Translations under genes and position numbers: made by a program
Origin: a virus
Taxonomy: Duplodnaviria; Caudoviricetes
Length of the DNA: 60,573 nucleotides
IMG/VR virus record: IMGVR_UViG_3300017764_000003
Span: 1-60,573 of that record
Direction: 5' to 3' (one strand)
Notes under the pieces: model-generated
What the model saw: the letters and a program-made list of their open reading frames with translations, nothing else
The model's database searches: none
What the model was told of the DNA's origin: nothing
Part shown: piece by piece, positions 1 through 60,573 of the stretch
How the letters are laid out: each line of letters starts with the position of its first letter
How positions within the stretch are numbered: position 1 is the stretch's first letter

Positions 1-9
1 GAATGGAGC

Positions 10-96
10 ATGAAATTATCTTTAGTTGAGGACTTAATAGATGAGGGAAATCCTCTGAGTCCATTTAAAATTTTAAAACAAAGGAGGTACAAATGA
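10..96 (+). CDS. Small early protein (28 aa, MKLSLVEDLIDEGNPLSPFKILKQRRYK)
   Basis: GGAG directly upstream; ATGA overlap with next gene; read by hand. Confidence 0.45.
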   Translation: MKLSLVEDLIDEGNPLSPFKILKQRRYK

Positions 97-392
97 TTAA
101 TAACTCAGAAACTTTAAACGCATATGCAGTACGTAACTTTATGTACTACCTATGGAACTTTGACAGTAAGCATTTTATTATTGATGGTCAAGGTGAATAT
201 CTACCTTCGTTCTTCTCTGTATGGGAAGACAAGGGGGCTATGATGAATCACATGGTCAGTAAGTATTTAAATATACTTAAGACTAGAGATTGTAATAGTA
301 GCCAAGCTATAATATACTTCTACTTTGAGGTAGATAATCATAATCAAGCAATGATGTCTGATTACGTATACAAAAACTATCAAGGAGCATGA
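93..392 (+). CDS. Hypothetical early protein
   Basis: ORF with AAGGAGG RBS. Confidence 0.75.
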   Translation: MINNSETLNAYAVRNFMYYLWNFDSKHFIIDGQGEYLPSFFSVWEDKGAMMNHMVSKYLNILKTRDCNSSQAIIYFYFEVDNHNQAMMSDYVYKNYQGA

Positions 393-613
393 AGTATAAG
401 GTAAACAGAAATCAATTCTTGAATTGGTACTTCTCAACTAGGAGTATTGAATCTAAATTAAGAAGAAGGTTGCAACGTAACAAGGATGGCGTTGCAACCA
501 TATCTGTAGAAGAATTATTTATGGAGTGTCATATTGTTCCTTCAGGAATAACAGATCACCCTGTAGTTAATAAGTTCTATGATGTAAAAGATTGTGAATT
601 AATTTATAAATAA
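389..613 (+). CDS. Hypothetical early protein
   Basis: AAGGAG RBS, ATGA coupling. Confidence 0.75.
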   Translation: MKYKVNRNQFLNWYFSTRSIESKLRRRLQRNKDGVATISVEELFMECHIVPSGITDHPVVNKFYDVKDCELIYK

Positions 614-623
614 GGAGGTAAAG

Positions 624-887
624 ATGTCTAAGAAAACAGTAACGGTATTATATGAAATGATATACCAAGAAAACGGTGGGTTGTATAGAACACTTAAAAC
701 TAATCTATATACAACCTATAAAAAAGCAAGTGCAGTAATGTGGGAAGACTTTGAAAGTAGAAAAGGATATGATCTATCAAAGATAAACCCAAATAAAGTA
801 TACGCATCTATTGATTATACTTGCAGGAATAATTTAGGACAAGAATGTTTTTATAGAGTAGTAGTAGAAAAAAAGGAGGTGTACTAA
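624..887 (+). CDS. Hypothetical early protein
   Basis: AAGGAGG RBS. Confidence 0.75.
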   Translation: MSKKTVTVLYEMIYQENGGLYRTLKTNLYTTYKKASAVMWEDFESRKGYDLSKINPNKVYASIDYTCRNNLGQECFYRVVVEKKEVY

Positions 888-1327
888 TGGATGATTCATT
901 ATGGAATTACGAGAAAGGATTCAAGATATATAGGAATCTACATAAAGATTGTTGGAGTGTTCAGGCTTACAACAAAGACAAGAAAGGTTGGAGGTTATAT
1001 GCCCATGAGTATTGCTTGAAGGGTATCAACGCTAAGTTCTTGGTAAATGAGAAAGCAAGACAGAAAGTTATTAAAGAAAAGCGTAAGAATGTACACGCAT
1101 TTATTTGGGTTGATGAATATCATACAATAGATGTTAGATACACAGAGAATGCTGATACATTAAAAGAGATGGGATATCTTAGAGGAAAGTACAATCCTTA
1201 CAAGCATGATTCATTCATAGAAGAAAGAGCTTCTCTTCCATTGTTTGACTGCCCTGAAGTGTATCTTCAATGGAGTCATTTATACTTTCAACCTAACTTA
1301 CTTGATAGATATATACTGCAAGTGTAA
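887..1327 (+). CDS. Conserved phage protein of unknown function
   Basis: YRNLHK..WSV, RQKV..EKRKNVHAF and YNPYK motifs recall a widespread phage family; AAGGAGG RBS, TAATG coupling. Confidence 0.75.
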   Translation: MDDSLWNYEKGFKIYRNLHKDCWSVQAYNKDKKGWRLYAHEYCLKGINAKFLVNEKARQKVIKEKRKNVHAFIWVDEYHTIDVRYTENADTLKEMGYLRGKYNPYKHDSFIEERASLPLFDCPEVYLQWSHLYFQPNLLDRYILQV

Positions 1328-1400
1328 TGCAAATGCATTCCATGTGTATTGCAATTCAATGCAAGGTGCAATGCAAAGAAAAAGAAAGAAAGAAAGAAAT
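1317..1400 (+). repeat. TGCA-repeat (iteron-like) block A plus AAAG tract
   Basis: 7 TGCA cores in ~60 bp followed by (AAAG)n. Confidence 0.8.
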
Positions 1401-1422
1401 AACTTTATTAACCAAAAAATAT

Positions 1423-1453
1423 TTTGGTATTACTAAATAAAAATTTATATTTG
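1423..1453 (+). promoter_or_regulatory. Bacteroidota sigma70-type promoter of the replication module
   Basis: TTTG (1423-1426) - 19 nt - TATATTTG (1446-1453) matches TTTG-N19-21-TAnnTTTG. Confidence 0.75.
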
Positions 1454-1456
1454 TGT

Positions 1457-1804
1457 ATGGATATGATACCCCCAATGACTTATGTAGGTCTAGAAGATAC
1501 TGTACTAGGTGCTACTGAGATGTACCCTAGAATAGTTAATACGGTTGCCGATGAATTTAATATAACAACTAAGCAAATGTTCCTTAAGTCTAGGAAGAGA
1601 GAGTTGGTTGATGCTAGACGTTGTGTTATGTTTATACTCAGAGAGCATTATGAACTTACCTATAGCACAATAGCAAAAAAGTTTAAGTGCGATCACTCAA
1701 CTATTATTCATGGCGTTAGGAAAACACATGAGTTAATGAGATTCGATTCTGAATTTCAAAGAAAATTTATTTCAATTACAAACAAACTTAATATTCAATT
1801 TTAA
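1457..1804 (+). CDS. DnaA C-terminal (domain IV)-type HTH protein
   Basis: SRKRELVDARR..MF...LTYSTIAKKF..DHSTIIHG motif; start placed at first ATG after the promoter (1457 or 1463). Confidence 0.85.
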   Translation: MDMIPPMTYVGLEDTVLGATEMYPRIVNTVADEFNITTKQMFLKSRKRELVDARRCVMFILREHYELTYSTIAKKFKCDHSTIIHGVRKTHELMRFDSEFQRKFISITNKLNIQF

Positions 1805-1815
1805 ATTTAATTATC

Positions 1816-2736
1816 ATGAACAGTTTAAAGATCGCTCAAGAGAGCATGGACAAAGGAGAGAGAATTGTACAAATGTTAGAACAATTCGGATTATTTTGGA
1901 ACGTAAACAAGGTGCAGTTATTAACACCTGATGAAGAACCTACTGTATTCTATGGCACACAAAGGGAAGACAATCGTAATGTTTTTGCTTGTGTCAAGGA
2001 TGGATATAAAGTTCTACAGAATTGGGAGTTAGCTGAGATGGTTACAGAAGTTGCAGGTAACTTCGATATGAAGGTTGCTAAAGGCGGAATGTTTAACGGA
2101 GGTGGAAAGGTATACCTTCAGGTGCACACAGGAGATATCCAAGGGCTTGGAGAGAACAATGATACTATCAATAAGTACATTACAGCCCTGAACTCACACG
2201 ATGGTAGCAGATCAGTAGGGTTTGGTAAGACTAACGTAACTATAAGTTGCCAAAATACTTTTCATCAGGCTTACCAAGACATGGAAAATAAGATCAGGCA
2301 TAGTGCTTCTATGAGAGAACGTATTGATGCCATGATGAGAGACTTCGAAAAGCTACAGGTAGAAGAGAAAAATCTTTACGATACTTTCTTCAAGCTAGCT
2401 AGCGAGCAAGCTACTCCTGAACATATCAAGGATGTAGTTAAGATGTCTACAGGTATTGACTTAATGCTTACACATGAGCAAGCATCAAACAATCATAGCA
2501 CTTACCAAATCAATCAGGCTAAACAGCTAACAGCTAGGATTACTGAAGAGATGTCATACAAAGGTCAAACTTTATGGGGCTTATTCTCAGGTGTAACTAA
2601 GTATACTAACAGAGATATCAGAGTTGCCAATAGAGAGAATGCAACTCTTGAATCTAAGTTCTTAGGATCTGCAGGTAAGATTGATAATAACGCAATGAAT
2701 TATGTTGCTAAGAAAGTCTTATTAGAAACAGTTTAA
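1816..2736 (+). CDS. DUF932-family protein
   Basis: GYKVLQN, NSHDGS, ISCQNT, TLWGLFSGVTKY motifs. Confidence 0.85.
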   Translation: MNSLKIAQESMDKGERIVQMLEQFGLFWNVNKVQLLTPDEEPTVFYGTQREDNRNVFACVKDGYKVLQNWELAEMVTEVAGNFDMKVAKGGMFNGGGKVYLQVHTGDIQGLGENNDTINKYITALNSHDGSRSVGFGKTNVTISCQNTFHQAYQDMENKIRHSASMRERIDAMMRDFEKLQVEEKNLYDTFFKLASEQATPEHIKDVVKMSTGIDLMLTHEQASNNHSTYQINQAKQLTARITEEMSYKGQTLWGLFSGVTKYTNRDIRVANRENATLESKFLGSAGKIDNNAMNYVAKKVLLETV

Positions 2737-2748
2737 TTCTTTAGAGTC

Positions 2749-3189
2749 ATGGATAAACCTATCAAGAAGTATCACAAGTGGTCTAAAGAAGACACAGCAT
2801 GGCTATCCTGCAATATTAGTGGCGAGTATTCTAATAAAGAACTCGCTACTATTTTAGGCAGGTCTATTGATTCTGTTAAAACTAGAAGAAAATACTTGAA
2901 GTCAGGTATAATTAAACCTGATCATAGTATGGTGACAGCAATAAATGTTCATGGAGTTAGTAGCTATAAAGCATGGGATGAGCATTCATCTTATTGGATT
3001 AACACTACAATAACAAAAGGAATTGTATATAATAAAGTTCCTATTGTGGATGAGAACGACTGCAAGAATGTTAGTTGTAAAACTCCATATCAATATAGTG
3101 CTTCAATAATTAGAACTCAACTTTTAATTCTATGCTTGGTTGTATTCGTATGGACATTAATTTTTATTTTACTAAATGTTTTTTTATAA
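2749..3189 (+). CDS. HTH/Myb-like protein with C-terminal transmembrane helix
   Basis: WSKED...ELATILGRSIDSVKTRR; hydrophobic C-terminus. Confidence 0.6.
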   Translation: MDKPIKKYHKWSKEDTAWLSCNISGEYSNKELATILGRSIDSVKTRRKYLKSGIIKPDHSMVTAINVHGVSSYKAWDEHSSYWINTTITKGIVYNKVPIVDENDCKNVSCKTPYQYSASIIRTQLLILCLVVFVWTLIFILLNVFL

Positions 3190-3446
3190 TGGAAGATGTA
3201 ATTTTCAATGACGTTGGAGAGAGTAAACCAAAATACTCCAACTTAAAAGAACTTCTTAAAGAAGAAGGGAGAACTCAGACATGGCTTATCAAGAAGCTAG
3301 AAGAGTATGGTATTAAAAGAGACAAAGCACAAGTCTCTCAGTATTGCAGAAATATATTCAGACCAAGAGATGAGTATGTTATTAGAGCAATAGCTGAAAT
3401 TATAAATGTGGATTTTCAAATAGTTAACAATTGTTTTAGTAAGTAA
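3189..3446 (+). CDS. XRE/Cro-like HTH regulator
   Basis: LKELLKEEGRTQTWL...QVSQYCRN..RP; start moved to TAATG-coupled ATG. Confidence 0.75.
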   Translation: MEDVIFNDVGESKPKYSNLKELLKEEGRTQTWLIKKLEEYGIKRDKAQVSQYCRNIFRPRDEYVIRAIAEIINVDFQIVNNCFSK

Positions 3447-3447
3447 T

Positions 3448-4374
3448 ATGGAAAACTTAAATTTAATTAGATCCATTGATACAGTTATTGATGGACAAGG
3501 GATAGTACACCCTAAAGGATCAGGATTTGGTGGCAAATATAACAGACTGCCTGCTATTTATAGAGAGAAGTTATCGAAGGCTATACCTTCAAACATGATA
3601 TCTAAACACCCAACTAAAACATTCCTTTCTGTTATCAAAGCTATTGCTATAGTAGAAAGAATGAATGATGTGTTTGGAACTAATGGTTGGAACTTAGAGC
3701 ACAACGTAGTTGAGATGACAACTCTTAAAGTTAAGGAAGGTGAAGTGCCTTACGTAGTTATGAAGGGTAGAATTTATGTACGTGAATTTGATTTGTATAC
3801 ACCTTATCAATATGGTGGTCATCAACTAGGCGGTAAAGGTACTGAGCCTGCAGATGGATACAAGTCAGCAGTAACAGACATTCAATCTAAGTGCTCTTCA
3901 TATTTAGAGATTGGTATTCAAGTGTTTAAAGGTCAACCTAATTCTCAGGAGTATAATAAGTCTAAACGAAAAGACGAGCATGATGTTGAAGAAGCTACGC
4001 AGAATATGGTTGCAAAGGTTGTAGATGAAATGCTTGAACCTGTTAAGAAGAAAGCACCTGTAAAGAAAAAGAAAACTGCCAAGAAGAAAGAGGTGGTTGC
4101 TGAAGTTGCTGAAGCAGAGGCTGCTGTTGCTGAAGTATGTGATGATAAGTCAACCTTACAGCAAGAGAGTGATGATTTAATCACTAAATTAATTGAACCT
4201 GTTAATGCAATAGAGGTAGCGGAAGAAAAGATTCTTAAATATAATACAGCAGAGGGGTTAAAAGATAATGCTACTGTAATTATATTTGATGCTCAAATGG
4301 ATGGAGCAACTGATCAAGAGTTATCTGATCTGAAGTCTGCTATAAATACTCGTTATAAAGAACTTTTAAAATAA
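3448..4374 (+). CDS. Rad52/Sak-like single-strand annealing recombinase
   Basis: ERMNDVFG..GW and YKSAVTD..SKC.S..EIG motifs. Confidence 0.8.
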   Translation: MENLNLIRSIDTVIDGQGIVHPKGSGFGGKYNRLPAIYREKLSKAIPSNMISKHPTKTFLSVIKAIAIVERMNDVFGTNGWNLEHNVVEMTTLKVKEGEVPYVVMKGRIYVREFDLYTPYQYGGHQLGGKGTEPADGYKSAVTDIQSKCSSYLEIGIQVFKGQPNSQEYNKSKRKDEHDVEEATQNMVAKVVDEMLEPVKKKAPVKKKKTAKKKEVVAEVAEAEAAVAEVCDDKSTLQQESDDLITKLIEPVNAIEVAEEKILKYNTAEGLKDNATVIIFDAQMDGATDQELSDLKSAINTRYKELLK

Positions 4375-4895
4375 TGTATATGAATGATGTAAATGATTTA
4401 CCGTTCCCTGAAAAGGAAGGAGGATACAACATAGGTTTGTTTGTTGAGAAACAAGAAACTTATAGCAAGGAATCGCTTAAGCTACAAGCAAAGAAAGAAA
4501 TGAATGCAGTTATCGAAGGTATTGTCGAGCCTGCTGAAGTCTATGCAAAGTTAAAAGCTATCAGCCATTTTATTGATGAGTGTATTAATGAAATAAAAGA
4601 AGATGTTATTACAGAGGTTGATAAGTATGGAAAGGAAGGAGTTAATGTTTGTGGTATTCCATTGATAGTAAAGAATCAAGGTAAGAAGTATTCCTTTGAA
4701 GACAACGATGATTGGATTGAGTTAGATGATAAGATCAAAGACCTTACTGATAAGAGAAAGGACATTGAATCTAAGATGAAGGCTCTAGTTGGTACTGCAG
4801 GATATGTAGACAGCGATTCAGGAGAGATGTTAGCACCTGCTAGGATAGTAAGTGAAGGAAAGACAATAGTTCAAGCAACAATACCTAAAAAATAA
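4374..4895 (+). CDS. Conserved phage coiled-coil protein next to the recombinase
   Basis: ORF, TAATG coupling, coiled-coil composition. Confidence 0.65.
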   Translation: MYMNDVNDLPFPEKEGGYNIGLFVEKQETYSKESLKLQAKKEMNAVIEGIVEPAEVYAKLKAISHFIDECINEIKEDVITEVDKYGKEGVNVCGIPLIVKNQGKKYSFEDNDDWIELDDKIKDLTDKRKDIESKMKALVGTAGYVDSDSGEMLAPARIVSEGKTIVQATIPKK

Positions 4896-4904
4896 TATAA
4901 GATT

Positions 4905-5573
4905 ATGAGTAGTAAGAACACATTTTATTTTTCTCACGATGCAAATGCTCACGAGGATGATAAGATTATCTGTCTTATGTCTCATTATGGTAGCCAAGGT
5001 TATGGATGGTGGTGGATTATGGTAGAAGTTTTATTCCAACAAGAAGGATGTAAGCTAGACCTATCTAATAAGACTACCATCCCATACCTTTATAGAATGC
5101 TATGGGATATGCCTATGAAAGATATAGAATCTTTTATTGATCAGCTAGTAGACTTTGGTTTATTAGTTAGAGAAGGAGATGTTGTATACTCTGAGTCATT
5201 ACTTAAAAGAAATGATAAGATAGATGATCTTAGAGAGAAGAGAAGAGCTGCTGCTAATGCTAGATGGAATAAAAAGAAAGAGACTAAGGAAGAGATTCCT
5301 AAAAACTCTAAGCCTTTAGATCCAAGCAAGACTATAGCGGTATTAAAAGACGACAACTTATTTTCTATTTTTGCAATTGAACTTAGTAAACACGAAATCT
5401 ATTCTGCTTTACCCAAAAGACAAGTCTATTCAGAGAGAGAGTCATGTCTTAATTGGTTAGCCTCTAAAGGCACAATCAAAAAAGACTACAAAGCTTTCTT
5501 TAAGAATTGGATTAAGAAAAGAATAGAAGATAGTGGATTAAATACTAATAATAATCAAACAATGGTCTACTAA
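4905..5573 (+). CDS. DUF4373-like replication initiator
   Basis: YFSHDANA..D.KI..L...G..GYG.WW...E.L and RRAAANARW; directly upstream of the helicase. Confidence 0.8.
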   Translation: MSSKNTFYFSHDANAHEDDKIICLMSHYGSQGYGWWWIMVEVLFQQEGCKLDLSNKTTIPYLYRMLWDMPMKDIESFIDQLVDFGLLVREGDVVYSESLLKRNDKIDDLREKRRAAANARWNKKKETKEEIPKNSKPLDPSKTIAVLKDDNLFSIFAIELSKHEIYSALPKRQVYSERESCLNWLASKGTIKKDYKAFFKNWIKKRIEDSGLNTNNNQTMVY

Positions 5574-5574
5574 T

Positions 5575-7407
5575 ATGAACGCAGATAAACTATCATCACT
5601 TGGTATTAAGTTACCGAGAAAAAATGGGCAGGTAAAAGTTACCTGTCCACAATGCAGTCACACAAGAAAACCACAGAATAGAAAAGAACCCTGCTTGTCT
5701 GTTAATATAGACGAGGGAATATATAATTGTCACAACTGTGGTTGGCAAGGATCTGTAGCTGATAACAAATACGAAGTACCTGATTGGAATTATACTCATG
5801 ACGTTGTACCTGAATCTAAGTGTATGGATTACATGATAGAAGAAAGAAAGCTATCAAGGCTTACACTATCTGCATTCAACATACGTCAAGAGAAACAATA
5901 CATTCCTAAAGAAGGTAAGGAAGTTGACTGTATACAATTCCCTTACTTTAAAAATGGTATTGTAGTTAACATAAAGTATAGATCACTTGGTAAAGGATTT
6001 AGAATGGTTAGTAATGCAGAACTAACAATGTTTAATCTTGATTGTATTGATACTGAATCAATAACAGAGTCAGCTATAGTTACAGAAGGAGAGATTGATG
6101 CGATGTCTTTTTATGAGGCAGGATTTGATACCGTTATATCTGTACCTAACGGTGCAAGTAAAGGTAATAACAACCTGCAGTATATAGATAACTCTGCCTT
6201 ACACTTAGAGAAAGTGGAGAAGTTCTACTTAGCATTAGATAAAGACGAAGCAGGTAAACAACTAGAGAATGAGATAGCAAGAAGACTAGGTAAAGATAAG
6301 TGTTGGATTGTTGATTTTCCTAATGGTTGCAAAGATGCTAATCAAGTTTTATTAGAACATGGATACAATGCTTTACAGCAGGCTATAACTAATGCAAGAC
6401 CTATGCCTATTGAAGGTGTAATAAAAGCTAACGACTGTAGAGATTCTGTTTATGAACTGTATAGAAACGGTGTTGATAGAGGTGATCTATTAGATGTAAA
6501 AGGCTTTGATGATTTGTTATCTTTTAAGACATCTATGCTGTACATAATTACAGGTATACCTACTCATGGTAAAAGTTCTGTATGTAATTGGATGGAGTGC
6601 TTGTTAGCTGCTCGTAGCGGTTGGAAGTTTGCGATCTTTTCTCCTGAACATTATCCATTAGATTATTTAATATATAGATACGCTGAGATTCTAGTTGGTA
6701 AAGGGTTCTTTCATAACTCAGAAACAAGAATGGGTGAACATGAATTAGGTCTAGCACTAGATTTTATTAATGAACATTTCTTTTTCATAAGACCTACTGA
6801 AGGTATGTATACTATGGCTGAGTTGTTAGACATAGCTAAGTCTTTAGTTCTTAGACATGGAGTTAAAGGATTTACTATTGATCCATGGAATACTATAAAG
6901 CATGACTATAACTCAGGTCTTACAGAGACACAGTACATAGAGGTTGCCTTAAATGAACTGACTATATTTAAACAAGTTCATGATGTTGGTGTGTTTTTAG
7001 TTGCACACCCTCGTAAGATGGCTAAGATTAAAGACATGAATCATCCTATGCATGGGCTTCATGAAGTTCCTACCTTGTATGATATATCAGGTAGTAAATC
7101 ATTCTATGATAAGGCTGATGTAGGCATAACAGTATATAGAAACTTTACAACTAAACAAACAACTATATACGTACAGAAGGTTAAGTTCAAACATCTTGGT
7201 GAGGTTGGTATGCAGAACTTTAATTACGAAGGATGTAGTAGATACTCGCCTACTAATGAGGTTCAAGATTATCTAGACTACAGAGATAAAACACCTGAAG
7301 CTTATATAAGAACCCCACTTCCACAGACAGCTATCAATAGGAATTGGTTTGATGATAATGAGGATAGAGTTGATCAACATGAACAAGAAATAGATACACC
7401 TTTTTAA
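5575..7407 (+). CDS. Bifunctional primase-helicase (T7 gp4/Twinkle-like)
   Basis: CPQC...CHNC zinc finger, TEGEID and DKD TOPRIM, GIPTHGKS Walker A, IDPWN, VAHP. Confidence 0.95.
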   Translation: MNADKLSSLGIKLPRKNGQVKVTCPQCSHTRKPQNRKEPCLSVNIDEGIYNCHNCGWQGSVADNKYEVPDWNYTHDVVPESKCMDYMIEERKLSRLTLSAFNIRQEKQYIPKEGKEVDCIQFPYFKNGIVVNIKYRSLGKGFRMVSNAELTMFNLDCIDTESITESAIVTEGEIDAMSFYEAGFDTVISVPNGASKGNNNLQYIDNSALHLEKVEKFYLALDKDEAGKQLENEIARRLGKDKCWIVDFPNGCKDANQVLLEHGYNALQQAITNARPMPIEGVIKANDCRDSVYELYRNGVDRGDLLDVKGFDDLLSFKTSMLYIITGIPTHGKSSVCNWMECLLAARSGWKFAIFSPEHYPLDYLIYRYAEILVGKGFFHNSETRMGEHELGLALDFINEHFFFIRPTEGMYTMAELLDIAKSLVLRHGVKGFTIDPWNTIKHDYNSGLTETQYIEVALNELTIFKQVHDVGVFLVAHPRKMAKIKDMNHPMHGLHEVPTLYDISGSKSFYDKADVGITVYRNFTTKQTTIYVQKVKFKHLGEVGMQNFNYEGCSRYSPTNEVQDYLDYRDKTPEAYIRTPLPQTAINRNWFDDNEDRVDQHEQEIDTPF

Positions 7408-7416
7408 AATAAAATT

Positions 7417-7491
7417 ATGAGTAAAGATGATTTAATATTAGCAGGCATATGTTTGTGGACAGCAATTGTTATAATATCATTGTTTATATAA
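7417..7491 (+). CDS. 24-aa single-TM micropeptide (MSKDDLILAGICLWTAIVIISLFI)
   Basis: Read by hand; fills the intergenic gap. Confidence 0.5.
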   Translation: MSKDDLILAGICLWTAIVIISLFI

Positions 7492-7502
7492 AAGAAAGAA
7501 AT

Positions 7503-7661
7503 ATGAATAGAATCATAGACATTAAGACAGGTAAGATATATAAGTCTGCTAAAGAAGTTTCTGATGAGTTTAATATACCACATTCAACTATAAGATGTTG
7601 GACAAATGGTTCTAGAAAAAACTATTCTACATTTAAAATTTACAAAGAAAAAAAGATATGA
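7503..7661 (+). CDS. Stand-alone NUMOD1-like DNA-binding protein
   Basis: TGKIYKSAKEVS..FNI..STI motif. Confidence 0.65.
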   Translation: MNRIIDIKTGKIYKSAKEVSDEFNIPHSTIRCWTNGSRKNYSTFKIYKEKKI

Positions 7662-8068
7662 TTAATAAAGTAATTTTAGTAGGAAACTTAGGATCAGATC
7701 CTAAGACCTACACGTTTGATGATGGTAACATGGTTACTAATTTTAATTTAGCTACTTCAGAGAAGTATACTAATAAAAAAGGTGATAAGGTAGACAATAC
7801 CGAGTGGCATAACGTCACTACATACGGTAAGACTGCTGAACTTGCAACGCAATACCTATCTAAAGGTAGTAAGATATACTTAGAAGGTAAGATTAAGACT
7901 AGCAAGTACGAGAAAGATGGCGAGGAAAGATACAAAACAGAAATAGTTGCTAACAACATTACGTTTTTGTCTACTCAAAGAGACACTAATCAAGATGCTA
8001 CTGCTACTGCTACTGTTACACCTACGGCTTCTGTAGTATTAAATGAGTCTGATGACTTGCCTTTTTAA
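7658..8068 (+). CDS. ssb: Single-stranded DNA-binding protein
   Basis: NKVILVGNLG.DP, TEWH, YLEGKI, C-terminal DDLPF. Confidence 0.97.
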   Translation: MINKVILVGNLGSDPKTYTFDDGNMVTNFNLATSEKYTNKKGDKVDNTEWHNVTTYGKTAELATQYLSKGSKIYLEGKIKTSKYEKDGEERYKTEIVANNITFLSTQRDTNQDATATATVTPTASVVLNESDDLPF

Positions 8069-8083
8069 AATTTAGTTTTTTCA

Positions 8084-8145
8084 AGGGGAGGGGTTTTTAT
8101 TTTTAATTATTTAAAAAAGTGCGTGTTTGTTTGAAACCTCTCCCT
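8084..8145. terminator. Imperfect hairpin after ssb
   Basis: AGGGGAGGGGTTT ... AAACCTCTCCCT arms with a large AT-rich loop. Confidence 0.35.
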
Positions 8146-8159
8146 GATAAAAATATATT

Positions 8160-8324
8160 ATGTCAGATAAAGAAATACAATTGACTGCTATCTTTGCAGA
8201 GATTGCATCAGCAGTTATAACTCTAGAAAAAAATAATCCTAACAATTATGAATTAGGTAAGTCTGTTAGAAAATTAATTAACAATAAATTAAAACTTAAA
8301 GAAGATGAAGTGGGAAGATTATAA
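8160..8324 (+). CDS. Small phage protein (54 aa)
   Basis: Read by hand; PNNYELGKSVR motif recalls small phage proteins. Confidence 0.55.
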   Translation: MSDKEIQLTAIFAEIASAVITLEKNNPNNYELGKSVRKLINNKLKLKEDEVGRL

Positions 8325-8874
8325 AGCAAATGCAATGAGAACTTTTGCTCATAACAATTCTATCAATATAGATGATGAGTTGTTTAATAAGAAGATGAAT
8401 GAACTACATTGCGTTATAGGAATAAGCACAGAAATTGCTGAGTTTATTCAAGCCATTGCAAACAATGATAAAGTAAATGCCTCTGAAGAAATAGGAGACA
8501 TCTTATGGTATACAGCAAATTTAGAAAGACTGTCTGTTCCAACAGGTCTTAGTTTTCCTTACGATGAGAAAGGTATTACTGTATTTGCAGATGAGTTTCT
8601 AGTGTCTGTTCAAAATTTACTTGACACTTATAAGAAAGGAGTATACTATGGTTCTGATATAGACTATGAAGCAGTATTGTTTTACATTGAAGAGATTAAA
8701 AAGACTTGTGTTGGTATGCTTGTTATGAATGAGATTAATCCTGAAGATGTAATGGAGACTAACATTAATAAGCTAGCTATAAGATATCCTGATAAGTTTA
8801 CAAGAGAGGATGCAGAACAAAGAGATCTATTTGCAGAACGTAAAGTATTGGAAGATGGCAACTCCAATATTTGA
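8305..8874 (+). CDS. MazG-like nucleotide pyrophosphohydrolase
   Basis: GISTEIAEF...EEIGDILWY and NINKLAIRYP motifs. Confidence 0.85.
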   Translation: MKWEDYKANAMRTFAHNNSINIDDELFNKKMNELHCVIGISTEIAEFIQAIANNDKVNASEEIGDILWYTANLERLSVPTGLSFPYDEKGITVFADEFLVSVQNLLDTYKKGVYYGSDIDYEAVLFYIEEIKKTCVGMLVMNEINPEDVMETNINKLAIRYPDKFTREDAEQRDLFAERKVLEDGNSNI

Positions 8875-9277
8875 ATCTAAGAATGACTTAAATAATGAGA
8901 AAGATGTAGCACTAAGACTAGCTAGCAGGAGAAATCTTCAGCTAGTTAAGCTACGTTTAGATGGACTAGATTATATGTTAACAGATGTTAATGGTAAAGG
9001 TGTTTGCTTTCTTGAAATCAAATGCTTTAACTCTAATCATAATTCATTTAATACATTGCCCCTGAACTTATTGAAGTACGAAAAACTTAAGATTCATGAG
9101 AGACTTTTGCCTACGTTCTTCGTAATAAAGTTTGCAGATGATGTAATAACTTACATAGACTCTAAAGAAATAGATGGATATTTAAAAGAGATGAAAAGAA
9201 AAGTAGTAAGACCAAATGCAGCTTATGATGTTGAAGTATGCATATTTATAAATAAAAATAAATTCACTAAACTATGA
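8855..9277 (+). CDS. PD-(D/E)XK-like nuclease
   Basis: LDY...FLEIK motif; start uncertain (8810 or 8855). Confidence 0.6.
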   Translation: MATPIFESKNDLNNEKDVALRLASRRNLQLVKLRLDGLDYMLTDVNGKGVCFLEIKCFNSNHNSFNTLPLNLLKYEKLKIHERLLPTFFVIKFADDVITYIDSKEIDGYLKEMKRKVVRPNAAYDVEVCIFINKNKFTKL

Positions 9278-9780
9278 AAGTAGTAGCTTTAAAAAACATG
9301 GATGATGCCATACTTGGTATAGATGCAATATCCGACAGATTAATTTATTCAGTAGAAACACTTCAAGATCTTTTAGTAAGAGACTTTAATATGACAGTTG
9401 GCGATGCTGTTGATCATATTTCCAATACACTTATAGTCCCTCCTGATGAGATGGAAGAAGACGAACTAGACTTGTACCCTATATTTTCTTTTCCTTTCAA
9501 TACAACGGATGAAAAGCAGCCCCTTAAAGAAAGAAATATTGAATTAAGAAACTATTCTATTTCAGATATAAAAGAAGCTTTCTTTAAAGTCTTCTGTGAA
9601 TACGAAACAAGCAAAGAGAATCAAATTTTATACAGCTCTGTAGCGTTAGATGCTTACAAAATTATACACAGGAACTATGTAAACTCTATAAAAAGTAAAG
9701 TAACTGAGATTCTTAAAGACAATCCTAATCATACGGATCTCTCTCTTGATTTAATTAATCTTATTAATAAATTAGACTAA
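9274..9780 (+). CDS. Hypothetical protein
   Basis: ORF; N-terminal DDAILG...LIYS motif recalls aquatic phage proteins. Confidence 0.65.
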   Translation: MKVVALKNMDDAILGIDAISDRLIYSVETLQDLLVRDFNMTVGDAVDHISNTLIVPPDEMEEDELDLYPIFSFPFNTTDEKQPLKERNIELRNYSISDIKEAFFKVFCEYETSKENQILYSSVALDAYKIIHRNYVNSIKSKVTEILKDNPNHTDLSLDLINLINKLD

Positions 9781-9781
9781 C

Positions 9782-10120
9782 ATGGTATCTAGTTCACAGC
9801 TACCTTTTCCTGAAGAAGAAGTAAGAGGTAGGCGTAGTATATCTTTATCTACATGGAAAGTTAGGGAGGATGTAACTCGTAAAGGTTCACGTAGAAAATC
9901 ATATAACAAAAAAGTTATTACTAACGTAGTAGTAATTGGTAACGACAAAAGAAAGATTTCAAAAAATAGTATATTTGTTTCTAAGGTTTATCAAAGGTTC
10001 TTTGGTAAAGACAAATGGAAATCTAAATTCGAAAAAAATTGTTTAGAAATTATTGATATTACATTTGACTCTTATCATGGAGAGTCTGTAGCACCTGAAG
10101 GAGATACTGTATTATTGTGA
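9782..10120 (+). CDS. Hypothetical basic protein
   Basis: ORF, tightly packed. Confidence 0.6.
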   Translation: MVSSSQLPFPEEEVRGRRSISLSTWKVREDVTRKGSRRKSYNKKVITNVVVIGNDKRKISKNSIFVSKVYQRFFGKDKWKSKFEKNCLEIIDITFDSYHGESVAPEGDTVLL

Positions 10121-10539
10121 GTTGGGCAAAAAAAAATAACAAACCTGTTAAGCATAAGTATAATGCACAAAAGACTGTAGTAGATGGGATTACATTTGAT
10201 TCTAAACTAGAGTCTTTTATGTATGGAAGGCTTAAGCAATTGAGTATTCCTTTTGACTTCCAATTTGAAGTAGAACTACAGCCTGCGTTTAGAGAGCCTA
10301 AAGGTACAGCCGTAAGAAGAATGTACATGAAAATAGATTTTGTTATCAGAGTAAATGGTGTAGCTTATTTTGTTGACACTAAAGGATTTGCTACCCCTGA
10401 TGCTAAGCTTAAGTATAAGATGCTTAAGTATATTATATTTAAGTCAGGAAGAAATGATGTAGTCCTATTCTGTAAAAATCAAAAAGAAGTAAATAGTTTT
10501 TGTAACAACATACTAAATGAATATGAAAAAGACACATGA
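10117..10539 (+). CDS. DUF1064-family putative endonuclease/resolvase
   Basis: KYNA.KTVVDGITFDSKLE...DF...VDTKG. Confidence 0.85.
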   Translation: MSWAKKNNKPVKHKYNAQKTVVDGITFDSKLESFMYGRLKQLSIPFDFQFEVELQPAFREPKGTAVRRMYMKIDFVIRVNGVAYFVDTKGFATPDAKLKYKMLKYIIFKSGRNDVVLFCKNQKEVNSFCNNILNEYEKDT

Positions 10540-10792
10540 AAAAGACAAGCCAAATGAATTCATATTGTTTCCAAACAATAACTATAAAGAAGGTGGATCA
10601 CTTCCTAAATGGATAGGTAAGATAATGCTTGAAGATGGAATTGTATTGAGAATGGCTGCTTGGGAAAACAAGCTAGCAGATGGAAGAATGTATTTAGGAG
10701 GAAAGGTTAATAAGTTTATGACTAAAGATCAGGTTAAGCAACAAGAATCTGAAAGTAAACAAGAAGAACCTGATATTGATTTACCTTTTTAA
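10517..10792 (+). CDS. Small OB-fold/SSB-like protein
   Basis: LFPN...P.W.GKI...AAW...YLGG; ends DIDLPF. Confidence 0.6.
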   Translation: MNMKKTHEKDKPNEFILFPNNNYKEGGSLPKWIGKIMLEDGIVLRMAAWENKLADGRMYLGGKVNKFMTKDQVKQQESESKQEEPDIDLPF

Positions 10793-11047
10793 AACTATAA
10801 AATGAAAGATTTTTTAATTGGTGCTGTATATGGATTTGGATTAACTCTATATATAGCTTTAGTAACTATATTTTTAATTATAATTAAATAACAATGACTG
10901 AGAGATTCCCTTGTGATGATGAACACAAACCAAAAAAAACATTAGTTGAAAAGATGAATGAAAAGTATGAGAAACTTTTTGGTAAGCTTTGTGACTGCGA
11001 AGTTTACGAAGCTTTTTGTAGATGTGATAATCAAAATAAATTTAAAT

Positions 11048-11233
11048 ATGAAGACAGAGAGAGAAATTAGAGATCATTACGAAGATCAAATGGCTAAAGC
11101 AGATAACATGATGGAAGCTGCTATGATTAAAGGAGAGATGAACCTTAAAATTAAAAAACTAAAAGAAGGTCAAGAAGTTGTTTCTGAAAAACCAAGCGAC
11201 TCTGACTATGAGTGCTTTGGATGTGGGGCTTAA
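11048..11233 (+). CDS. Small protein with C-terminal ECxxCG
   Basis: Start moved to 11048 (MKTERE); ends ECFGCGA. Confidence 0.6.
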   Translation: MKTEREIRDHYEDQMAKADNMMEAAMIKGEMNLKIKKLKEGQEVVSEKPSDSDYECFGCGA

Positions 11234-11343
11234 AAGATTTAAAGAGGTTTATTAAATACAAAAGATGTATTCACTCTTGGAAATTTTTTGACTCAGGGTT
11301 TAAGCAATGCAAACTCTGTGGTAAGATAGAAAAAAGCAGGTAG
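11221..11343 (+). CDS. 40-aa zinc-ribbon microprotein
   Basis: Read by hand: CIHSW...CKLCG; ends within the terminator. Confidence 0.5.
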   Translation: MWGLKDLKRFIKYKRCIHSWKFFDSGFKQCKLCGKIEKSR

Positions 11344-11359
11344 ATACACCTGCTTTTTT
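11330..11359. terminator. Bidirectional intrinsic terminator between the convergent arms
   Basis: AAAAAAGCAGGT-AGATAC-ACCTGCTTTTTT. Confidence 0.9.
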
Positions 11360-11368
11360 AATTTCGTA

Positions 11369-11393
11369 TACGCCTTGTTATGGCTTTTATTTT
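11369..11393 (-). repeat. 25-nt inverted copy of 55943-55967
   Basis: Minus strand AAAATAAAAGCCATAACAAGGCGTA vs plus strand AAAATAAAAGTCATAACAAGGCGTA (24/25). Confidence 0.85.
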
Positions 11394-11740
11394 AATTTCA
11401 TATATGCTAGTATAGATACAATTGAAGAAGCACAAGCGTGTCCAAATAAAATACCTATATCTGCAAAAGAAGATACTGTATTACCTAATATAAAATACAT
11501 AACAGCACCCATCCAAAAACCTAAACATAGAGGACAATGGAAAAGTTCTTTAAAGAATAGCGTTATATTTTCTTTAGTCGTACCCTTTTCACTTCCTTCA
11601 CTAATACTATTCTCTCTTTGTTCTGAACTTAAAAGAAATAATTTTCTAAATGGCTCAAACAATGTAGAACCTGTAACAATTATTGTAGCACCTGCTGATG
11701 CAATAAGATGAATTAATAACATTTCCATTTCCATTTCCAT
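11387..11740 (-). CDS. DUF1360-like membrane protein
   Basis: ELFHCPLCLGFW motif and hydrophobic segments. Confidence 0.75.
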   Translation of the reverse strand: MEMEMEMLLIHLIASAGATIIVTGSTLFEPFRKLFLLSSEQRENSISEGSEKGTTKENITLFFKELFHCPLCLGFWMGAVMYFILGNTVSSFADIGILFGHACASSIVSILAYMKLK

Positions 11741-11747
11741 TTTAGAT

Positions 11748-11930
11748 TTACTTTTTAGATTTTACAGACCACACCAAAGCTGCTATAGCCATCCCTAAAC
11801 CAATGATCTCTTCAGTAAAGCTTTCATCTATTACACCTTTTGTAACTAAAGCTCCTGCTGCTACAGTTAGACCATGCCTAACCATTCCAAATATTCTTTC
11901 CTTTTTCTTGTAATTTTTTTCTCTTAACAT
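11748..11930 (-). CDS. Putative small holin
   Basis: VRHGLT..AG.LV.KG...WS..SK, two hydrophobic segments. Confidence 0.65.
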   Translation of the reverse strand: MLREKNYKKKERIFGMVRHGLTVAAGALVTKGVIDESFTEEIIGLGMAIAALVWSVKSKK

Positions 11931-11939
11931 AACACAAAT

Positions 11940-12182
11940 TTAATCTTCATAATCATTACCTTTCTTAGGGTAGTCTTCTAACATCATTTCCATCCCCTTC
12001 ATAGATGCTTCATAAAGCTCATCTAAGATACTAATAGCTTCAGAACTATCCTCAACTACTATCTTATGTTCTCCAATATATCTTGTGCCTTCGTAGTCAC
12101 CATCACCTTTCTTGCACTTATCCATTGATATAATATACCCACCTTCAGCAGGCATCATCTTAATATTCTTTATTATATTCAT
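11940..12182 (-). CDS. Hypothetical protein
   Basis: ORF packed in the late operon. Confidence 0.6.
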   Translation of the reverse strand: MNIIKNIKMMPAEGGYIISMDKCKKGDGDYEGTRYIGEHKIVVEDSSEAISILDELYEASMKGMEMMLEDYPKKGNDYED

Positions 12183-12184
12183 AA

Positions 12185-12391
12185 TTAATTATTTAAAGTT
12201 AACATTTTTTTTAATTGAGAGACAGATTCTATTACAGTTATTGATTCACCTGTACTAAAATGTATTACAGATCCATCATCATCTCCATTTTTATTTAAGA
12301 AAGGTCTGTATTTAAGAATATAAGATGCATTAATCGTTAAATGATTATTCCTATTTCTTTTTTTATCTAGTATTGATACTCCTATAAACAT
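12185..12391 (-). CDS. FlbD-like small protein
   Basis: IN..YI...S.I.F..GE.I.V.ES...L pattern. Confidence 0.5.
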   Translation of the reverse strand: MFIGVSILDKKRNRNNHLTINASYILKYRPFLNKNGDDDGSVIHFSTGESITVIESVSQLKKMLTLNN

Positions 12392-12401
12392 AACTTAAAA
12401 C

Positions 12402-12426
12402 AAAGGAGAGAACCCAACTCTCCTTT
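12402..12426 (-). terminator. Intrinsic terminator hairpin
   Basis: AAAGGAGAG/CTCTCCTTT arms, T-rich tail on the minus strand. Confidence 0.6.
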
Positions 12427-12453
12427 ATTTAAACAAACAATAAACAATAATCA

Positions 12454-12522
12454 CTAACTATCTTGATTATCTTTTTCAGTCTTAGGTTTGACTGTTTTCT
12501 TTTTTTTCCCACACATACACAT
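12454..12522 (-). CDS. 22-aa MCMCGKKKK micropeptide
   Basis: Read by hand; CxCG plus Lys run. Confidence 0.45.
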   Translation of the reverse strand: MCMCGKKKKTVKPKTEKDNQDS

Positions 12523-12524
12523 AT

Positions 12525-12809
12525 CTACCACTTTACTTTATCTGCCCAATAAGCTGCTGACAACCTACCTTTCTTAATGTTCTTTGCGTGCCTTGCTTTA
12601 AAAGATTTTCTACGAGCTTTTTCTTTTGGTGTCTTAGGGCTTTTCCCTGCACCACTAACACCTTGCTGTCCAAATCTAATTGTTTTAATCTTGTCTCCAA
12701 CTTTAGCCACAACTACATGAGACTTAGTAGGATGACTAGGAGTTCTCTTTGGTTTATTAAAACCACTTAACTTTAACTTCTTTAATATTGATCTCCCTCT
12801 TTCTGACAT
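12525..12809 (-). CDS. Highly basic DUF6321-like protein
   Basis: PKRTPSHPTKSHVV...IRFGQQG...RRKSFKARH...SAAYWADKVKW. Confidence 0.75.
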   Translation of the reverse strand: MSERGRSILKKLKLSGFNKPKRTPSHPTKSHVVVAKVGDKIKTIRFGQQGVSGAGKSPKTPKEKARRKSFKARHAKNIKKGRLSAAYWADKVKW

Positions 12810-12814
12810 ACCTG

Positions 12815-13327
12815 TTATTTTATTTTTAAACCTTTGGAGCTTCCAAAGAAAAAATTAACTATGGTATTTCTTTCATTAATTAAAGCTCCTGTTATAGTAC
12901 CAATTACTCCTGTAATAACAGCAGCTACTTGACCTTCTACGTATACGACAACTGCAACCTGAATGGCTACCATTAATAACAAAATCCATAAATTTTCTTT
13001 TATTATTTTCATAGCAATAATATCTGCAGTTTCATTATCTGTATTTGCATACATACTTCTAGCTGATTCTATATCTTTATAATAAGAATCTAACTCTTTT
13101 AAATACGTATGTCTTTCTTCTATAAGTTCGTCAGCAACTTTAAACTCTCCTTTATCATTAGCAATACCAATAGCCCTGTCCACTAAATTATTTATTGGTG
13201 AAAAAGCAGGGACAGCAGTTGCAATAATATCGGTAGCACCATCAATTACTTCAGGTGCTACCGATGAAATTAAACTAAATAACTTTGAGTCTTTAAATAA
13301 TTTCTTATTTCTTTTTCCCTTTATCAT
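12815..13327 (-). CDS. Holin-like membrane protein
   Basis: DIESAR, two TM segments, FFFGSS terminus; adjacent to the endolysin. Confidence 0.65.
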   Translation of the reverse strand: MIKGKRNKKLFKDSKLFSLISSVAPEVIDGATDIIATAVPAFSPINNLVDRAIGIANDKGEFKVADELIEERHTYLKELDSYYKDIESARSMYANTDNETADIIAMKIIKENLWILLLMVAIQVAVVVYVEGQVAAVITGVIGTITGALINERNTIVNFFFGSSKGLKIK

Positions 13328-13880
13328 CTTTCACCTTCTTAGGTCTGCCTCTTTTAACAGGAGCGTTTACTTTAGCTATCTTTTTAAGTTTAGCTTTTTC
13401 AACTTTAGGCTTTTCAGCTTTAGGTCTTACAAGCATACCCTCAAAGAAAAGAAGATACTTATTATTTCTATATATAAGTGCTTGTTTTCTATTTGTTCCT
13501 TTTCTAAGTATAGAAACATGAACCCAATCAGGCTGCTCTTTATCTCCCTTCTCCCAAATCAATTGATCAAATTCCAAGTTGTCAAAGATGTGAAAAAATA
13601 TTTCTGCATTTGTTGACTTAATTCCATCTAAATCAATTGCAGCTCCATGGCGATGCTGTGATCTTGATGATCCACCTATGGCTCTATTAACTTCTATAGA
13701 CCTAAAGAAACTATTAACCTTAATAGGTTTGTCTCCCAACGCTTTTCTCAAAGGTTCAAATAATTCTTCAGCAAGATATTGCATATTACCAAACTGATTA
13801 TCATTAGGTGTATTGTCAATATCTACAGAAGTTCTAACTCCTTCAGCATATGATATATGTTTTGATATTCTTTTAGCCAT
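13305..13880 (-). CDS. Endolysin, peptidase M15 family, with Lys-rich C-terminal tail
   Basis: NSFFRS..VN.AIGGS..SQH..G.AID...WVH zinc-peptidase motifs; start moved to MAKRISKH. Confidence 0.88.
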   Translation of the reverse strand: MAKRISKHISYAEGVRTSVDIDNTPNDNQFGNMQYLAEELFEPLRKALGDKPIKVNSFFRSIEVNRAIGGSSRSQHRHGAAIDLDGIKSTNAEIFFHIFDNLEFDQLIWEKGDKEQPDWVHVSILRKGTNRKQALIYRNNKYLLFFEGMLVRPKAEKPKVEKAKLKKIAKVNAPVKRGRPKKVKDDKGKKK

Positions 13881-13881
13881 A

Positions 13882-14325
13882 CTATTTATTTTTGCTAGAC
13901 TTAGCAGGCACTCTATTATCATCTTCAACTAGATGTTCAAATACCAAATAGATATTATCAACACCTTTCATTTTAGATGTTCCCTTCTCTAAGTCTTTTA
14001 ATAAAATCTTAGTTAAATCTACGTCAATGTCCATAGATAAAATATCACCATACTCTTTTATGAATACAGCCATTTTAGTTTCTTCTACAGTCTTGACTCC
14101 ATCTTTATCACTCCCATGTTTTTCAACTAACTTAAGCCTAGCTTCTTCAATAAGCTTGTCTTTCTCTGTTAATTCTTTTTTATTAGCTGCTAGAGTAAAC
14201 CATACTCTAGGAGTAAAATTAGAATCTGCTTTACTTAATTCAGTTAAAGCACTTAATAAACCTTTTACATTGTCATTCGTCATTTTCATATTCGTCATTG
14301 TTTTATTTACGTTTTGATTTTTCAT
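13882..14325 (-). CDS. Conserved phage helical protein
   Basis: ORF; start uncertain. Confidence 0.65.
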   Translation of the reverse strand: MKNQNVNKTMTNMKMTNDNVKGLLSALTELSKADSNFTPRVWFTLAANKKELTEKDKLIEEARLKLVEKHGSDKDGVKTVEETKMAVFIKEYGDILSMDIDVDLTKILLKDLEKGTSKMKGVDNIYLVFEHLVEDDNRVPAKSSKNK

Positions 14326-14545
14326 ATAATTCTACTGCATCTTTCCACTTACAATATATAGTTAATCCTCCAATAACAACAGCCATAGTAAGACCTGTTA
14401 CTCTTAGTCCAATCTCTAATACTTCTAACATGGATAAGCTTGTTCCTAATAATGTAGGGAATAATCCTTTAACAATAGGCTGATCGCTTAGTTGTTGCAA
14501 AGAGTCTTTAATTAAATTTGCCATAGCTTTTTGTAGTTTACCCAT
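14303..14545 (-). CDS. Putative holin/membrane protein
   Basis: Hydrophobic segments, basic C-terminus. Confidence 0.55.
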   Translation of the reverse strand: MGKLQKAMANLIKDSLQQLSDQPIVKGLFPTLLGTSLSMLEVLEIGLRVTGLTMAVVIGGLTIYCKWKDAVELYEKSKRK

Positions 14546-14561
14546 AATGATACGGATTTAA

Positions 14562-14592
14562 CAAAGGTAATATTTATGTTTATGTTACGCAA
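14562..14592 (-). promoter_or_regulatory. Bacteroidota-type promoter of the lysis operon
   Basis: Minus strand TTG-N20-TACCTTTG in the intergenic gap. Confidence 0.6.
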
Positions 14593-14623
14593 CAATTTAT
14601 TATTTGTTTTTATTACGCACAAA

Positions 14624-14866
14624 TTACTTGTTTCTTTTTTTATCAATAGCCTTTTCTAGCTTGTTTATATGTATACGGTTATAATTTACATCGGTTTTTA
14701 TAACTTCAATATTATACTTTTTATGTATCTCTTGTAGAGCTTTAACTTTTTCGTTTAATGACTCTACCTCGTATTTGTTATGATACCATACCCCAAGTAA
14801 AGATCCTAGAAATACACATATCTTAACCACAATAGCTAAACTTATCTTTTGATCTGCAATACTCAT
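14624..14866 (-). CDS. TM plus coiled-coil protein
   Basis: N-terminal TM helix then coiled coil. Confidence 0.6.
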   Translation of the reverse strand: MSIADQKISLAIVVKICVFLGSLLGVWYHNKYEVESLNEKVKALQEIHKKYNIEVIKTDVNYNRIHINKLEKAIDKKRNK

Positions 14867-14868
14867 TA

Positions 14869-15096
14869 TTATTCAGTTATAGATCCTTTATAATAAACAC
14901 CTTCAAGAGTAGATCTTATCATAGAATTTTCTCCAAAATAAGATTTAATAATATTATCTAACGTCTCTTTAGATTCAGTTACATTATCATAAATAAAATC
15001 CATGTAGCTTATATCACCCTCTGTAGTTCCATACTTTGTATGAACTTCATCACCAACAATTTCTAAATCTGCTATAATTTTTTTAAAATCAATCAT
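14869..15096 (-). CDS. Hypothetical protein downstream of tail fibres
   Basis: ORF. Confidence 0.6.
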   Translation of the reverse strand: MIDFKKIIADLEIVGDEVHTKYGTTEGDISYMDFIYDNVTESKETLDNIIKSYFGENSMIRSTLEGVYYKGSITE

Positions 15097-15108
15097 AATT
15101 ATTTTTGT

Positions 15109-15372
15109 TTATTCGGTAAGATCTACATCAACAATTAATTTTTTTTCTGACTCTGTTAAAACTTCCATAATAAGTGAATGTCTTGGCTCACGCTCATCAA
15201 TAGGTAAGCACGATTTACTTTCATGCAAAAAAGCAGTATCAAAATCTGCCCACTTATCTGCAGAATATTTAAAATCATTAATGCCATTTCTAGATACAAG
15301 ATGTAAATGAATTTTCTCCTGCAATAAATTAAATCCTCCGTTATTGTCTTCTGTAAATAATATTGCTTTCAT
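15109..15372 (-). CDS. Hypothetical protein (possible fibre chaperone)
   Basis: ORF directly after the putative receptor-binding protein. Confidence 0.55.
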   Translation of the reverse strand: MKAILFTEDNNGGFNLLQEKIHLHLVSRNGINDFKYSADKWADFDTAFLHESKSCLPIDEREPRHSLIMEVLTESEKKLIVDVDLTE

Positions 15373-15373
15373 A

Positions 15374-16753
15374 TTAGTAAGTTTGATATTTAGTATTTAA
15401 CCAATCAGACATAGTTCCTACCTCTGTAGAGCTATGTGCAGAATAGTAAATCAATGCATTTCCATAGTGTACTATGTGTGTAGCATTTGCAAATATTCTA
15501 TCAAAATCAGTAAACTGTCTTCCAAAGTAAATGCTATATGTATCTTCTAATGAATTATTAATATACATTTTTACTTCCTGTGCAGTTCTATCAAAAGTAT
15601 ATGCAACAATTTCAACATCTGTTGTTGCTGTATAATCTAAAACAGCAGCAGTACCACCTGTTTTACTTCTAAATAAGTGTGAAGTTCCATTAAAATATAA
15701 TGCAGGGTAAGCAGATGAATTAGTACCTCTTAAAATATAAGATGTATTACTTGTATTAGTTCTTTTGTATACTAAGTAAATAGTGAAATCATCAGTAGTA
15801 CCTCTAGTTATATTTGTAGTAAAGTTTAAAGCATCATTTTGTGCTTGGAAGGAAGCATTACCATTACCAAGAATTGAAGTTTTATATAATGGCTGTAATG
15901 ATGCAGTAGTTTGATTTAATGTATTTTCATTACCACTTAGATCATCAACCTGCCTTACATTATCTCCATCAACTGCTACTGTACCACTTGCATCTGAATA
16001 AACACCTGAATCAGGATTAATATACAATTGTAAATTTGATGTAATTGGAGGCATTTCATAATCTAATATTCTTAGATGTGCTCTAAAGTTATTTATATCT
16101 CCTTTTGTAGATGATCCTGAAGAAGTAATTCCTGTTGGAACATTATTATCATTCTCATACCATACTCCTGTGCTAGATCCTGATCCATCATTAGTGTACC
16201 TAAACCTAGCGTAGTCAAAAGAATATCCACAACCTGATGAATATGCACTACAATTGCCTGAACCATTTTGTTTTTTAGATATAGATATAACTAGATTACT
16301 TGTTCCATCATAGCAAAAGTTAGTATCAAGCTCAATTGAATTCCAACCTGATGTATTTTCTAAAGATAAACTTCCATCATATACTGTTGCTTCGTCTGAT
16401 ATACCTGTTACACCTACAATCTCTTGATCAGGAAATGTTCCTACAAAATTTGCTGTACTATGAGAAGTACCTGTACAATGAGCGAACTTTATTACAACCT
16501 CACTATAAGTCCATGGAATAGAATCACTTAAAGCATTATAAAACTGTATTCCTGTTATCTGCCTTGTACCTCCCATCTCTGCAGAAGTATATATCTGTTG
16601 AGTATGACTATTTATATAGTAATTACTTAACGCAACATTACTGTCACTATTAGTCCCTGAAGATAAAATAGAAGTGGTAGAATTAGTGACATCAATACAG
16701 CCACTACCACCACCTGTGTCAACTTTTCTCATAAATCCAAATGGTATAATCAT
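15374..16753 (-). CDS. Receptor-binding/adhesin protein with LamG-like C-terminal domain
   Basis: MIIPFGFM N-terminus; QQIYTSAEM...F.YDGTSNLVI module; DLSGN.N...Q.....QP...L..KY pattern. Confidence 0.7.
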   Translation of the reverse strand: MIIPFGFMRKVDTGGGSGCIDVTNSTTSILSSGTNSDSNVALSNYYINSHTQQIYTSAEMGGTRQITGIQFYNALSDSIPWTYSEVVIKFAHCTGTSHSTANFVGTFPDQEIVGVTGISDEATVYDGSLSLENTSGWNSIELDTNFCYDGTSNLVISISKKQNGSGNCSAYSSGCGYSFDYARFRYTNDGSGSSTGVWYENDNNVPTGITSSGSSTKGDINNFRAHLRILDYEMPPITSNLQLYINPDSGVYSDASGTVAVDGDNVRQVDDLSGNENTLNQTTASLQPLYKTSILGNGNASFQAQNDALNFTTNITRGTTDDFTIYLVYKRTNTSNTSYILRGTNSSAYPALYFNGTSHLFRSKTGGTAAVLDYTATTDVEIVAYTFDRTAQEVKMYINNSLEDTYSIYFGRQFTDFDRIFANATHIVHYGNALIYYSAHSSTEVGTMSDWLNTKYQTY

Positions 16754-16756
16754 ATC

Positions 16757-19700
16757 TTAGTGTATTACTCCTGAATAAATTGCATCAAAGATTGAGCCGT
16801 TTCTAATTAATGTAACATAGTGTTTTTTATTTGCTCCGCCTGTAGAGAAATCAGGAACACCTGCATCTCCCCAATTAAATTGGTTACCCCATGCATTTAC
16901 GTTTCTGCTACCTGTTCCATCTTGTACAAAACATATAGCATATACAGCACCATCTTTAGCGTTTGTAGGGTTTGCTACTCCTGTAGTTGCTGATGTCATA
17001 GTCCATTGCTGTACGTTACCATCATCCATATCAAACGAAGCAGATGAACCTGAACCTGCATTATGCATTCCACTATTGTTATATATTTGACCATCAAGCT
17101 TTATGTTTTTAGTAGTATAAATTTCTCCACTAAATTTGTTTTGATCTGTACTTGTCTGTAATATTCCGTATTGATCAGTAACAGTAGCTCCACTCCCAAT
17201 ATCTGTATCCCCTATAAAGATTTGTGCTGATCTAGTTACAGAAACTCCTGCTGCTAATTTTATTTGCCTTGCAGAGATATTATAAACATTCTCTGCATCA
17301 TAGTTTACTTTTACATAACCTCTATATGAATTAATAACTTCTTCACTTACTGAATAAAAGCCTCCAACATTAGATGATATTGCAGTTGTTGTAGTACCTG
17401 ATCCCATTGCTGCTGTTGGAACTACTGAAGTCTTTAAAGTTGCAAACTCATTACCTGATGTAGGAGTACCATATGTAGCATTTAAAAGAAAAGCTTGAGA
17501 AGTAATGGTTGCTGCACTATAAGTTTTACTTGCTTGCAGCCCCATTGATGTTTCTTCAAGTATACTCTCGTCTAGTGTATCGGTAGTTGAGTTCCATTTA
17601 GTTAAAGATCCATCAGTATAACTTCCTACTTTAGCATATCCTGAAATAGCAGACCACTCAGCATTACCTGCTGCATCTGTTGATTTTAAAAATTGACCTG
17701 CTGTTCCTGCTGTATGATTAAGCTGAATCTGACCACCAAAGTAGTTCTTATCGTCTGTACCTTCTTGATAGATACCGTATTGAGTATGACTGCCTGATGG
17801 AACAATTGCACTAGGATCTATTTGTATTGCCGCATAAGTCCCATTATTAGCTAGTCCTCCTGATCCTGAAAATATAGGTTGTGTAGTTTGTATCCCATAA
17901 ACCTTATCAGGTGTTCCTCCAATATTTTGTTTAAATACTCCACCACCAACTATTCCTCCACTTACATTACTACCTGAATATGGATGTGCCATAATACCAT
18001 AGGTATTACGAATAGTTGATCCTCCTGTAGATGGATCACTTTTAGCATGAAAATATCCACCTATTGGATTTATAACTTCATCTTCAATTACAGCAGTACC
18101 AACAACACCCATTGCAGATGATCCAACACCTTCACTAACCGTATCTCCTACAGAACCTCTAATTCCTATAGAACCTAGTTGAGCACCTGCATCAGCATTA
18201 GCATCTATACCATAGTCAAATAAGTGATTTGCAGTTGCATTATCATTTTTTACATAAAGTCCTTTCTCTGTAGTTCCATTTATATTAACTGTTGTATTTG
18301 CTACACGAGCACCATCTACAGCTACACCACCTGTAAAAAGATGTTGACCATTTTCATCAATTTTGTATCTTTCTGTAGGTGTCGTTTCTCCAATAGCATT
18401 AGTATCAATAGTATAATAACATCCTTGTGCAGTTGAACTAAATGTTTCTGCAGCTCTAACTTCTATCAACGCACAAGTAGATACACCACCTACAGAATCA
18501 ATAGAACCTATTATTCTATGTGCAGATATTAAATCCCCATTTATTAAAGCTGAATGTGAAGCTATTGTACCTCTATACTTTGTACTTACAATTTCAGAAC
18601 CAACAGCAGCAGTACCATAAGTGCTAAGAAGCAAGTTAGAATCATTTCCTTGTCTTACATTCTTAATATAATTATTGTGAATCTCAGTATAATCACTATC
18701 ACTACTTGATACAGTTATCTTTGTACCATCCCAAGTAAAGTTAGTGTCACCTGTAGTTATTTCATCAGCATCTAATACAATTTTTGATGGCTCTGCAGCT
18801 TGTTGTACATTTATATTAAATGTACTTACCGAAGTAAATCCTACATAACCTCTTCTTGTGCCATCAGAATTATTCCAATTCATGTAATTACTACCACTTG
18901 TGTCCTGTCCAACAGTATTTACAAGAGCAACTTTACCATCTGAAGAACTTTCTACATTAAGTGAACCTTCAATTACAGCACTACCACCTACAGTTAATTT
19001 TTTAGTGGCAACAGGTGCTGTTCCTATACCTACATTTGTTCCATCATCTTGTATTATACTTTTATCTAATGTATTAGTAGTAGCATTCCATCTTGAAACA
19101 TAACCACTTTGATAACTTCCTACTTTAGCATAAGTTCCTAAATCAGTTATTTGAGACTCTGTAATACTCAAAGCACCTTCGTGTTGAGTTACAGAAGATT
19201 CTGTTATGTTTGCATTAGGAACATTTGCCCAAGTTACTGCTGAAGTTAAATCATTAGTCTCTGTAAATGATGTTAAGTAACCTGCTAAACTATGATCTCC
19301 CCAAGAATAAGCTGTATCCCATTGACCAACTTTAGTATCGGTAATAGTATTAGAACCCATGTCTATAAAATTACCATTAGCATCTAAAGTGCCACCTAGC
19401 TGTGGAGTAGTATCCTCAACTATATTGTCTATACCTGTAGAAGGTAGTGTTTCCCATGTAGCATTACCATCTGCATCAGATGTAAGAACTTTGCCTACGC
19501 CTAATGGAGAAGCACTACTATTTGTATATGTATATTTTAATTGTTCAGCATATGTTAAAACACCTGATGCATCTATATCAGCAATAACACCTGATGCATT
19601 CTCTATTTTTAATACTGTATCACTTGCAGCAGATATATGTAGTTTTGCATCTATTGTTGCAGGACTTCCTATTCCTATTCTAGAACCTGTGTTTTGTAAG

Positions 19701-21817
19701 AATGAATCATTAACCCAAGAAGTTCCATTATATTTAAGAGTATCGTAATCAGAAGCAGAAGCTACACTAACGTCTACCATATTATCAAGCTCTGTTACAG
19801 AACCTGTAATAGTAATATCTATCTCTCCACTTCCTCCATCAGCAGCAGTAACACCATTACCAATGAATCTAAAAGATTTAAAATCACCTAATACAGTATT
19901 TTCATCTTTTATACTTACAGTTGGATCAGCAAATACTACACTACCAAGAGTATCATTTACCTTTAAAAACTTATTAGTATTATCAATACCATCATAAAGT
20001 CTTAAAGTATAATTGTTTGCACCTCCTGTAGCTACAAAGCTACCTGCTATATTATCTGCTGTGTTTGTTGCAGTTGCATCAGCTTTTATAACTTCTAAAT
20101 CTGATGTTCTAGTTCCTTGAACTCCTGCAGTAATAAACGAATCTACTCTTTCATCATCACTATAAAATATAAACGGAGCATTAGGTCTTTCTAAATAATT
20201 GTATCCAATTCCTGTACTACTTATTCTTAATGCGTATGCTGAAGAACCTATAGCAGGAGTTCCTGCTGTACCTGCTGTTCCATCATCTGAATAAGATAAT
20301 CCACTTGCAGTTGCTATAAAATATTCTGTATAAGTTCCTGATACTGTTCCTTTATAAACTCTATATGCTGTTGCATTAGGAATAGGTGTAATGCTAATAT
20401 CTGCAATATTACTTCCAATCCCATCAATAACAATAGATGTTTCATCAGAAACCATTGACTCTCCTCCATCATCTGCTATATAAGATACAGCATAATAGTA
20501 CGTATCTGCTGATAAAGTTGATGTTCCTAAAGAACCTGAAACTGAAGGAGCTGCAGGAGTTGGTGCTTCAATAGCAATTACCCCTGATGTGCCAATTTGT
20601 AATGCTTCATTAGTAATACCTTCTGATGCTATAGACAATGAACTTGCAAAGCTTTTAACAAAAGATGATACAACCCAAGAAGAACTACTATATCTTAATG
20701 TATCTCCTGAAGTACCTGAAGGTAATGCAGAAGATGAAAAGTCTTCATTAACCCATTCATCAGAAGCTAAGTCATATACTAGTACCTGATTATCTTGTAA
20801 TGAAGATATATTTACTTTATTGTTAAGAGAACTAACTCTACCTTTTACATCAACAGAAAAAGATCCAAGACCTAAGTCTAATGATCCTGCTGTAGTATGG
20901 TCTTCTAGTTTAGAACCTGTTACATTCCCATCAGTAATATGCCTTGTTAATATAATATCATCTATAAATCTAGTTCCATCTATATTATAAATGTTTCTAA
21001 TGTCTTGAGTGGCAGTAACATTAGATGCATCTGTTGTTAACTTATATAACTTTACACCTGATGCACTTGGCTCAACTGAACCTACTGCTACAGAAGTAAC
21101 TATGTATTGTCCTGAATCTACATTATAATAAACATAGTTATCACTACTTGCCTGTAAGGTTATAACCTCATCAGCCACTTTTTTATACTTACCACTAGAT
21201 ACATACTCACTATATCCGCTATTACTTTCTACTATACTTCCTGTTAACCCTGTAGTATAAGACCAATCTCCACCGTAGTAAACTAAATCTTTTATACCTT
21301 CTGTTCCCCAAGTTGTAGTACCAAGACCTGCTCCAAACCCAAAATCAATACCTTGTACTGAATCTATCTCTGTCGCATTAGAACAGATTTTAGCCATCAT
21401 ACCATCTATTAGATCCTTTAGTGTGCTAGACGTAGTATAAGTCCCTACACAGTTGCTATAAGCCCCTTGTGAGACAATATCTACTGTATTTAAATTACTA
21501 ATAGTTGTCTGAATAGACGTTATAGTTGTAGAATCAGCACAAATTTTATTAGTTACAGCTAAAAGAATATCATTTAAATCTCCTGAAGCAGTAATACAAG
21601 TCGCAAGCGTTCCGTTAAATTGAACATTTGAAGACAATGAATTAGAACTTGTTCCTATTACATTATCTATTTCTCTAACAACATCGTTTAAAGAACTTGT
21701 TCCAACTACAATGTTAGTTATATTTGTTAAAGTATCTCCATCGTAAAGTTTTATATCAGAACTTCTGAAATTTGATGAGGTACTTCCTGCTTGATTTATT
21801 GGGTTACAATTTTCCAT
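16757..21817 (-). CDS. Long tail fibre protein (1686 aa)
   Basis: Gly/Ser/Thr-rich; VDVKGRV, VEDTTPQLGG, NVGIG motifs; C-terminal QDGTGSR...W module. Confidence 0.85.
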   Translation of the reverse strand: MENCNPINQAGSTSSNFRSSDIKLYDGDTLTNITNIVVGTSSLNDVVREIDNVIGTSSNSLSSNVQFNGTLATCITASGDLNDILLAVTNKICADSTTITSIQTTISNLNTVDIVSQGAYSNCVGTYTTSSTLKDLIDGMMAKICSNATEIDSVQGIDFGFGAGLGTTTWGTEGIKDLVYYGGDWSYTTGLTGSIVESNSGYSEYVSSGKYKKVADEVITLQASSDNYVYYNVDSGQYIVTSVAVGSVEPSASGVKLYKLTTDASNVTATQDIRNIYNIDGTRFIDDIILTRHITDGNVTGSKLEDHTTAGSLDLGLGSFSVDVKGRVSSLNNKVNISSLQDNQVLVYDLASDEWVNEDFSSSALPSGTSGDTLRYSSSSWVVSSFVKSFASSLSIASEGITNEALQIGTSGVIAIEAPTPAAPSVSGSLGTSTLSADTYYYAVSYIADDGGESMVSDETSIVIDGIGSNIADISITPIPNATAYRVYKGTVSGTYTEYFIATASGLSYSDDGTAGTAGTPAIGSSAYALRISSTGIGYNYLERPNAPFIFYSDDERVDSFITAGVQGTRTSDLEVIKADATATNTADNIAGSFVATGGANNYTLRLYDGIDNTNKFLKVNDTLGSVVFADPTVSIKDENTVLGDFKSFRFIGNGVTAADGGSGEIDITITGSVTELDNMVDVSVASASDYDTLKYNGTSWVNDSFLQNTGSRIGIGSPATIDAKLHISAASDTVLKIENASGVIADIDASGVLTYAEQLKYTYTNSSASPLGVGKVLTSDADGNATWETLPSTGIDNIVEDTTPQLGGTLDANGNFIDMGSNTITDTKVGQWDTAYSWGDHSLAGYLTSFTETNDLTSAVTWANVPNANITESSVTQHEGALSITESQITDLGTYAKVGSYQSGYVSRWNATTNTLDKSIIQDDGTNVGIGTAPVATKKLTVGGSAVIEGSLNVESSSDGKVALVNTVGQDTSGSNYMNWNNSDGTRRGYVGFTSVSTFNINVQQAAEPSKIVLDADEITTGDTNFTWDGTKITVSSSDSDYTEIHNNYIKNVRQGNDSNLLLSTYGTAAVGSEIVSTKYRGTIASHSALINGDLISAHRIIGSIDSVGGVSTCALIEVRAAETFSSTAQGCYYTIDTNAIGETTPTERYKIDENGQHLFTGGVAVDGARVANTTVNINGTTEKGLYVKNDNATANHLFDYGIDANADAGAQLGSIGIRGSVGDTVSEGVGSSAMGVVGTAVIEDEVINPIGGYFHAKSDPSTGGSTIRNTYGIMAHPYSGSNVSGGIVGGGVFKQNIGGTPDKVYGIQTTQPIFSGSGGLANNGTYAAIQIDPSAIVPSGSHTQYGIYQEGTDDKNYFGGQIQLNHTAGTAGQFLKSTDAAGNAEWSAISGYAKVGSYTDGSLTKWNSTTDTLDESILEETSMGLQASKTYSAATITSQAFLLNATYGTPTSGNEFATLKTSVVPTAAMGSGTTTTAISSNVGGFYSVSEEVINSYRGYVKVNYDAENVYNISARQIKLAAGVSVTRSAQIFIGDTDIGSGATVTDQYGILQTSTDQNKFSGEIYTTKNIKLDGQIYNNSGMHNAGSGSSASFDMDDGNVQQWTMTSATTGVANPTNAKDGAVYAICFVQDGTGSRNVNAWGNQFNWGDAGVPDFSTGGANKKHYVTLIRNGSIFDAIYSGVIH

Positions 21818-21828
21818 TATTTAGTTTT

Positions 21829-22140
21829 TTAGCTACTGTAAAGTTGATTGTTACAAGGTAAACTATTGTTTAATCCTTTAAATACTTTTTGTGTTAAACA
21901 AGATAATTGACTAGCATTCAAAGTAGTAGCATCTGTACTATTATACATATCTATAATAAGATATCTAGATAGAACATTATCCCAATCATTACATTTCCCA
22001 ATACCAAATACATCAGACAACACTACGTCTGTCAAATCTTCTGCAATTAATTTTTTTATTTTCCTTTCATCTACATCTGTCAATACAGATACATTATAAG
22101 GATCTAATACGTGATCTATTATTCTTGACATTAACAACAA
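21829..22140 (-). CDS. Hypothetical virion-associated protein
   Basis: ORF in the tail fibre operon. Confidence 0.6.
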   Translation of the reverse strand: MLLMSRIIDHVLDPYNVSVLTDVDERKIKKLIAEDLTDVVLSDVFGIGKCNDWDNVLSRYLIIDMYNSTDATTLNASQLSCLTQKVFKGLNNSLPCNNQLYSS

Positions 22141-22877
22141 ATTTTATTGGCTGCGTTAGTTAGTATTTCTGCTTTGCTAAAATCTGAAGCTTGTGAAGCA
22201 TAAGAGATACCATCTAGTACCATTCTAAGCTTTGTAGCTTGTAAGAAATCTTTATTCTCACATAGATTGTTATCATTGCAAGCATCATCTACTATAACGC
22301 AATTCGCCTTATGAACTAATTCTTCGTAACACTTATGTAGCTTTCTACAGGTTAATGTAAATTTAGCTTCTGTTTTATATTTAGCACTAAGGTCTTCATC
22401 GGAAACTACTTCCCATTTTGTTGTGTCTGTTATTTGACCTGTTACAGTCTCTTTGTTTCTATATACTTTTCCTAAATAAAATACGTGCTTTTCATTACCT
22501 GAAGTATATACATACTCTACGGTATCATCATATGCAGGTATAGTAATTAATGTGGCAGTAAAAACTCCATCACCATCTTCTTCTGTTAATGTTTTAGTTA
22601 CCGTATGATTCCCACTATTAGCTGTACTCCATACTACATCACCATCATTATATAAAGAACTTCTGCCATCCCAAGAATAATCAGTTCCATTTGGACTTTT
22701 TAATATTATCTTTCTATATGAGTCGTTTTGAAAATGTCCTGCTAATATATGACCATCTTCTGTTGATGATGAATAATTAGATTTATCTTGAATAGTAACA
22801 ATTGAACATTCTGTATCTAATGTTACTGAAATACTATCAGTAGATGTGTTATATAGTGATGCTAAAAATATTGACAT
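22131..22877 (-). CDS. Hypothetical virion-associated protein
   Basis: ORF; Cys-rich C-terminus. Confidence 0.7.
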   Translation of the reverse strand: MSIFLASLYNTSTDSISVTLDTECSIVTIQDKSNYSSSTEDGHILAGHFQNDSYRKIILKSPNGTDYSWDGRSSLYNDGDVVWSTANSGNHTVTKTLTEEDGDGVFTATLITIPAYDDTVEYVYTSGNEKHVFYLGKVYRNKETVTGQITDTTKWEVVSDEDLSAKYKTEAKFTLTCRKLHKCYEELVHKANCVIVDDACNDNNLCENKDFLQATKLRMVLDGISYASQASDFSKAEILTNAANKICC

Positions 22878-22892
22878 AATAATTCTTTTTTA

Positions 22893-22900
22893 CAAATATA
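22893..22900 (-). promoter_or_regulatory. TATATTTG -7 promoter element for the tail fibre operon
   Basis: Matches TAnnTTTG ~15 nt upstream of the ATG; no clear -33. Confidence 0.55.
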
Positions 22901-22904
22901 AATA

Positions 22905-22978
22905 TTTCTTTCTTTTTTTCTTTATTTGTTTGTATTGCATATTGCAATGCACCTGATATGCAAGTGCATTGCAATTGA
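22905..22978 (-). repeat. TGCA-repeat block B plus AAAG tract
   Basis: 6 TGCA cores then an A-rich/AAAG tract on the minus strand. Confidence 0.75.
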
Positions 22979-22985
22979 TATTTTA

Positions 22986-25900
22986 CTATTCTCCTAATAG
23001 CATTTTTCTTAATTCTTTAATTAACTCTTCCTCTTTGTTTTTATTATCTAAGTCAGTAGTAAATTTTTTATTATTTTTTATGCTATCAATATTTTGCTTT
23101 ACATTCTCTGTTAAATTCGGTATATATTCAGGAGCATATAATCCTTCTTTTATTTGAGAAACTGTTGGTTTACTTGCTCCTTTTCTTTTTCTAAGAATAT
23201 CTTTAAACAATTCTTCGTCTTCCTTTAATACGTCAAGTACCCCTTGTTGAGTTTCAGTTCCTACTAAAAATGCTTGAAATTGATTTTCCATAAGATTTTT
23301 ATAGGCAAGATATACTAATGGATTAGTTGAAGCTAAAGAGTTTTTATCTTTCTTTAAGTCTAATAGCTCTTTCTCTTTTTCTCTTATGTATTCTCTTTGT
23401 GCTCTTTTTATTACAGACTTAACAGGAATTGAATTTTCTCTAGCAACTCTTAAAAAGTCTGCAAACCTGTGTGGATCTTTATCTTCAAATGATTCTTTAA
23501 ATCCTTTTATTACTTCAAACTCATTAGTTCCATTTTTAATTGGAGCAAAGAATGTTATAGCTCTATTTGTCCATGTTTCAGTAGGAGTATACTTTGGTTG
23601 AAATGCAGACCTTATTTGATTTTGTAAAAAGAAAGGAGTTGTACTTAACCCAAGTTCAGATATAATTCTTATTGCCTGATTACCAACATTATCATCTTGT
23701 AAGTCATACAAATCATATCCTGAAGGAGACATACCAAATAAAACTCTACTTACTGCTTGAGGTAAAGGAGAACTTTTGCTAAGTAATCTTCCTAAAGGAT
23801 TAAATATTAGTTCAGGCAATTCTTTCATTTGCTTTCCTAAGTGAACATAATCTGCTTTACCATCTTCAGGATTAACTCCTATAAATATTCCTAAACTATT
23901 TCTTCCTGTTAATAAATCAGGATCGTTTTTCCACATAGGTCTACCTGTCATTAACTTACCATAGAAGCTTAGTTTTTCAAACTCTTTTTGTTCTTCTTCA
24001 TCTTTTTCTCCGAACCAAGCAGTAGTTGCCATGTTAATTAAGTTCATAAACATATATTGTTTTAAGGCAACACTAGCCCAAAATCTATATCCTGCTTTTC
24101 TTACAAACTTATTAGCAAATTCATTATTTGATCCTACATCAATTCCTAATCTTTTAACATAGTCTCTAGCATTTCCACTTGGATCTAATGTTTGGAATAT
24201 TTTTGCTTCAGAAAATCCTGCAAATGGAGCTAATGCTTGCTTAGCAGTAGAAACAGTCCAATCAGGAGATAGTAAAACTAAAGATGCTAGTCTTAAAGTC
24301 TTTGGATTAACTGAAAGTAATTGCCAATTCTGCCCACCAAAAGTATTATCAACGTGTTTAGCAATTGCCCTACCTACAGCTTCTAAATCTGTTTTGTATT
24401 GGTTTACTGTTATCTTATCACTATCTAGTTTTTTACTTAAGTTTAATTCTGCATCAGCATATAATGCTTGGAATGCAACTAACTTATAGTTGTTATGCAT
24501 ATAGTCCCATAAGAAATCATCCCATCTATTAGTAATTTTTCTAACTCCTTTATCTTTTCTAAATGGATTTAAATTTGTTTTAAACGAACTATCCCAAGTA
24601 TATTCTAGTTCATCAAGAAGAGTTTCGTGAAGTTCTAAATGCTGATCAGGAGCAGACTTAACTTGTAGTCCATGTTTAATTGCTAACTCAGTATTTACAG
24701 ATTCGCTTTCTTTAAATATTAAAAAGTCATCTGTTTTAAATCCTGTAAACAATTTAAGTAAGTTAGCTCCATATTTAATTCCTCTAGTAAAAGAGTCAGG
24801 TGTAGATAACAATGTTTCTGTTAGTGCTAAATGGTGAAAAGCAGACATTGTTAAGTTTATTTTTTTAGTAAAGTTATTCCATCTTTCTAAAGCTAAAAAT
24901 ACTTTTTGCTTATACTCTAACTTAATATCATTTAAAGGATTAAGTAGTTCTAAAGCAGAAATTTCGTTTACTGATCTACCTGTTTCTTCCAAATATTTTT
25001 GCTCCCAATTAAATGTTTTAACACCTACAATTCCTTGAATCTGTTGATATACTTTAGGATGAACATAAATATACTTAGATACCCATTGACCTTTTTCTTC
25101 TTCTTTAAATAGATCTTTTTGTTTTTTGGTTTTATACATATCAAAGATGTGTGCCCTAAATCTAGGGTTATCTATTTTTTTATATGAAGGTGGTATGTTT
25201 CTACTTCCTTCAGTATATGCTAATTTAGCACCACTTTGATTTCCATCTACAGTTAGTTCTAATAAAGAGTTTGTGAAGTTTTTATTTTCAATAAAGTTAT
25301 TCGTTCCTTCACTATAAAGCTTCATTAATTTAGAGGCATCTAATGTAACAGGATCAAATCCCATTCCAATAGCTTCTTCATAGTTACCCCATTTATTACC
25401 TTTTGCATTTTGTGATAATGTATTATTAACAAACTTTTTAAAACTTTCTTGATTCTTATATTGTTCATCAAATTTTATGATCTTATAAAAATGAGGAAAG
25501 TAGCTTGCTGCTAAATCTACATTAGTAGAAAGCTGTTTGTTATTTTGCATATACTTACCAATAGCTTCTATTTCTGCTTTTACTAAAGGTTTAAATTTAT
25601 TTATTGCATCAGTAGGGTTATCAATTAAATATTGAACTTCATTTCTAAATTTTTCGTTTTTATCTACTGTTCCTTTTTTAAAGTTAGTTTTTGATGGCAC
25701 ACTTTTAGATCCATCTAAAATAAATGTTAAAGCATTTCTTTCTGCTTCAGTCATTTCTTCTGACATTCCTCTAGCTAATTTTTCTAACCTACGTCTTCTA
25801 ACTTCAATGTTTCCATATCTGCTATACATTAGTTTAGTTACTTCGTCTTTAGCTATTCTAAGAAGTCTCTTTTCAAAAACAGTTTTAGCACCACTATTTA

Positions 25901-28900
25901 GATTAAAAAACTTTGACCTAGAACCACTTGGCTCTGCTTCTGCTTTTAACATTCCTCTAATACCATTATAATTCGACATATCTTTTATGTCATTTAGTAT
26001 TTCATTTAAAGCATAAGTTATGTGTTCATATTTTTGTAATTCTTCTTTAGAGTATTTACCTTCTTTTACTGCTTCTTGTATTTTTGCTTGTTGATTATAC
26101 AAAGCAGTTAATGTTTGACTTAATGATAATTGTATATCTGCAATTGTTCCAATACTCTTATTATTTAAAATATCATTAATAACTTTTTGATATTGAATTT
26201 TAGAATCAGCTATTACATCAATGTACCCTGCCTTGCTTATTCTTTGAGCAGCAGGAACAATAACTTTATTAGTCAAGAAAGACATTGGTTTTATAAGACC
26301 TTTATAGATCTTAATTACTTTTTGTCTATTTATTTTTCCTTTTGCAACTTTATAAGCAGAGTTTGCAAGTGAATCTATAAGTTTTCCTAAACCTGATCCT
26401 ACTTCTTCAAATAACAATCCTGTTTGATTTACTGCCTCAGAGTAAACATTAAATGGATTAGCAAAAAACTTAGTAAGACTTCCGTATTTTTTAATTATTG
26501 CATTTTTATAAAACGGAATATTTCTAGCAGCATTTATAGCATGACCATACACCCATTGAGAAGCACCTGTAAACCATTTAGCAGATCCTTTTAATCCTCC
26601 TATTTGTGTTGAAGATCTACCTTCACTTATACCTTCTTTCATGTTTTTAATACCTTTCTCAATATAAGAAGATCCTTGATCAGGGCTAATGTTTCCTAAT
26701 GCTTTTTCTATAACTTCAGTTTGTTTTTGTAATTGAGCATCAGCAGTTTTAAAAGTTTTATTAAGAACTTTAATTAAATCTAATTTAGCTTTTTGAACAG
26801 CTTTATCTTCTACTTTAGCTAAAATTCTAGCAGAGTTTCTATTTCCTTTTGCTGCATTCCAATTGTCTTTAAATTCTCTAGAGTAATCTTTTTCTAGTTT
26901 AGCATGACTATTGATTCTATTTAAAATTGTTTTAACTGCTTCAACAAAGTCTCCTTCTATACCTTCTGTCCATGGATGATTAGCTTCTTTTAAAATTTTA
27001 GCAGCATCTATAGCAATACCAATATCAGTAGCAGATATCTCAGGAGCTTCTTCTTTTAATTTTTGAATCTCTTTTTCTAAAGCATCATTAGTCTTTTGTT
27101 CTTGCTTTTTAGTTTCTTCAACTTGTGTTTCTAATGCTTCAATTTTTTCAACTTGTTCTTTTTTTGCTGAAGCATCTGCTTGTAAAGCTTTTTTAGCACT
27201 TTCTAAAAACTTTCTAGTAGACTCATTAGTTTCGAATATTCCTTTTTCTTCTAATGATTCTATAAACTGTTCTTTGTCTTCGATCTTTTCTTCTATACCT
27301 AAGTAGTCTAATATAATAGACATTTGATCTATGTCTAGTTTTTGTTTCAGCTTTCTTAGATTAGTTTTTCTTTTTGCTTTATTAACCTGAGTTTCTTCAC
27401 CGTTGTTTATAGTATTAGATTCAACACTAATTCCATTAACAATTTCATCTACATTTTCTATGTAATCAATTGCAGTATTAGAAGTAGGCTCAGTAGTTTG
27501 TTCAGGAATATTGTTAGATTCATTTTCCTGAACTTCTTCTAGCTGTTGAGTTTTCTTTTGTGTTTCTGTTTTTTTATTAGTTTCTACTTTAGTTGGTCTT
27601 TTACTAACAGAACCATCTTTATTTAAAAGTACAGTAACTGAATACTCATACTCATACTCTTGTCCTTTACCATCAGTATCAACACCTTTATATGTGTACT
27701 TAATAGAGGATTTACTTCTTTTTACAGAGGATGGTTCAGCATTTGGTGTAAACTTAAACTTCTTAAATCCTTCTGCCATTTTAGCTAAGAAATCTGTAGT
27801 CTGTTCTATATCTGTAGTCTCATCTGATGTTTCTTCAGTTGTTGTTTCTTCTGCAACAGTAGTTTCTTTAGGAGCAGTTGTTTCTTCTGCAACAGTTTCT
27901 TTAACTACTCCAAGTTTGCTTTTTGGAACTTTATAAGCTTTAGTCATTGCCCTTGCAGTAGGAATATTAACTACAACTCCATTATCTAAAGTTAGTCTTG
28001 TCCAATTTCTTTTATTAGTTTTTACTTCATTAACAGAAACTACAGTTCTAGTCTCGGCATTATTAAGTAAGTCGTCAGTAAGAGTAATTTCTTGCCCAAC
28101 TAAATCTTGAATACTTTCAGTTTTAGCAGTAGTTTCTTTAGGAGCAGTAGGCTCTACCTTAGTTTCTGCTTTAGGCTGTGCTTTAGGTTTAGGAGCTGTT
28201 GGTTTAACGGCAAACTCACCTGCAACAGTTTCTTGTATTTCAGTTAAAGGAATATTACCTTCAGCAAATATATACTCAAAGTAACCATCTCCTTTTCCTT
28301 TTTTAATTTTTCTTGTAACAGTATATTCTTGTCCTTTTTTACCCTTAACTCTTTTCCCTGTTACTTTACCATCAGCAACATCCTCATCTAAAGTAATTAC
28401 AGATCCAACATCAATATCTCCCATGTTTCTAGACTTAACTTGTTTTTCGCTAAGTCTAAAATCACCATTCTTAATTTTACTTTCTTTTCTTTTTGCTTGA
28501 CTTAAGCTTTTTGCTTCTGCTTTTTTAGCATTAATTGATTCTTGAGTTTCAGAAATAATTTCTCTATCTCCTTTTTTAGTTACTTCATAGTTAGGATTAG
28601 CTTTTAGTATTTTACTTTTAGCCCCCATTAAAGCTTCTGTAATTGCTTTTTGTTCTTCTTTAGTAATAGATTCATTAAGATTGCTTTGCATACCTTGATT
28701 TATAAATCCATTTACTTTATCAAGATAATTTTGAAGAACTTCCTGAGACATATTTCCTGCCCCTAATGAATTGTTAAGTAACTTAAATGCTTTTCTTATA
28801 TCAGAGAAAATAGTTTCTTTATTTCCTTTTCCTTTCTTAAGCTTCTTCTTTTCTTTTTTTAATCTAGATCTAACCTCTTTAACTTTATTTTCAAAAGACT

Positions 28901-31900
28901 CTGTAGCTTCAACATATGAATCAGTTTTTTCTTCTACAGTCTCTTCTATAGTTTCTTCTACTTCTTGTATCTCTTCTGCTGTTGGTTCTGTTTCTTCTGT
29001 TACTTCTACTTCAGCTTCTACAGTTGGTGCAGGAAGATTTGCTCTAGATATATCTATAGTCTTTTTAATCTTAGCAGCATCTTCTTCAAATAACTTATCT
29101 AATTCTCCTTCTATTTCATTTGTAAGATTTGATGCTTCTTCAAACTTTTCTTCTGCAATAAGATCATCTACAATTTTAGTTTTACCTTGAAGCTCTTCAA
29201 ATGCAGCTTTCTTAATAGGCAATTGTTCTTGGAATGTAGCTTGTTCTTCTGCAGCATTTTTAGCTTCTGCAGCTTTATCAGCTTTTTTACTTTGCTCTCT
29301 GCTTAATCCTATTTTTTTAGATGCCTCTACTAACTGATCAATTGTAAAATCTCCTTTAGCTAGTTGATTAAATATAACAGTACCACCTACTTTACCATTA
29401 GATTTCTTTTTAAAACTTTCTTTAAGACCTAACAGGTTTTCTAATTCTGTAGCTTGTTCAATAGTAATATCATCTTTTGATAAACCTGTAAGTAGTCTAA
29501 TTATATTTCTTTGAGCTTTTCTTTTTCTAATTGTAGCTTCTTTTCCTTTAGTTTTATTTTTTACATCTTCTAAAGCTAATTTAACAGAACTAAGATCTTT
29601 ATTTTGAGAAGCAGTTAACTCCTCAGAAACAACTTCCCCTGCCTCTTCACTTTTCAAAGCTTCTGTAGGGGAGGAAGTCGCTTCATCGGTTACTTCTTTT
29701 TCTGCATCAACTTGTTCATCAGACTTACTTGTTGTTTCAGGTATTACTTCAGGAGATGTTTGTTCTTCTACAGGTGAATCTTCTATATCCTCAAATAAAC
29801 TTAATTGAGTCTTTTCAGCTTTATCTATATCTACTTCTGTTTCCTGATAAGAATCAAACTTAGGTGCAGGTATTGATCCTTGTGATCCTAAATGACTCTT
29901 ATAGTCAATTAAATATGATAATGTTTGTTCTATTTCTTTTCTTTCTTTTAATACTTCTTCTGAAGTTAAACTTCTTTGTACTCTTTGTTTTCTACCATTT
30001 CTTCCAAGAATAAACATAGACTCCTTGTAAGAATTATATAAGTATTCTATAGCAGCATCTAATGATATAGGATCAACAGGCTTACCATCTTTAGATCTAC
30101 TTATTGCTCTAGTAATTGATGGCAACATATCTGCCATAATAGGAATCTTAGGTAAAGAAAACTTACTAACCCTGTTATTAATAGCCTTATCAACTTTTGC
30201 TATGTCTTCTTGAGTGTCTTCAATTACATCTTCTGCATTCTGTTTAGCATATCCTTCTTTTATTAACTCAGAACCTTTAATAGTAACTACAGCTACACCT
30301 TGTTTATTTGTAGCAATACTTACCGCATTGTCTCTTAGTATTTTTGGAATCAACTTTTCATCAGCGTAAGTAATTTTTACTTGATCTTCTGCATTAATGT
30401 ATAACTCTCTTCTATCTGACTTAGATGTTATTTCTACTATCCCTGCCTCATCTTGAGATTTTAATTCTTCTTGTCTTTTAGATCTTACAATTTTAGTTTT
30501 ACCTTCTTGACTTCCTTCTAAAAATTCAGCTAGTTCTGTTTCTTGTTCTTGACTTAAAGACTCTTTAGCTTGTTCAATTGCTTTATCTACATGAGCAGCT
30601 ATCGCAGGATCTGTAATTTGATTTCTCATCAATATTGCAGACTTTATATGAAATAAACCTTCAAATGTACCTGCAAACGTAGCACTTATAATTGCTGTTA
30701 CTGCTGCTTTCTTTTCTGCTTCAGTTGATGTTTGTCCAAATGTTTGATCAAATGCTCTATCTATATCGTCAAATCCATGTCTTTTAACTTGGTTTACAAA
30801 TTCACCTGCATACTCTTGTGTGAATTCAGCAACTGTTTGTACTCCTGCTCTAGTACCTGATTTCAATAATGTATTTACTAGCTTACCATACTTTCCTGAA
30901 AACTTATTAGCAACATCTAAGTATTGCCATCCACCTTCAACAAATCCTTCACCAAATCCATGAGCAGCACCAACTGTACCTGATGGAGTTAAAGACCATT
31001 GTATAGATGTATTAATACCACTCTTACCTGCGGCATATAAAAACTCACCTGTCTTACCCCACTTGTATTTCATCATGTGCCTTACTAATCTTAAGGCTTT
31101 AACACTTCTTACAGATGCTGATGTTGCACCTGCTATTGGACTTCCTGCAACAGAAGTAAGTATAATCTCTGCCATGATTGGAATAGATGCTCCAATACCA
31201 CCTGCAACCATTGTACTAATATCTTCTTCTGCAATTTCTTTTTGTTCAGGGGTTAAATTAACTCCTGCATTAGATAATTCAGTATATAGTGTTTTTGAGA
31301 AATCATCATCAGTTATTGTTTTATATCCAAGCTGTTCTACTAAAGAGTTAGTCATAGTATTTACAAATCCACCTACACCCTCTCTAACCTTATCATCGAA
31401 TAAACCAATAGTAATACCTGCAGGATCTTCATTAGTTAACAATGCTCTATTTAATATGTCAAATCTTTTTCTTGATGCTTTGTAAGCATCAATTCTTTCA
31501 TCAAATATTGCATTATCTTTAGATCCAACTCTAATACCAACCTCACGAAAAGCAAACTTATCCATGTCTGATGCTGATCTTGAAACAACCATGTTTTGTA
31601 AAACACCTACTTTTTGCTCCATATAATCTCCAAGAGTAATAGTTACATTTCTCTTTTCATTATATAGTCCTTCGTAGTATTTAACATTTGATAAAGCATC
31701 TAAGTATAGTGTAGATAAAACATCTGTATCCATCTTTCTATACTCTATTGCTTCTGCATTTATATCATCATTATACTTTTTAGTTTCATCAGATGCATCT
31801 TCAGCAAAAACAAACTTACCTGTCTTAACATCAAATAACTCTCTAGGATTATCCTTTAATTTTCTAGCTTCTGTTTGCTTCTTAGCTATTTGTATACTTA

Positions 31901-33650
31901 TCTTTTGTTGCTCATTTTGATCTTCTGTAGTAGCTTGTTTTTTTCTTAAGGAATTTATTTCATTTTGTAGTTGATAAACTTTTTGTTCATCCTCAGAAAG
32001 TCTTTCTACACCATATGCAATCTCTTCAGATATTACTGCTTTTTTAATATTCTTAACAGCTTTTGCATTATTTGGATCATATATATTAATACCATTTTGT
32101 TTTGCAACTTGCTCTACTCTATTACTAACGTGATACTTTCTTGAAGCATTTTTTTCTGTCCCACTTTTATAGTTAGCAATTGCAAGTCTAGCTGATTGTT
32201 CGTCTATGTCTTTTCCAAGATTGTCTTCTATTTGATCAATAACTTCATCTACATCTTCATGATTCATCATGTTTACAAAGTAATCGCTTTTACCTTTTAA
32301 GACTTCATCTACATAACCTTTGTATACTTGCTGTTCTTTCTGCTTTAACTCTAATGATTGAGCTGCATCTATATATATAGGAGTAATTGGTTTTTCTATA
32401 GATGTTGATTCTGATTCAGCAATTTCAGGAATAAAATATTTATTGTTGTCTTGAATAATTTTTTCTAAATCTGAAGTGTTTGCTTCAGGAACAATTACAG
32501 GCTGATAATCATCTTCAGAATAATAATCTGATATTGCTTTTAATGCCTGATCTTTAGATATATTATCATCTAATGGAGTTTTACCTCCTGATATATTCAT
32601 ATATTCTAAAACATAATCGCTCTGCTTTCCTTTTTCTTTTCTAAGCTGTAGCTTTAAGTTTTCGTATTCTTTAGTTTTTGTATACTCTAAAGGGGCATTA
32701 GCCATCATTCCTACTATGCCATCATAATTAACATTCTCTTCAGTAAACTTTTTAGCTTTTGCTTTATTCAAATGTTGTTTAAGAAACTCTTCAGTATATC
32801 CATCTTTGTTCATAAGAGAGTCAGGATTTTCTCCTACAAGCTGAGTAAACTCAGACTTCCAATATGTTTCATGATCAGTAGGTTTAAGTTCTTTTCCAAA
32901 CTTACCTAAACTTGCCCAATGATATATAGGATTTCCTTCTAGGTCTAAGTGTTCTTTATTTAACTCAGGCTTTACGCCTGCTTTCCACGCACCTCTGTAG
33001 TCGTAACCTTCTTGAGTTGGTTCTTCTCCATACTGTTTAACAAACTGTTCTTTCCATGCAGTTATTGCAGGATCAGAATTCCAAGACTGTTGAAACTGAG
33101 CTTCTTCTTCGTTATTTAATAAGGTAGTATTATCAGTTGATAAAAAATTATCATTGATTTCTTTTTCTATTCTTAAGGCATCTATACCTGCTTGTTTTTT
33201 CTTTGCAGTTAATTCCTCTTCATTTAATTTTCTTTCTCTATTAAACTGACCTCTTATAGGATTAGGATCATTTACATTTACTATTCCTGAATCACTAACT
33301 GTAGATGCTGTTTGAGTTGACATACTGTCTTCTATAGCGGTACTGTCTTGTATAGCAGTAGTATCTTGTATAGTAGAATCTACAGATCCACCTACAGGTT
33401 TCATCTCAGAAAGAGGAGATGCTGTTTGAAGATCGCTATAAAAATCTAAATATTTTTTAGAGCTATCTAATAAACTTTTTTCTTTATCTCTTTTTATTGC
33501 ATCAAAGACTCTTAAGCTATATCTTCTTGATTTTAATTTTTCTTTAAATTCAGGGAAATCAACAGTTAATTCAATATCTTCTCTTTCTCCAAATCTATCA
33601 AAAATTCTTCTAGCTAAATCCTCATTCTGTATATTACTACCTAAAGACAT
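22986..33650 (-). CDS. Giant internal virion/ejection protein (3554 aa), large-polyvalent-protein-like
   Basis: Follows two smaller ejection-like genes; helical, E/K-rich linkers; C-terminal DNTFGG.NW...LLSPDW motif. Confidence 0.75.
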   Translation of the reverse strand: MSLGSNIQNEDLARRIFDRFGEREDIELTVDFPEFKEKLKSRRYSLRVFDAIKRDKEKSLLDSSKKYLDFYSDLQTASPLSEMKPVGGSVDSTIQDTTAIQDSTAIEDSMSTQTASTVSDSGIVNVNDPNPIRGQFNRERKLNEEELTAKKKQAGIDALRIEKEINDNFLSTDNTTLLNNEEEAQFQQSWNSDPAITAWKEQFVKQYGEEPTQEGYDYRGAWKAGVKPELNKEHLDLEGNPIYHWASLGKFGKELKPTDHETYWKSEFTQLVGENPDSLMNKDGYTEEFLKQHLNKAKAKKFTEENVNYDGIVGMMANAPLEYTKTKEYENLKLQLRKEKGKQSDYVLEYMNISGGKTPLDDNISKDQALKAISDYYSEDDYQPVIVPEANTSDLEKIIQDNNKYFIPEIAESESTSIEKPITPIYIDAAQSLELKQKEQQVYKGYVDEVLKGKSDYFVNMMNHEDVDEVIDQIEDNLGKDIDEQSARLAIANYKSGTEKNASRKYHVSNRVEQVAKQNGINIYDPNNAKAVKNIKKAVISEEIAYGVERLSEDEQKVYQLQNEINSLRKKQATTEDQNEQQKISIQIAKKQTEARKLKDNPRELFDVKTGKFVFAEDASDETKKYNDDINAEAIEYRKMDTDVLSTLYLDALSNVKYYEGLYNEKRNVTITLGDYMEQKVGVLQNMVVSRSASDMDKFAFREVGIRVGSKDNAIFDERIDAYKASRKRFDILNRALLTNEDPAGITIGLFDDKVREGVGGFVNTMTNSLVEQLGYKTITDDDFSKTLYTELSNAGVNLTPEQKEIAEEDISTMVAGGIGASIPIMAEIILTSVAGSPIAGATSASVRSVKALRLVRHMMKYKWGKTGEFLYAAGKSGINTSIQWSLTPSGTVGAAHGFGEGFVEGGWQYLDVANKFSGKYGKLVNTLLKSGTRAGVQTVAEFTQEYAGEFVNQVKRHGFDDIDRAFDQTFGQTSTEAEKKAAVTAIISATFAGTFEGLFHIKSAILMRNQITDPAIAAHVDKAIEQAKESLSQEQETELAEFLEGSQEGKTKIVRSKRQEELKSQDEAGIVEITSKSDRRELYINAEDQVKITYADEKLIPKILRDNAVSIATNKQGVAVVTIKGSELIKEGYAKQNAEDVIEDTQEDIAKVDKAINNRVSKFSLPKIPIMADMLPSITRAISRSKDGKPVDPISLDAAIEYLYNSYKESMFILGRNGRKQRVQRSLTSEEVLKERKEIEQTLSYLIDYKSHLGSQGSIPAPKFDSYQETEVDIDKAEKTQLSLFEDIEDSPVEEQTSPEVIPETTSKSDEQVDAEKEVTDEATSSPTEALKSEEAGEVVSEELTASQNKDLSSVKLALEDVKNKTKGKEATIRKRKAQRNIIRLLTGLSKDDITIEQATELENLLGLKESFKKKSNGKVGGTVIFNQLAKGDFTIDQLVEASKKIGLSREQSKKADKAAEAKNAAEEQATFQEQLPIKKAAFEELQGKTKIVDDLIAEEKFEEASNLTNEIEGELDKLFEEDAAKIKKTIDISRANLPAPTVEAEVEVTEETEPTAEEIQEVEETIEETVEEKTDSYVEATESFENKVKEVRSRLKKEKKKLKKGKGNKETIFSDIRKAFKLLNNSLGAGNMSQEVLQNYLDKVNGFINQGMQSNLNESITKEEQKAITEALMGAKSKILKANPNYEVTKKGDREIISETQESINAKKAEAKSLSQAKRKESKIKNGDFRLSEKQVKSRNMGDIDVGSVITLDEDVADGKVTGKRVKGKKGQEYTVTRKIKKGKGDGYFEYIFAEGNIPLTEIQETVAGEFAVKPTAPKPKAQPKAETKVEPTAPKETTAKTESIQDLVGQEITLTDDLLNNAETRTVVSVNEVKTNKRNWTRLTLDNGVVVNIPTARAMTKAYKVPKSKLGVVKETVAEETTAPKETTVAEETTTEETSDETTDIEQTTDFLAKMAEGFKKFKFTPNAEPSSVKRSKSSIKYTYKGVDTDGKGQEYEYEYSVTVLLNKDGSVSKRPTKVETNKKTETQKKTQQLEEVQENESNNIPEQTTEPTSNTAIDYIENVDEIVNGISVESNTINNGEETQVNKAKRKTNLRKLKQKLDIDQMSIILDYLGIEEKIEDKEQFIESLEEKGIFETNESTRKFLESAKKALQADASAKKEQVEKIEALETQVEETKKQEQKTNDALEKEIQKLKEEAPEISATDIGIAIDAAKILKEANHPWTEGIEGDFVEAVKTILNRINSHAKLEKDYSREFKDNWNAAKGNRNSARILAKVEDKAVQKAKLDLIKVLNKTFKTADAQLQKQTEVIEKALGNISPDQGSSYIEKGIKNMKEGISEGRSSTQIGGLKGSAKWFTGASQWVYGHAINAARNIPFYKNAIIKKYGSLTKFFANPFNVYSEAVNQTGLLFEEVGSGLGKLIDSLANSAYKVAKGKINRQKVIKIYKGLIKPMSFLTNKVIVPAAQRISKAGYIDVIADSKIQYQKVINDILNNKSIGTIADIQLSLSQTLTALYNQQAKIQEAVKEGKYSKEELQKYEHITYALNEILNDIKDMSNYNGIRGMLKAEAEPSGSRSKFFNLNSGAKTVFEKRLLRIAKDEVTKLMYSRYGNIEVRRRRLEKLARGMSEEMTEAERNALTFILDGSKSVPSKTNFKKGTVDKNEKFRNEVQYLIDNPTDAINKFKPLVKAEIEAIGKYMQNNKQLSTNVDLAASYFPHFYKIIKFDEQYKNQESFKKFVNNTLSQNAKGNKWGNYEEAIGMGFDPVTLDASKLMKLYSEGTNNFIENKNFTNSLLELTVDGNQSGAKLAYTEGSRNIPPSYKKIDNPRFRAHIFDMYKTKKQKDLFKEEEKGQWVSKYIYVHPKVYQQIQGIVGVKTFNWEQKYLEETGRSVNEISALELLNPLNDIKLEYKQKVFLALERWNNFTKKINLTMSAFHHLALTETLLSTPDSFTRGIKYGANLLKLFTGFKTDDFLIFKESESVNTELAIKHGLQVKSAPDQHLELHETLLDELEYTWDSSFKTNLNPFRKDKGVRKITNRWDDFLWDYMHNNYKLVAFQALYADAELNLSKKLDSDKITVNQYKTDLEAVGRAIAKHVDNTFGGQNWQLLSVNPKTLRLASLVLLSPDWTVSTAKQALAPFAGFSEAKIFQTLDPSGNARDYVKRLGIDVGSNNEFANKFVRKAGYRFWASVALKQYMFMNLINMATTAWFGEKDEEEQKEFEKLSFYGKLMTGRPMWKNDPDLLTGRNSLGIFIGVNPEDGKADYVHLGKQMKELPELIFNPLGRLLSKSSPLPQAVSRVLFGMSPSGYDLYDLQDDNVGNQAIRIISELGLSTTPFFLQNQIRSAFQPKYTPTETWTNRAITFFAPIKNGTNEFEVIKGFKESFEDKDPHRFADFLRVARENSIPVKSVIKRAQREYIREKEKELLDLKKDKNSLASTNPLVYLAYKNLMENQFQAFLVGTETQQGVLDVLKEDEELFKDILRKRKGASKPTVSQIKEGLYAPEYIPNLTENVKQNIDSIKNNKKFTTDLDNKNKEEELIKELRKMLLGE

Positions 33651-33687
33651 ATATTTTTTTGTTTAATTTTTTAATGAAGTTAATTAT

Positions 33688-35862
33688 CTAAAATTTTTCA
33701 ACATCTGATTCTAGTTCAGGTTCACCTGTTTCACCTTCTACAATTGGTTCACTAGAAAGGTTAGTCTTTTTCTCTGTAGCATCCATAGCCTTTAGTTGTG
33801 TATTTTGTTTAGAAACTAAAGCATCTAAAAACGATAAGCTTGATCCACCTTCTAATGGGTATTGCCAAGATATTGGTGCGTATAAAGAATTAGTATATGC
33901 AGTTTGTTCTTTAGTATTTTGGTTCAAAAATAATTGAACAAACTGTTTTTCCATTTGATCCATTCTATCTTCAGAAGAACCTTCTTTAACAGTTTTAGGA
34001 AGTTCTTGCTTAATAGGCTCTTTAACTACTCCGTATAAAATTGCTGTAGGTTTATATTTTGAATATTCTTTAGCAATATAACTCTCTCTTGTACTCTCAT
34101 CTAGCTCCGTTGCTTTTTGAGATATTTCTACCATTATATCATCTGTTAATGTTTCTCCATTACTATTTACAAAAGCTATTGTTCGTTTATTTATTATAAC
34201 TTTTTTATTACCTGATAATGTACTTTGACCATCTACTGTAAAGAATTTTGGACTAGTAACATCTTCTTCTCCACCATTTAAAGTTTTAAGAGTCATTAGA
34301 TCTTTTTCATCCATAGAATTTGGATCTTTTTCATATTCTTCTTTTAACTTATTTGAATATTCTTGAGCAGTATATTTTTTACCATCGTACTCATATTTAA
34401 TAAAATTATCAGAAAGGTTTACAGCATCGGCATCTTGAATTATACCTTTAGATGCAATAGGTGCTTCCCATGTACCATCAGAATTAGGAACTAAATTATC
34501 CATTTCTTTAAATACATTCTTTTTAATTTCACTTGAATAAGCTTTTCCATCATCTTGATAAACAATACTTCCTATAGATTTTTTAGTAGACTGATCTATT
34601 TGATCATATCCTATTCTAGCATTATTATAAACAGTACTGTCATCTTTTGTAGTCGAACTAGTAGAAGTAGGAGTTTCATAAGCTTCGTATTGCTTTATTA
34701 TTGTGCTATTAGATGAAATAGATTCTCCTAATGCTGCAGCAACATATTCTATAGATTGTTCTAACATTGCTTTATCATCTTTACGATAAACATTGCTTGA
34801 TTCAAGATAATTAGTTACTACCTTAACTATATCCTCTTTAGGATAATACTTTCTTATAAAGGATGTTAAAGCAACCTTTCCTTGATTTCCATTTAATTTA
34901 GTTTGTGTAATTAAATCTTTAAACTCTAATTTTGCATTATCAGGCAAGTCATCAAGAACAGGGCTTATAGTAGGTTTTAGTACCTTAATTGCATTATCTA
35001 ATGCAACATTTCTACTTTCATATGCTTGAAGACCTGTTCTAATTTTGGTCATCATTTCTTTTGTATAACCATTTGCTGCTTCTTCTTGGAACTTTGTAGC
35101 TAAATTAAATACATCAGTAGGAATATCAGTATTCCCATCTTTTACTTGTTCTAATATTTCTTTTGCTTTTATTTCATACTTATTAAAAAATGCAAGTTCT
35201 TGTTTAATTTTTTCTACATCTGCAGCATATTGTTGTCCTACTGACGTACTCAAATCATTTACTTTATAGAAGTTCCATCCTGTTAATTCACCATACTTTT
35301 CAATTATATTTTTTCTTCTATTATCTATATGTGATTGAAATTGTTCAGGTGCTTTAAATTTTAATTTTTCAATTGCAGTTTTACTTGCTTTAGATCTTGC
35401 TTTAGCAGCTTTAGTCAACTGTGATGCTCTTTTCATTATTATGTTAGCAGGAGTTACTGCAGCAGGTGCAGCAAATATTGGCACATTACCAATAACTTTA
35501 CCTGAATATGTTCCAACTCTAACAGGTTGATTTGTAATTAAATTCTGTTGACTAGCAGGAAGGATGCTTGAATCTTCAAATTGTTTATCAAAATCAGAAG
35601 ATTCACTTCCTTTAATAGCAGCCATAATATTTCTTACTTGATCTATTTGATCATCACTTAAGTCTGCATTCATTAATTCATCCTCAGATGCATTAAGATT
35701 TCTAACTTCCTCTGCTGTTAATTCACTAGAAGCAGTATTGTTACCTGCTGCATTTGCTGCATCAGCGACTGCTTTAACTTGAAGTGAGTTTACTACTCCT
35801 TTATCTCCTAATGAAGAGTTTTCATCTTGATTAAACCCATCTAACTTACTTCCTATTGCCAT
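33688..35862 (-). CDS. Putative internal virion/ejection protein
   Basis: Position and helical composition. Confidence 0.6.
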   Translation of the reverse strand: MAIGSKLDGFNQDENSSLGDKGVVNSLQVKAVADAANAAGNNTASSELTAEEVRNLNASEDELMNADLSDDQIDQVRNIMAAIKGSESSDFDKQFEDSSILPASQQNLITNQPVRVGTYSGKVIGNVPIFAAPAAVTPANIIMKRASQLTKAAKARSKASKTAIEKLKFKAPEQFQSHIDNRRKNIIEKYGELTGWNFYKVNDLSTSVGQQYAADVEKIKQELAFFNKYEIKAKEILEQVKDGNTDIPTDVFNLATKFQEEAANGYTKEMMTKIRTGLQAYESRNVALDNAIKVLKPTISPVLDDLPDNAKLEFKDLITQTKLNGNQGKVALTSFIRKYYPKEDIVKVVTNYLESSNVYRKDDKAMLEQSIEYVAAALGESISSNSTIIKQYEAYETPTSTSSTTKDDSTVYNNARIGYDQIDQSTKKSIGSIVYQDDGKAYSSEIKKNVFKEMDNLVPNSDGTWEAPIASKGIIQDADAVNLSDNFIKYEYDGKKYTAQEYSNKLKEEYEKDPNSMDEKDLMTLKTLNGGEEDVTSPKFFTVDGQSTLSGNKKVIINKRTIAFVNSNGETLTDDIMVEISQKATELDESTRESYIAKEYSKYKPTAILYGVVKEPIKQELPKTVKEGSSEDRMDQMEKQFVQLFLNQNTKEQTAYTNSLYAPISWQYPLEGGSSLSFLDALVSKQNTQLKAMDATEKKTNLSSEPIVEGETGEPELESDVEKF

Positions 35863-35876
35863 TGTTTTATATTTTA

Positions 35877-36464
35877 TTATACTCCTAAAAACTTAAGAGC
35901 AGTTTTTAACATTGCCATCTTATCTCCTGCACCATCTCCTCCTTTAGATTGCACTCCATATGAAAGAGCAGCTTGACTATTTTGGTTAAATCCTTTTTGT
36001 AACTGAGCAGCTTGAGCTTCTTCCTTAGTTTGTTTTAGAATTCCTAATTCTAATTTTCTATTACTTATTGTATCAGCTAATCCACTACTTAGCTTTCCTG
36101 CTTCAACACCTTTATCTCTTGTATTTGAACCTATTTTCCTTAGAACATCTCCTATAGCTGCAGTATTTTTAGCATTACCTCCAATAGCTACACCTACTTC
36201 ACCTCCTGACATTCTAGCAGAACTTTGACTTTGTTGTTTTAAAATAGAATTTAATCTTTCCTGATCTGTTTTAGCTACTGCTCCTGTTTCAAAAGCTTTT
36301 TGTTGTCTTCTTAATCTAGCTAATTCTAGTCTTTGTTGCGGATCTTCTACAGGACTTTCTAATGAATCTGCTTTTCTTCTTTTATATGCAGCCATACCCC
36401 CTTGGACTAGTTCTGTTGTTCCTGATATTGCTGCTGCAATTGCTGCTGCTGATGCTAATGGCAT
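35877..36464 (-). CDS. Putative ejection (pilot) protein
   Basis: Ala/Gly-rich N-terminus, Gln-rich helices. Confidence 0.6.
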   Translation of the reverse strand: MPLASAAAIAAAISGTTELVQGGMAAYKRRKADSLESPVEDPQQRLELARLRRQQKAFETGAVAKTDQERLNSILKQQSQSSARMSGGEVGVAIGGNAKNTAAIGDVLRKIGSNTRDKGVEAGKLSSGLADTISNRKLELGILKQTKEEAQAAQLQKGFNQNSQAALSYGVQSKGGDGAGDKMAMLKTALKFLGV

Positions 36465-36979
36465 AACTCTATATTTTTAACTGCGTTATTAAATTTTTCT
36501 TCCCTATTGTTTATCTTTAAAAATTCGACAACTTTTTTTATTTCTTTTTCAGGATCAGATATCATGTCTTCAAAATTAATGAAAATTGTCGAAATTTCTT
36601 TACACATCATATTTATGATTTCATAATTAATATCATACGCAAAAGATGGATCAACGGATTCATTAAGAGCTTTATATACTTCAGTTGTACTTTTAACAGC
36701 ATCTTCTTTATTCCTAACCATTACAATCATTTTCGAAATTAAACTTATATCAAAAAGAGAAAGTGCAGCACCAAAAACTTTTAATGCCTTACCGTAATGT
36801 TCTTTTTTTATTTTTAATAAATCTTCTAGTTCTAATTCATAAAACCCTTTACGATTGTATTTTATTATATTAGAATGACCTTCTATAAAAGCAGGAGCAA
36901 CCATAGGGATTCCTAACTCTTTTAAGGTCTGCATCATCATTGATGTTCCTGTTCTTGAACTTCCTGAAACAACTATCAT
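36455..36979 (-). CDS. Sulfotransferase-family protein
   Basis: VVSGSSRTGTSMMMQ.L PAPS-binding loop, N.KGFYE, MVRN..D...S, FEDMI.DP. Confidence 0.8.
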   Translation of the reverse strand: MIVVSGSSRTGTSMMMQTLKELGIPMVAPAFIEGHSNIIKYNRKGFYELELEDLLKIKKEHYGKALKVFGAALSLFDISLISKMIVMVRNKEDAVKSTTEVYKALNESVDPSFAYDINYEIINMMCKEISTIFINFEDMISDPEKEIKKVVEFLKINNREEKFNNAVKNIELCH

Positions 36980-36983
36980 ATCA

Positions 36984-37523
36984 TTAACTTAAAAGTTTAT
37001 ATTGTACTTGTACGTCTACTAATGTGAATTCTGTTTCATCAGAATGTTTTATTTCGTATAACAATACTCTTGATTGAACTCTATTTCCATTGTCATTTCT
37101 TCTAGGAATGTATTGTTCATAACCAAGATAATTTTTTAATTGTGATTTTAATATAACTCCTTTTATATCTCCTGATTCATATTGATCAAAAGATGTATAG
37201 AAGTTTATTTCATCAGGTTTATAGTCTGAGTTAACTCTAATTCTTAAAAACTCTTTATCATTAATCTGTTTAGGTGCTATTGATGTTAATACTTTTGCAA
37301 CTACATCTTGTCCTGATATCTTAGTTCCTTCATTTAAAGTGTATGTATTACCGTTCTTCATGCCATATATACTGCTATCATCTTTAAGTATATACTTGTC
37401 GAAGTTATAACTAAAAGTTCCAACCCAAGACTGACTAAGTTCGCTATAAGCAAATGTGCAGCAGGTCTGTTCTCCTTCAACAGGAAAAGCACAATTAGAT
37501 AATTTAAATATTGTTTCAGCCAT
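36984..37523 (-). CDS. Tail stabilization/nozzle protein, C-terminal part
   Basis: FAYSE...W.GTFSY and K.F..I...S...R...R.L pattern. Confidence 0.55.
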   Translation of the reverse strand: MAETIFKLSNCAFPVEGEQTCCTFAYSELSQSWVGTFSYNFDKYILKDDSSIYGMKNGNTYTLNEGTKISGQDVVAKVLTSIAPKQINDKEFLRIRVNSDYKPDEINFYTSFDQYESGDIKGVILKSQLKNYLGYEQYIPRRNDNGNRVQSRVLLYEIKHSDETEFTLVDVQVQYKLLS

Positions 37524-37536
37524 AATTATTTATTTA

Positions 37537-40500
37537 CTAAGCAGCACCACCGCCACCATCAACTTGTTCAACTACTAACGGCTCAATACATTTACAGCTT
37601 TTAGGAGTAATGGTTTCTTGATCTTGAGCATTATTATAACGAGCAGTTATACTTTCGCTTCCTTCAGCTACACAAATCTTAAAGTTTTTTGGCGTAAGGT
37701 TATTAAATGATTGTCCTCCAAATAATAAAGTTACTCCTGTATCATTTGTTGTTAAAATTAAAACATCACCTTCAGCTACTCCAATTGTGTCATTACTAAA
37801 ATATGTTTGCCCATTAGTAAAACTAGAGTCTATTAAATCTATTCCCTTTGGTTGAGCATATAATGTTTCAGAAATTTTAGCTTGTTCATATTCTGATGAA
37901 GGACACTTTATGTTTAGCCAATACTCTTTATGCTTAGAATTATAAGTACCTGTTAATTTAGTTTCAAATCCATCTTCTATATTTTTTAATTCAGGATTTA
38001 ATCTAGAATAATAATTTTGTCTACCTAAATCTAAAACAGTATCATTAAACAATTTATATACTGTGTCTTTGTTTGCCCAATAAATAGATGAGTCTGATTC
38101 TGCTGCAGTCCTCCACATTTCATCAGGCATTCCAATATTCTTTTTAATCCAAACTTGTTTTTGAACTCCTTGACTTTCTGTTCCAATAACAGCTAATTCA
38201 GATCCTGATACTTGAGACAATAATCTTTTATTTGTTACTAATAAACAGATTCCTGATTCTGTAAACGCATACAAGTTATTTCCTTTTTCCCCTTCAGTAT
38301 CATATGCATATTTAATTTCACCTGTTTCATCAGATAAATCAAAAATATTTAATGCTCCAAAAGTTCTTAAATTAGGAGAGTCGCTAACATTAATAGGCTT
38401 AATATCTGACCAAATAATTCTAGTACAGAAATCTGTTTTAGCTTCAAATGCTGATGGCGTTGATGAATATGAATGAAATGTATTTTCAGCAGCGTAGTCT
38501 TGATTTACTACAGATCTATATCTAAAACCTCCATAGTTCCAATAAGTATCTTCTTCTCCTAGTTCATTGTAATATTCTTCAAATACATTTCTTTGCTCTC
38601 CAATAGATTCATTTTGCCATTTATATGGTCTAGCTCTATGATGTACTAATGGATAAAATTGATCTAATGCATTAGGAGAATCAGGATTCATGTACTGACT
38701 ATGTAGCGGTGTTCTGCTTTGAGATATATACATAAGAAGCCATTGCCTTACTCTCATAGAGTTTATGTTTCCTATTGTAGCTACGTTTGAATTCTGAATT
38801 TCATTTGATCCCCCTGTGTTATTTACTATATAATTTCTAGGAGTTATTTCCCACTTATGTTGTGGCATACCAATACTTAACGCAAGATCTAAATCTTTTG
38901 GCTTACTATCATTTTTATATTCAATGTCTACCCATCCTACTGTAGCTTCACTACTAAAAGAATCTCCACCATATATTGATAAAGGGATTCTATCATCATA
39001 CTTAACATATATTATAGAACCTTTAGAAGGTATATAAATATTTGCATCATAGTTGCTAAGTGATATTCCTTTATCTGTAATTGTTGTAGAATCAAAGACT
39101 AAGCTAGGCTTTTGATTTTTATAGTTTTGACCATTCCATTTATGTGAGTAAACTCCATAAACTTTTACTGTAGTTAAAGAAGATGGATCAAGAGTAACTT
39201 CAGCATAACCATTAGATTTTATAGCATTTAGTATTGCTTCTGCAGGAGTTATTGTTTTAGTAGTAATATCTAGCCATCTTTTTTGTGTAGTTGTTCCTTG
39301 CTCTGTTACATAAACAAACTTATTATAATCATGATAGTTTTTAGTTTGACCACTAATTCTAGTTCCGTTAGCGTAATCACCATCGTTGTTCCAAACAATA
39401 TCTGTAATACAGTCTTCCCATCTTTCATCAACAAGTTGCTCTGTAAACCCTACTCCTTTAGATAAGTAGAAAGCAGAATTCATTTGTTGTGTGTGACCTG
39501 TGCTTATATATTGAGTTGACTCTCCTTGAGATGGCTCATTGTTTTCTTTTATAATAGAAGCTATATAATAAGGTTCATGGAAATTTTTTGTTCCACTATC
39601 ACTCATATGCTTAAGACCTGTTCCACCAAAAGAAGCGTTATATAAATTATTATCAAGCTCTACTGTCCAATAGTGACCGCCTCTATTTCCTGAAATTTCT
39701 GATGATCCTGATACATATTTAAAAGATTTAATATTAAAAGTTCTTTTATTATTATTCCAAACAGTAGATGCATTATTATCAGGGTTTCTCCATCTTCCAA
39801 ACGCAACGTATCTAAAAGAAGAATCAGATATTGGCATATCAGAATCATCATTAGGTAAATACCATTTAGTCCCTGAAGGCTTTTGGTCTTTTTGCATATA
39901 AGCAAAACTAATTAAATCAGCTCCTTCATCTTTACCGTTTGATTTATTAATCGTATATATTTCTGTATTAAATCCTACAGGAGATTGTAACACTAGCTTA
40001 TACTCTAATGAAGATGATTGCTCTACGTTAGTTGCTAGATTGCTAAACAATCCATTTGTTGTATCAAAATCTGCACTATAAAAAGTACATATATTTTTTT
40101 CTTTACTTGTATTCTCTCTTTGTTTATAAGCTGAGTCTATACTATACCAAACTAAACCTTCTGCTAAAACTCTCATTGCTGCTTTAGTTCTAACAATAGA
40201 AAAAGATGATGCCCAAGAAGGAGCGTTAATTTTATCTATAGCTAGCCCCATTGCATAAAAGTCATTAGCAAACATATAGTTTTCTTGCCATAGGTTATAG
40301 TCATTATTGCTATACCAAGTTTGTCTATGAGGATTATGATGATGTCCATTACCTGTATTAGCATCATTAATATCTCCAAGCTGTTGTGGCTTTAAAATAG
40401 CGTATGGAGGCTTGTATACTGTACAAGCTTTTGATGTAACATAGTTAAATCTAGAGTCAGGTAAGTCACTTGATTTAGTACATCCTCCACCTGTAGCCCA

Positions 40501-42129
40501 CTCAAGATCAGGTTGGTTAGTTCTTATTGTACCAAATACTTCTTTTTGACATTTAGATCCTTGATCAAGAAATCTAATAAAAGCACATCTGTTTTTTCTA
40601 GCTTTTCTAAGATACGATCCATAACAGTCGTGAGTATAATCTAAATTATTAGATGAGTTTGATCCATACAATGCTCCTGTAAATGATATGTTTTTTGAAT
40701 CATCAGACAATGATTGTCTTTTAGATGGAAACTCAAAATAGTCTTTTACCCCTGTTCCTTGATTAAATTTCAAAGGAGTAGTAAAAGTTTTACTACCATT
40801 AGCATCTCTAAACACAACACCAAATCCATATCTTTCTGAATTCATATATTGTTTTCTATATGCAAATTGCCATGGATCATTATGTCCTGCTAAAAACATA
40901 TGATTTAAAACAGGAAAACCATTAACTTGATTGTTAGATCCTGTACCTACACTAACATCAGTAACATCTTTACCATCTGTAGAGACATTCATAAAGTATA
41001 ACCTATTGTTAAAAAACCTTACAGCTTTTGCTCTAGATATAGATGTTGTAATTAATGTAGCCTCTTCATCAGATATTGCTTCTATTGTATCCATACTTCT
41101 GTCTAGGACATTGTATGATCGTATGCTGTCTTCTTCTAAATCAAATCTAGCTACAATAAAAGCTGTTGGCTTAGAGTCTAATAATACAGGATCTCCTGAA
41201 TTCCATGCAACCCTAATAACTTCACAAGACTTAAATCCTTTTGTTTCATTACCTCTTACAGAAATAGATAATCCATATTCTGTTTCAGAAGCTGTATCAA
41301 ATCCGTAAGTATATGCCCAAGGGTGTATATCTGTGTTTTTACTTATATTTTTGTAAATAGGTATTGTTGGAGTAAACTCTGATATTTCAGTTCTATTCCC
41401 TTCAGAGTCTATAAACCTTACAGCGTAAGCATAAGTACCAACAGTTAATCCATTACCTCCATTAGTAGCATCATAGTTACCTGAATTAGTTGTGTGATAC
41501 TCAAGAAATCTTGGTGAATTAACGGTGTTTGATATGCTAATAGTATATAAATCTGAATCAAACGATCCAAAATATTTGTCGCTTCCATTGTTAGAATTAT
41601 AAATACCTGCATTATCTTCCATGTCTTTTATATTAAAAAACATAGGAGGATTTACATTATCAGTTACATATACCTCTCCGCCAATACAAGATTCATTTTT
41701 GTCCATCTGCAATGGATTATCAAAAGTAAAAGGTATGCTAGATGACTGTGCAACAATTAATCCATCTATTTTTATAGTAGGGTATTTTAATTGGGCATCA
41801 ATATAATCTGTTGTAGAACTTGGTTCGTAAGCCCAAAACTCTATTAATTTGTTGTTTATTTCTATTGCACCAATACATATTTGGTTTGCAGAAATAGCAA
41901 CAGCTCCTACAGATTTAGTAAAACTATTAGTAGAATCTGAATTAGAGTATAATAAAGTTTCTCCTTTAATTTTTTTTAAAGCAGCATTGTCGCCACTCAT
42001 ATCATTTGGTCTGAAATTACAGGCATCAATATATGATCCTTTATCTCCACCTAAAAATTCTTTATTGATGTCATAGTTAGCTCCTTTGCTAAATAGATTT
42101 GACTCATATGGATGGTGCTGCTGCTTCAT
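37537..42129 (-). CDS. Tail stabilization/nozzle protein (1530 aa)
   Basis: F.KG.N.D...Y.DA.N N-terminus, RIIWSD, beta-rich; follows the ring proteins. Confidence 0.7.
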   Translation of the reverse strand: MKQQHHPYESNLFSKGANYDINKEFLGGDKGSYIDACNFRPNDMSGDNAALKKIKGETLLYSNSDSTNSFTKSVGAVAISANQICIGAIEINNKLIEFWAYEPSSTTDYIDAQLKYPTIKIDGLIVAQSSSIPFTFDNPLQMDKNESCIGGEVYVTDNVNPPMFFNIKDMEDNAGIYNSNNGSDKYFGSFDSDLYTISISNTVNSPRFLEYHTTNSGNYDATNGGNGLTVGTYAYAVRFIDSEGNRTEISEFTPTIPIYKNISKNTDIHPWAYTYGFDTASETEYGLSISVRGNETKGFKSCEVIRVAWNSGDPVLLDSKPTAFIVARFDLEEDSIRSYNVLDRSMDTIEAISDEEATLITTSISRAKAVRFFNNRLYFMNVSTDGKDVTDVSVGTGSNNQVNGFPVLNHMFLAGHNDPWQFAYRKQYMNSERYGFGVVFRDANGSKTFTTPLKFNQGTGVKDYFEFPSKRQSLSDDSKNISFTGALYGSNSSNNLDYTHDCYGSYLRKARKNRCAFIRFLDQGSKCQKEVFGTIRTNQPDLEWATGGGCTKSSDLPDSRFNYVTSKACTVYKPPYAILKPQQLGDINDANTGNGHHHNPHRQTWYSNNDYNLWQENYMFANDFYAMGLAIDKINAPSWASSFSIVRTKAAMRVLAEGLVWYSIDSAYKQRENTSKEKNICTFYSADFDTTNGLFSNLATNVEQSSSLEYKLVLQSPVGFNTEIYTINKSNGKDEGADLISFAYMQKDQKPSGTKWYLPNDDSDMPISDSSFRYVAFGRWRNPDNNASTVWNNNKRTFNIKSFKYVSGSSEISGNRGGHYWTVELDNNLYNASFGGTGLKHMSDSGTKNFHEPYYIASIIKENNEPSQGESTQYISTGHTQQMNSAFYLSKGVGFTEQLVDERWEDCITDIVWNNDGDYANGTRISGQTKNYHDYNKFVYVTEQGTTTQKRWLDITTKTITPAEAILNAIKSNGYAEVTLDPSSLTTVKVYGVYSHKWNGQNYKNQKPSLVFDSTTITDKGISLSNYDANIYIPSKGSIIYVKYDDRIPLSIYGGDSFSSEATVGWVDIEYKNDSKPKDLDLALSIGMPQHKWEITPRNYIVNNTGGSNEIQNSNVATIGNINSMRVRQWLLMYISQSRTPLHSQYMNPDSPNALDQFYPLVHHRARPYKWQNESIGEQRNVFEEYYNELGEEDTYWNYGGFRYRSVVNQDYAAENTFHSYSSTPSAFEAKTDFCTRIIWSDIKPINVSDSPNLRTFGALNIFDLSDETGEIKYAYDTEGEKGNNLYAFTESGICLLVTNKRLLSQVSGSELAVIGTESQGVQKQVWIKKNIGMPDEMWRTAAESDSSIYWANKDTVYKLFNDTVLDLGRQNYYSRLNPELKNIEDGFETKLTGTYNSKHKEYWLNIKCPSSEYEQAKISETLYAQPKGIDLIDSSFTNGQTYFSNDTIGVAEGDVLILTTNDTGVTLLFGGQSFNNLTPKNFKICVAEGSESITARYNNAQDQETITPKSCKCIEPLVVEQVDGGGGAA

Positions 42130-42869
42130 TACTTAGAGTATATGTTTGAAATATATTCTTCAATAGATTCTTTTTCAAAAGTATTCATAGATGATACTCT
42201 CATTTTTGCTTTTGCTAAACTTCTTTCAAGCTTTGTAAAAGAGTCAGTCCACAATGTTCTAAACTTTTTAGGCTCTCTAGCTTTCATAGCTGAGTAATAT
42301 CTTTCTTCAATATAATCATTAATAAACCTTTCAAAAAATCTAGGGATGATTGGTTCTTCTCCTATTTCTCCTCCCATACCATTATAAACTAATCTTATTT
42401 TTTTATACTTAGAACAACTAGAGCTAAACATTATTGTTCCGTTCTGAACATTAGCGTACAGTTTATTGTCTCCTTTTTGATGGTATGGTAAAAAAGGATC
42501 TGAATTAGTTTTTTGACTTGATCCTGTTATCCTAGAAGTGTATCCACCTGAATTGCCTGAATTATTATTATAAAGTCTTTTCCAATGAACTACAGCAGAA
42601 CCTGTTGAAGTACAACAAGATTCGTCAAATGCATATATCTCTCTAATGTTAAATGCATTCTTTGGTAGCGTTATTGCTAAGTTAGAAGGCAAAGTAAAAT
42701 CATTAGTGATCTTCTGATAAAATGTATCAAATGCCAACTCTTGTAAAGCATCTTGAATTCTAGATATAAACCAACCTTTTGTAAACCCATTTCTAAGGTC
42801 TACATCATTAACATTCATTAATGACTCGGCAAGTATATGCTCTATTGAAACGAAATCGTTACTGTTCAT
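42129..42869 (-). CDS. Tail ring/adaptor protein
   Basis: Position; FVSIEHIL..., YNGM...P.IP pattern. Confidence 0.6.
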   Translation of the reverse strand: MNSNDFVSIEHILAESLMNVNDVDLRNGFTKGWFISRIQDALQELAFDTFYQKITNDFTLPSNLAITLPKNAFNIREIYAFDESCCTSTGSAVVHWKRLYNNNSGNSGGYTSRITGSSQKTNSDPFLPYHQKGDNKLYANVQNGTIMFSSSCSKYKKIRLVYNGMGGEIGEEPIIPRFFERFINDYIEERYYSAMKAREPKKFRTLWTDSFTKLERSLAKAKMRVSSMNTFEKESIEEYISNIYSK

Positions 42870-43653
42870 TATTAATTATATTTTGAATGTTTTGTCTTCT
42901 AAAATTTTGTTGACTTAATTTACTTGCTAATTGATCATCTGTAGCAGGTGGAGCTTGCGTAGTAGGAGTTGTTTGATTAAATCTTTTAGTAGAGTCAGAT
43001 CCATCATTAGTATTTTCCTGTGGTGCTAATAATAAGAATCTACCTAAGTTTAATACTCTTGTTATTAATTCTTCTACTAAATACTCAGGAAGATTTATCT
43101 CTGTATCTAAGTCACATACAGCAGAAGCATCTGTATTACATATTACTCCTATTTCAACATCTGCAATACTAATAGATTCTAATCCTAAAAAGTAAACTCT
43201 ATTTAAATTATCACATGAATCAACTCCTGATACTCTATAAAAATATGGATTCTTTGCAGAAGGTCTTTCGTATTCATCCATGCTTAATCTAAAAGCTTTA
43301 ATAGGATCTGTTGGTTGAAAAACTACTTGAGCAAAGTTAGAACCTGAACAGCATGAATTACTTTCATAGTTGTAGGTAATGTACCTTATTCCTTTATGAT
43401 GTTCCATATCTAGCACATCAGATGGTAAATCAATATATTTTCTATTATGTAGTGTTGTATCTGTTTTAACATCTACTTTAGAAAAGATTGTTAGAAACTT
43501 ACCTTCTTCAAAGTCCTTTTCATTTTCTTTTCTTAGTCTTGCTGTTACTACGTTAATCCAAAAAATTACTTGATTCAACGATAAGTTTGAATCGTCAAAT
43601 GTCTTTTTATAACTTTCTTTTATGTTATAAGCTACGTATCTATAAGTTGCCAT
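42859..43653 (-). CDS. Tail ring/adaptor protein
   Basis: Position; YIDLP...LP..LV pattern. Confidence 0.6.
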   Translation of the reverse strand: MATYRYVAYNIKESYKKTFDDSNLSLNQVIFWINVVTARLRKENEKDFEEGKFLTIFSKVDVKTDTTLHNRKYIDLPSDVLDMEHHKGIRYITYNYESNSCCSGSNFAQVVFQPTDPIKAFRLSMDEYERPSAKNPYFYRVSGVDSCDNLNRVYFLGLESISIADVEIGVICNTDASAVCDLDTEINLPEYLVEELITRVLNLGRFLLLAPQENTNDGSDSTKRFNQTTPTTQAPPATDDQLASKLSQQNFRRQNIQNIINNEQ

Positions 43654-43654
43654 G

Positions 43655-44425
43655 CTATAGTATTGTTCTAGTTAATAATGCTACGTCTTGTGATGTTACA
43701 GTATATACGTTTGTTTGATCTCCTTGTTTATAAGAAATATACTGTAAAGCTTTATTAAACAATATAGAGAACACGCTATCAGGAAATGGTATATAATCGT
43801 CTACGCCCTGAACGGCTTCAGGTTTTCTTACGTAAAAAATAGTTGTATTTTCTTCTGAAACGCTTGGTCTTATTTCTATTTCAGGAGATTCCTGCATTGA
43901 TGAATAAGCCCCTGTAGTTGTGTTGTGATATTTAAACGGATCTAAATATGCGTAAGTCGTTGACTCTGAACACTTTGTGTCGTACCCTGCAGCGAATGGA
44001 TTTCCTGTATTGGTTGCCCATTCTTCTATTGTTAATCTTTTAGCACTATCATTAGAGCTTACATGATATATATCGCTTCTTCTTACAGATTCTTGTATTG
44101 GACTTGAAGGAGCATTAATGCCATCATAGTCTCTAGATGTTATTTTTAAGTATACAGCTAATATAGTCCATGGCTCATACTTAAAGTTTTTTAAAGATAT
44201 CCGAGAGTCACGAGATGCTGTATGCACCTCGACAACTTTTAACTCTCTGAATATTTCTTCACCTAGTTTTTTATCACCTAAACTAGAATTGATTACGCTT
44301 ATCAACCAATTAACTGCTGAGTTTATACTTGGTATGTAATCTTTCTCTAATAAATAATGATCAGAACCTTCAGCATCTAATGCTGATTCTAACCTACTAA
44401 CTAAGTCTTGTACTAATATTGACAT
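43655..44425 (-). CDS. Head-tail adaptor/ring protein
   Basis: IN.A...YVRKP...PFP motif. Confidence 0.65.
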   Translation of the reverse strand: MSILVQDLVSRLESALDAEGSDHYLLEKDYIPSINSAVNWLISVINSSLGDKKLGEEIFRELKVVEVHTASRDSRISLKNFKYEPWTILAVYLKITSRDYDGINAPSSPIQESVRRSDIYHVSSNDSAKRLTIEEWATNTGNPFAAGYDTKCSESTTYAYLDPFKYHNTTTGAYSSMQESPEIEIRPSVSEENTTIFYVRKPEAVQGVDDYIPFPDSVFSILFNKALQYISYKQGDQTNVYTVTSQDVALLTRTIL

Positions 44426-44436
44426 AATGTCTATTT

Positions 44437-45207
44437 TTAATAGACATCATTAACACTTCCTTGAGCGGCTCTTTCAGTAACTTTACCTTCTTTTACAACA
44501 CCAACTTGCTTGGCTAGATTTAACTTAGCTTTAGTTTCGTTAGATATTGAATCATCAGTAATTTTCTTAATAAGCTTTTGTTTAATGTTATTGATGTCAG
44601 GATCTTGTATATTAATTCCTTCTTTTTTTGCTCTGTCTATAACTCTCATATCACTCATAGCAGAAAGCATATTAGAAACTTGTACCATCTTTTCAGCTTT
44701 TAATACATCTGAATCAATTGCTGTACTAATGTTTTCAAAAAATCTAATACCAAATAGCGAATGCTCTCTTAGCCATTGAGCTTCTGCTTTACTATGTATA
44801 ATTGTTCTACATATAGAAACAGTAGTAAGACCTCTTTTAGGACTTTTTCTATTGTACCTGTAGTGTGGATTAAACTTAACACTCTTACCGTTATTAGGAT
44901 TCATTGATACTTTCCCTCTTCTAACGTCTCCTGATAAATTAAAGCTAACACTATAAGCGAAAAAAGTTGCAGGTATTTCTAAGTAATCATCAGCAAGTGT
45001 TTCTTCTTTCGGCAATGTAGTGTTTGACTTTTCTGCCTCTAATCTTTCAACTTTGGAAGATAGGTCTTTAATTAAAGTCAACATTTCTTTTTGCTGTTTA
45101 TCAGTTATTGATGTAGTAGTTTCTTCTTTAAAAACTAATTCATCTTCATTTGCTTTTACATTTGTATTTGCCTTTAATGAAGGCTTAACAGTTTTTTTCT
45201 TTTCCAT
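44437..45207 (-). CDS. Hypothetical protein after the capsid gene
   Basis: ORF. Confidence 0.7.
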   Translation of the reverse strand: MEKKKTVKPSLKANTNVKANEDELVFKEETTTSITDKQQKEMLTLIKDLSSKVERLEAEKSNTTLPKEETLADDYLEIPATFFAYSVSFNLSGDVRRGKVSMNPNNGKSVKFNPHYRYNRKSPKRGLTTVSICRTIIHSKAEAQWLREHSLFGIRFFENISTAIDSDVLKAEKMVQVSNMLSAMSDMRVIDRAKKEGINIQDPDINNIKQKLIKKITDDSISNETKAKLNLAKQVGVVKEGKVTERAAQGSVNDVY

Positions 45208-45231
45208 TTTTTTAATTTTTATAAAGATAAT

Positions 45232-45266
45232 AAAAATGCCCTACCCATCACGACAGGCAGGGCATC
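45232..45266 (-). terminator. Intrinsic terminator after the major capsid gene
   Basis: Minus strand ATGCCCTGCC...GGTAGGGCAT followed by TTTT. Confidence 0.8.
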
Positions 45267-45285
45267 TTCTTATAATAAGTATTAT

Positions 45286-46560
45286 TTATGCAAATGTTAC
45301 ATCAATATATCCACAAGCTAATGGATTGTTGAACTGTACACCCATGTTTGCATCTACATACATTTCTTTGTACGTCTTAGCAATTCCACCTTCTCTATCA
45401 AGAGTTTCTCCTGATCTTTCAGCCCACATTTGTCTTAAGTTGATATTCTTCATATCAAGTAAGATAATCTTGTTAGCCCAATCAGCAGGGAAAGAAGCTG
45501 TATCTGTAAACCTTGAATAAGGAATAAACACAACTCTAGAAGAACCTAAATTAACTTCGTCTAAAGCTAAACTAGCAACAGCATCATTAGGTGCGTATCT
45601 AGTTTTTTCTTCTTTATATAACTTAGATATTGCTAAGTGTACTTTTGGAGACATGAAAGCAAATCTTACTTGTCCGTAATCTCCATACTCACTATCAATA
45701 ACTAAGTCCTCAAAAACAGATTGTAAAGTATCAGTTGCTGCAACACCTGAAGAAACAGCAGTTGCACTTGGAGAACCTGCAGCAACCATAGCAGGATATA
45801 ATCCTTGAGTTACTTTAGCTTTTGCTCCTTTAGCAGTTGTTACTTCTCCTTTATCTCCATTCCAAAAAGAATTAGAAATATCAGTTCTGAATTGCTTGAA
45901 CATTGCGTTCTTTTCCATTTCTAAGAAGTTAGAAGTAGCAGCAGCATTCTGTAATTTGAATAACTCTACTTCTCCATATCTAATTGCTTTAGAGAATAAC
46001 TGTACATAGTTATGTCTTTCTACTGTAGAAGCTCTAAAGTAGTTAGCAAAACCTTCAACACCATCTCCTTCTACAGAAGATAAAACAGAAATAACTTCAT
46101 TATCAGCAACTGCAGGTAACTGAGCACCATCAAGAGGAGCAACAGTAATAACTACTCCTACGATATCTTGTACAATACCTTTTTCTCCACCTGAGAAAAC
46201 AATAATCATATCTTCAGCAATCCCTTCAACAGAGTCTAGAGTAATATCTAGTGTTGCTCCTGCTGCAGGTTGTGCTAAACCTCCTGCTTCATTTACTGTT
46301 AATGCCTGTCTCTGATATCCCATTTCCTGATAGTAAAACTCATCAGAGTTTACAGGAATAAAAGATTTCATGTTTAATAATTTTAAATCCATGTACTGCT
46401 GTGGAGCAGCATCAAAGATTGCTTTGTTCGTTGCCTTCTCTATTAAGATAGACAAATCGTGTGAATGCGTTGCAGCATATGTTGAACCTGCAGCATTTAA
46501 ATCTACGTTTCTATAAGGTTGTGGACTCGCACCACCACTATCAATGTTATATTGTGCCAT
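45286..46560 (-). CDS. Major capsid protein (HK97 fold)
   Basis: NYVQLFSK, F..G...TQGL motifs; follows the scaffold and precedes a terminator. Confidence 0.85.
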   Translation of the reverse strand: MAQYNIDSGGASPQPYRNVDLNAAGSTYAATHSHDLSILIEKATNKAIFDAAPQQYMDLKLLNMKSFIPVNSDEFYYQEMGYQRQALTVNEAGGLAQPAAGATLDITLDSVEGIAEDMIIVFSGGEKGIVQDIVGVVITVAPLDGAQLPAVADNEVISVLSSVEGDGVEGFANYFRASTVERHNYVQLFSKAIRYGEVELFKLQNAAATSNFLEMEKNAMFKQFRTDISNSFWNGDKGEVTTAKGAKAKVTQGLYPAMVAAGSPSATAVSSGVAATDTLQSVFEDLVIDSEYGDYGQVRFAFMSPKVHLAISKLYKEEKTRYAPNDAVASLALDEVNLGSSRVVFIPYSRFTDTASFPADWANKIILLDMKNINLRQMWAERSGETLDREGGIAKTYKEMYVDANMGVQFNNPLACGYIDVTFA

Positions 46561-46591
46561 TTTTTCTAAATTTTAATTTTAATTATTTTTT

Positions 46592-47845
46592 TTAACTATA
46601 TGGATCTTTATTAAATTGACCACTTAAATGATGTATAGCGTTATTGGCATCAGTCTTGTTTGCTCCACTTTTATATTTAGAGCCAACCATTTTCTTCTTA
46701 CCTCTAGCTACTATATTAGCGTTTGCTTTTGATTCACTTTTAGACTCAGCTTGTTTTATAAAGCTTTGAATAAGTTTGTCTCCATACAAAGCAAGAGCAA
46801 CTTTTTCTGCTGCATCTTCTTTAAACACACCATTCTTGTCGTAAAAAAGATTTTCTAACCCTCCATCAACCAAGCTAGTACGAATTTTTCTCAGTTCGTT
46901 ACTGCTGAAGTTGGGGTATTTGTTTTTTAAAGAGTCAACGGAATTGATGGCAGAATTCTTTAAAGCTTCATTGCTTTCTTCTTCCTGCCTTATATAATCA
47001 ACACGTTCTCTTTCCCAATCTTTTTTGTCAGACTTAAATAGTCTTTCTGCAGAGTCATACATATCTTCAATGTATTCATCATACTCTTCAGGGTATAACT
47101 CTCCATCGTCAACTTTCTTCTTTTGTTTTTCTACTTTTGCTTTGAAATAGTGAGAGACTACAGCCTCTTTGTCTAAATCATCTACATCCTTAGAAAAATC
47201 AATTGAAGGAGTTGATTGTTTAAATGCTTCACGATAATCTTGTGCATTAGCATAAGCATCAATCGCATCCTTAATTGGTTGTGGTAAAGAACCTAAACCT
47301 TCAACTAGCTCATCATAATTACTTTCATAGTCAGATGCTTTTTGGCTTTGATTCCTCCACTTATCAACCGATTCAAAGAACTTAGAAGGATCTTTTACAG
47401 AATACTTCTTCTTCATATACTCCAAAGCTTCATCAGAAGTTTCAAATGAAGGAACTTTTGATTTCTTTTTACCCTTAGAAGTTTTAATTCCAAAAGGGTT
47501 AGAATCCTCTTCCTCTTCTTCTTCTTCTTTACTTTCTTCTTCGTTTACTACTTGTTCCTCTTCCTCTTCTTGAGCCTCTTCTTGAGTCTCTTCTTCGCTC
47601 TCTTGTTCAGCTTTACCGCCCTGTCTTACTTCGTTATCAACAAACTCCATCATATTCTTATATTCAGGTAGTTCTTTGATTGCAGGATCAGATTCAGCTA
47701 ATCTCATAATATGCTCTATTTGACCTCCACCTTGATCTACAGCTTCTGTTGCTGTAGGTATGTTTGGTTGATTAGGAGCAACTTCATTGTTCACTTCTTC
47801 ATTGTTTTCTTGAGCGATCTCATTTTCATTTAACTCTTCAGACAT
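46592..47845 (-). CDS. Capsid scaffolding protein
   Basis: Acidic E-rich helical protein between portal and capsid. Confidence 0.75.
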   Translation of the reverse strand: MSEELNENEIAQENNEEVNNEVAPNQPNIPTATEAVDQGGGQIEHIMRLAESDPAIKELPEYKNMMEFVDNEVRQGGKAEQESEEETQEEAQEEEEEQVVNEEESKEEEEEEEDSNPFGIKTSKGKKKSKVPSFETSDEALEYMKKKYSVKDPSKFFESVDKWRNQSQKASDYESNYDELVEGLGSLPQPIKDAIDAYANAQDYREAFKQSTPSIDFSKDVDDLDKEAVVSHYFKAKVEKQKKKVDDGELYPEEYDEYIEDMYDSAERLFKSDKKDWERERVDYIRQEEESNEALKNSAINSVDSLKNKYPNFSSNELRKIRTSLVDGGLENLFYDKNGVFKEDAAEKVALALYGDKLIQSFIKQAESKSESKANANIVARGKKKMVGSKYKSGANKTDANNAIHHLSGQFNKDPYS

Positions 47846-47867
47846 AACTTTATTTTTCCTCTATTAA

Positions 47868-47875
47868 CAAATATA
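47868..47875 (-). promoter_or_regulatory. TATATTTG -7 element upstream of scaffold/capsid genes
   Basis: Matches TAnnTTTG in the intergenic gap. Confidence 0.6.
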
Positions 47876-47908
47876 TAAAAATTTAGATAATAATTTATTC
47901 TGTATTAT

Positions 47909-48013
47909 CTAATATTTCTTTTTTTTCATAGCCTTACTAACTACTAGAGCTTTATCTCTATCTTTCTTTTTCTTTTTACTCTTTGAGTAACTTTTGCTTT
48001 TTCCGTATGACAT
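47909..48013 (-). CDS. 34-aa Lys-rich microprotein (MSYGKSKSYSKSKKKKKDRDK...)
   Basis: Read by hand; starts just after the previous stop. Confidence 0.55.
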   Translation of the reverse strand: MSYGKSKSYSKSKKKKKDRDKALVVSKAMKKKKY

Positions 48014-48015
48014 GA

Positions 48016-48258
48016 CTATCTTTTTTTACCTTTATGTAATCCATGAGATGCGTGCTGCTTTCCTTTCTTAGTCGCTTCTCTTTTCTTTTTATTAGCAGCT
48101 TGTAATTTTTTCTTGCCTTCTGAAGTCTTTAGCAAGTTAGCAATAACTTTTGCAGGAGCATATACTTCTCCTGTTTCAGATGATTTTTTTCCTGAAGCTG
48201 TTCTCCACTTCTGTTTAGTCCATCTGTCTAAATCTTTTTGTGGTTTCTTTTTACTCAT
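48016..48258 (-). CDS. Basic DUF5872-like protein (C-terminal-type half)
   Basis: L.RWTKQKWRT.SGK.S..TGE.Y.P motif. Confidence 0.7.
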   Translation of the reverse strand: MSKKKPQKDLDRWTKQKWRTASGKKSSETGEVYAPAKVIANLLKTSEGKKKLQAANKKKREATKKGKQHASHGLHKGKKR

Positions 48259-48443
48259 CTGTAACCTCCTCCTTTTGCTTTATATTTTTTTGCTAGCATT
48301 TGAGCTTTACGTGCTGACCATTGACCTGCGTTTCCTCCTTTAGTTCCACGCTTAATAGCTTCAAACAAAGCTTTTCTTAATGCAGGTTTAGTATAGTTTC
48401 CTGCTTCATTTACTTTGCTTTTATATTTTTTCTTAGCTGACAT
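48255..48443 (-). CDS. Basic DUF5872-like protein (N-terminal-type half)
   Basis: NYTKP.LR...KGG..GQWSARKAQ.L...YK..GGGY. Confidence 0.7.
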   Translation of the reverse strand: MSAKKKYKSKVNEAGNYTKPALRKALFEAIKRGTKGGNAGQWSARKAQMLAKKYKAKGGGYR

Positions 48444-48444
48444 A

Positions 48445-50694
48445 CTAAATGTTTCTTTTAATTTGTTCAGTTAATTTTTCTACGTTCTTGTTGTCTTCTC
48501 GGTTATTGTCTTTAGCCATTTGCATTTCACCTCTAGCAACAATTTGATCTATTTCATGTTGCCTTCCTTTTTCAGCTTCCTCTTCTTGTCTAACTTCTTG
48601 TCTAACTCCTTCTACTTTGCTAGCTTGAGCATCTTCTAATTGTGCTTGTACTAATTCTTGTTGAGCCATTACTTGTTGTTGAGCTTGATTATTCTGTGCC
48701 ATTTCTTTCATCTTCATGTCTTGTCTCATTCTTCTAGCAATATCTTCAGGAGTTGATCTGTTAAATAAGTCAGCAGCAGATTCAGCACTAAGCATTTGCA
48801 TTTGAACTAATGAGAATATTAATTCGTTTGCAATTTGTGCAGTTTGTGATTCACTAGCAGATCTTTCAATATAAACTCTAAAGTCCTCCATAGCCATTTC
48901 TTTAGTGATTTTTATTCGTTGTGCTCCTTCATCACCAAGTATCATAGCTAATCTTCTAGGATTGTCTACATGAATCTTTTTACCAACAGTTGCCATATGA
49001 TTATAAGCCTGACCAAGTATATTGGTTAAGGCATAATAGAACGGCTCTTGTATTAATGTACCTCTTTGTATCTGAGATTGTATAACACCAACTAACGCAT
49101 CAGATGAACCTTGTGATCCAACCATAGCTTCATTAACTCCTGTTACATCTTGAATACCAATTTGCATTTGTTGCATGATATTAAATAGTCCCATGGTATC
49201 TGAACCAATGTTAGATCCATAAGTACCTACAGAGTTTTGAACTGAACCTGTTCTAGTTGTATCAACAAATACAGGTTTACTTTTATTAATTGCTCTAATG
49301 ATTCCTTCTTCACCATCTCTAGGATCAACAGCATTTTTTGCAATAACTGAACCACTACCTCTTGAGTTATTAATATGAGACTCAGCTACAGATAATAATC
49401 TGTTTATAAATCTTTGCGGATCAATAGCATCATCAAGCGGTGTAAGTATTTCTCCTTTATCGTAAGACCAAGCGTAGCACTTAAATGGAAAGTTTACACT
49501 AGATGGATCAAATCTGTATGCTTCTTGATACGGAACTTCTCCCCACTCTAAAACGATATCTTCAGATCCACCTGATCTACTTCCTACTTCTTCTTTAGGA
49601 ATAAATATAGCGTACCTTAAAACGTCAACAAATATTTTTATTTTCTTTTTCCCATTAGACAAGCTCTTGTGAGACTCTGTTGGAGGCTCAATAAGATCTT
49701 TATCTGTGTAGTCGGTATCTTTACCTATCATAGTAAACAAAGGATAGCCATACGGATCTTCTACCCATCCATAGTAAACTTCTTCTACGTCTTTCCAATA
49801 AGATTCATATACAGGAATTCTACTACCGTTCTGCTGATAGTATTTGTCAATCATTCTTCCAACATCATTAGCTCCATTTTGACTGTGAGCTTCTATTGAC
49901 TGCCTTTCTTCTTTAGTTAGCTTTTGATATTTTTCAAAGATTGATGGAGTATCCATGTAGTACCATCTACCCATAAACTCAGAATCAGATAAGTCTGACT
50001 TAACTGCAGCCCTATCAAACCACCAATACATAGGATCTTGAGCTTCAGCTTTATAAAATCCATTTTGTTCGTATCCGTAAAAAACTCCTACTCCGTTTAA
50101 AGCTAAATACTTTGATAAATGAATTTTAATATCATCAATACCTATGTTAGCTTCTTGCCATCTAAGTAAATTATTTACATCCTTTTCATATTTGTCTGCA
50201 AAAACATTTTCAAATATAGCTTTAGATTCTTCTCTACTTGTTGTAATACCAAACTCGTCTTCTATGATACGTGCTGTTTCAGGTTCATTTTCTTTCATGT
50301 CGTGCAAGAAGTCTATCCTCTTTAGACCTTGCTCTCTTTTGTTAATAATGAATTCTGATATTGCTCTTGCTCTCGCTTTGTATGATAACCTAACTGCATT
50401 ACCAATGTACTGTTGCACCATTGGTTTAATTAAGTTCTTTGTGATCTTTAATCTGTTTCTGATATCTCCTGACTCATCAAGGAAAAAGTTTTCTGTGTCT
50501 TCTTCAAATATCCATTGACCATCTCCACCTTTGTAGAACGACCAATTAATTAAACACTTACTAATAAATTTTCTGTGATCTTCAGACTGCATTCCTGCTA
50601 AAGTCCATCTTGCAAAATCACAATGATATTTTTTATCTTTTTTATCTTCTAGCCTATTTGGTCTAGTAGAATTGTAATTAACATATAGAGGCAT
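48445..50694 (-). CDS. Portal protein (P22-like, with C-terminal barrel)
   Basis: FY.G..QW, NLIKP.V...G, DPQ..IN, TGVN.A..G; Gln-rich C-terminus. Confidence 0.88.
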   Translation of the reverse strand: MPLYVNYNSTRPNRLEDKKDKKYHCDFARWTLAGMQSEDHRKFISKCLINWSFYKGGDGQWIFEEDTENFFLDESGDIRNRLKITKNLIKPMVQQYIGNAVRLSYKARARAISEFIINKREQGLKRIDFLHDMKENEPETARIIEDEFGITTSREESKAIFENVFADKYEKDVNNLLRWQEANIGIDDIKIHLSKYLALNGVGVFYGYEQNGFYKAEAQDPMYWWFDRAAVKSDLSDSEFMGRWYYMDTPSIFEKYQKLTKEERQSIEAHSQNGANDVGRMIDKYYQQNGSRIPVYESYWKDVEEVYYGWVEDPYGYPLFTMIGKDTDYTDKDLIEPPTESHKSLSNGKKKIKIFVDVLRYAIFIPKEEVGSRSGGSEDIVLEWGEVPYQEAYRFDPSSVNFPFKCYAWSYDKGEILTPLDDAIDPQRFINRLLSVAESHINNSRGSGSVIAKNAVDPRDGEEGIIRAINKSKPVFVDTTRTGSVQNSVGTYGSNIGSDTMGLFNIMQQMQIGIQDVTGVNEAMVGSQGSSDALVGVIQSQIQRGTLIQEPFYYALTNILGQAYNHMATVGKKIHVDNPRRLAMILGDEGAQRIKITKEMAMEDFRVYIERSASESQTAQIANELIFSLVQMQMLSAESAADLFNRSTPEDIARRMRQDMKMKEMAQNNQAQQQVMAQQELVQAQLEDAQASKVEGVRQEVRQEEEAEKGRQHEIDQIVARGEMQMAKDNNREDNKNVEKLTEQIKRNI

Positions 50695-50698
50695 ACTA

Positions 50699-51265
50699 TT
50701 AATTTATTTTATCTATTATATCTGAAATACTTCTCTTAACTTCAGACTTCTTATTAGACTTCTCTTTAACTTTAATTCCATATCCTGATTCCATTCTATC
50801 TACAACATTGTTTAGTTCTGTAGAAATCTTTAAAGCCAAGTCTGCATACTTTTTCTTTTCGTCTGCATCCATTTCATCCATATCTTGATCGCTAACTATT
50901 ATTATAGTTTGCATTTTATCAAAGATATATTCCTGCATTAACTTAGCCTTTAGTCTTACGGAAGGAATAAAAGATGCCATTTTAGTTATTGCAGCTTTAA
51001 TCTCATCAGGTACATTACCCTTTGCGTATTCAATAGCCTCTTCTTTTTTGGTATGATATGTACCCCAAGACATTGATGCTGCGGCTTTAAGCCTTTTCTT
51101 TTTTTCCAATCCTGCTATAGGAGAAGTTCTATTAGCAAGATACCAAACAAACTTTAGTTGTCTTGCTGAAAGTATACTAAATTCTTCAATCTCAGCTAAC
51201 TCAGGATAGTCTATTTTCATATCCCTGTTGCTAGGTTCATACATTAAAGCTTCTCCATAGTTCAT
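50699..51265 (-). CDS. Hypothetical packaging-region protein
   Basis: ORF between terminase and portal. Confidence 0.65.
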   Translation of the reverse strand: MNYGEALMYEPSNRDMKIDYPELAEIEEFSILSARQLKFVWYLANRTSPIAGLEKKKRLKAAASMSWGTYHTKKEEAIEYAKGNVPDEIKAAITKMASFIPSVRLKAKLMQEYIFDKMQTIIIVSDQDMDEMDADEKKKYADLALKISTELNNVVDRMESGYGIKVKEKSNKKSEVKRSISDIIDKIN

Positions 51266-51325
51266 ATACCTTATACAATTAATACAAAAAGAAGGTTACT
51301 TCTTCAAATTTATTTTTAATAATTA

Positions 51326-51333
51326 CAAATATA
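51326..51333 (-). promoter_or_regulatory. TATATTTG -7 element downstream of terminase
   Basis: Matches TAnnTTTG in the intergenic gap. Confidence 0.45.
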
Positions 51334-51339
51334 GTTTTT

Positions 51340-53376
51340 TTAACTCAAACTTCTTCCGATGTACTTTAACACCTTTCCGTTGTCATCTACTTCTGCTAAT
51401 CTTAATTTCCAATTAGTCTGTTTGTTTTGAACATATCTTGTGTGTTTTCTTTTAGCAGAGTCTTTTCTTATTTCTTTTGGCTCATATCTATTGAATGCTT
51501 CAGAGCATATATAGGAAAAGTTTATAGAAAATATAACATCATCAAAGTCATACTTAAGGTCAGCAGCTTGATATCTAGACTGCCTTAATGTATTTGTACT
51601 CTTTAAAGATTTTTCTACAAAGGTTTTACATTGTAACCAAAACCAAAGTATATATATGTTCTCAGCATAAAGATCAATTAACTCAATAAGCTTGTTTGTA
51701 ATCTTACCTGCTGTATTAGTTCTGTTTGATATACCCCACCACTTTGATGTTGGTGTTTGCATATAAGCAGGTAGATCGCCATTCCCTGCTATCCTTCTAC
51801 CAAATCCCCATCTCTCTAAAAAGTCAATATACATATCACCAATATTAGATTCTACTAATTCTTTTAGTGTACTTGTTTGTTGATCGTAAAACATTCCCAT
51901 CAATGCACATTGCAAGTATACTAGTTTGAATTCTCTTATTCTCCAATTAATCACACACACAGGTGCATTAGCCCAAGAATCCCAAATAGCAGAACTCATT
52001 TTAGACTTACCTGTTTCTGAGTTAATCGGATCTGTTCCTTGATAGTATCTATACTCCCAACCCTTTTCAGGTTTCTTAAACATAACACAAGTTGTTCGCT
52101 CATCATCCATACCTTTGGTTGGAATAAACTCACAGCCTACAATTTTAAATGGTACGTATTCATCGTCAGTTGGTTGTGTTGAATCATAAGTTGGAAGAAA
52201 ATATCCATACTGTGGTTGATCATCAGAATTAAGTTGATGTATCTTAAGTATTTGTTTGTTAATAAAACTAATAGGCACTATTGAAGTAGACTTTCTAAGG
52301 AACATATCATCAATAGTCATAGGGTAATGTTGATGGAATTGTACCTTTGATGCTTCAGCTTCTGCTCCTGTTACGGAGTAGTAGTATTTTTTCTCTTTCT
52401 CGTAGATGTCCCTTGTCATCCCCTCACGAGCAAAACAATCGAAGAATAAGGGTATAACCCCATAATCGTAATTGCGTTCAAACCAAGCGTTGTAAGCAGC
52501 CTTAAACTCGGCTTCAAAGACTGCTCCTCCCTTGTCCATTTCTCCACCTGTCCCCCAAGCGATCAATTGACGTTTCATTTCCATCTTACCATTTGATGGA
52601 TTATAGAAGAACAAAGCAGGTCTTCCTTCCTTCATCATACGTGTGAATATGTTAATCAATCCTATCTCATCAATTAGAACTAAGTTAGGTTGTCCTCCGT
52701 TGATTGCATCTACAGCAGGAGTTACTACTTCCACCATAGAGTTAGCCCCTGATGTTTCTCCTTTAGTCTTTCCTTTCTTTCTAAGTGAAAGCATATTGTG
52801 TGAGAAGTTGTATACATCGTTTCTAAGATAGTCAGGTATTCTACCGAACGACCATTGTATCTTGTCTCTAAAGATCTCTTCACCTTTCTCTTTGGTATGC
52901 GTTACGAACTTAACGTAGTAGGACTTGTTGAAGTTTATTCTTTTGTTTGCTAGTAGTCCAAGCGTTGATGTAAATCCAATTTGTCTTGCCTTACCTAAAA
53001 GCATATTGTATCCGCAGTCAGCTAAAAAGTATATTACTTCTTGAGCCTTCCATGCTTTATAGGATATGCCTCCACCATCAACATCTCCTTCTTTCAGCCA
53101 TCCATACTTGTTGGCATAGTACAATGTATTGTCCCTGCACCTAAAGTATTCACGAATAATATAGTCTTCTTGTTCATCCTCATCGCTATAGTCAACAATC
53201 TCATCAGTATCCTTTATCCATGAATTAGATTGTTTCTTGTATATCTCAAAGGGTTCATACTTAATTTGATTCTCCCATCCTTTATTAATAGAGTCAATCC
53301 AAGCTACTAGTTCTTTAGGATACTCTAAAGGTTTGTGTGATGGATACCATTCAGACGTTTCTATTTCGTAAGCCAT
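51340..53376 (-). CDS. terL: Terminase large subunit
   Basis: KARQIGFT Walker A, LVLIDEIG Walker B, F.Q.YP, GTDP and DD nuclease motifs. Confidence 0.93.
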   Translation of the reverse strand: MAYEIETSEWYPSHKPLEYPKELVAWIDSINKGWENQIKYEPFEIYKKQSNSWIKDTDEIVDYSDEDEQEDYIIREYFRCRDNTLYYANKYGWLKEGDVDGGGISYKAWKAQEVIYFLADCGYNMLLGKARQIGFTSTLGLLANKRINFNKSYYVKFVTHTKEKGEEIFRDKIQWSFGRIPDYLRNDVYNFSHNMLSLRKKGKTKGETSGANSMVEVVTPAVDAINGGQPNLVLIDEIGLINIFTRMMKEGRPALFFYNPSNGKMEMKRQLIAWGTGGEMDKGGAVFEAEFKAAYNAWFERNYDYGVIPLFFDCFAREGMTRDIYEKEKKYYYSVTGAEAEASKVQFHQHYPMTIDDMFLRKSTSIVPISFINKQILKIHQLNSDDQPQYGYFLPTYDSTQPTDDEYVPFKIVGCEFIPTKGMDDERTTCVMFKKPEKGWEYRYYQGTDPINSETGKSKMSSAIWDSWANAPVCVINWRIREFKLVYLQCALMGMFYDQQTSTLKELVESNIGDMYIDFLERWGFGRRIAGNGDLPAYMQTPTSKWWGISNRTNTAGKITNKLIELIDLYAENIYILWFWLQCKTFVEKSLKSTNTLRQSRYQAADLKYDFDDVIFSINFSYICSEAFNRYEPKEIRKDSAKRKHTRYVQNKQTNWKLRLAEVDDNGKVLKYIGRSLS

Positions 53377-53379
53377 ACA

Positions 53380-53535
53380 TTAAAATTTGGTATACACTAA
53401 AACTGTTTCAACATTACATTCATCACTTGGGCAGCTATAGTTGGAAACCATCCCATCACCATCGCCATCAATTCCATAATCCTCATATGTGTGATCACCA
53501 CCCCATATCAATTCCGTTCCACAATTACATATCAT
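53380..53535 (-). CDS. 51-aa Cys-containing microprotein (MICNCGTELIWGGDH...SCP..C)
   Basis: Read by hand; absent from the ORF track; fills the gap before terL. Confidence 0.7.
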   Translation of the reverse strand: MICNCGTELIWGGDHTYEDYGIDGDGDGMVSNYSCPSDECNVETVLVYTKF

Positions 53536-53547
53536 AATCTCACCAAT

Positions 53548-54102
53548 TTATTCTTTATCTCTACTAAAAGCCGAAGGCTTTTTGCGTAAATCATTTTCTA
53601 CAAATAACCCTGTCTTCTTCCTGATATTAAGCCTACTACCCTTCCAAGCTATTGCAGGATTAACATAATAAACTTTCTTCTGTTTAGATCCATGCTTAAT
53701 TATCAGTCGGTATCCTATCAATGCATTAATACTTGTTGTTACCGAACTCAAGGACATAGACAGTTCCTTTGATAGCTTCCTGTAAGTAATACCGAATACA
53801 GCATTCTCATATCCCATCTTGGATATAAAATAAAGTATAACCTTAATCTGATTAGGCGATAACGTACTCATCAAATCCTGAAGCGACTTCTGATATAGAG
53901 TCGAATATGATACCTTATCGTTAACACCTTTCTTAATCCTGTTAAGTACATTGATAGAATCAGCCCCATAGTATTCAGCTATCTTTGTCATCTCTCCTGT
54001 CTTCTCATTCATATGATATAAAGACTCGGAGGTTAATAGTTCAGGATCAATAGAGTTAAGATTACTATGAAGGATGTTTAATGTCTTTCTTAGTTTCTTC
54101 AT
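53548..54102 (-). CDS. RepL-like winged-HTH protein
   Basis: TYRKLSKELSMS.SSV..SI..L and YYVNP.IAWKG. Confidence 0.7.
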   Translation of the reverse strand: MKKLRKTLNILHSNLNSIDPELLTSESLYHMNEKTGEMTKIAEYYGADSINVLNRIKKGVNDKVSYSTLYQKSLQDLMSTLSPNQIKVILYFISKMGYENAVFGITYRKLSKELSMSLSSVTTSINALIGYRLIIKHGSKQKKVYYVNPAIAWKGSRLNIRKKTGLFVENDLRKKPSAFSRDKE

Positions 54103-54433
54103 CTTTCTTTGCTTCTCTTATCATCTTACTTGTTTTAGAAATAACCCTAGTATAGTAAGATACTTTTTCTTCATGTGTGGCAGTTAGTTCTTTGTAGATA
54201 AACTTTACCATCCCTAAGAATGTATCAGGATCATGATCTCCCTTTAGTTGATTACACCTTCTACATGAATATACTTTATTGTCATTGGATAAGATTCCGC
54301 CTTTAGATTTAGGGACTATGTGATCAGTAGTTCTATTCCAATCATTTAATCTCTCTCCACAATAGAAGCACTCATACTTATTTGTCTCTTCTTTATTTCC
54401 GAAACTTTTCCAATTTTTTTTTGAATTGCTCAT
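54065..54433 (-). CDS. HNH endonuclease
   Basis: CFYCG...TTDHIVPKSKGG...N...C..CN..KG. Confidence 0.92.
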   Translation of the reverse strand: MSNSKKNWKSFGNKEETNKYECFYCGERLNDWNRTTDHIVPKSKGGILSNDNKVYSCRRCNQLKGDHDPDTFLGMVKFIYKELTATHEEKVSYYTRVISKTSKMIREAKKDEETKKDIKHPS

Positions 54434-54722
54434 ATCTATAATTCTGTTTTATATAATCTATAATTTGAATATAGCATTTCTTGTTTTCCCAATCATCATG
54501 AATCCTATCTAGGAAGAAGTCTATAGTCTCCCATTCCCATTCATACTTATCAAGAGAATCTGTTTCAGGTATTGTGTGGATTACTATAGTAGATAAACGA
54601 TTTAATATGCCTGTGGTTTTTAACACCCTAGCAAACACGCCTACCTCCAATTCAACAACATCTCCTTTTGCTATGTCATCTAGATCTATCCGTTTCTTAT
54701 ACTTGTGAAACTTAATTGCCAT
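54393..54722 (-). CDS. Hypothetical protein, first gene of the late arm
   Basis: ORF. Confidence 0.6.
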   Translation of the reverse strand: MAIKFHKYKKRIDLDDIAKGDVVELEVGVFARVLKTTGILNRLSTIVIHTIPETDSLDKYEWEWETIDFFLDRIHDDWENKKCYIQIIDYIKQNYRYEQFKKKLEKFRK

Positions 54723-54937
54723 ATACTAATATACTAATAATATTATGCTTGTACGCATGAGAGCATCACTTTGTTACTCTGAGTAATACATCTTTTTTTG
54801 ATAATCGCCTGATAATCAACTACTTCTTGATTATCCCCCTATATATATTGTTATTGGTATATAATATATACTATAGACTATAAACTATTCTTTACTGTTA
54901 ATCATTTACTTATAGGCATTAACTTCCCCTTAAAGTA

Positions 54938-55005
54938 TCTTTCTTTATTTCTTTCTTTCTTTGCATACCACCTTGCATTACATATGCTATGCACTTGCAT
55001 TACTT
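54938..55005 (-). repeat. TGCA-repeat block C plus AAAG tract
   Basis: 54956-54979 (minus) matches 1358-1381 at 22/24 nt. Confidence 0.8.
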
Positions 55006-55189
55006 ATGTATAAAGTTATTTATGTTATACTATTAATTGTTTATGCTTTGTTTATAATTGTTTACTGTAGAACTTAAACGCATTGGTATCTGTTAGGGTA
55101 GTATTAATATAGAATAGCCCCTCGACTTTTACAGGAAAATCAATAGTTTCAGAAGATCAACAGCCTAACGAAATAAAAGGATTCTTTTT

Positions 55190-55504
55190 ATAACCGACTG
55201 ATTATCAATTAGTTATATGTACGGTTTTTACTCATATATATTTCCTTTAATTTATAACTTGTTGAGTTTCAACGGCTTGAAGTCAGGGTAAATGTATGTC
55301 TGTGGGTAAAACAACAATACCCAAACCTATCAACCTATTGATTATCAACGACTTATGTTTTGACGAAAATCTCAATTGGGCTTGTTTGTTACAAATTTGT
55401 TGACAATGGGCATTTTGACGAAATCAGGACTCATATATATATATAGGAAAACTTAGTCAGATCCATCTATAGGGTTATAACTTGTTGATTATCAACGACT
55501 TACG
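55190..55504. repeat. Four ~27-bp imperfect palindromes centred on TGATTATCA
   Basis: Copies at ~55190, 55252 (TGAGTTTCA variant), 55331, 55475; related cores at 54799-54836. Confidence 0.8.
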
Positions 55505-55511
55505 ACTTTTA

Positions 55512-55544
55512 TTTGGATAATTCAAAACTTTTATTGATAGTTAG
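55512..55544 (+). promoter_or_regulatory. Possible early promoter for the structured RNA and early genes
   Basis: TTTG at 55512, degenerate -7 (ATAGTTAG); composition shifts right after it. Confidence 0.35.
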
Positions 55545-56073
55545 GACATCAGCAAAACAGCACACCACGCTACTAGCTGATACAAGCAAGTTACTTGAAA
55601 CGCACACAATGTAACCTCTGTTTACGACAATATGCGTTTGTTACAAAGGCTACCACCGTATGCATTGTAACGAGAGGAACGGTGGGAGTGGGTTCTACCT
55701 TACTGACTTACCAAGGGGTTCTACCTCGTCAGGACAACACTCGATGGCTATAGGATAACAGCCGATAATTTGCCGAGCAAAGCAGAAACTTTGTTGGGAG
55801 TCTGAGCAACAGAATTAAGCAAAAGCGTGTGAGGTATGTAGAACAGGACAGCTACGTACTGCAGAAATGCCACACAAGTCTATGTTCCATTAGGGGCTCA
55901 AAGGATAGGTTTTAGTAGGGTTGAATACCTTGCATTTCCGTAAAAATAAAAGTCATAACAAGGCGTAGGTAGTTCGTACTAGGTGCAATGTATGTTGTAC
56001 GGTATGAATAAGATGCATTTGTCAGGTGAGTAAGGCAAAGTAAGACATTAGATCGAATCTGACCTACGCCTCA
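55545..56073 (+). ncRNA. Large structured RNA of unknown family with a 3' tRNA-like domain
   Basis: No long ORF; GC-richer than flanks; more than ten nested helices; G-U wobble pairs favour the + strand. Confidence 0.7.
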
Positions 56074-56106
56074 ATTATTAATCAAACACACACTAAATTC
56101 AAAGTT

Positions 56107-56454
56107 ATGGCTAAGTCAAACAATTATCAAGAGAATGTATTAAATGTTAATGCAAGTTACAAGAAGGTTTCTAAATCATTAGGTGCAATACGTTCATCGT
56201 TACTAGCAATGGATGGTACAACCATCAAAGATTCAGAAGGCAAAGATATTGTATTCAAGTTACCTTCTTTCACTAAGAAGGTGCTAACCTTTATGAAGAA
56301 GAACCAAAATGCTTACAAGTTTGTAAAGCAAGAGGTTAGAAAGACAAAGGATGGAGAAAATACAACTGTATTCTATGTATTACAGAAGCTAGGTAATCAA
56401 AAGTTCGAAAACGCTTTCAAAGCAAAGTTCTTAATAGCTACACCTAAAAAGTAA
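56107..56454 (+). CDS. First early protein, basic
   Basis: ORF after the structured RNA; A-rich leader without SD. Confidence 0.75.
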   Translation: MAKSNNYQENVLNVNASYKKVSKSLGAIRSSLLAMDGTTIKDSEGKDIVFKLPSFTKKVLTFMKKNQNAYKFVKQEVRKTKDGENTTVFYVLQKLGNQKFENAFKAKFLIATPKK

Positions 56455-56459
56455 GGAGC

Positions 56460-56744
56460 ATGAAATCATTAAATTTACAAGTCACAGGCACAATAGTGTT
56501 TGTGGCTATGTTGCTATGTGCATGGTTTATGGACTATGAAACTAGAACAGAAAAGTATCATACGAGTCAGGTTACAGCAGTACACTTATATCATGCCTTT
56601 GTTGATGGGACAATCATGCAAGGGGACAATCTACATGAGTTATGGTATTGTCAAGATGCTAACTATGATCATTATTATTTCAATGTAGAAGTAGGGACTA
56701 ATGTATTTGGTCACGAAACTAGAACCTATAAAGGAGGATATTAG
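56460..56744 (+). CDS. Early protein with N-terminal TM helix
   Basis: AAGGAG RBS. Confidence 0.65.
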   Translation: MKSLNLQVTGTIVFVAMLLCAWFMDYETRTEKYHTSQVTAVHLYHAFVDGTIMQGDNLHELWYCQDANYDHYYFNVEVGTNVFGHETRTYKGGY

Positions 56745-56745
56745 A

Positions 56746-56922
56746 ATGAGTAAGAAAGAATATGTGTCTACCATATTGCAATTCGTTAATAAGGTAGATA
56801 GTGCTTCAAATAAGTTGCACATAGAGAATGTGAATATGCTAGTAGATGTAATGATTGAGCAATCACGTACAGATGTGCTAAATGCATGGATTTGTGAGTT
56901 AAAAAGCAAAAAGGAGGCTTAA
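56746..56922 (+). CDS. Small early protein
   Basis: AAGGAGG RBS places the start at 56746. Confidence 0.65.
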   Translation: MSKKEYVSTILQFVNKVDSASNKLHIENVNMLVDVMIEQSRTDVLNAWICELKSKKEA

Positions 56923-56926
56923 GATT

Positions 56927-57073
56927 ATGTATAAATGTATGTTTAGAGCAAGTGGAGGATCGTATTCTATGAATTATTACGATCTACCAACAGAAGAAGA
57001 AGAAGAAATCATAGAGATAATAAAATCAGATGGATGGGAAGTATTAGAAGTATACGACATCAAACAACAATAA
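56927..57073 (+). CDS. 48-aa acidic early protein
   Basis: Read by hand; AAGGAGG RBS. Confidence 0.65.
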   Translation: MYKCMFRASGGSYSMNYYDLPTEEEEEIIEIIKSDGWEVLEVYDIKQQ

Positions 57074-57091
57074 AATAAAAGGAGGCTTAAG

Positions 57092-57331
57092 ATGAGTAAG
57101 ATAAGCAAGTATTACCCTATGGATGAAGCATTCTGTGGGGTTATTGAGGATTTACACGTAGATGTTGATCATCAAATAGCATTGTGCCAAGAGATGATAG
57201 ATTGGTATGAGTATAGAGAGTTTATGGGATATGAGTGCAAATTGGGTAGACAAAGAGCCAAAAAGCATCATGCAATAGCCTCTAATATATCAAAGAAGAT
57301 AGATTTATTCCTTAACGTATGTAAAAACTAG
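57092..57331 (+). CDS. Hypothetical early protein
   Basis: AAGGAGG RBS. Confidence 0.7.
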   Translation: MSKISKYYPMDEAFCGVIEDLHVDVDHQIALCQEMIDWYEYREFMGYECKLGRQRAKKHHAIASNISKKIDLFLNVCKN

Positions 57332-57335
57332 AAAA

Positions 57336-58070
57336 GTGAAAAGAGCAGTATTCAAGCGTGGCGACACCTTACAAGTAGTAAGACTCGGCACATCAACTAA
57401 CAAGAAAATTATAGACAATCCAAAAGAGTTGTTTATTCAGACGTATACGTTTAGTAAGAAGCAATTCGAACATATTGCCAACGGTAGACCTGAAGGCAAA
57501 GGTATGAAAGTGTTCTTCGGTATGGCTGACACCAATTGCTTGGACTGTCCTTTCAATAGTTTTGGTAAGTGTTATACACATCAGTACGACCAATACATAG
57601 GCTTCATAAGTATGCTGAAGTCTATTGTAAAAGTATATAGTACATGGGATGATCTACCCAAATACACACCAATCATAGGTAAGACCGTTATTAGTTGGTC
57701 AAAAGATAGGTATGTTAGATTTGGATCTTATGGTGAGCCTAGTTTACATCCTGAAGGTATGATAGAATCAATGTCATTCGTCAGCTATAGATGGACAGGG
57801 TATACTCATCAATGGAAAAAGAATCCAACGCTCGGCAAATACTTCATGGCTAGTACACATAGTCTGTATGAAGAAGCTATTGCAAGAGCAAAAAATTATA
57901 GAAGTTTTATGGTAGTTGAAAAAGACCAATCTAGTTCAAGTGAATTAACATCTTGTCCTGCCTCTAAAGAAGGTGGGTACAAGACTACTTGTAATCTATG
58001 TGGTCTGTGTTCAGGTACTTCAGGTACTAAAGCAGTACGATCAGTTGAAATTATTAATCACGCTAAATAA
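57336..58070 (+). CDS. Cys-rich, possibly radical-SAM-fold (gp88-like) protein
   Basis: CxxCP..CY, RFGSYGEP, GYTHQW, CPA...CxxCxxC. Confidence 0.7.
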   Translation: MKRAVFKRGDTLQVVRLGTSTNKKIIDNPKELFIQTYTFSKKQFEHIANGRPEGKGMKVFFGMADTNCLDCPFNSFGKCYTHQYDQYIGFISMLKSIVKVYSTWDDLPKYTPIIGKTVISWSKDRYVRFGSYGEPSLHPEGMIESMSFVSYRWTGYTHQWKKNPTLGKYFMASTHSLYEEAIARAKNYRSFMVVEKDQSSSSELTSCPASKEGGYKTTCNLCGLCSGTSGTKAVRSVEIINHAK

Positions 58071-58077
58071 AGCAACA

Positions 58078-58374
58078 ATGGCAAAGGAAAGACTAAGTAA
58101 GAGAGAGTATTTTACTCAAAGATTAAATCAAGCGATTGAAAACAATAAACTTGATAAGGTTAAGTATTATTCATCTAGACTAGCACAGCTAGACGAAAAA
58201 GAAAAGAATGAACACGATCTTATAGAGATTCCATTAGTAGAGATGTTTGGATCTAGAGATACTATTAGGGAGGCTATAAAGTATGCTGAATCATTTAAGG
58301 ATATCGGCACTACAACATCAGCCTTCGTATTACTTAACACAATTGCTGATAAGTATTATCTAGTAGAAAAGTAA
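58078..58374 (+). CDS. Hypothetical early protein
   Basis: Start moved to MAKERLS. Confidence 0.65.
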   Translation: MAKERLSKREYFTQRLNQAIENNKLDKVKYYSSRLAQLDEKEKNEHDLIEIPLVEMFGSRDTIREAIKYAESFKDIGTTTSAFVLLNTIADKYYLVEK

Positions 58375-58379
58375 GACAT

Positions 58380-58676
58380 ATGGCAGAAATAATCTTAAGA
58401 ACGCCTCTGAATAGATTTCAGGGGCTTTCTAGTACAAAGAAGTCTTTAGTATTCCTGACTAGTAATCACAATGGTAAATACTATTCAATTCCTATGTGGT
58501 CAGTCATATCTAAAAGAGAGTACGAGAAGACTGTGAACTCATACGTGATGAAGTTCATAGAAGTTAAATTTGACAGCAAAGCTATTGAAGGTGTGTATGC
58601 AGGTGCTGTTTCTTTAAAATACACCTTAGAATTTCTTGAAGAATTAAATAAAAATGGAACTAAAATTTTAAGATAA
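58380..58676 (+). CDS. Hypothetical early protein
   Basis: ORF. Confidence 0.65.
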   Translation: MAEIILRTPLNRFQGLSSTKKSLVFLTSNHNGKYYSIPMWSVISKREYEKTVNSYVMKFIEVKFDSKAIEGVYAGAVSLKYTLEFLEELNKNGTKILR

Positions 58677-59044
58677 TGAATATTAGACGTAACAAAGCTA
58701 TCAACTTAATCAAAAAGATTAAGAGCAAAGGACATTCATTTGGTGTGACTTACATCAAAAAGAACGGTGAAGAAAGAACAATGTTAGCTAGGCTAGGTGT
58801 TCAACCTAACTACGAAAAGAAAAGAGAACAAGCCTATACTCCAAGTGATTATGGTTTGCTTACGGTTCTTGATGTTAACAAGACTAGAGTAGCTAGGAAG
58901 ATTAAAAAGGATAAAGACCTGAAGGTATACAGACAAGTTAATGTCAACACCTTGTGCAGAATTAAGTACGGAGGTATAACTTACTTTGTTATCGGTAACG
59001 AGTTAGATAAGAACGCTTACAAATCAAATAAAAAGGAGGTATAA
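58676..59044 (+). CDS. SH3-beta-barrel (DUF2693/WYL-like) protein
   Basis: F.V.YIKKNGEERTM.A...V.D...YR motif. Confidence 0.65.
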   Translation: MNIRRNKAINLIKKIKSKGHSFGVTYIKKNGEERTMLARLGVQPNYEKKREQAYTPSDYGLLTVLDVNKTRVARKIKKDKDLKVYRQVNVNTLCRIKYGGITYFVIGNELDKNAYKSNKKEV

Positions 59045-59045
59045 G

Positions 59046-59333
59046 ATGAAATTTGATAGAAATATTTACAATATAATATTGGTTCACGTTGCTAGAACTT
59101 GGGAAAGATTAAGACTTAATCAACCACACCAAGAAATGCCTTTAGACAACATAGAGAGTGCAGAAGAGTTACAATTCATAGCTGATTTTGTTATCGAAAC
59201 AGATTTAGTTCAAGAATTTTTAACTAATAAAGATGGTGGTATTTGGGATAAGTTTGGAGATGGTTGTAGCGATGTTTACATAGAAAAGATTGCTGCAGAA
59301 TATATTACTGAAAATTATTTAACAATAAAATAA
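59046..59333 (+). CDS. Hypothetical early protein
   Basis: AAGGAGGTATAAGATG junction. Confidence 0.7.
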   Translation: MKFDRNIYNIILVHVARTWERLRLNQPHQEMPLDNIESAEELQFIADFVIETDLVQEFLTNKDGGIWDKFGDGCSDVYIEKIAAEYITENYLTIK

Positions 59334-59345
59334 AAGGAGGAAAAG

Positions 59346-59645
59346 ATGAATTACGTAGGAAAAAGATTAGAAGTTTTTAGGAATCAGGGTGACAGAGATG
59401 CAAGGATTGTATCAATGGCACATGGTCTTGATGTTGGATTACTTAATGATGAGATTGATGTACTAATAGAGTACGAGATGCCAAACGGTACAACAGCATT
59501 GAACATTGTTAAACCTGATGGAAGTTATAAGACTCTGCCATACGGAAAGCTACAGTCTAGCAAGAAATGGAGAGAGCATTTAGATGAAAGTTTATTGATC
59601 AATAACCCACAATCGGGTAAGAAGTTTAAATTAGAGGAGGTATAA
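59346..59645 (+). CDS. Hypothetical early protein
   Basis: AAGGAGG RBS. Confidence 0.7.
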   Translation: MNYVGKRLEVFRNQGDRDARIVSMAHGLDVGLLNDEIDVLIEYEMPNGTTALNIVKPDGSYKTLPYGKLQSSKKWREHLDESLLINNPQSGKKFKLEEV

Positions 59646-59646
59646 G

Positions 59647-59946
59647 ATGAAAGTCATTAAAGTAAACAATCAAAAGTGCGAAGTTATATTTGAAAAATAT
59701 ATGATGAACGGAGCAACAGCTATTAATTTAATTTGTTTAGATGAAGGAGAGCCATATGCTACAGCCACCATCAATATGCCTGAAGTTTATCTAGAAAAAG
59801 ATGAACTTATTATTAAAAACTATGGCGAAAACGAAGGCATATTAGATGCACTCGTTAAAGAAAATATAGTTGAAGACACAGGGGTAAAGGTTAACGTAGG
59901 TTATGCTTACGCTAACATTTGTAAATTAAAAACAAAGGAGGTATAA
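59647..59946 (+). CDS. DUF4313-like protein
   Basis: GEPYATATIN...IKNY.EN.G....L...I...TG....G motif. Confidence 0.7.
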   Translation: MKVIKVNNQKCEVIFEKYMMNGATAINLICLDEGEPYATATINMPEVYLEKDELIIKNYGENEGILDALVKENIVEDTGVKVNVGYAYANICKLKTKEV

Positions 59947-59947
59947 G

Positions 59948-60118
59948 ATGAGTGATCAAAGATTTAGTATCAACTTAACAATGTCAGACATTGAAGAGTT
60001 ACACGAAAGAATACTTAACGCTGACGATGGTGAGCAAGAGATAGTATTTGAATGGGGAATTATGAATTTAGATGGCGATCAAGCCGAATTAACTATCTCA
60101 GTAGGAGATGATGAATAA
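59948..60118 (+). CDS. 56-aa highly acidic early protein
   Basis: Read by hand; AAGGAGGTATAAGATG junction. Confidence 0.7.
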   Translation: MSDQRFSINLTMSDIEELHERILNADDGEQEIVFEWGIMNLDGDQAELTISVGDDE

Positions 60119-60135
60119 AACAAAGGAGGTATAAG

Positions 60136-60309
60136 ATGACTAGAGATATATCACTACCAAACGGAGAATATCTACAAATTAAATTTGAATATGCAGGTTT
60201 AGTTTATGATAGATATGATAAGAATGATAATCTAATTGAGGAATTAGGATACGATTTATATATTGAAACGTGTCCACATTTATTTAAAGAAGGTGAACAA
60301 CCATTTTAA
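60136..60309 (+). CDS. 57-aa early protein
   Basis: Read by hand; AAGGAGGTATAAGATG junction. Confidence 0.7.
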   Translation: MTRDISLPNGEYLQIKFEYAGLVYDRYDKNDNLIEELGYDLYIETCPHLFKEGEQPF

Positions 60310-60322
60310 AAGGAGGTATAAT

Positions 60323-60568
60323 ATGGAATTAAAATTAGCAGAATTATTAGAGAGTCGCAATTATGCAATAGAAATTAGAGAAGATTATTCAGGTCGTGGG
60401 ATGTACGGTAAAAGCACAGCAGGAATTGTATGTGATGAGTCCGATATGTTTGAAGCACTTGCAGAAATAATGGAAAGTGGTGACAAAGAAGAAAGAGAAT
60501 ACGTAGCCAAAGAAATCAGATATGGATTCAGAACAGATTCAATGGGGTATTCAACAATTTATTATTAA
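60323..60568 (+). CDS. Conserved small phage protein
   Basis: YSGRGMYG...D.MG...IYY motif; RBS places the start at 60323. Confidence 0.75.
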   Translation: MELKLAELLESRNYAIEIREDYSGRGMYGKSTAGIVCDESDMFEALAEIMESGDKEEREYVAKEIRYGFRTDSMGYSTIYY

Positions 60569-60573
60569 AACAA

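Follow-up and report, generated by a model that had tools for sequence, protein, structure and literature searches.

The window analysed here is the whole of the linear IMG/VR record IMGVR_UViG_3300017764_000003, 60,573 bp of an AT-rich phage genome (mean GC 0.324) that is estimated to be 88% complete. Related contigs come from marine and estuarine metagenomes, and there is no cultured relative in the phage collection, where the best match to the large terminase (TerL) is ~25% identical over a quarter of the protein. A block of - strand genes extends from 54722 down to 11387 and includes those for the portal protein, the large terminase, an HNH nuclease and a RepL/HTH protein, and a series of small + strand genes begins at 56107 and goes on, at the left end of the record, into the replication genes. 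The two blocks diverge from an intergenic region of 1384 nt (54723-56106), which adjoins the genes of the RepL/HTH protein, the HNH nuclease and the large terminase and contains the tract described below (Table 1). A GGAG or GAGG core is found upstream of only 7 of 54 ORFs, which is compatible with, and not proof of, a Shine-Dalgarno-poor host such as Bacteroidota, the guess made in the initial annotation. A 3553-aa protein of the phage was considered as an N4-like virion RNA polymerase and set aside, as it has no sequence match in Pfam, PHROG or PDB.

The first early gene is a real gene with codon periodicity. Its protein has no Pfam or PHROG match and its AlphaFold model is poor (pLDDT 61.9). 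The 118-aa protein P0002, found on 14 contigs of which the longest measures 54,616 bp, is 78% identical to it in a BLASTP local alignment and 79% in a MAFFT alignment; neither of the two proteins has a match in the viral contigs, and their joint alignment has none in the genome contigs. The early proteins of this phage group are mostly without a known family.

Table 1. Positions of the features in and around the intergenic region, numbered from the first base of the window.
Feature	Position	Strand	Remarks
Large terminase (TerL) gene	51340-53376	-	
Four copies of a 27-28-nt unit TTATAACTTGTTGATTATCAACGACTT with palindrome TTGATTATCAA	55188-55502	+	spacing 75-147 nt; upstream of the tract
Promoter-like box AAAACTTTTATTGATAGTT	about 55524-55545	+	directly upstream of the tract; aligned with a box in L003
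ORF-free tract	55545-56073	+	highest GC content in the record; presumably the untranslated 5' leader of the early operon
Long hairpin	55591-55675	-	28 bp including 6 G.U pairs; antisense to +40 to +125 of the presumed leader
Two exact copies of GGGTTCTACCT	55690-55726	+	26 nt apart
24-nt motif AAATAAAAGTCATAACAAGGCGTA	55944-55967	+	forms the 5' strand of the closing stem of the 3' domain
3' domain	55961-56071	+	111 nt; 10-bp closing stem AGGCGTAGGT/ACCTACGCCT around three hairpins, a four-way junction
Promoter-like site TTGAAT-17-AATAAT	56074-56102	-	score 9/12; would start an antisense transcript across the tract
First early gene	56107-56454	+	115 aa, no family; periodicity z 2.56
Second copy of the 24-nt motif AAATAAAAGTCATAACAAGGCGTA	11369-11392	-	between the stop of the last - strand gene (11387) and a bidirectional terminator

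The tract is real and non-coding. As the initial annotation had noted, it is free of ORFs; the longest frame from stop to stop is 58 aa with genetic code table 11 and equally with table 4, and 76 aa when TAG is read as Q, so neither of the alternative codes tried opened a frame. Its 3-base periodicity is nil, z -0.79 as compared to +2.0 to +6.9 in five coding controls, and with no codon periodicity a decayed gene is an unlikely origin. A 23-codon GTG frame behind GAGAGG was seen at ~55672-55753 when reading the sequence. The tract is also GC-richer than its surroundings, again as annotated: the four GC-richest of the 1206 300-nt windows in the record all lie within it (0.43-0.463, the best 0.463; mean of the record 0.324, sd 0.033). 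Structured RNAs are reported to be over-represented in long intergenic regions of high GC content (PMC6429828, PMC8632094, PMC8723152). We compared the tract with the ORF-free gaps of at least 350 nt in 111 sources, 83 in all, and its GC excess of +0.136 is the largest among them; the gap of 1384 nt is among the longest, that of L052 being 1409 nt. An excess above 0.08 is seen in 14 of the 83 gaps, several of which can be aligned in groups, and Rfam gave no matches on 14 of the loci surveyed. The gap of the L052 group was tried as an analogue and rejected, since by our own reading of its alignment, the one group aligned, the excess is made up of short CTGC-type repeats and runs of G/C that adjoin a conserved box.

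Besides one 11-nt pair there are no other repeats within the tract. The GGGTTCTACCT pair was found in 6 other viral contigs, and these are unrelated tandem repeats and not homologues. The 24-nt motif occurs twice in the record at no more than 3 mismatches, as compared to 0 times in 100 shuffles. The four TTATAACTTGTTGATTATCAACGACTT units are operator- or promoter-like and belong to the context of the RNA rather than to the RNA itself.

The base composition of the strands indicates to which transcription unit the tract belongs. The purine fraction of the + strand is 0.579 +/- 0.045 over the + strand genes and 0.420 +/- 0.049 over the - strand genes; in the intergenic region and its left flank it rises from 0.35-0.42 over 54650-55100 to about 0.49 over 55025-55625, and within the tract it reaches 0.53-0.62. 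In composition the tract goes with the rightward unit. When 55519-55606 was aligned locally with the beginning of the equivalent tract of L003, the closest relative, the score was 37.5 (shuffles 27.1 +/- 3.3; 2 of 200 reach it), and what aligns is the promoter-like box and the first ~60 nt. The box in L003 contains a perfect TATAAT, and this one pairwise alignment suggests that AAAACTTTTATTGATAGTT is a promoter with a start near 55550. The sigma-70 scan, in which a -35 hexamer is obligatory, missed the box. Over 54300-56600 neither strand gave a terminator-like site. A rut-like start with more C than G was looked for as well and is weak (C/G 1.4-1.6 over the first ~100 nt). The placing of the tract at the head of the + strand early transcript, as first proposed, thus agrees with the strand composition, the box common with L003 and the lack of a terminator-like site, and we infer it mostly from these.

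Among the matches listed, partial matches to the phage stretch were found in 24 sequencing runs from 17 studies, and at least half of the query words were found in 2 of these 24, both from one sample, possibly the one from which the record itself was obtained. Scattered low-depth contigs of the same phage were seen in the four runs that we examined. One of the four is an RNA library, X9, and it gave one contig of 254 nt, 55702-55954, and nothing else within 54300-57300. The contig has a depth of 2.1, may come from DNA carry-over, and shows neither ends nor strand, and the run itself was found by searching with this stretch. It nearly coincides with the central domain of the predicted fold. The idea that there is no transcript from the tract is weakly contradicted by it, at that depth and with that possible origin. 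In the DNA run X5 no contig covers 55542-56312, which is a gap in cover.

The whole tract folds better on the + strand, with z -2.61 (second value -2.35) and 0 of 100 shuffles as good, as compared to z -1.24 and 12 of 100 on the - strand. The coding parts of this genome set the scale for these values. The sense strands of 15 coding controls of 529 nt ranged from +1.47 to -4.03, and two of them were as low as the tract or lower (-4.03 and -3.02). The 200-nt windows of the + strand over 1-14300 had a mean z of -0.98 (sd 1.5), and 31 of 142 were below -2; 11 of 284 background windows of this length (3.9%) were below -4, a figure that is noisy with 15 shuffles for each window. Locally there is little signal. 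Eight overlapping 120-nt windows of the + strand across 55480-56019 had z values from +0.71 to -2.24, seven of them above -1.3, and the sole window below this is the last one, which enters the 3' domain. Fold energy no better than that of shuffles, which the initial annotation named as a point against an RNA, is thus what the local windows show and not what the whole tract shows.

The same annotation described the tract as almost wholly occupied by nested helices. All ten of the complementary pairs it listed, the pseudoknot pair included, do exist where it placed them, and the partition function gives six of the nine nested helices a pair probability of at least 0.6. The other three, CCACCGT/ACGGTGG, GAGTG/CACTC and CTGAC/GTCAG, are displaced by competing helices with a probability of 0.97-0.98. 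Short complementary segments within 130 nt of each other are about as frequent as in shuffled sequence: 67 perfect 5-mers (shuffles 58.2 +/- 9.3, reached by 99 of 500), 21 6-mers (14.8 +/- 5.0, 56 of 500) and nine 7-mers (3.8 +/- 2.6, 24 of 500). By our own count a single 10-bp stem gives four of the nine 7-mers and all of the 8- and 9-mers. With stem counts at chance and seven of eight local windows folding like shuffles, the description does not hold. A long-range helix, 55697-55704/55914-55921, has a pair probability of 0.98 and encloses the central domain, which on the + strand has z -1.95 (7 of 200 shuffles as good). For most of the leader no fixed structure can be demonstrated. A list of helices found by hand in a GC-rich tract does not amount to evidence of an ornate RNA; the coding regions of this genome depart from their shuffles just as strongly as the tract.

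The exception is the 3' domain. On the + strand it has z -4.09, 0 of 200 shuffles are as good, and the minimum free energy structure, with 40 predicted pairs, accounts for 16% of the ensemble; its pairs have probabilities of 0.77-0.97, with a low positional entropy. The - strand gives z -3.14, and with DNA parameters z is about -2.25. The inner arms are specific to the + strand because of 8 G.U pairs (our own count). Both this segment and the - strand hairpin described below were picked after looking at the folds. From the end of the domain to the start codon of the first early gene there are 35 nt, A/C-rich and mostly unpaired; the 12 nt immediately preceding the gene (56095-56106) are unpaired at 0.90. 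A T7-type RNase III site would be an irregular duplex of about two helical turns. By stacking, the closing stem (10 bp) and the first arm (9+7 bp) could give 26 bp, but the element is a four-way junction. A covariance model built from this single sequence found only itself in 100 sources (826 kb, 29 of the 37 TerL loci included), and therefore nothing shows selection on the structure of the 3' domain.

The strongest hairpin in the 5' part of the tract is on the other strand. For the segment 55588-55678 the - strand gives -32.6 kcal/mol and z -5.18, with 0 of 200 shuffles as good, and the + strand -17.9 kcal/mol and z -0.64. The 28-bp hairpin does not form with DNA parameters. There is no U-run after it, while the clear terminator of this phage at ~11330-11352 is canonical. 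Promoter-like sites are fewer in the region than expected by chance, 5 as compared to 10.4 +/- 3.1 in shuffles, and the - strand site at the right edge of the tract is one of this kind.

The relatives were collected by TerL, 17 loci in viral contigs and 20 in metagenome contigs, several of the 37 being duplicates of one another; L004, L017, L020 and L021, for instance, are identical over the compared intergenic region of 1130 nt. A search of 50,697 phage records with blastn found no homologue of the tract. When the intergenic region was compared with the 17 viral-contig loci by blastn and nhmmer, only three matches of 28-44 nt were obtained, and a further 80 loci anchored on a 244-aa early protein (the p244 family) gave no homologue of the tract, the best E value being 0.41. 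Exact-pattern searches with the 24-nt motif and with the pair of closing stem strands, and one of the genome contigs with a 24-mer of the tract, gave nothing usable. In all, no alignable homologue of the tract was found in ~120 related loci. In its AT-rich left part the gap can be aligned weakly with L003, L004 and L009 (61-72% over 112-279 nt), and a core at 54930-55150, with a polypyrimidine run and TGCATTAC-type repeats, is common with the relatives. The gap of L004 has a different organisation.

L003, with a TerL 76% identical, has an ORF-free tract of its own of ~700 nt before its first early gene, with a GC content of 0.40-0.45 as compared to 0.34. Beyond the first ~60 nt the two tracts cannot be aligned (an equally good score is reached by 277 of 300 shuffles, and by 353 of 500 when the last 190 nt are taken), and the early proteins are not common to the two phages either. 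For the tract of L003 the sense strand folds with z -1.78, as compared to +0.04 for the antisense strand. Its local windows on the sense strand, +1.36 to -2.74, are mostly unremarkable; three are below -2, and a hairpin window with z -2.44 sits just before the first gene. The replacement of the tract by unrelated sequence in the nearest relative would imply a fast turnover of the non-coding early elements, provided that they are functional.

Known RNA classes were searched for in the window. Rfam 15 gave no match at the gathering score over the whole window, and none at E<=10 with permissive filters over 54600-56300. Rfam holds GOLLD, ROOL, HEARO, OLE, tmRNA, RNase P, group I and II introns and the small self-cleaving ribozymes. 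ARAGORN found no tRNA or tmRNA gene in the window. Among the relatives, Rfam on 10 TerL loci gave only a tRNA, in L015, and ARAGORN found a tRNA-Met in three of the 15 loci scanned (L010, L011 and L015).

Taken together, the tract is probably a long untranslated leader with one well-folded piece at its end. That this leader, of ~555 nt, acts in cis on the early operon is our tentative main reading, with a probability of about 0.4. Transcription would start at the promoter at ~55524-55545, run rightward without meeting a terminator, and enter the first early gene at 56107, so that the tract and the early genes would be transcribed together. The last 111 nt of the leader would then form the four-way junction, and the 35 bases between it and the start codon, rich in A and C, would stay unpaired. 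It is conceivable that the 3' domain is a processing or stabilising element which creates a protected 5' end shortly upstream of the first gene, that it keeps the start region unpaired, or both, and the GC-rich body may be tolerated or used for the control of elongation. In each case the leader would act on the early mRNA of which it is a part. The tract of L003, at the same place and with a sense fold better than the antisense fold, argues for a leader. Against it, the hairpin on the - strand is left unexplained, and z values of -4 or lower, such as that of the 3' domain, are not rare in this record (3.9% of windows).

The same features can be read without any function at the RNA level, as a spacer of captured or leftover DNA in an early region of fast turnover, whose structured pieces are due to chance or are imperfect DNA palindromes. 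The local folding of the + strand and the short-stem counts at chance level, a whole-tract z within the coding background, and the failure of our searches to find a homologue or a conserved structure are all in line with a spacer, as are early genes that are themselves not common to L003 and the G/C runs and CTGC-type repeats that in our own reading make up the excess of the L052 group. A neutral tract, however, should have drifted to the composition of the genome, and this one has a GC content of 0.46 in a genome of 0.32. The missing codon periodicity argues against a recently dead gene, the + sense purine loading and two strand-specific structures rich in G.U pairs are unexpected of junk, and L003 has retained a comparable tract in the same position. 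A spacer is unlikely, though with an appreciable share of the probability. It is improbable that the tract works as DNA, be it as part of a replication origin, as a packaging or terminus region, or as the end by which the genome enters the cell. The repeated palindromic units of the intergenic region, the core common with the relatives, and the neighbouring genes of the RepL/HTH protein, the HNH nuclease and the large terminase would suit such an element, but all of these DNA-like features are found to the left of the tract. The tract itself has no repeats besides the one 11-nt pair, and most of the signal of its two structured pieces, both of which need G.U pairs, disappears with DNA parameters.

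The remaining readings make the tract, or its complement, an RNA in its own right. An antisense RNA gene on the - strand would start at 56102-56074 and run leftward, with the hairpin 55675-55591 at or near its 3' end, and its RNA would pair with the early leader and shut off early expression in the manner of known phage antisense RNAs. In its favour, the hairpin, with its z of -5.18 and 6 G.U pairs, is specific to the - strand and absent with DNA parameters, the limits of such an RNA would match those of the GC-rich tract, with a promoter-like site at the right edge, and the 3' domain also folds on this strand. The - strand as a whole does not fold convincingly, though, and its central part has z -0.51; no U-run or terminator-like site ends the RNA in a phage that has a canonical terminator elsewhere, and the promoter-like site scores 9/12 in a region with fewer such sites than shuffles. 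The purine loading favours the + sense as well, by a rule that is known for mRNAs and may fail for non-coding RNAs. We give the antisense gene a slim chance. Hardly better placed is a combination of the two strands, a sense/antisense switch or a stable trans-acting RNA, in which the + leader would release or display the cloverleaf-like junction of 111 nt, the - strand RNA would end in the 28-bp hairpin, and the relatives would have their own non-homologous versions at the same place; if true, such a class would be defined by position and composition and not by sequence. The least probable of all is the reading of the initial annotation, in which an ornate RNA of ~530 nt, representing a new class, is the earliest transcript upon infection and works in trans as a ribozyme, decoy or scaffold. 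The size, the GC excess and the non-coding nature of the tract as an outlier among GC-rich intergenic regions would fit it, and so would the better fold of the + strand, the helix that encloses the central domain and the RNA contig that nearly matches this domain. There is, on the other hand, no Rfam match and no homologue in the phage records, the TerL loci searched or the 80 p244 loci. The central domain folds only modestly below its shuffles, local windows are at chance, three of the nine helices are displaced, and no terminator separates the tract from the mRNA. A class needs members, and only one was found. Outside the 111-nt domain the folding does not exceed the coding background, and the strongest 5' hairpin is on the opposite strand. 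For a large ornate RNA of a new class, of the GOLLD or ROOL kind, there is accordingly no good evidence.

If the leader is real, it is an orphan leader of a phage early operon with a folded element, and no new class can be demonstrated. A functional leader or 3' domain would mean that the first genes in a group of uncultured marine phages are controlled at the RNA level.

GOLLD and ROOL are often located in phages and prophages, and these classes are defined by many homologues with a conserved, covarying structure. Both are described as large ornate RNAs (10.1101/2024.12.08.627333, PMC5737381). The tract resembles them in being several hundred nt long, non-coding, GC-rich as compared to its surroundings and part of a phage genome; it differs in having no Rfam match or homologue, in its local folding at chance, and in that no terminator sets it off. 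The use of long GC-rich intergenic regions to nominate candidates for structured RNAs has been reported (PMC6429828, PMC8632094, PMC8723152), and the tract is like these candidates, with the largest GC excess and a gap among the longest of the 83; candidates of this sort need support from covariation afterwards. Antisense RNAs are known from phages, OOP of lambda and sar of P22 among them. The tract shares with these a strand-specific hairpin opposite the 5' part of an early leader, but there is no canonical terminator and the putative RNA, ~480 nt, is far longer than OOP or sar. Small and antisense RNAs of this type have their own promoter and intrinsic terminator, and here we found zero terminator-like sites and the one - strand site scoring 9/12.

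What a 5' leader should show is largely seen: the tract is non-coding, has the composition of the + sense and is followed by no terminator-like site before the first gene, and a putative promoter lies at its start. The early leader of coliphage T7 has the tandem promoters A1-A3, is several hundred nt long, and carries, immediately ahead of gene 0.3, the RNase III site R0.3. The two leaders are unrelated in sequence, the folded element is a four-way junction here and a single bulged hairpin in T7, and the repeated units here may be operators. The resemblance lies in the layout, in which repeated promoter- or operator-like units are followed by a long leader and then by a folded element a few tens of nt before the first gene.

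Two copies of a 24-nt motif, AAATAAAAGYCATAACAAGGCGTA, were found in the window, as compared to no matches in 100 shuffles, and the plus-strand copy is the source of the 5' strand of the stem that closes the four-way junction in the 3' domain of the presumed early leader. The minus-strand copy has the last late gene on one side and the bidirectional terminator on the other. The motif was not found in the viral contig collection; a similar stretch is present in the closest relative, L003, in one copy.

The start of the leader is also covered by an antisense hairpin. It forms in minus-strand RNA only, with a fold energy z value against shuffled sequences of -5.18 as compared to -0.64 for the plus strand. 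The strongest fold signal of the 14 kb scanned was observed near the left end of the record, at 201-600, within small ORFs (93-613); in 200-nt windows on both strands z ranged from -2.65 to -5.67, and 5 of the 6 values were -4.5 or lower.

Coordinates of the features (window positions unless a locus is named)
Feature	Position	Strand	Remark
24-nt motif, inverted copies	55944-55967; 11369-11392	+; -	
Hairpin, 28 bp with 6 G.U pairs	55591-55675	-	
Palindromic units, 5 or 6 copies	54799-54835 and 55188-55502		
184-aa protein	53548-54102	-	between HNH nuclease and terminase
122-aa early protein	58676-59044	+	sub-threshold WYL_2 match
Giant ORFs, 3553, 1685 and 1529 aa	22986-33650, 16757-21817, 37537-42129	-	
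tRNA-Met (CAT) genes	L010 3535-3608, L011 5001-5075, L015 3780-3853		
Conserved intergenic box	L052 1650-2000 and aligned parts of L055, L060, L054, L050, L047		alignment A4

Upstream of the leader, the intergenic region holds units in which TTGATTATCAA (TTATAACTTGTTGATTATCAACGACTT) forms a palindrome; the units recur at intervals of 75-147 nt and could be operators or tandem promoters. The L003 intergenic region has a similar palindrome, TTGATAATCAA, and a variant strain (sequencing run X5) carries 4 substitutions in the copy at 55252. The part at 54930-55150 is common to the related loci L003, L004, L009 and L006; in it, a polypyrimidine run and repeats of the words TGCATTAC/GCAATGCA precede a G-run/C-run box. 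This part, a candidate for the origin or a packaging site, is next to a RepL/HTH protein. The 184-aa protein matches Pfam RepL (30.7 bits, cut-off 20.3) as well as HTH_36, and may serve as replication initiator or as small terminase.

None of the three giant ORFs had a match in Pfam, the largest had none among the PHROGs, and a PDB sequence search gave no match for the 3553-aa or the 1685-aa ORF. The 122-aa early protein scored 24.7 bits against WYL_2 (Sm-like SH3 barrel), below the cut-off of 26.7.

Among the related loci, the tRNA-Met genes lie upstream of terminase and on its strand; no such gene is found in the window. The conserved box of the L052 group reads GGGTAATACCCCCATTCC ... GGGG ... 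GGGGGG ... AGCTTTTTG; next come short CTGC/CCTA repeats, which are variable, and a promoter-like box, TGTAATATAAT. The phages that carry the conserved box have a 244-aa early protein in common.

What the first reader, a model, noticed from the sequence alone, without database searches (positions are those of the whole stretch)
56452..60573. Strong Shine-Dalgarno/stop/start junctions concentrated in early genes of a Bacteroidota-type phage
Seen: about 14 early genes (this interval plus 1-889) have AAGGAG(G), often as AGGAGGTATAAGATG (~59034, 59635, 59936, 60124) or AAGGAGGCTTAAGAT (56911, 57079). Several upstream proteins therefore end in KEV/EEV/KEA. The replication and structural gene starts I inspected have AT-rich leaders without SD. 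Known: Bacteroidota mRNAs generally lack SDs because the anti-SD is sequestered by bS21/bS18/bS6, with rpsU autoregulation as an exception. Inference: early genes are tuned to anti-SD-liberated ribosomes or SD-assisted reinitiation, or the junction is a recombination joint for shuffling one-gene cassettes. A link to the upstream large RNA is conceivable.
Basis: partly seen in the sequence, partly recalled or inferred. Interest (0 to 1): 0.7.

Follow-up and report, generated by a model that had tools for sequence, protein, structure and literature searches.

The report
Shine-Dalgarno junctions between phage early genes
A marine phage that probably infects Bacteroidota, bacteria whose ribosomes normally ignore Shine-Dalgarno start signals, puts perfect copies of that signal in a repeated joint between its small early genes only, and this joint is also where natural variants gain, lose or swap those genes.

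Summary
Twelve of 20 early ORFs carry a 7-10-nt perfect Shine-Dalgarno (SD) site, mostly AAAGGAGGT, 5-9 nt before ATG. Only 1 of 54 other genes does (p=6.6e-8).

The other genes carry Bacteroidia-type signals: TATATTTG promoter boxes in intergenic gaps, adenines at -3/-6/-12/-13, and replication genes nearest to Flavobacteriia phages. A SAR11 phage control has SD sites in all modules. No phage bS21 gene is present.

The SD sits inside a stereotyped 20-27-nt joint: stop, A-run, SD, TATAAG, ATG. Relatives (terminase 47-76% identical) lack the SD cluster. One relative has its own stereotyped, SD-less early joint (TAAAACTTATCAATC-ATG).

Contigs from other public runs show nearly identical variants in which cassettes are missing, or skipped or replaced, with breakpoints at these joints.

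So the recombination-joint reading is supported. The SD geometry is canonical, but whether host ribosomes use it is untested. The likely users are the bS21-free subpopulation known from Flavobacterium johnsoniae.

The host is inferred, and the record is about 88% complete.

This scan earlier noted the mirror pattern on other DNA (phage bS21 with SD on late genes); those notes are unchecked.

I rate this a new variant of a known kind.

The parts
56107..60573 (+). Early-gene block, left piece: 15 small ORFs (48-244 aa), 9 of them SD-led
1..1327 (+). Early-gene block, right piece: ORFs 93-392, 389-613, 624-887, 887-1327 and an open-ended ORF ending at 96. The record is linear and about 88% complete, so sequence may be missing between 60573 and 1.
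56730..56748 (+). Joint AAAGGAGGATATTAGA-ATG; the upstream ORF ends KGGY*
56910..56929 (+). Joint AAAGGAGGCTTAAGATT-ATG; the upstream ORF ends KKEA*
57066..57094 (+). Joint AACAATAAAATAAAAGGAGGCTTAAG-ATG; its first 20 nt are identical to 59321-59340
59025..59048 (+). Joint ..AAAAAGGAGGTATAAG-ATG; the upstream ORF ends KKEV*
59321..59348 (+). Joint AACAATAAAATAAAAGGAGGAAAAG-ATG
59626..59649 (+). Joint ..TTAGAGGAGGTATAAG-ATG; the upstream ORF ends LEEV*. The variants T59631C and T59632A in run X3 make it more like the consensus.
59927..59950 (+). Joint TAAAAACAAAGGAGGTATAAG-ATG; the upstream ORF ends TKEV*
60115..60138 (+). Joint ATAAAACAAAGGAGGTATAAG-ATG (intergenic)
60305..60325 (+). Joint TTAAAAGGAGGTATAAT-ATG (intergenic)
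72..95 (+). Joint TTAAAACAAAGGAGGTACAA-ATG
608..626 (+). Joint AAATAAGGAGGTAAAG-ATG
868..889 (+). Joint AAAAAGGAGGTGTACTA-ATG (10-nt match); the upstream ORF ends KEVY*
56455..56462 (+). GGAGC-ATG, with only 1 nt between GGAG and ATG; too close for a normal SD. The same 10-mer GGAGCATGAA also occurs at 384-393 and 5-14.
57336..59044 (+). Four consecutive early ORFs without SD. All four have homologs in SD-less relatives.
48016..48274 (-). The only SD-led gene outside the block (80 aa; AAAGGAGGAGGTTACAG-ATG). It is absent from G001 and G002; its homologs are in Pelagibacter and Roseobacter phages.
1423..1453 (+). TTTG-N19-TATATTTG, a Bacteroidota-type promoter at the start of the SD-less replication module
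54723..56106 (.). 1.4-kb non-coding stretch ahead of the early block. It has no TAnnTTTG box on the + strand.

Best explanation
The interval is the early-gene module of a marine tailed phage whose other genes carry Bacteroidia-type expression signals. Its small genes behave as single-gene cassettes separated by one stereotyped 20-27-nt joint. The joint runs: stop codon of the gene before, an A-run, an 8-10-nt perfect Shine-Dalgarno site (AAAGGAGGT), a 5-9-nt spacer (mostly TATAAG), then ATG.

Shown:
- the motif, its restriction to early genes, and its canonical SD geometry;
- its absence from relatives, one of which has a different, SD-less stereotyped early joint;
- cassette loss, or skipping or replacement, with breakpoints at these joints in nearly identical natural variants.

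Inferred:
- The joint is a portable translation start that is kept uniform because co-circulating phages exchange cassettes by recombination within it.
- Its SD part pairs with the 16S 3' tail on ribosomes where the tail is not sequestered. In a Bacteroidia host that is the bS21-free subpopulation. Pairing could occur at fresh initiation or when a ribosome restarts after the upstream stop.
- The adenines kept at -3, -12 and -13 would let ordinary ribosomes start too, so the joint is a dual-mode early start site.

My odds: about 0.75 that the joint is both a start site and a recombination joint, and about 0.35-0.4 that the SD part is actually used by host ribosomes.
For: Class restriction and geometry:
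- 12/20 early ORFs versus 1/54 others are SD-led (p=6.6e-8).
- Matches are 7-10 nt and spacers 5-9 nt; 12 of 16 GGAGG in the block lie at starts.
- AAGGAGG occurs 15 times against 5.1 expected.

Host type:
- TATATTTG occurs 4 times in 1415 nt of sense intergenic DNA, against 0.15 expected (p=2e-5).
- The box is kept upstream of the same gene in the window, G001 and G002.
- In the 54 other starts, A is .59 at -3.61 at -6 (C 0).65 at -12 and .59 at -13. Early starts keep A at -3 (.80), -12 (.80) and -13 (.75). PMC9976891 section 25 names these four positions for F. johnsoniae.
- The primase/helicase is nearest to Riemerella, Flavobacterium, Tenacibaculum and Cellulophaga phages at 31-36% identity.
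- The pelagiphage control has SD at 18/64 (strong) and 35/64 (any) starts, in all modules.

The joint as a family trait:
- In G002, 8 of 21 listed early ORFs end in TCAATC-ATG and 4 more keep the TAAAAC part.
- L014 has 6 CCTTAAAA-type joints and 2 AGGAGGAAACATATT-ATG joints among 23 ORFs.

Recombination:
- An exact 20-mer, AACAATAAAATAAAAGGAGG, occurs at two joints and is read with different stop positions.
- An X5 contig joins 56745 to 57092, skipping exactly two cassettes, with 10 shared letters (ATGAGTAAGA).
- One X3 contig matches only 59026-59051, 59456-59650, 60113-60139 and 60324 onward. Another X3 contig is colinear over 59026-60334 with 17 differences.

In-place change: the homolog of SD-led ORF 59647 in G002 has an SD-less leader.

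No foreign composition: codon usage of the SD-led genes correlates r=.93 with late genes, and their GC3 is .279 against .266 for replication genes.

Literature:
- bS21-lacking ribosomes translate strong-SD reporters better (PMC9976891 abstract and section 25).
- More than 10% of F. johnsoniae ribosomes lack bS21 (PMC13000453 Discussion).
Against: - The host is inferred, not identified.
- Relatives do without SD. None of the distinct terminase relatives has the cluster, and 63 of 80 loci around the shared 244-aa early gene have no SD-led ORF. So SD is not needed for early expression in this family.
- SD-led genes are mostly orphans. The four SD-less early genes are the ones shared with relatives, which fits imported cassettes.
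- In F. johnsoniae wild type, adding AGGAGGU to the tuf leader lowered the reporter somewhat (PMC9976891 section 25).
- Flavobacteriales genomes are depleted of SD (section 32).
- rpsU-type control uses 9-13 bp, with the core Gs at -11 to -15. Here the core lies at -7 to -11.
- The X3 joints have short sides (37, 27 and 20 letters) and were laid at 80% likeness. The tool warns that such joints can come from other organisms or repeats.
- Only 40 of 418 differences were listed, so conservation of the SD core across variants could not be counted.
Confidence: 0.5

Rival explanations
1. Neutral passenger. The SD is simply part of a joint that arrived with cassettes from phages of SD-using hosts and spread by recombination. 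The SD-blind host ribosomes start on the A-rich context and never pair with the SD.
For: - SD-led genes are mostly orphans or have homologs in phages of SD-using hosts: Pelagibacter and Roseobacter; Pseudomonas, Gordonia and Rhizobium; Bacillus and Mycobacterium.
- The SD-less early genes are the ones shared with relatives.
- Relatives have SD-less joints.
- Bacteroidia ribosomes are described as blind to SD (PMC13000453 abstract).
- Cassette flux occurs at the joints.
Against: - Twelve sites are intact over 7-10 nt at canonical spacing in a 32% GC genome, and there are no decayed copies among the 12.
- The donors named have diverse ribosome-binding sites, yet the joints here are uniform.
- The SD-led genes have the phage's own codon usage.
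- The homolog of SD-led ORF 59647 in G002 is SD-less.
- Flavobacteriales appear to select against SD, so strict neutrality is doubtful.
Confidence: 0.25
2. The host is not SD-blind. Its ribosomes can pair with SD sites although its own genes rarely have them, and the phage gives early messages a strong site to out-compete host messages at the start of infection.
For: - The SD geometry is canonical.
- The host is unknown.
- Small contigs in genome bins that carry the 244-aa gene are labelled Alphaproteobacteria, though such binning of phage contigs is unreliable.
- Outside Flavobacteriales, some Bacteroidia have SD sites on several ribosomal protein genes (PMC9976891 section 32).
Against: - If SD helped, the capsid, portal and other highly expressed late genes should have it, but only 1 of 54 does.
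- A SAR11 phage of similar GC has SD in all modules.
- Bacteroidota-type promoter boxes and adenine positions are present.
Confidence: 0.12
3. The joint is the target of a phage-made post-transcriptional switch, as with T4 RegB, which cuts GGAG in early messages, or RegA. Each phage lineage would have its own joint sequence and a matching factor that shuts off early genes.
For: - This explains early-only restriction, uniformity within a genome and a different joint in G002.
- RegB cleaves within GGAG and inactivates early T4 mRNAs (PMC1702504, start of abstract in the listing).
Against: - No RegB- or RegA-like family appeared in the Pfam or PHROG scans of the gene calls submitted; eight short ORFs were not scanned.
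- A 9-nt perfect SD at SD spacing would be an unlikely coincidence for an arbitrary protein site.
- It does not explain breakpoints at the joints.
Confidence: 0.08

Closest known systems
rpsU (bS21) autoregulatory extended SD of Bacteroidia (McNutt 2023, PMC9976891; Naeem 2026, PMC13000453)
   Same: Both are strong SD sites in a lineage whose ribosomes otherwise ignore SD. The length (up to 9-10 nt) reaches the lower end of the rpsU range. It would be read by the same bS21-free ribosomes.
   Different: Here there are 12 phage genes rather than one host gene. The core lies at -7 to -11, not about -11 to -15. Matches are 7-10 bp rather than 9-13. Upstream adenines are kept, so initiation need not depend on the SD. 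No autoregulatory logic applies.
Phage-encoded bS21 in Bacteroidetes myophages (Chen 2022, PMC9723584), and this scan's unchecked notes of SD on their late genes
   Same: Both concern a Bacteroidota phage in which anti-SD access might separate classes of messages.
   Different: This record has no bS21 gene. The SD sites are on early genes, not late ones. In the passages of the paper I searched, SD appears only in a general description of bS21.
Conserved gene-boundary sequences of mosaic phages (lambdoid and other phages; recalled, no paper read here)
   Same: Both have short repeated sequences at gene boundaries, with gene content varying between them in related genomes.
   Different: Here the boundary is itself a complete translation start with a consensus SD, is confined to one temporal class, and differs in sequence between sister lineages.
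T4 early messages with GGAG sites cut by RegB (PMC1702504)
   Same: Both have GGAG-containing start regions specific to early genes.
   Different: No RegB-like gene was found here, and T4's host uses SD for all gene classes.

Membership tests
Canonical Shine-Dalgarno start site | At least 4-5 nt complementary to the CCUCC core of the 16S 3' tail | tested here: met
   7-10 nt matches at 12 starts. The tail sequence used is a recalled general motif; the host's own 16S is unknown.
Canonical Shine-Dalgarno start site | Core about 4-10 nt upstream of the start codon | tested here: met
   Spacers of 5-9 nt, most often 6. The three GGAGC-ATG sites (1 nt) fail this test.
Canonical Shine-Dalgarno start site | Enriched at starts over other positions | tested here: met
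   12 of 16 GGAGG in the block lie at starts. AAGGAGG occurs 15 times against 5.1 in shuffles.
Canonical Shine-Dalgarno start site | Pairs with the host ribosome and raises initiation | not testable with these tools
   The host is unknown and no RNA run is listed.
rpsU-type extended SD (bS21 autoregulation) | 9-13 consecutive base pairs, -14 to -21 kcal/mol | tested here: inconclusive
   Six of 12 sites reach 9-10 nt and the rest 7-8. My duplex energies are -11.8 to -15.6 kcal/mol, by a different method and a recalled 10-nt tail.
rpsU-type extended SD (bS21 autoregulation) | Precedes the bS21 gene | tested here: not met
   No Ribosomal_S21 match in six frames or in the Pfam scans.
rpsU-type extended SD (bS21 autoregulation) | Translated faster by ribosomes lacking bS21 | not testable with these tools
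   Needs reporters or purified ribosomes.
Cassette boundary / recombination joint | The same short sequence at many gene boundaries | tested here: met
   Six copies of a 27-nt family and an exact 20-mer pair.
Cassette boundary / recombination joint | Gene content differs between the same boundaries in close variants, with breakpoints at the joint | tested here: met
   X5 joins 56745 to 57092 with 10 shared letters. One X3 contig matches only joint-proximal pieces. This rests on single low-depth contigs, some with short sides.
RegB-type early-message cleavage | A phage RegB-like endoribonuclease | tested here: not met
   No such family in the PHROG or Pfam scans; eight short ORFs were not scanned.
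Phage-bS21-linked SD usage | A phage-encoded bS21 | tested here: not met
   The record is about 88% complete, so a gene in a missing part cannot be excluded.

The most novel reading that the evidence does not exclude
The early genes of this Bacteroidia phage are built to be read by the bS21-free 'specialised' ribosomes that the host otherwise keeps for one message, rpsU. This would give the incoming phage an uncontested pool of ribosomes in the first minutes. By competing with rpsU it would also lower bS21 supply and tilt the cell further towards SD-dependent translation. It would be a natural counterpart to phage-encoded bS21, working in the opposite temporal direction.
Probability: 0.3. Interest if true: 0.85.

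Novelty: new variant of a known kind. Interest (0 to 1): 0.6.

Why it matters
In Flavobacteriales the only known job of the anti-SD in initiation is rpsU autoregulation (PMC9976891 section 32; PMC13000453). A phage that puts a dozen strong SD sites on one temporal class of genes would be the first natural set of messages, other than rpsU, that could report on bS21-free ribosomes. The strains needed to test it already exist. Separately, the joints are a clear case of a translation start doubling as a recombination joint, with sister lineages using different joint sequences. That bears on how phage early-gene repertoires turn over. My two literature searches listed no paper that reports class-specific SD use in a Bacteroidota phage.

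Tried and rejected
- **DNA similarity:** DNA search of the early block against cultured phages found no match.
- **RNA features:** Rfam and tRNA scans of the window found nothing. Rfam at E<=1 on 54700-56200 also found nothing.
- **Giant proteins:** The 3554-aa and 1686-aa proteins gave no meaningful match to solved structures (one chance-level hit at E=0.75 for the first, none for the second). None of the four large proteins has a DFDxD-type motif. So a virion RNA polymerase could be neither shown nor excluded.
- **Full Bacteroidota promoter pattern:** TTTG-N16-22-TAnnTTTG is not enriched genome-wide (3 against 4.8 expected). Only the -7 box in intergenic gaps is informative.
- **Sigma-70-like promoters and terminators** in 54600-60573 are at or below chance.
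- **Exact joint searches in IMG/VR:** I did not examine the host type of those contigs. The 21-mer gave none.
- **Closer relatives:** An SD-led protein as query gave one distant hit. The terminase in metagenomes gave nothing closer than 67-70%.
- **Host from genome bins:** Small contigs are labelled Parvibaculum, Sphingomonadaceae and others. I rejected this as host evidence because such contigs are probably mis-binned phage.
- **RNA evidence:** No RNA holder was listed.
- **Uncovered stretches:** Parts of the stretch without contig cover in runs X5-X7 are not evidence.
- **Earlier notes:** Earlier notes of this scan on this genome and on look-alike stretches: none.
- **Slips corrected:** Coordinate slips, and a too-short search term.

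Full report
**What the record is**

The window is the whole record: 60,573 bp, one contig, classed linear and about 88% complete. GC content is 32.4%.

Small ORFs on the + strand fill 56107-60573 and 1-1327. Both ends of the record therefore lie in the same module, and some sequence may be missing between them.

A + strand replication module follows at 1424-11343. It holds a DnaA-C-like HTH protein, DUF932, a Rad52-like protein, primase/helicase, SSB, MazG and DUF1064.

A - strand lysis and virion module runs from 11387 to 54722. It holds a holin, an M15 endolysin, an SU10-type capsid protein, the portal, the terminase, an HNH protein and three giant ORFs of 3554, 1686 and 1530 aa with no family match.

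A 1.4-kb non-coding stretch (54723-56106) precedes the small-ORF block. That the block is 'early' is inferred from this layout, not shown.

**The observation**

It holds.
- A scan of all gene starts found AAAGGAGG(T) before starts 56746, 56927, 57092, 59046, 59346, 59647, 59948, 60136, 60323, 93, 624 and 887.
- By class, 12 of 20 early ORFs and 1 of 54 others have GGAGG or AAGGAG at -18..-4 (p=6.6e-8). With any 4-mer of the core the counts are 12/20 and 4/54. ORF 10-96 may be the tail of a gene cut by the record end; without it the early count is 12/19.
- Matches to the complement of the 16S tail are 7-10 nt. Spacers are 5-9 nt, most often 6. Twelve of the 16 GGAGG on the + strand of the block sit at starts.
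- AAGGAGG occurs 15 times against 5.1 +/- 2.0 in shuffles.
- Three further starts (56460, 389, 10) share GGAGCATGAA, with only 1 nt between GGAG and ATG. That is too close for a normal SD, and I cannot explain them.
- Five early ORFs have no SD: the first (56107) and four in a row (57336-59044).
- The only SD-led gene elsewhere is 48016-48258 on the - strand. It is an 80-aa gene absent from relatives, with homologs in Pelagibacter and Roseobacter phages.

**The host**

No cultured relative exists for the virion genes. The capsid protein has no match, and the portal is 23% identical to two Bacteroides phages. Four lines of evidence point to Bacteroidota.
- The primase/helicase is nearest to Riemerella, Flavobacterium, Tenacibaculum and Cellulophaga phages, at 31-36% identity.
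- The box TATATTTG matches the Bacteroidota -7 element TAnnTTTG; that assignment is recalled, not taken from a call. It occurs 4 times in 1415 nt of sense intergenic DNA, against 0.15 expected (p=2e-5). It is kept about 20 nt upstream of the same gene in the window, G001 and G002 although the flanks differ.
- The 54 SD-less starts have A peaks at -3, -6, -12 and -13. McNutt et al. name these positions for efficient starts in F. johnsoniae (PMC9976891 section 25).
- A SAR11 phage of similar GC content has strong SD at 18 of 64 starts and any SD at 35 of 64, across all modules. So the SD-poor state here is not just a low-GC marine trait.

A preprint notes that Cellulophaga phages lack the SD feature (10.1101/2021.04.21.440840, one passage). 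Marine origin fits the contigs laid from two runs labelled marine metagenome, with pieces 99% or more alike.

**The relatives**

The terminase query found 17 IMG/VR loci and 20 metagenome loci, 39-76% identical.
- None has the SD cluster. This is shown by AAGGAGG counts against a reversed-pattern control in four whole contigs, and by SD-plus-start scans of contigs and loci.
- Five cultured Bacteroidota phages have no such cluster either.
- Around homologs of the 244-aa early protein, 63 of 80 loci have no SD-led ORF, 11 have one, 3 have two, 2 have three and 1 has six.
- The locus with six, L166, has its own stereotyped GGAGG(T/C)(A/G)ACAA-ATG joint. Five of the six overlap the upstream stop as ATGA.
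- G002 (terminase 67% identical, syntenic) has a different stereotyped joint in its early block, TAAAAC-TT(A/T)TCAATC-ATG. It is exact in 8 of 21 listed ORFs and partial in 4 more. Identical copies occur in two other contigs.
- L014 has CCTTAAAA-type joints and two AGGAGGAAACATATT-ATG joints.

So a uniform early joint recurs in this family, while the SD version is peculiar to this lineage. The homolog of SD-led ORF 59647 in G002 has an SD-less leader.

**The joint as a recombination site**

Within the window the repeats extend beyond the SD. There are six copies of a 27-nt family, and an exact 20-mer at 57066 and 59321 in which the upstream stop falls at different places.

Twenty public DNA runs from 13 studies hold part of the stretch. 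I laid four of them.
- An X5 contig joins 56745 directly to 57092. It skips exactly two cassettes, with ten shared letters (ATGAGTAAGA, the common start of both ORFs).
- One X3 contig matches only 59026-59051, 59456-59650, 60113-60139 and 60324 onward. Its joints fall just after the joint ATG.
- Another X3 contig is colinear over 59026-60334 with 17 differences.
- Two listed differences (59631 and 59632) make that joint more like the consensus.

These are single low-depth contigs, some with sides under 30 letters, laid at 80% likeness. The tool warns that such joints can come from other phages or repeats. Even on that reading, the same joint flanks different genes.

**Origin of the SD-led genes**

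- They are mostly orphans. Among 117 related loci, only 59647, 93 and 887 have homologs, whereas all four SD-less genes at 57336-59044 do.
- Homologs in cultured phages lie in phages of SD-using hosts.
- Yet their codon usage is the phage's own: r=.93 with late genes, and GC3 .279 against .266 for replication genes.

Import and in-place evolution both remain possible.

**How it may work**

Shown: a canonical SD in form, restricted to early genes, embedded in a recombining joint.

From the literature:
- Bacteroidia ribosomes sequester the anti-SD with bS21, bS18 and bS6.
- Ribosomes lacking bS21 translate strong-SD reporters better and SD-less messages worse.
- Flavobacteriales typically have one strong-SD gene, rpsU.
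- More than 10% of F. johnsoniae ribosomes lack bS21.

These points come from the PMC9976891 abstract and sections 25 and 32, and the PMC13000453 abstract and Discussion.

Inferred: the SD part engages that subpopulation, and the adenines kept at -3, -12 and -13 serve ordinary ribosomes.

Against this: relatives manage without SD; a 7-nt SD slightly lowered a reporter in the wild type; and rpsU uses longer helices at a different distance. The record has no bS21 gene.

Unchecked notes of this scan describe the mirror case on other DNA: T4-like Bacteroidota phages with their own bS21 and SD on late genes.

**Verdict**

The Bacteroidota-type host is probable but not identified. The cassette-joint reading is supported, and SD use by host ribosomes remains open. 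I rate it a new variant of a known kind, with interest 0.6.

Noticed in passing
window 1326-1400 (+), 22900-22985 (-), 54940-55010 (pointing left); G001 53466-53500 and 689-720; G002 1732-1772 and 10411-10452: Arrays of an 11-nt periodic motif (TGCAWTRCA type), followed by a (GAAA)n tract, sit just upstream of TATATTTG promoter boxes at 1446 and 22900. The third array (54940-55010) points left, but no box was found downstream of it. In all three phages an array pair flanks the early block, facing outward. They look like upstream binding sites for middle or late promoters.
   Followed up: partly
window 55540-56106: A GC-richer stretch (up to 46% GC) lies just before the first early gene. It folds at z=-2.1 against shuffles, has no Rfam match, and has no nucleotide similarity in G001, G002 or G003. 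I saw no CCTCC on its + strand (by eye).
   Followed up: partly
window 54799-55502: Four to five copies of an iteron-like repeat containing the near-palindrome TTGATTATCAAC lie near a RepL/HTH_36-like gene (53548-54102). This may be a replication origin.
   Followed up: no
window 5-14, 384-393, 56455-56464: There are three copies of GGAGCATGAA in which the ATG is a gene start only 1 nt after GGAG. This is a second stereotyped joint with non-canonical spacing, and I cannot explain it.
   Followed up: partly
G002 (rc) about 6330, 5000 and 4735; L238 has the same: GC-rich palindromes (GGGCCCCCGGGCCC, CCAGGGGCCACCTGGGCCCC) lie between early genes of the relative, directly before its SD-less joint. 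They may be terminators or processing sites.
   Followed up: no
L166 2763-3384 and 10896-12622 (contig G005): A second otherwise SD-poor phage has six SD-led small genes with the joint GGAGG(T/C)(A/G)ACAA-ATG. Five of them overlap the upstream stop as ATGA.
   Followed up: partly
window 16757-21817, 22986-33650, 37537-42129: Three giant virion-module ORFs (1686, 3554 and 1530 aa) have no Pfam or PHROG match. The two searched (1686 and 3554 aa) have no meaningful match to solved structures. None has a DFDxD motif. They are conserved at 28-42% identity in G001 and G002.
   Followed up: partly
whole window: GC at third codon positions is .17 in the - strand late genes but .27-.32 in the + strand early and replication genes.
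   Followed up: no
ON245412.1 (Riemerella phage vB_RanS_PJN03): There are nine AAGGAGG on one strand against 3 for the reversed control, scattered over 3.7-33 kb. This is possible SD use in a Weeksellaceae phage.
   Followed up: no
window 36455-36979: A sulfotransferase-domain protein lies inside the virion module.
   Followed up: no
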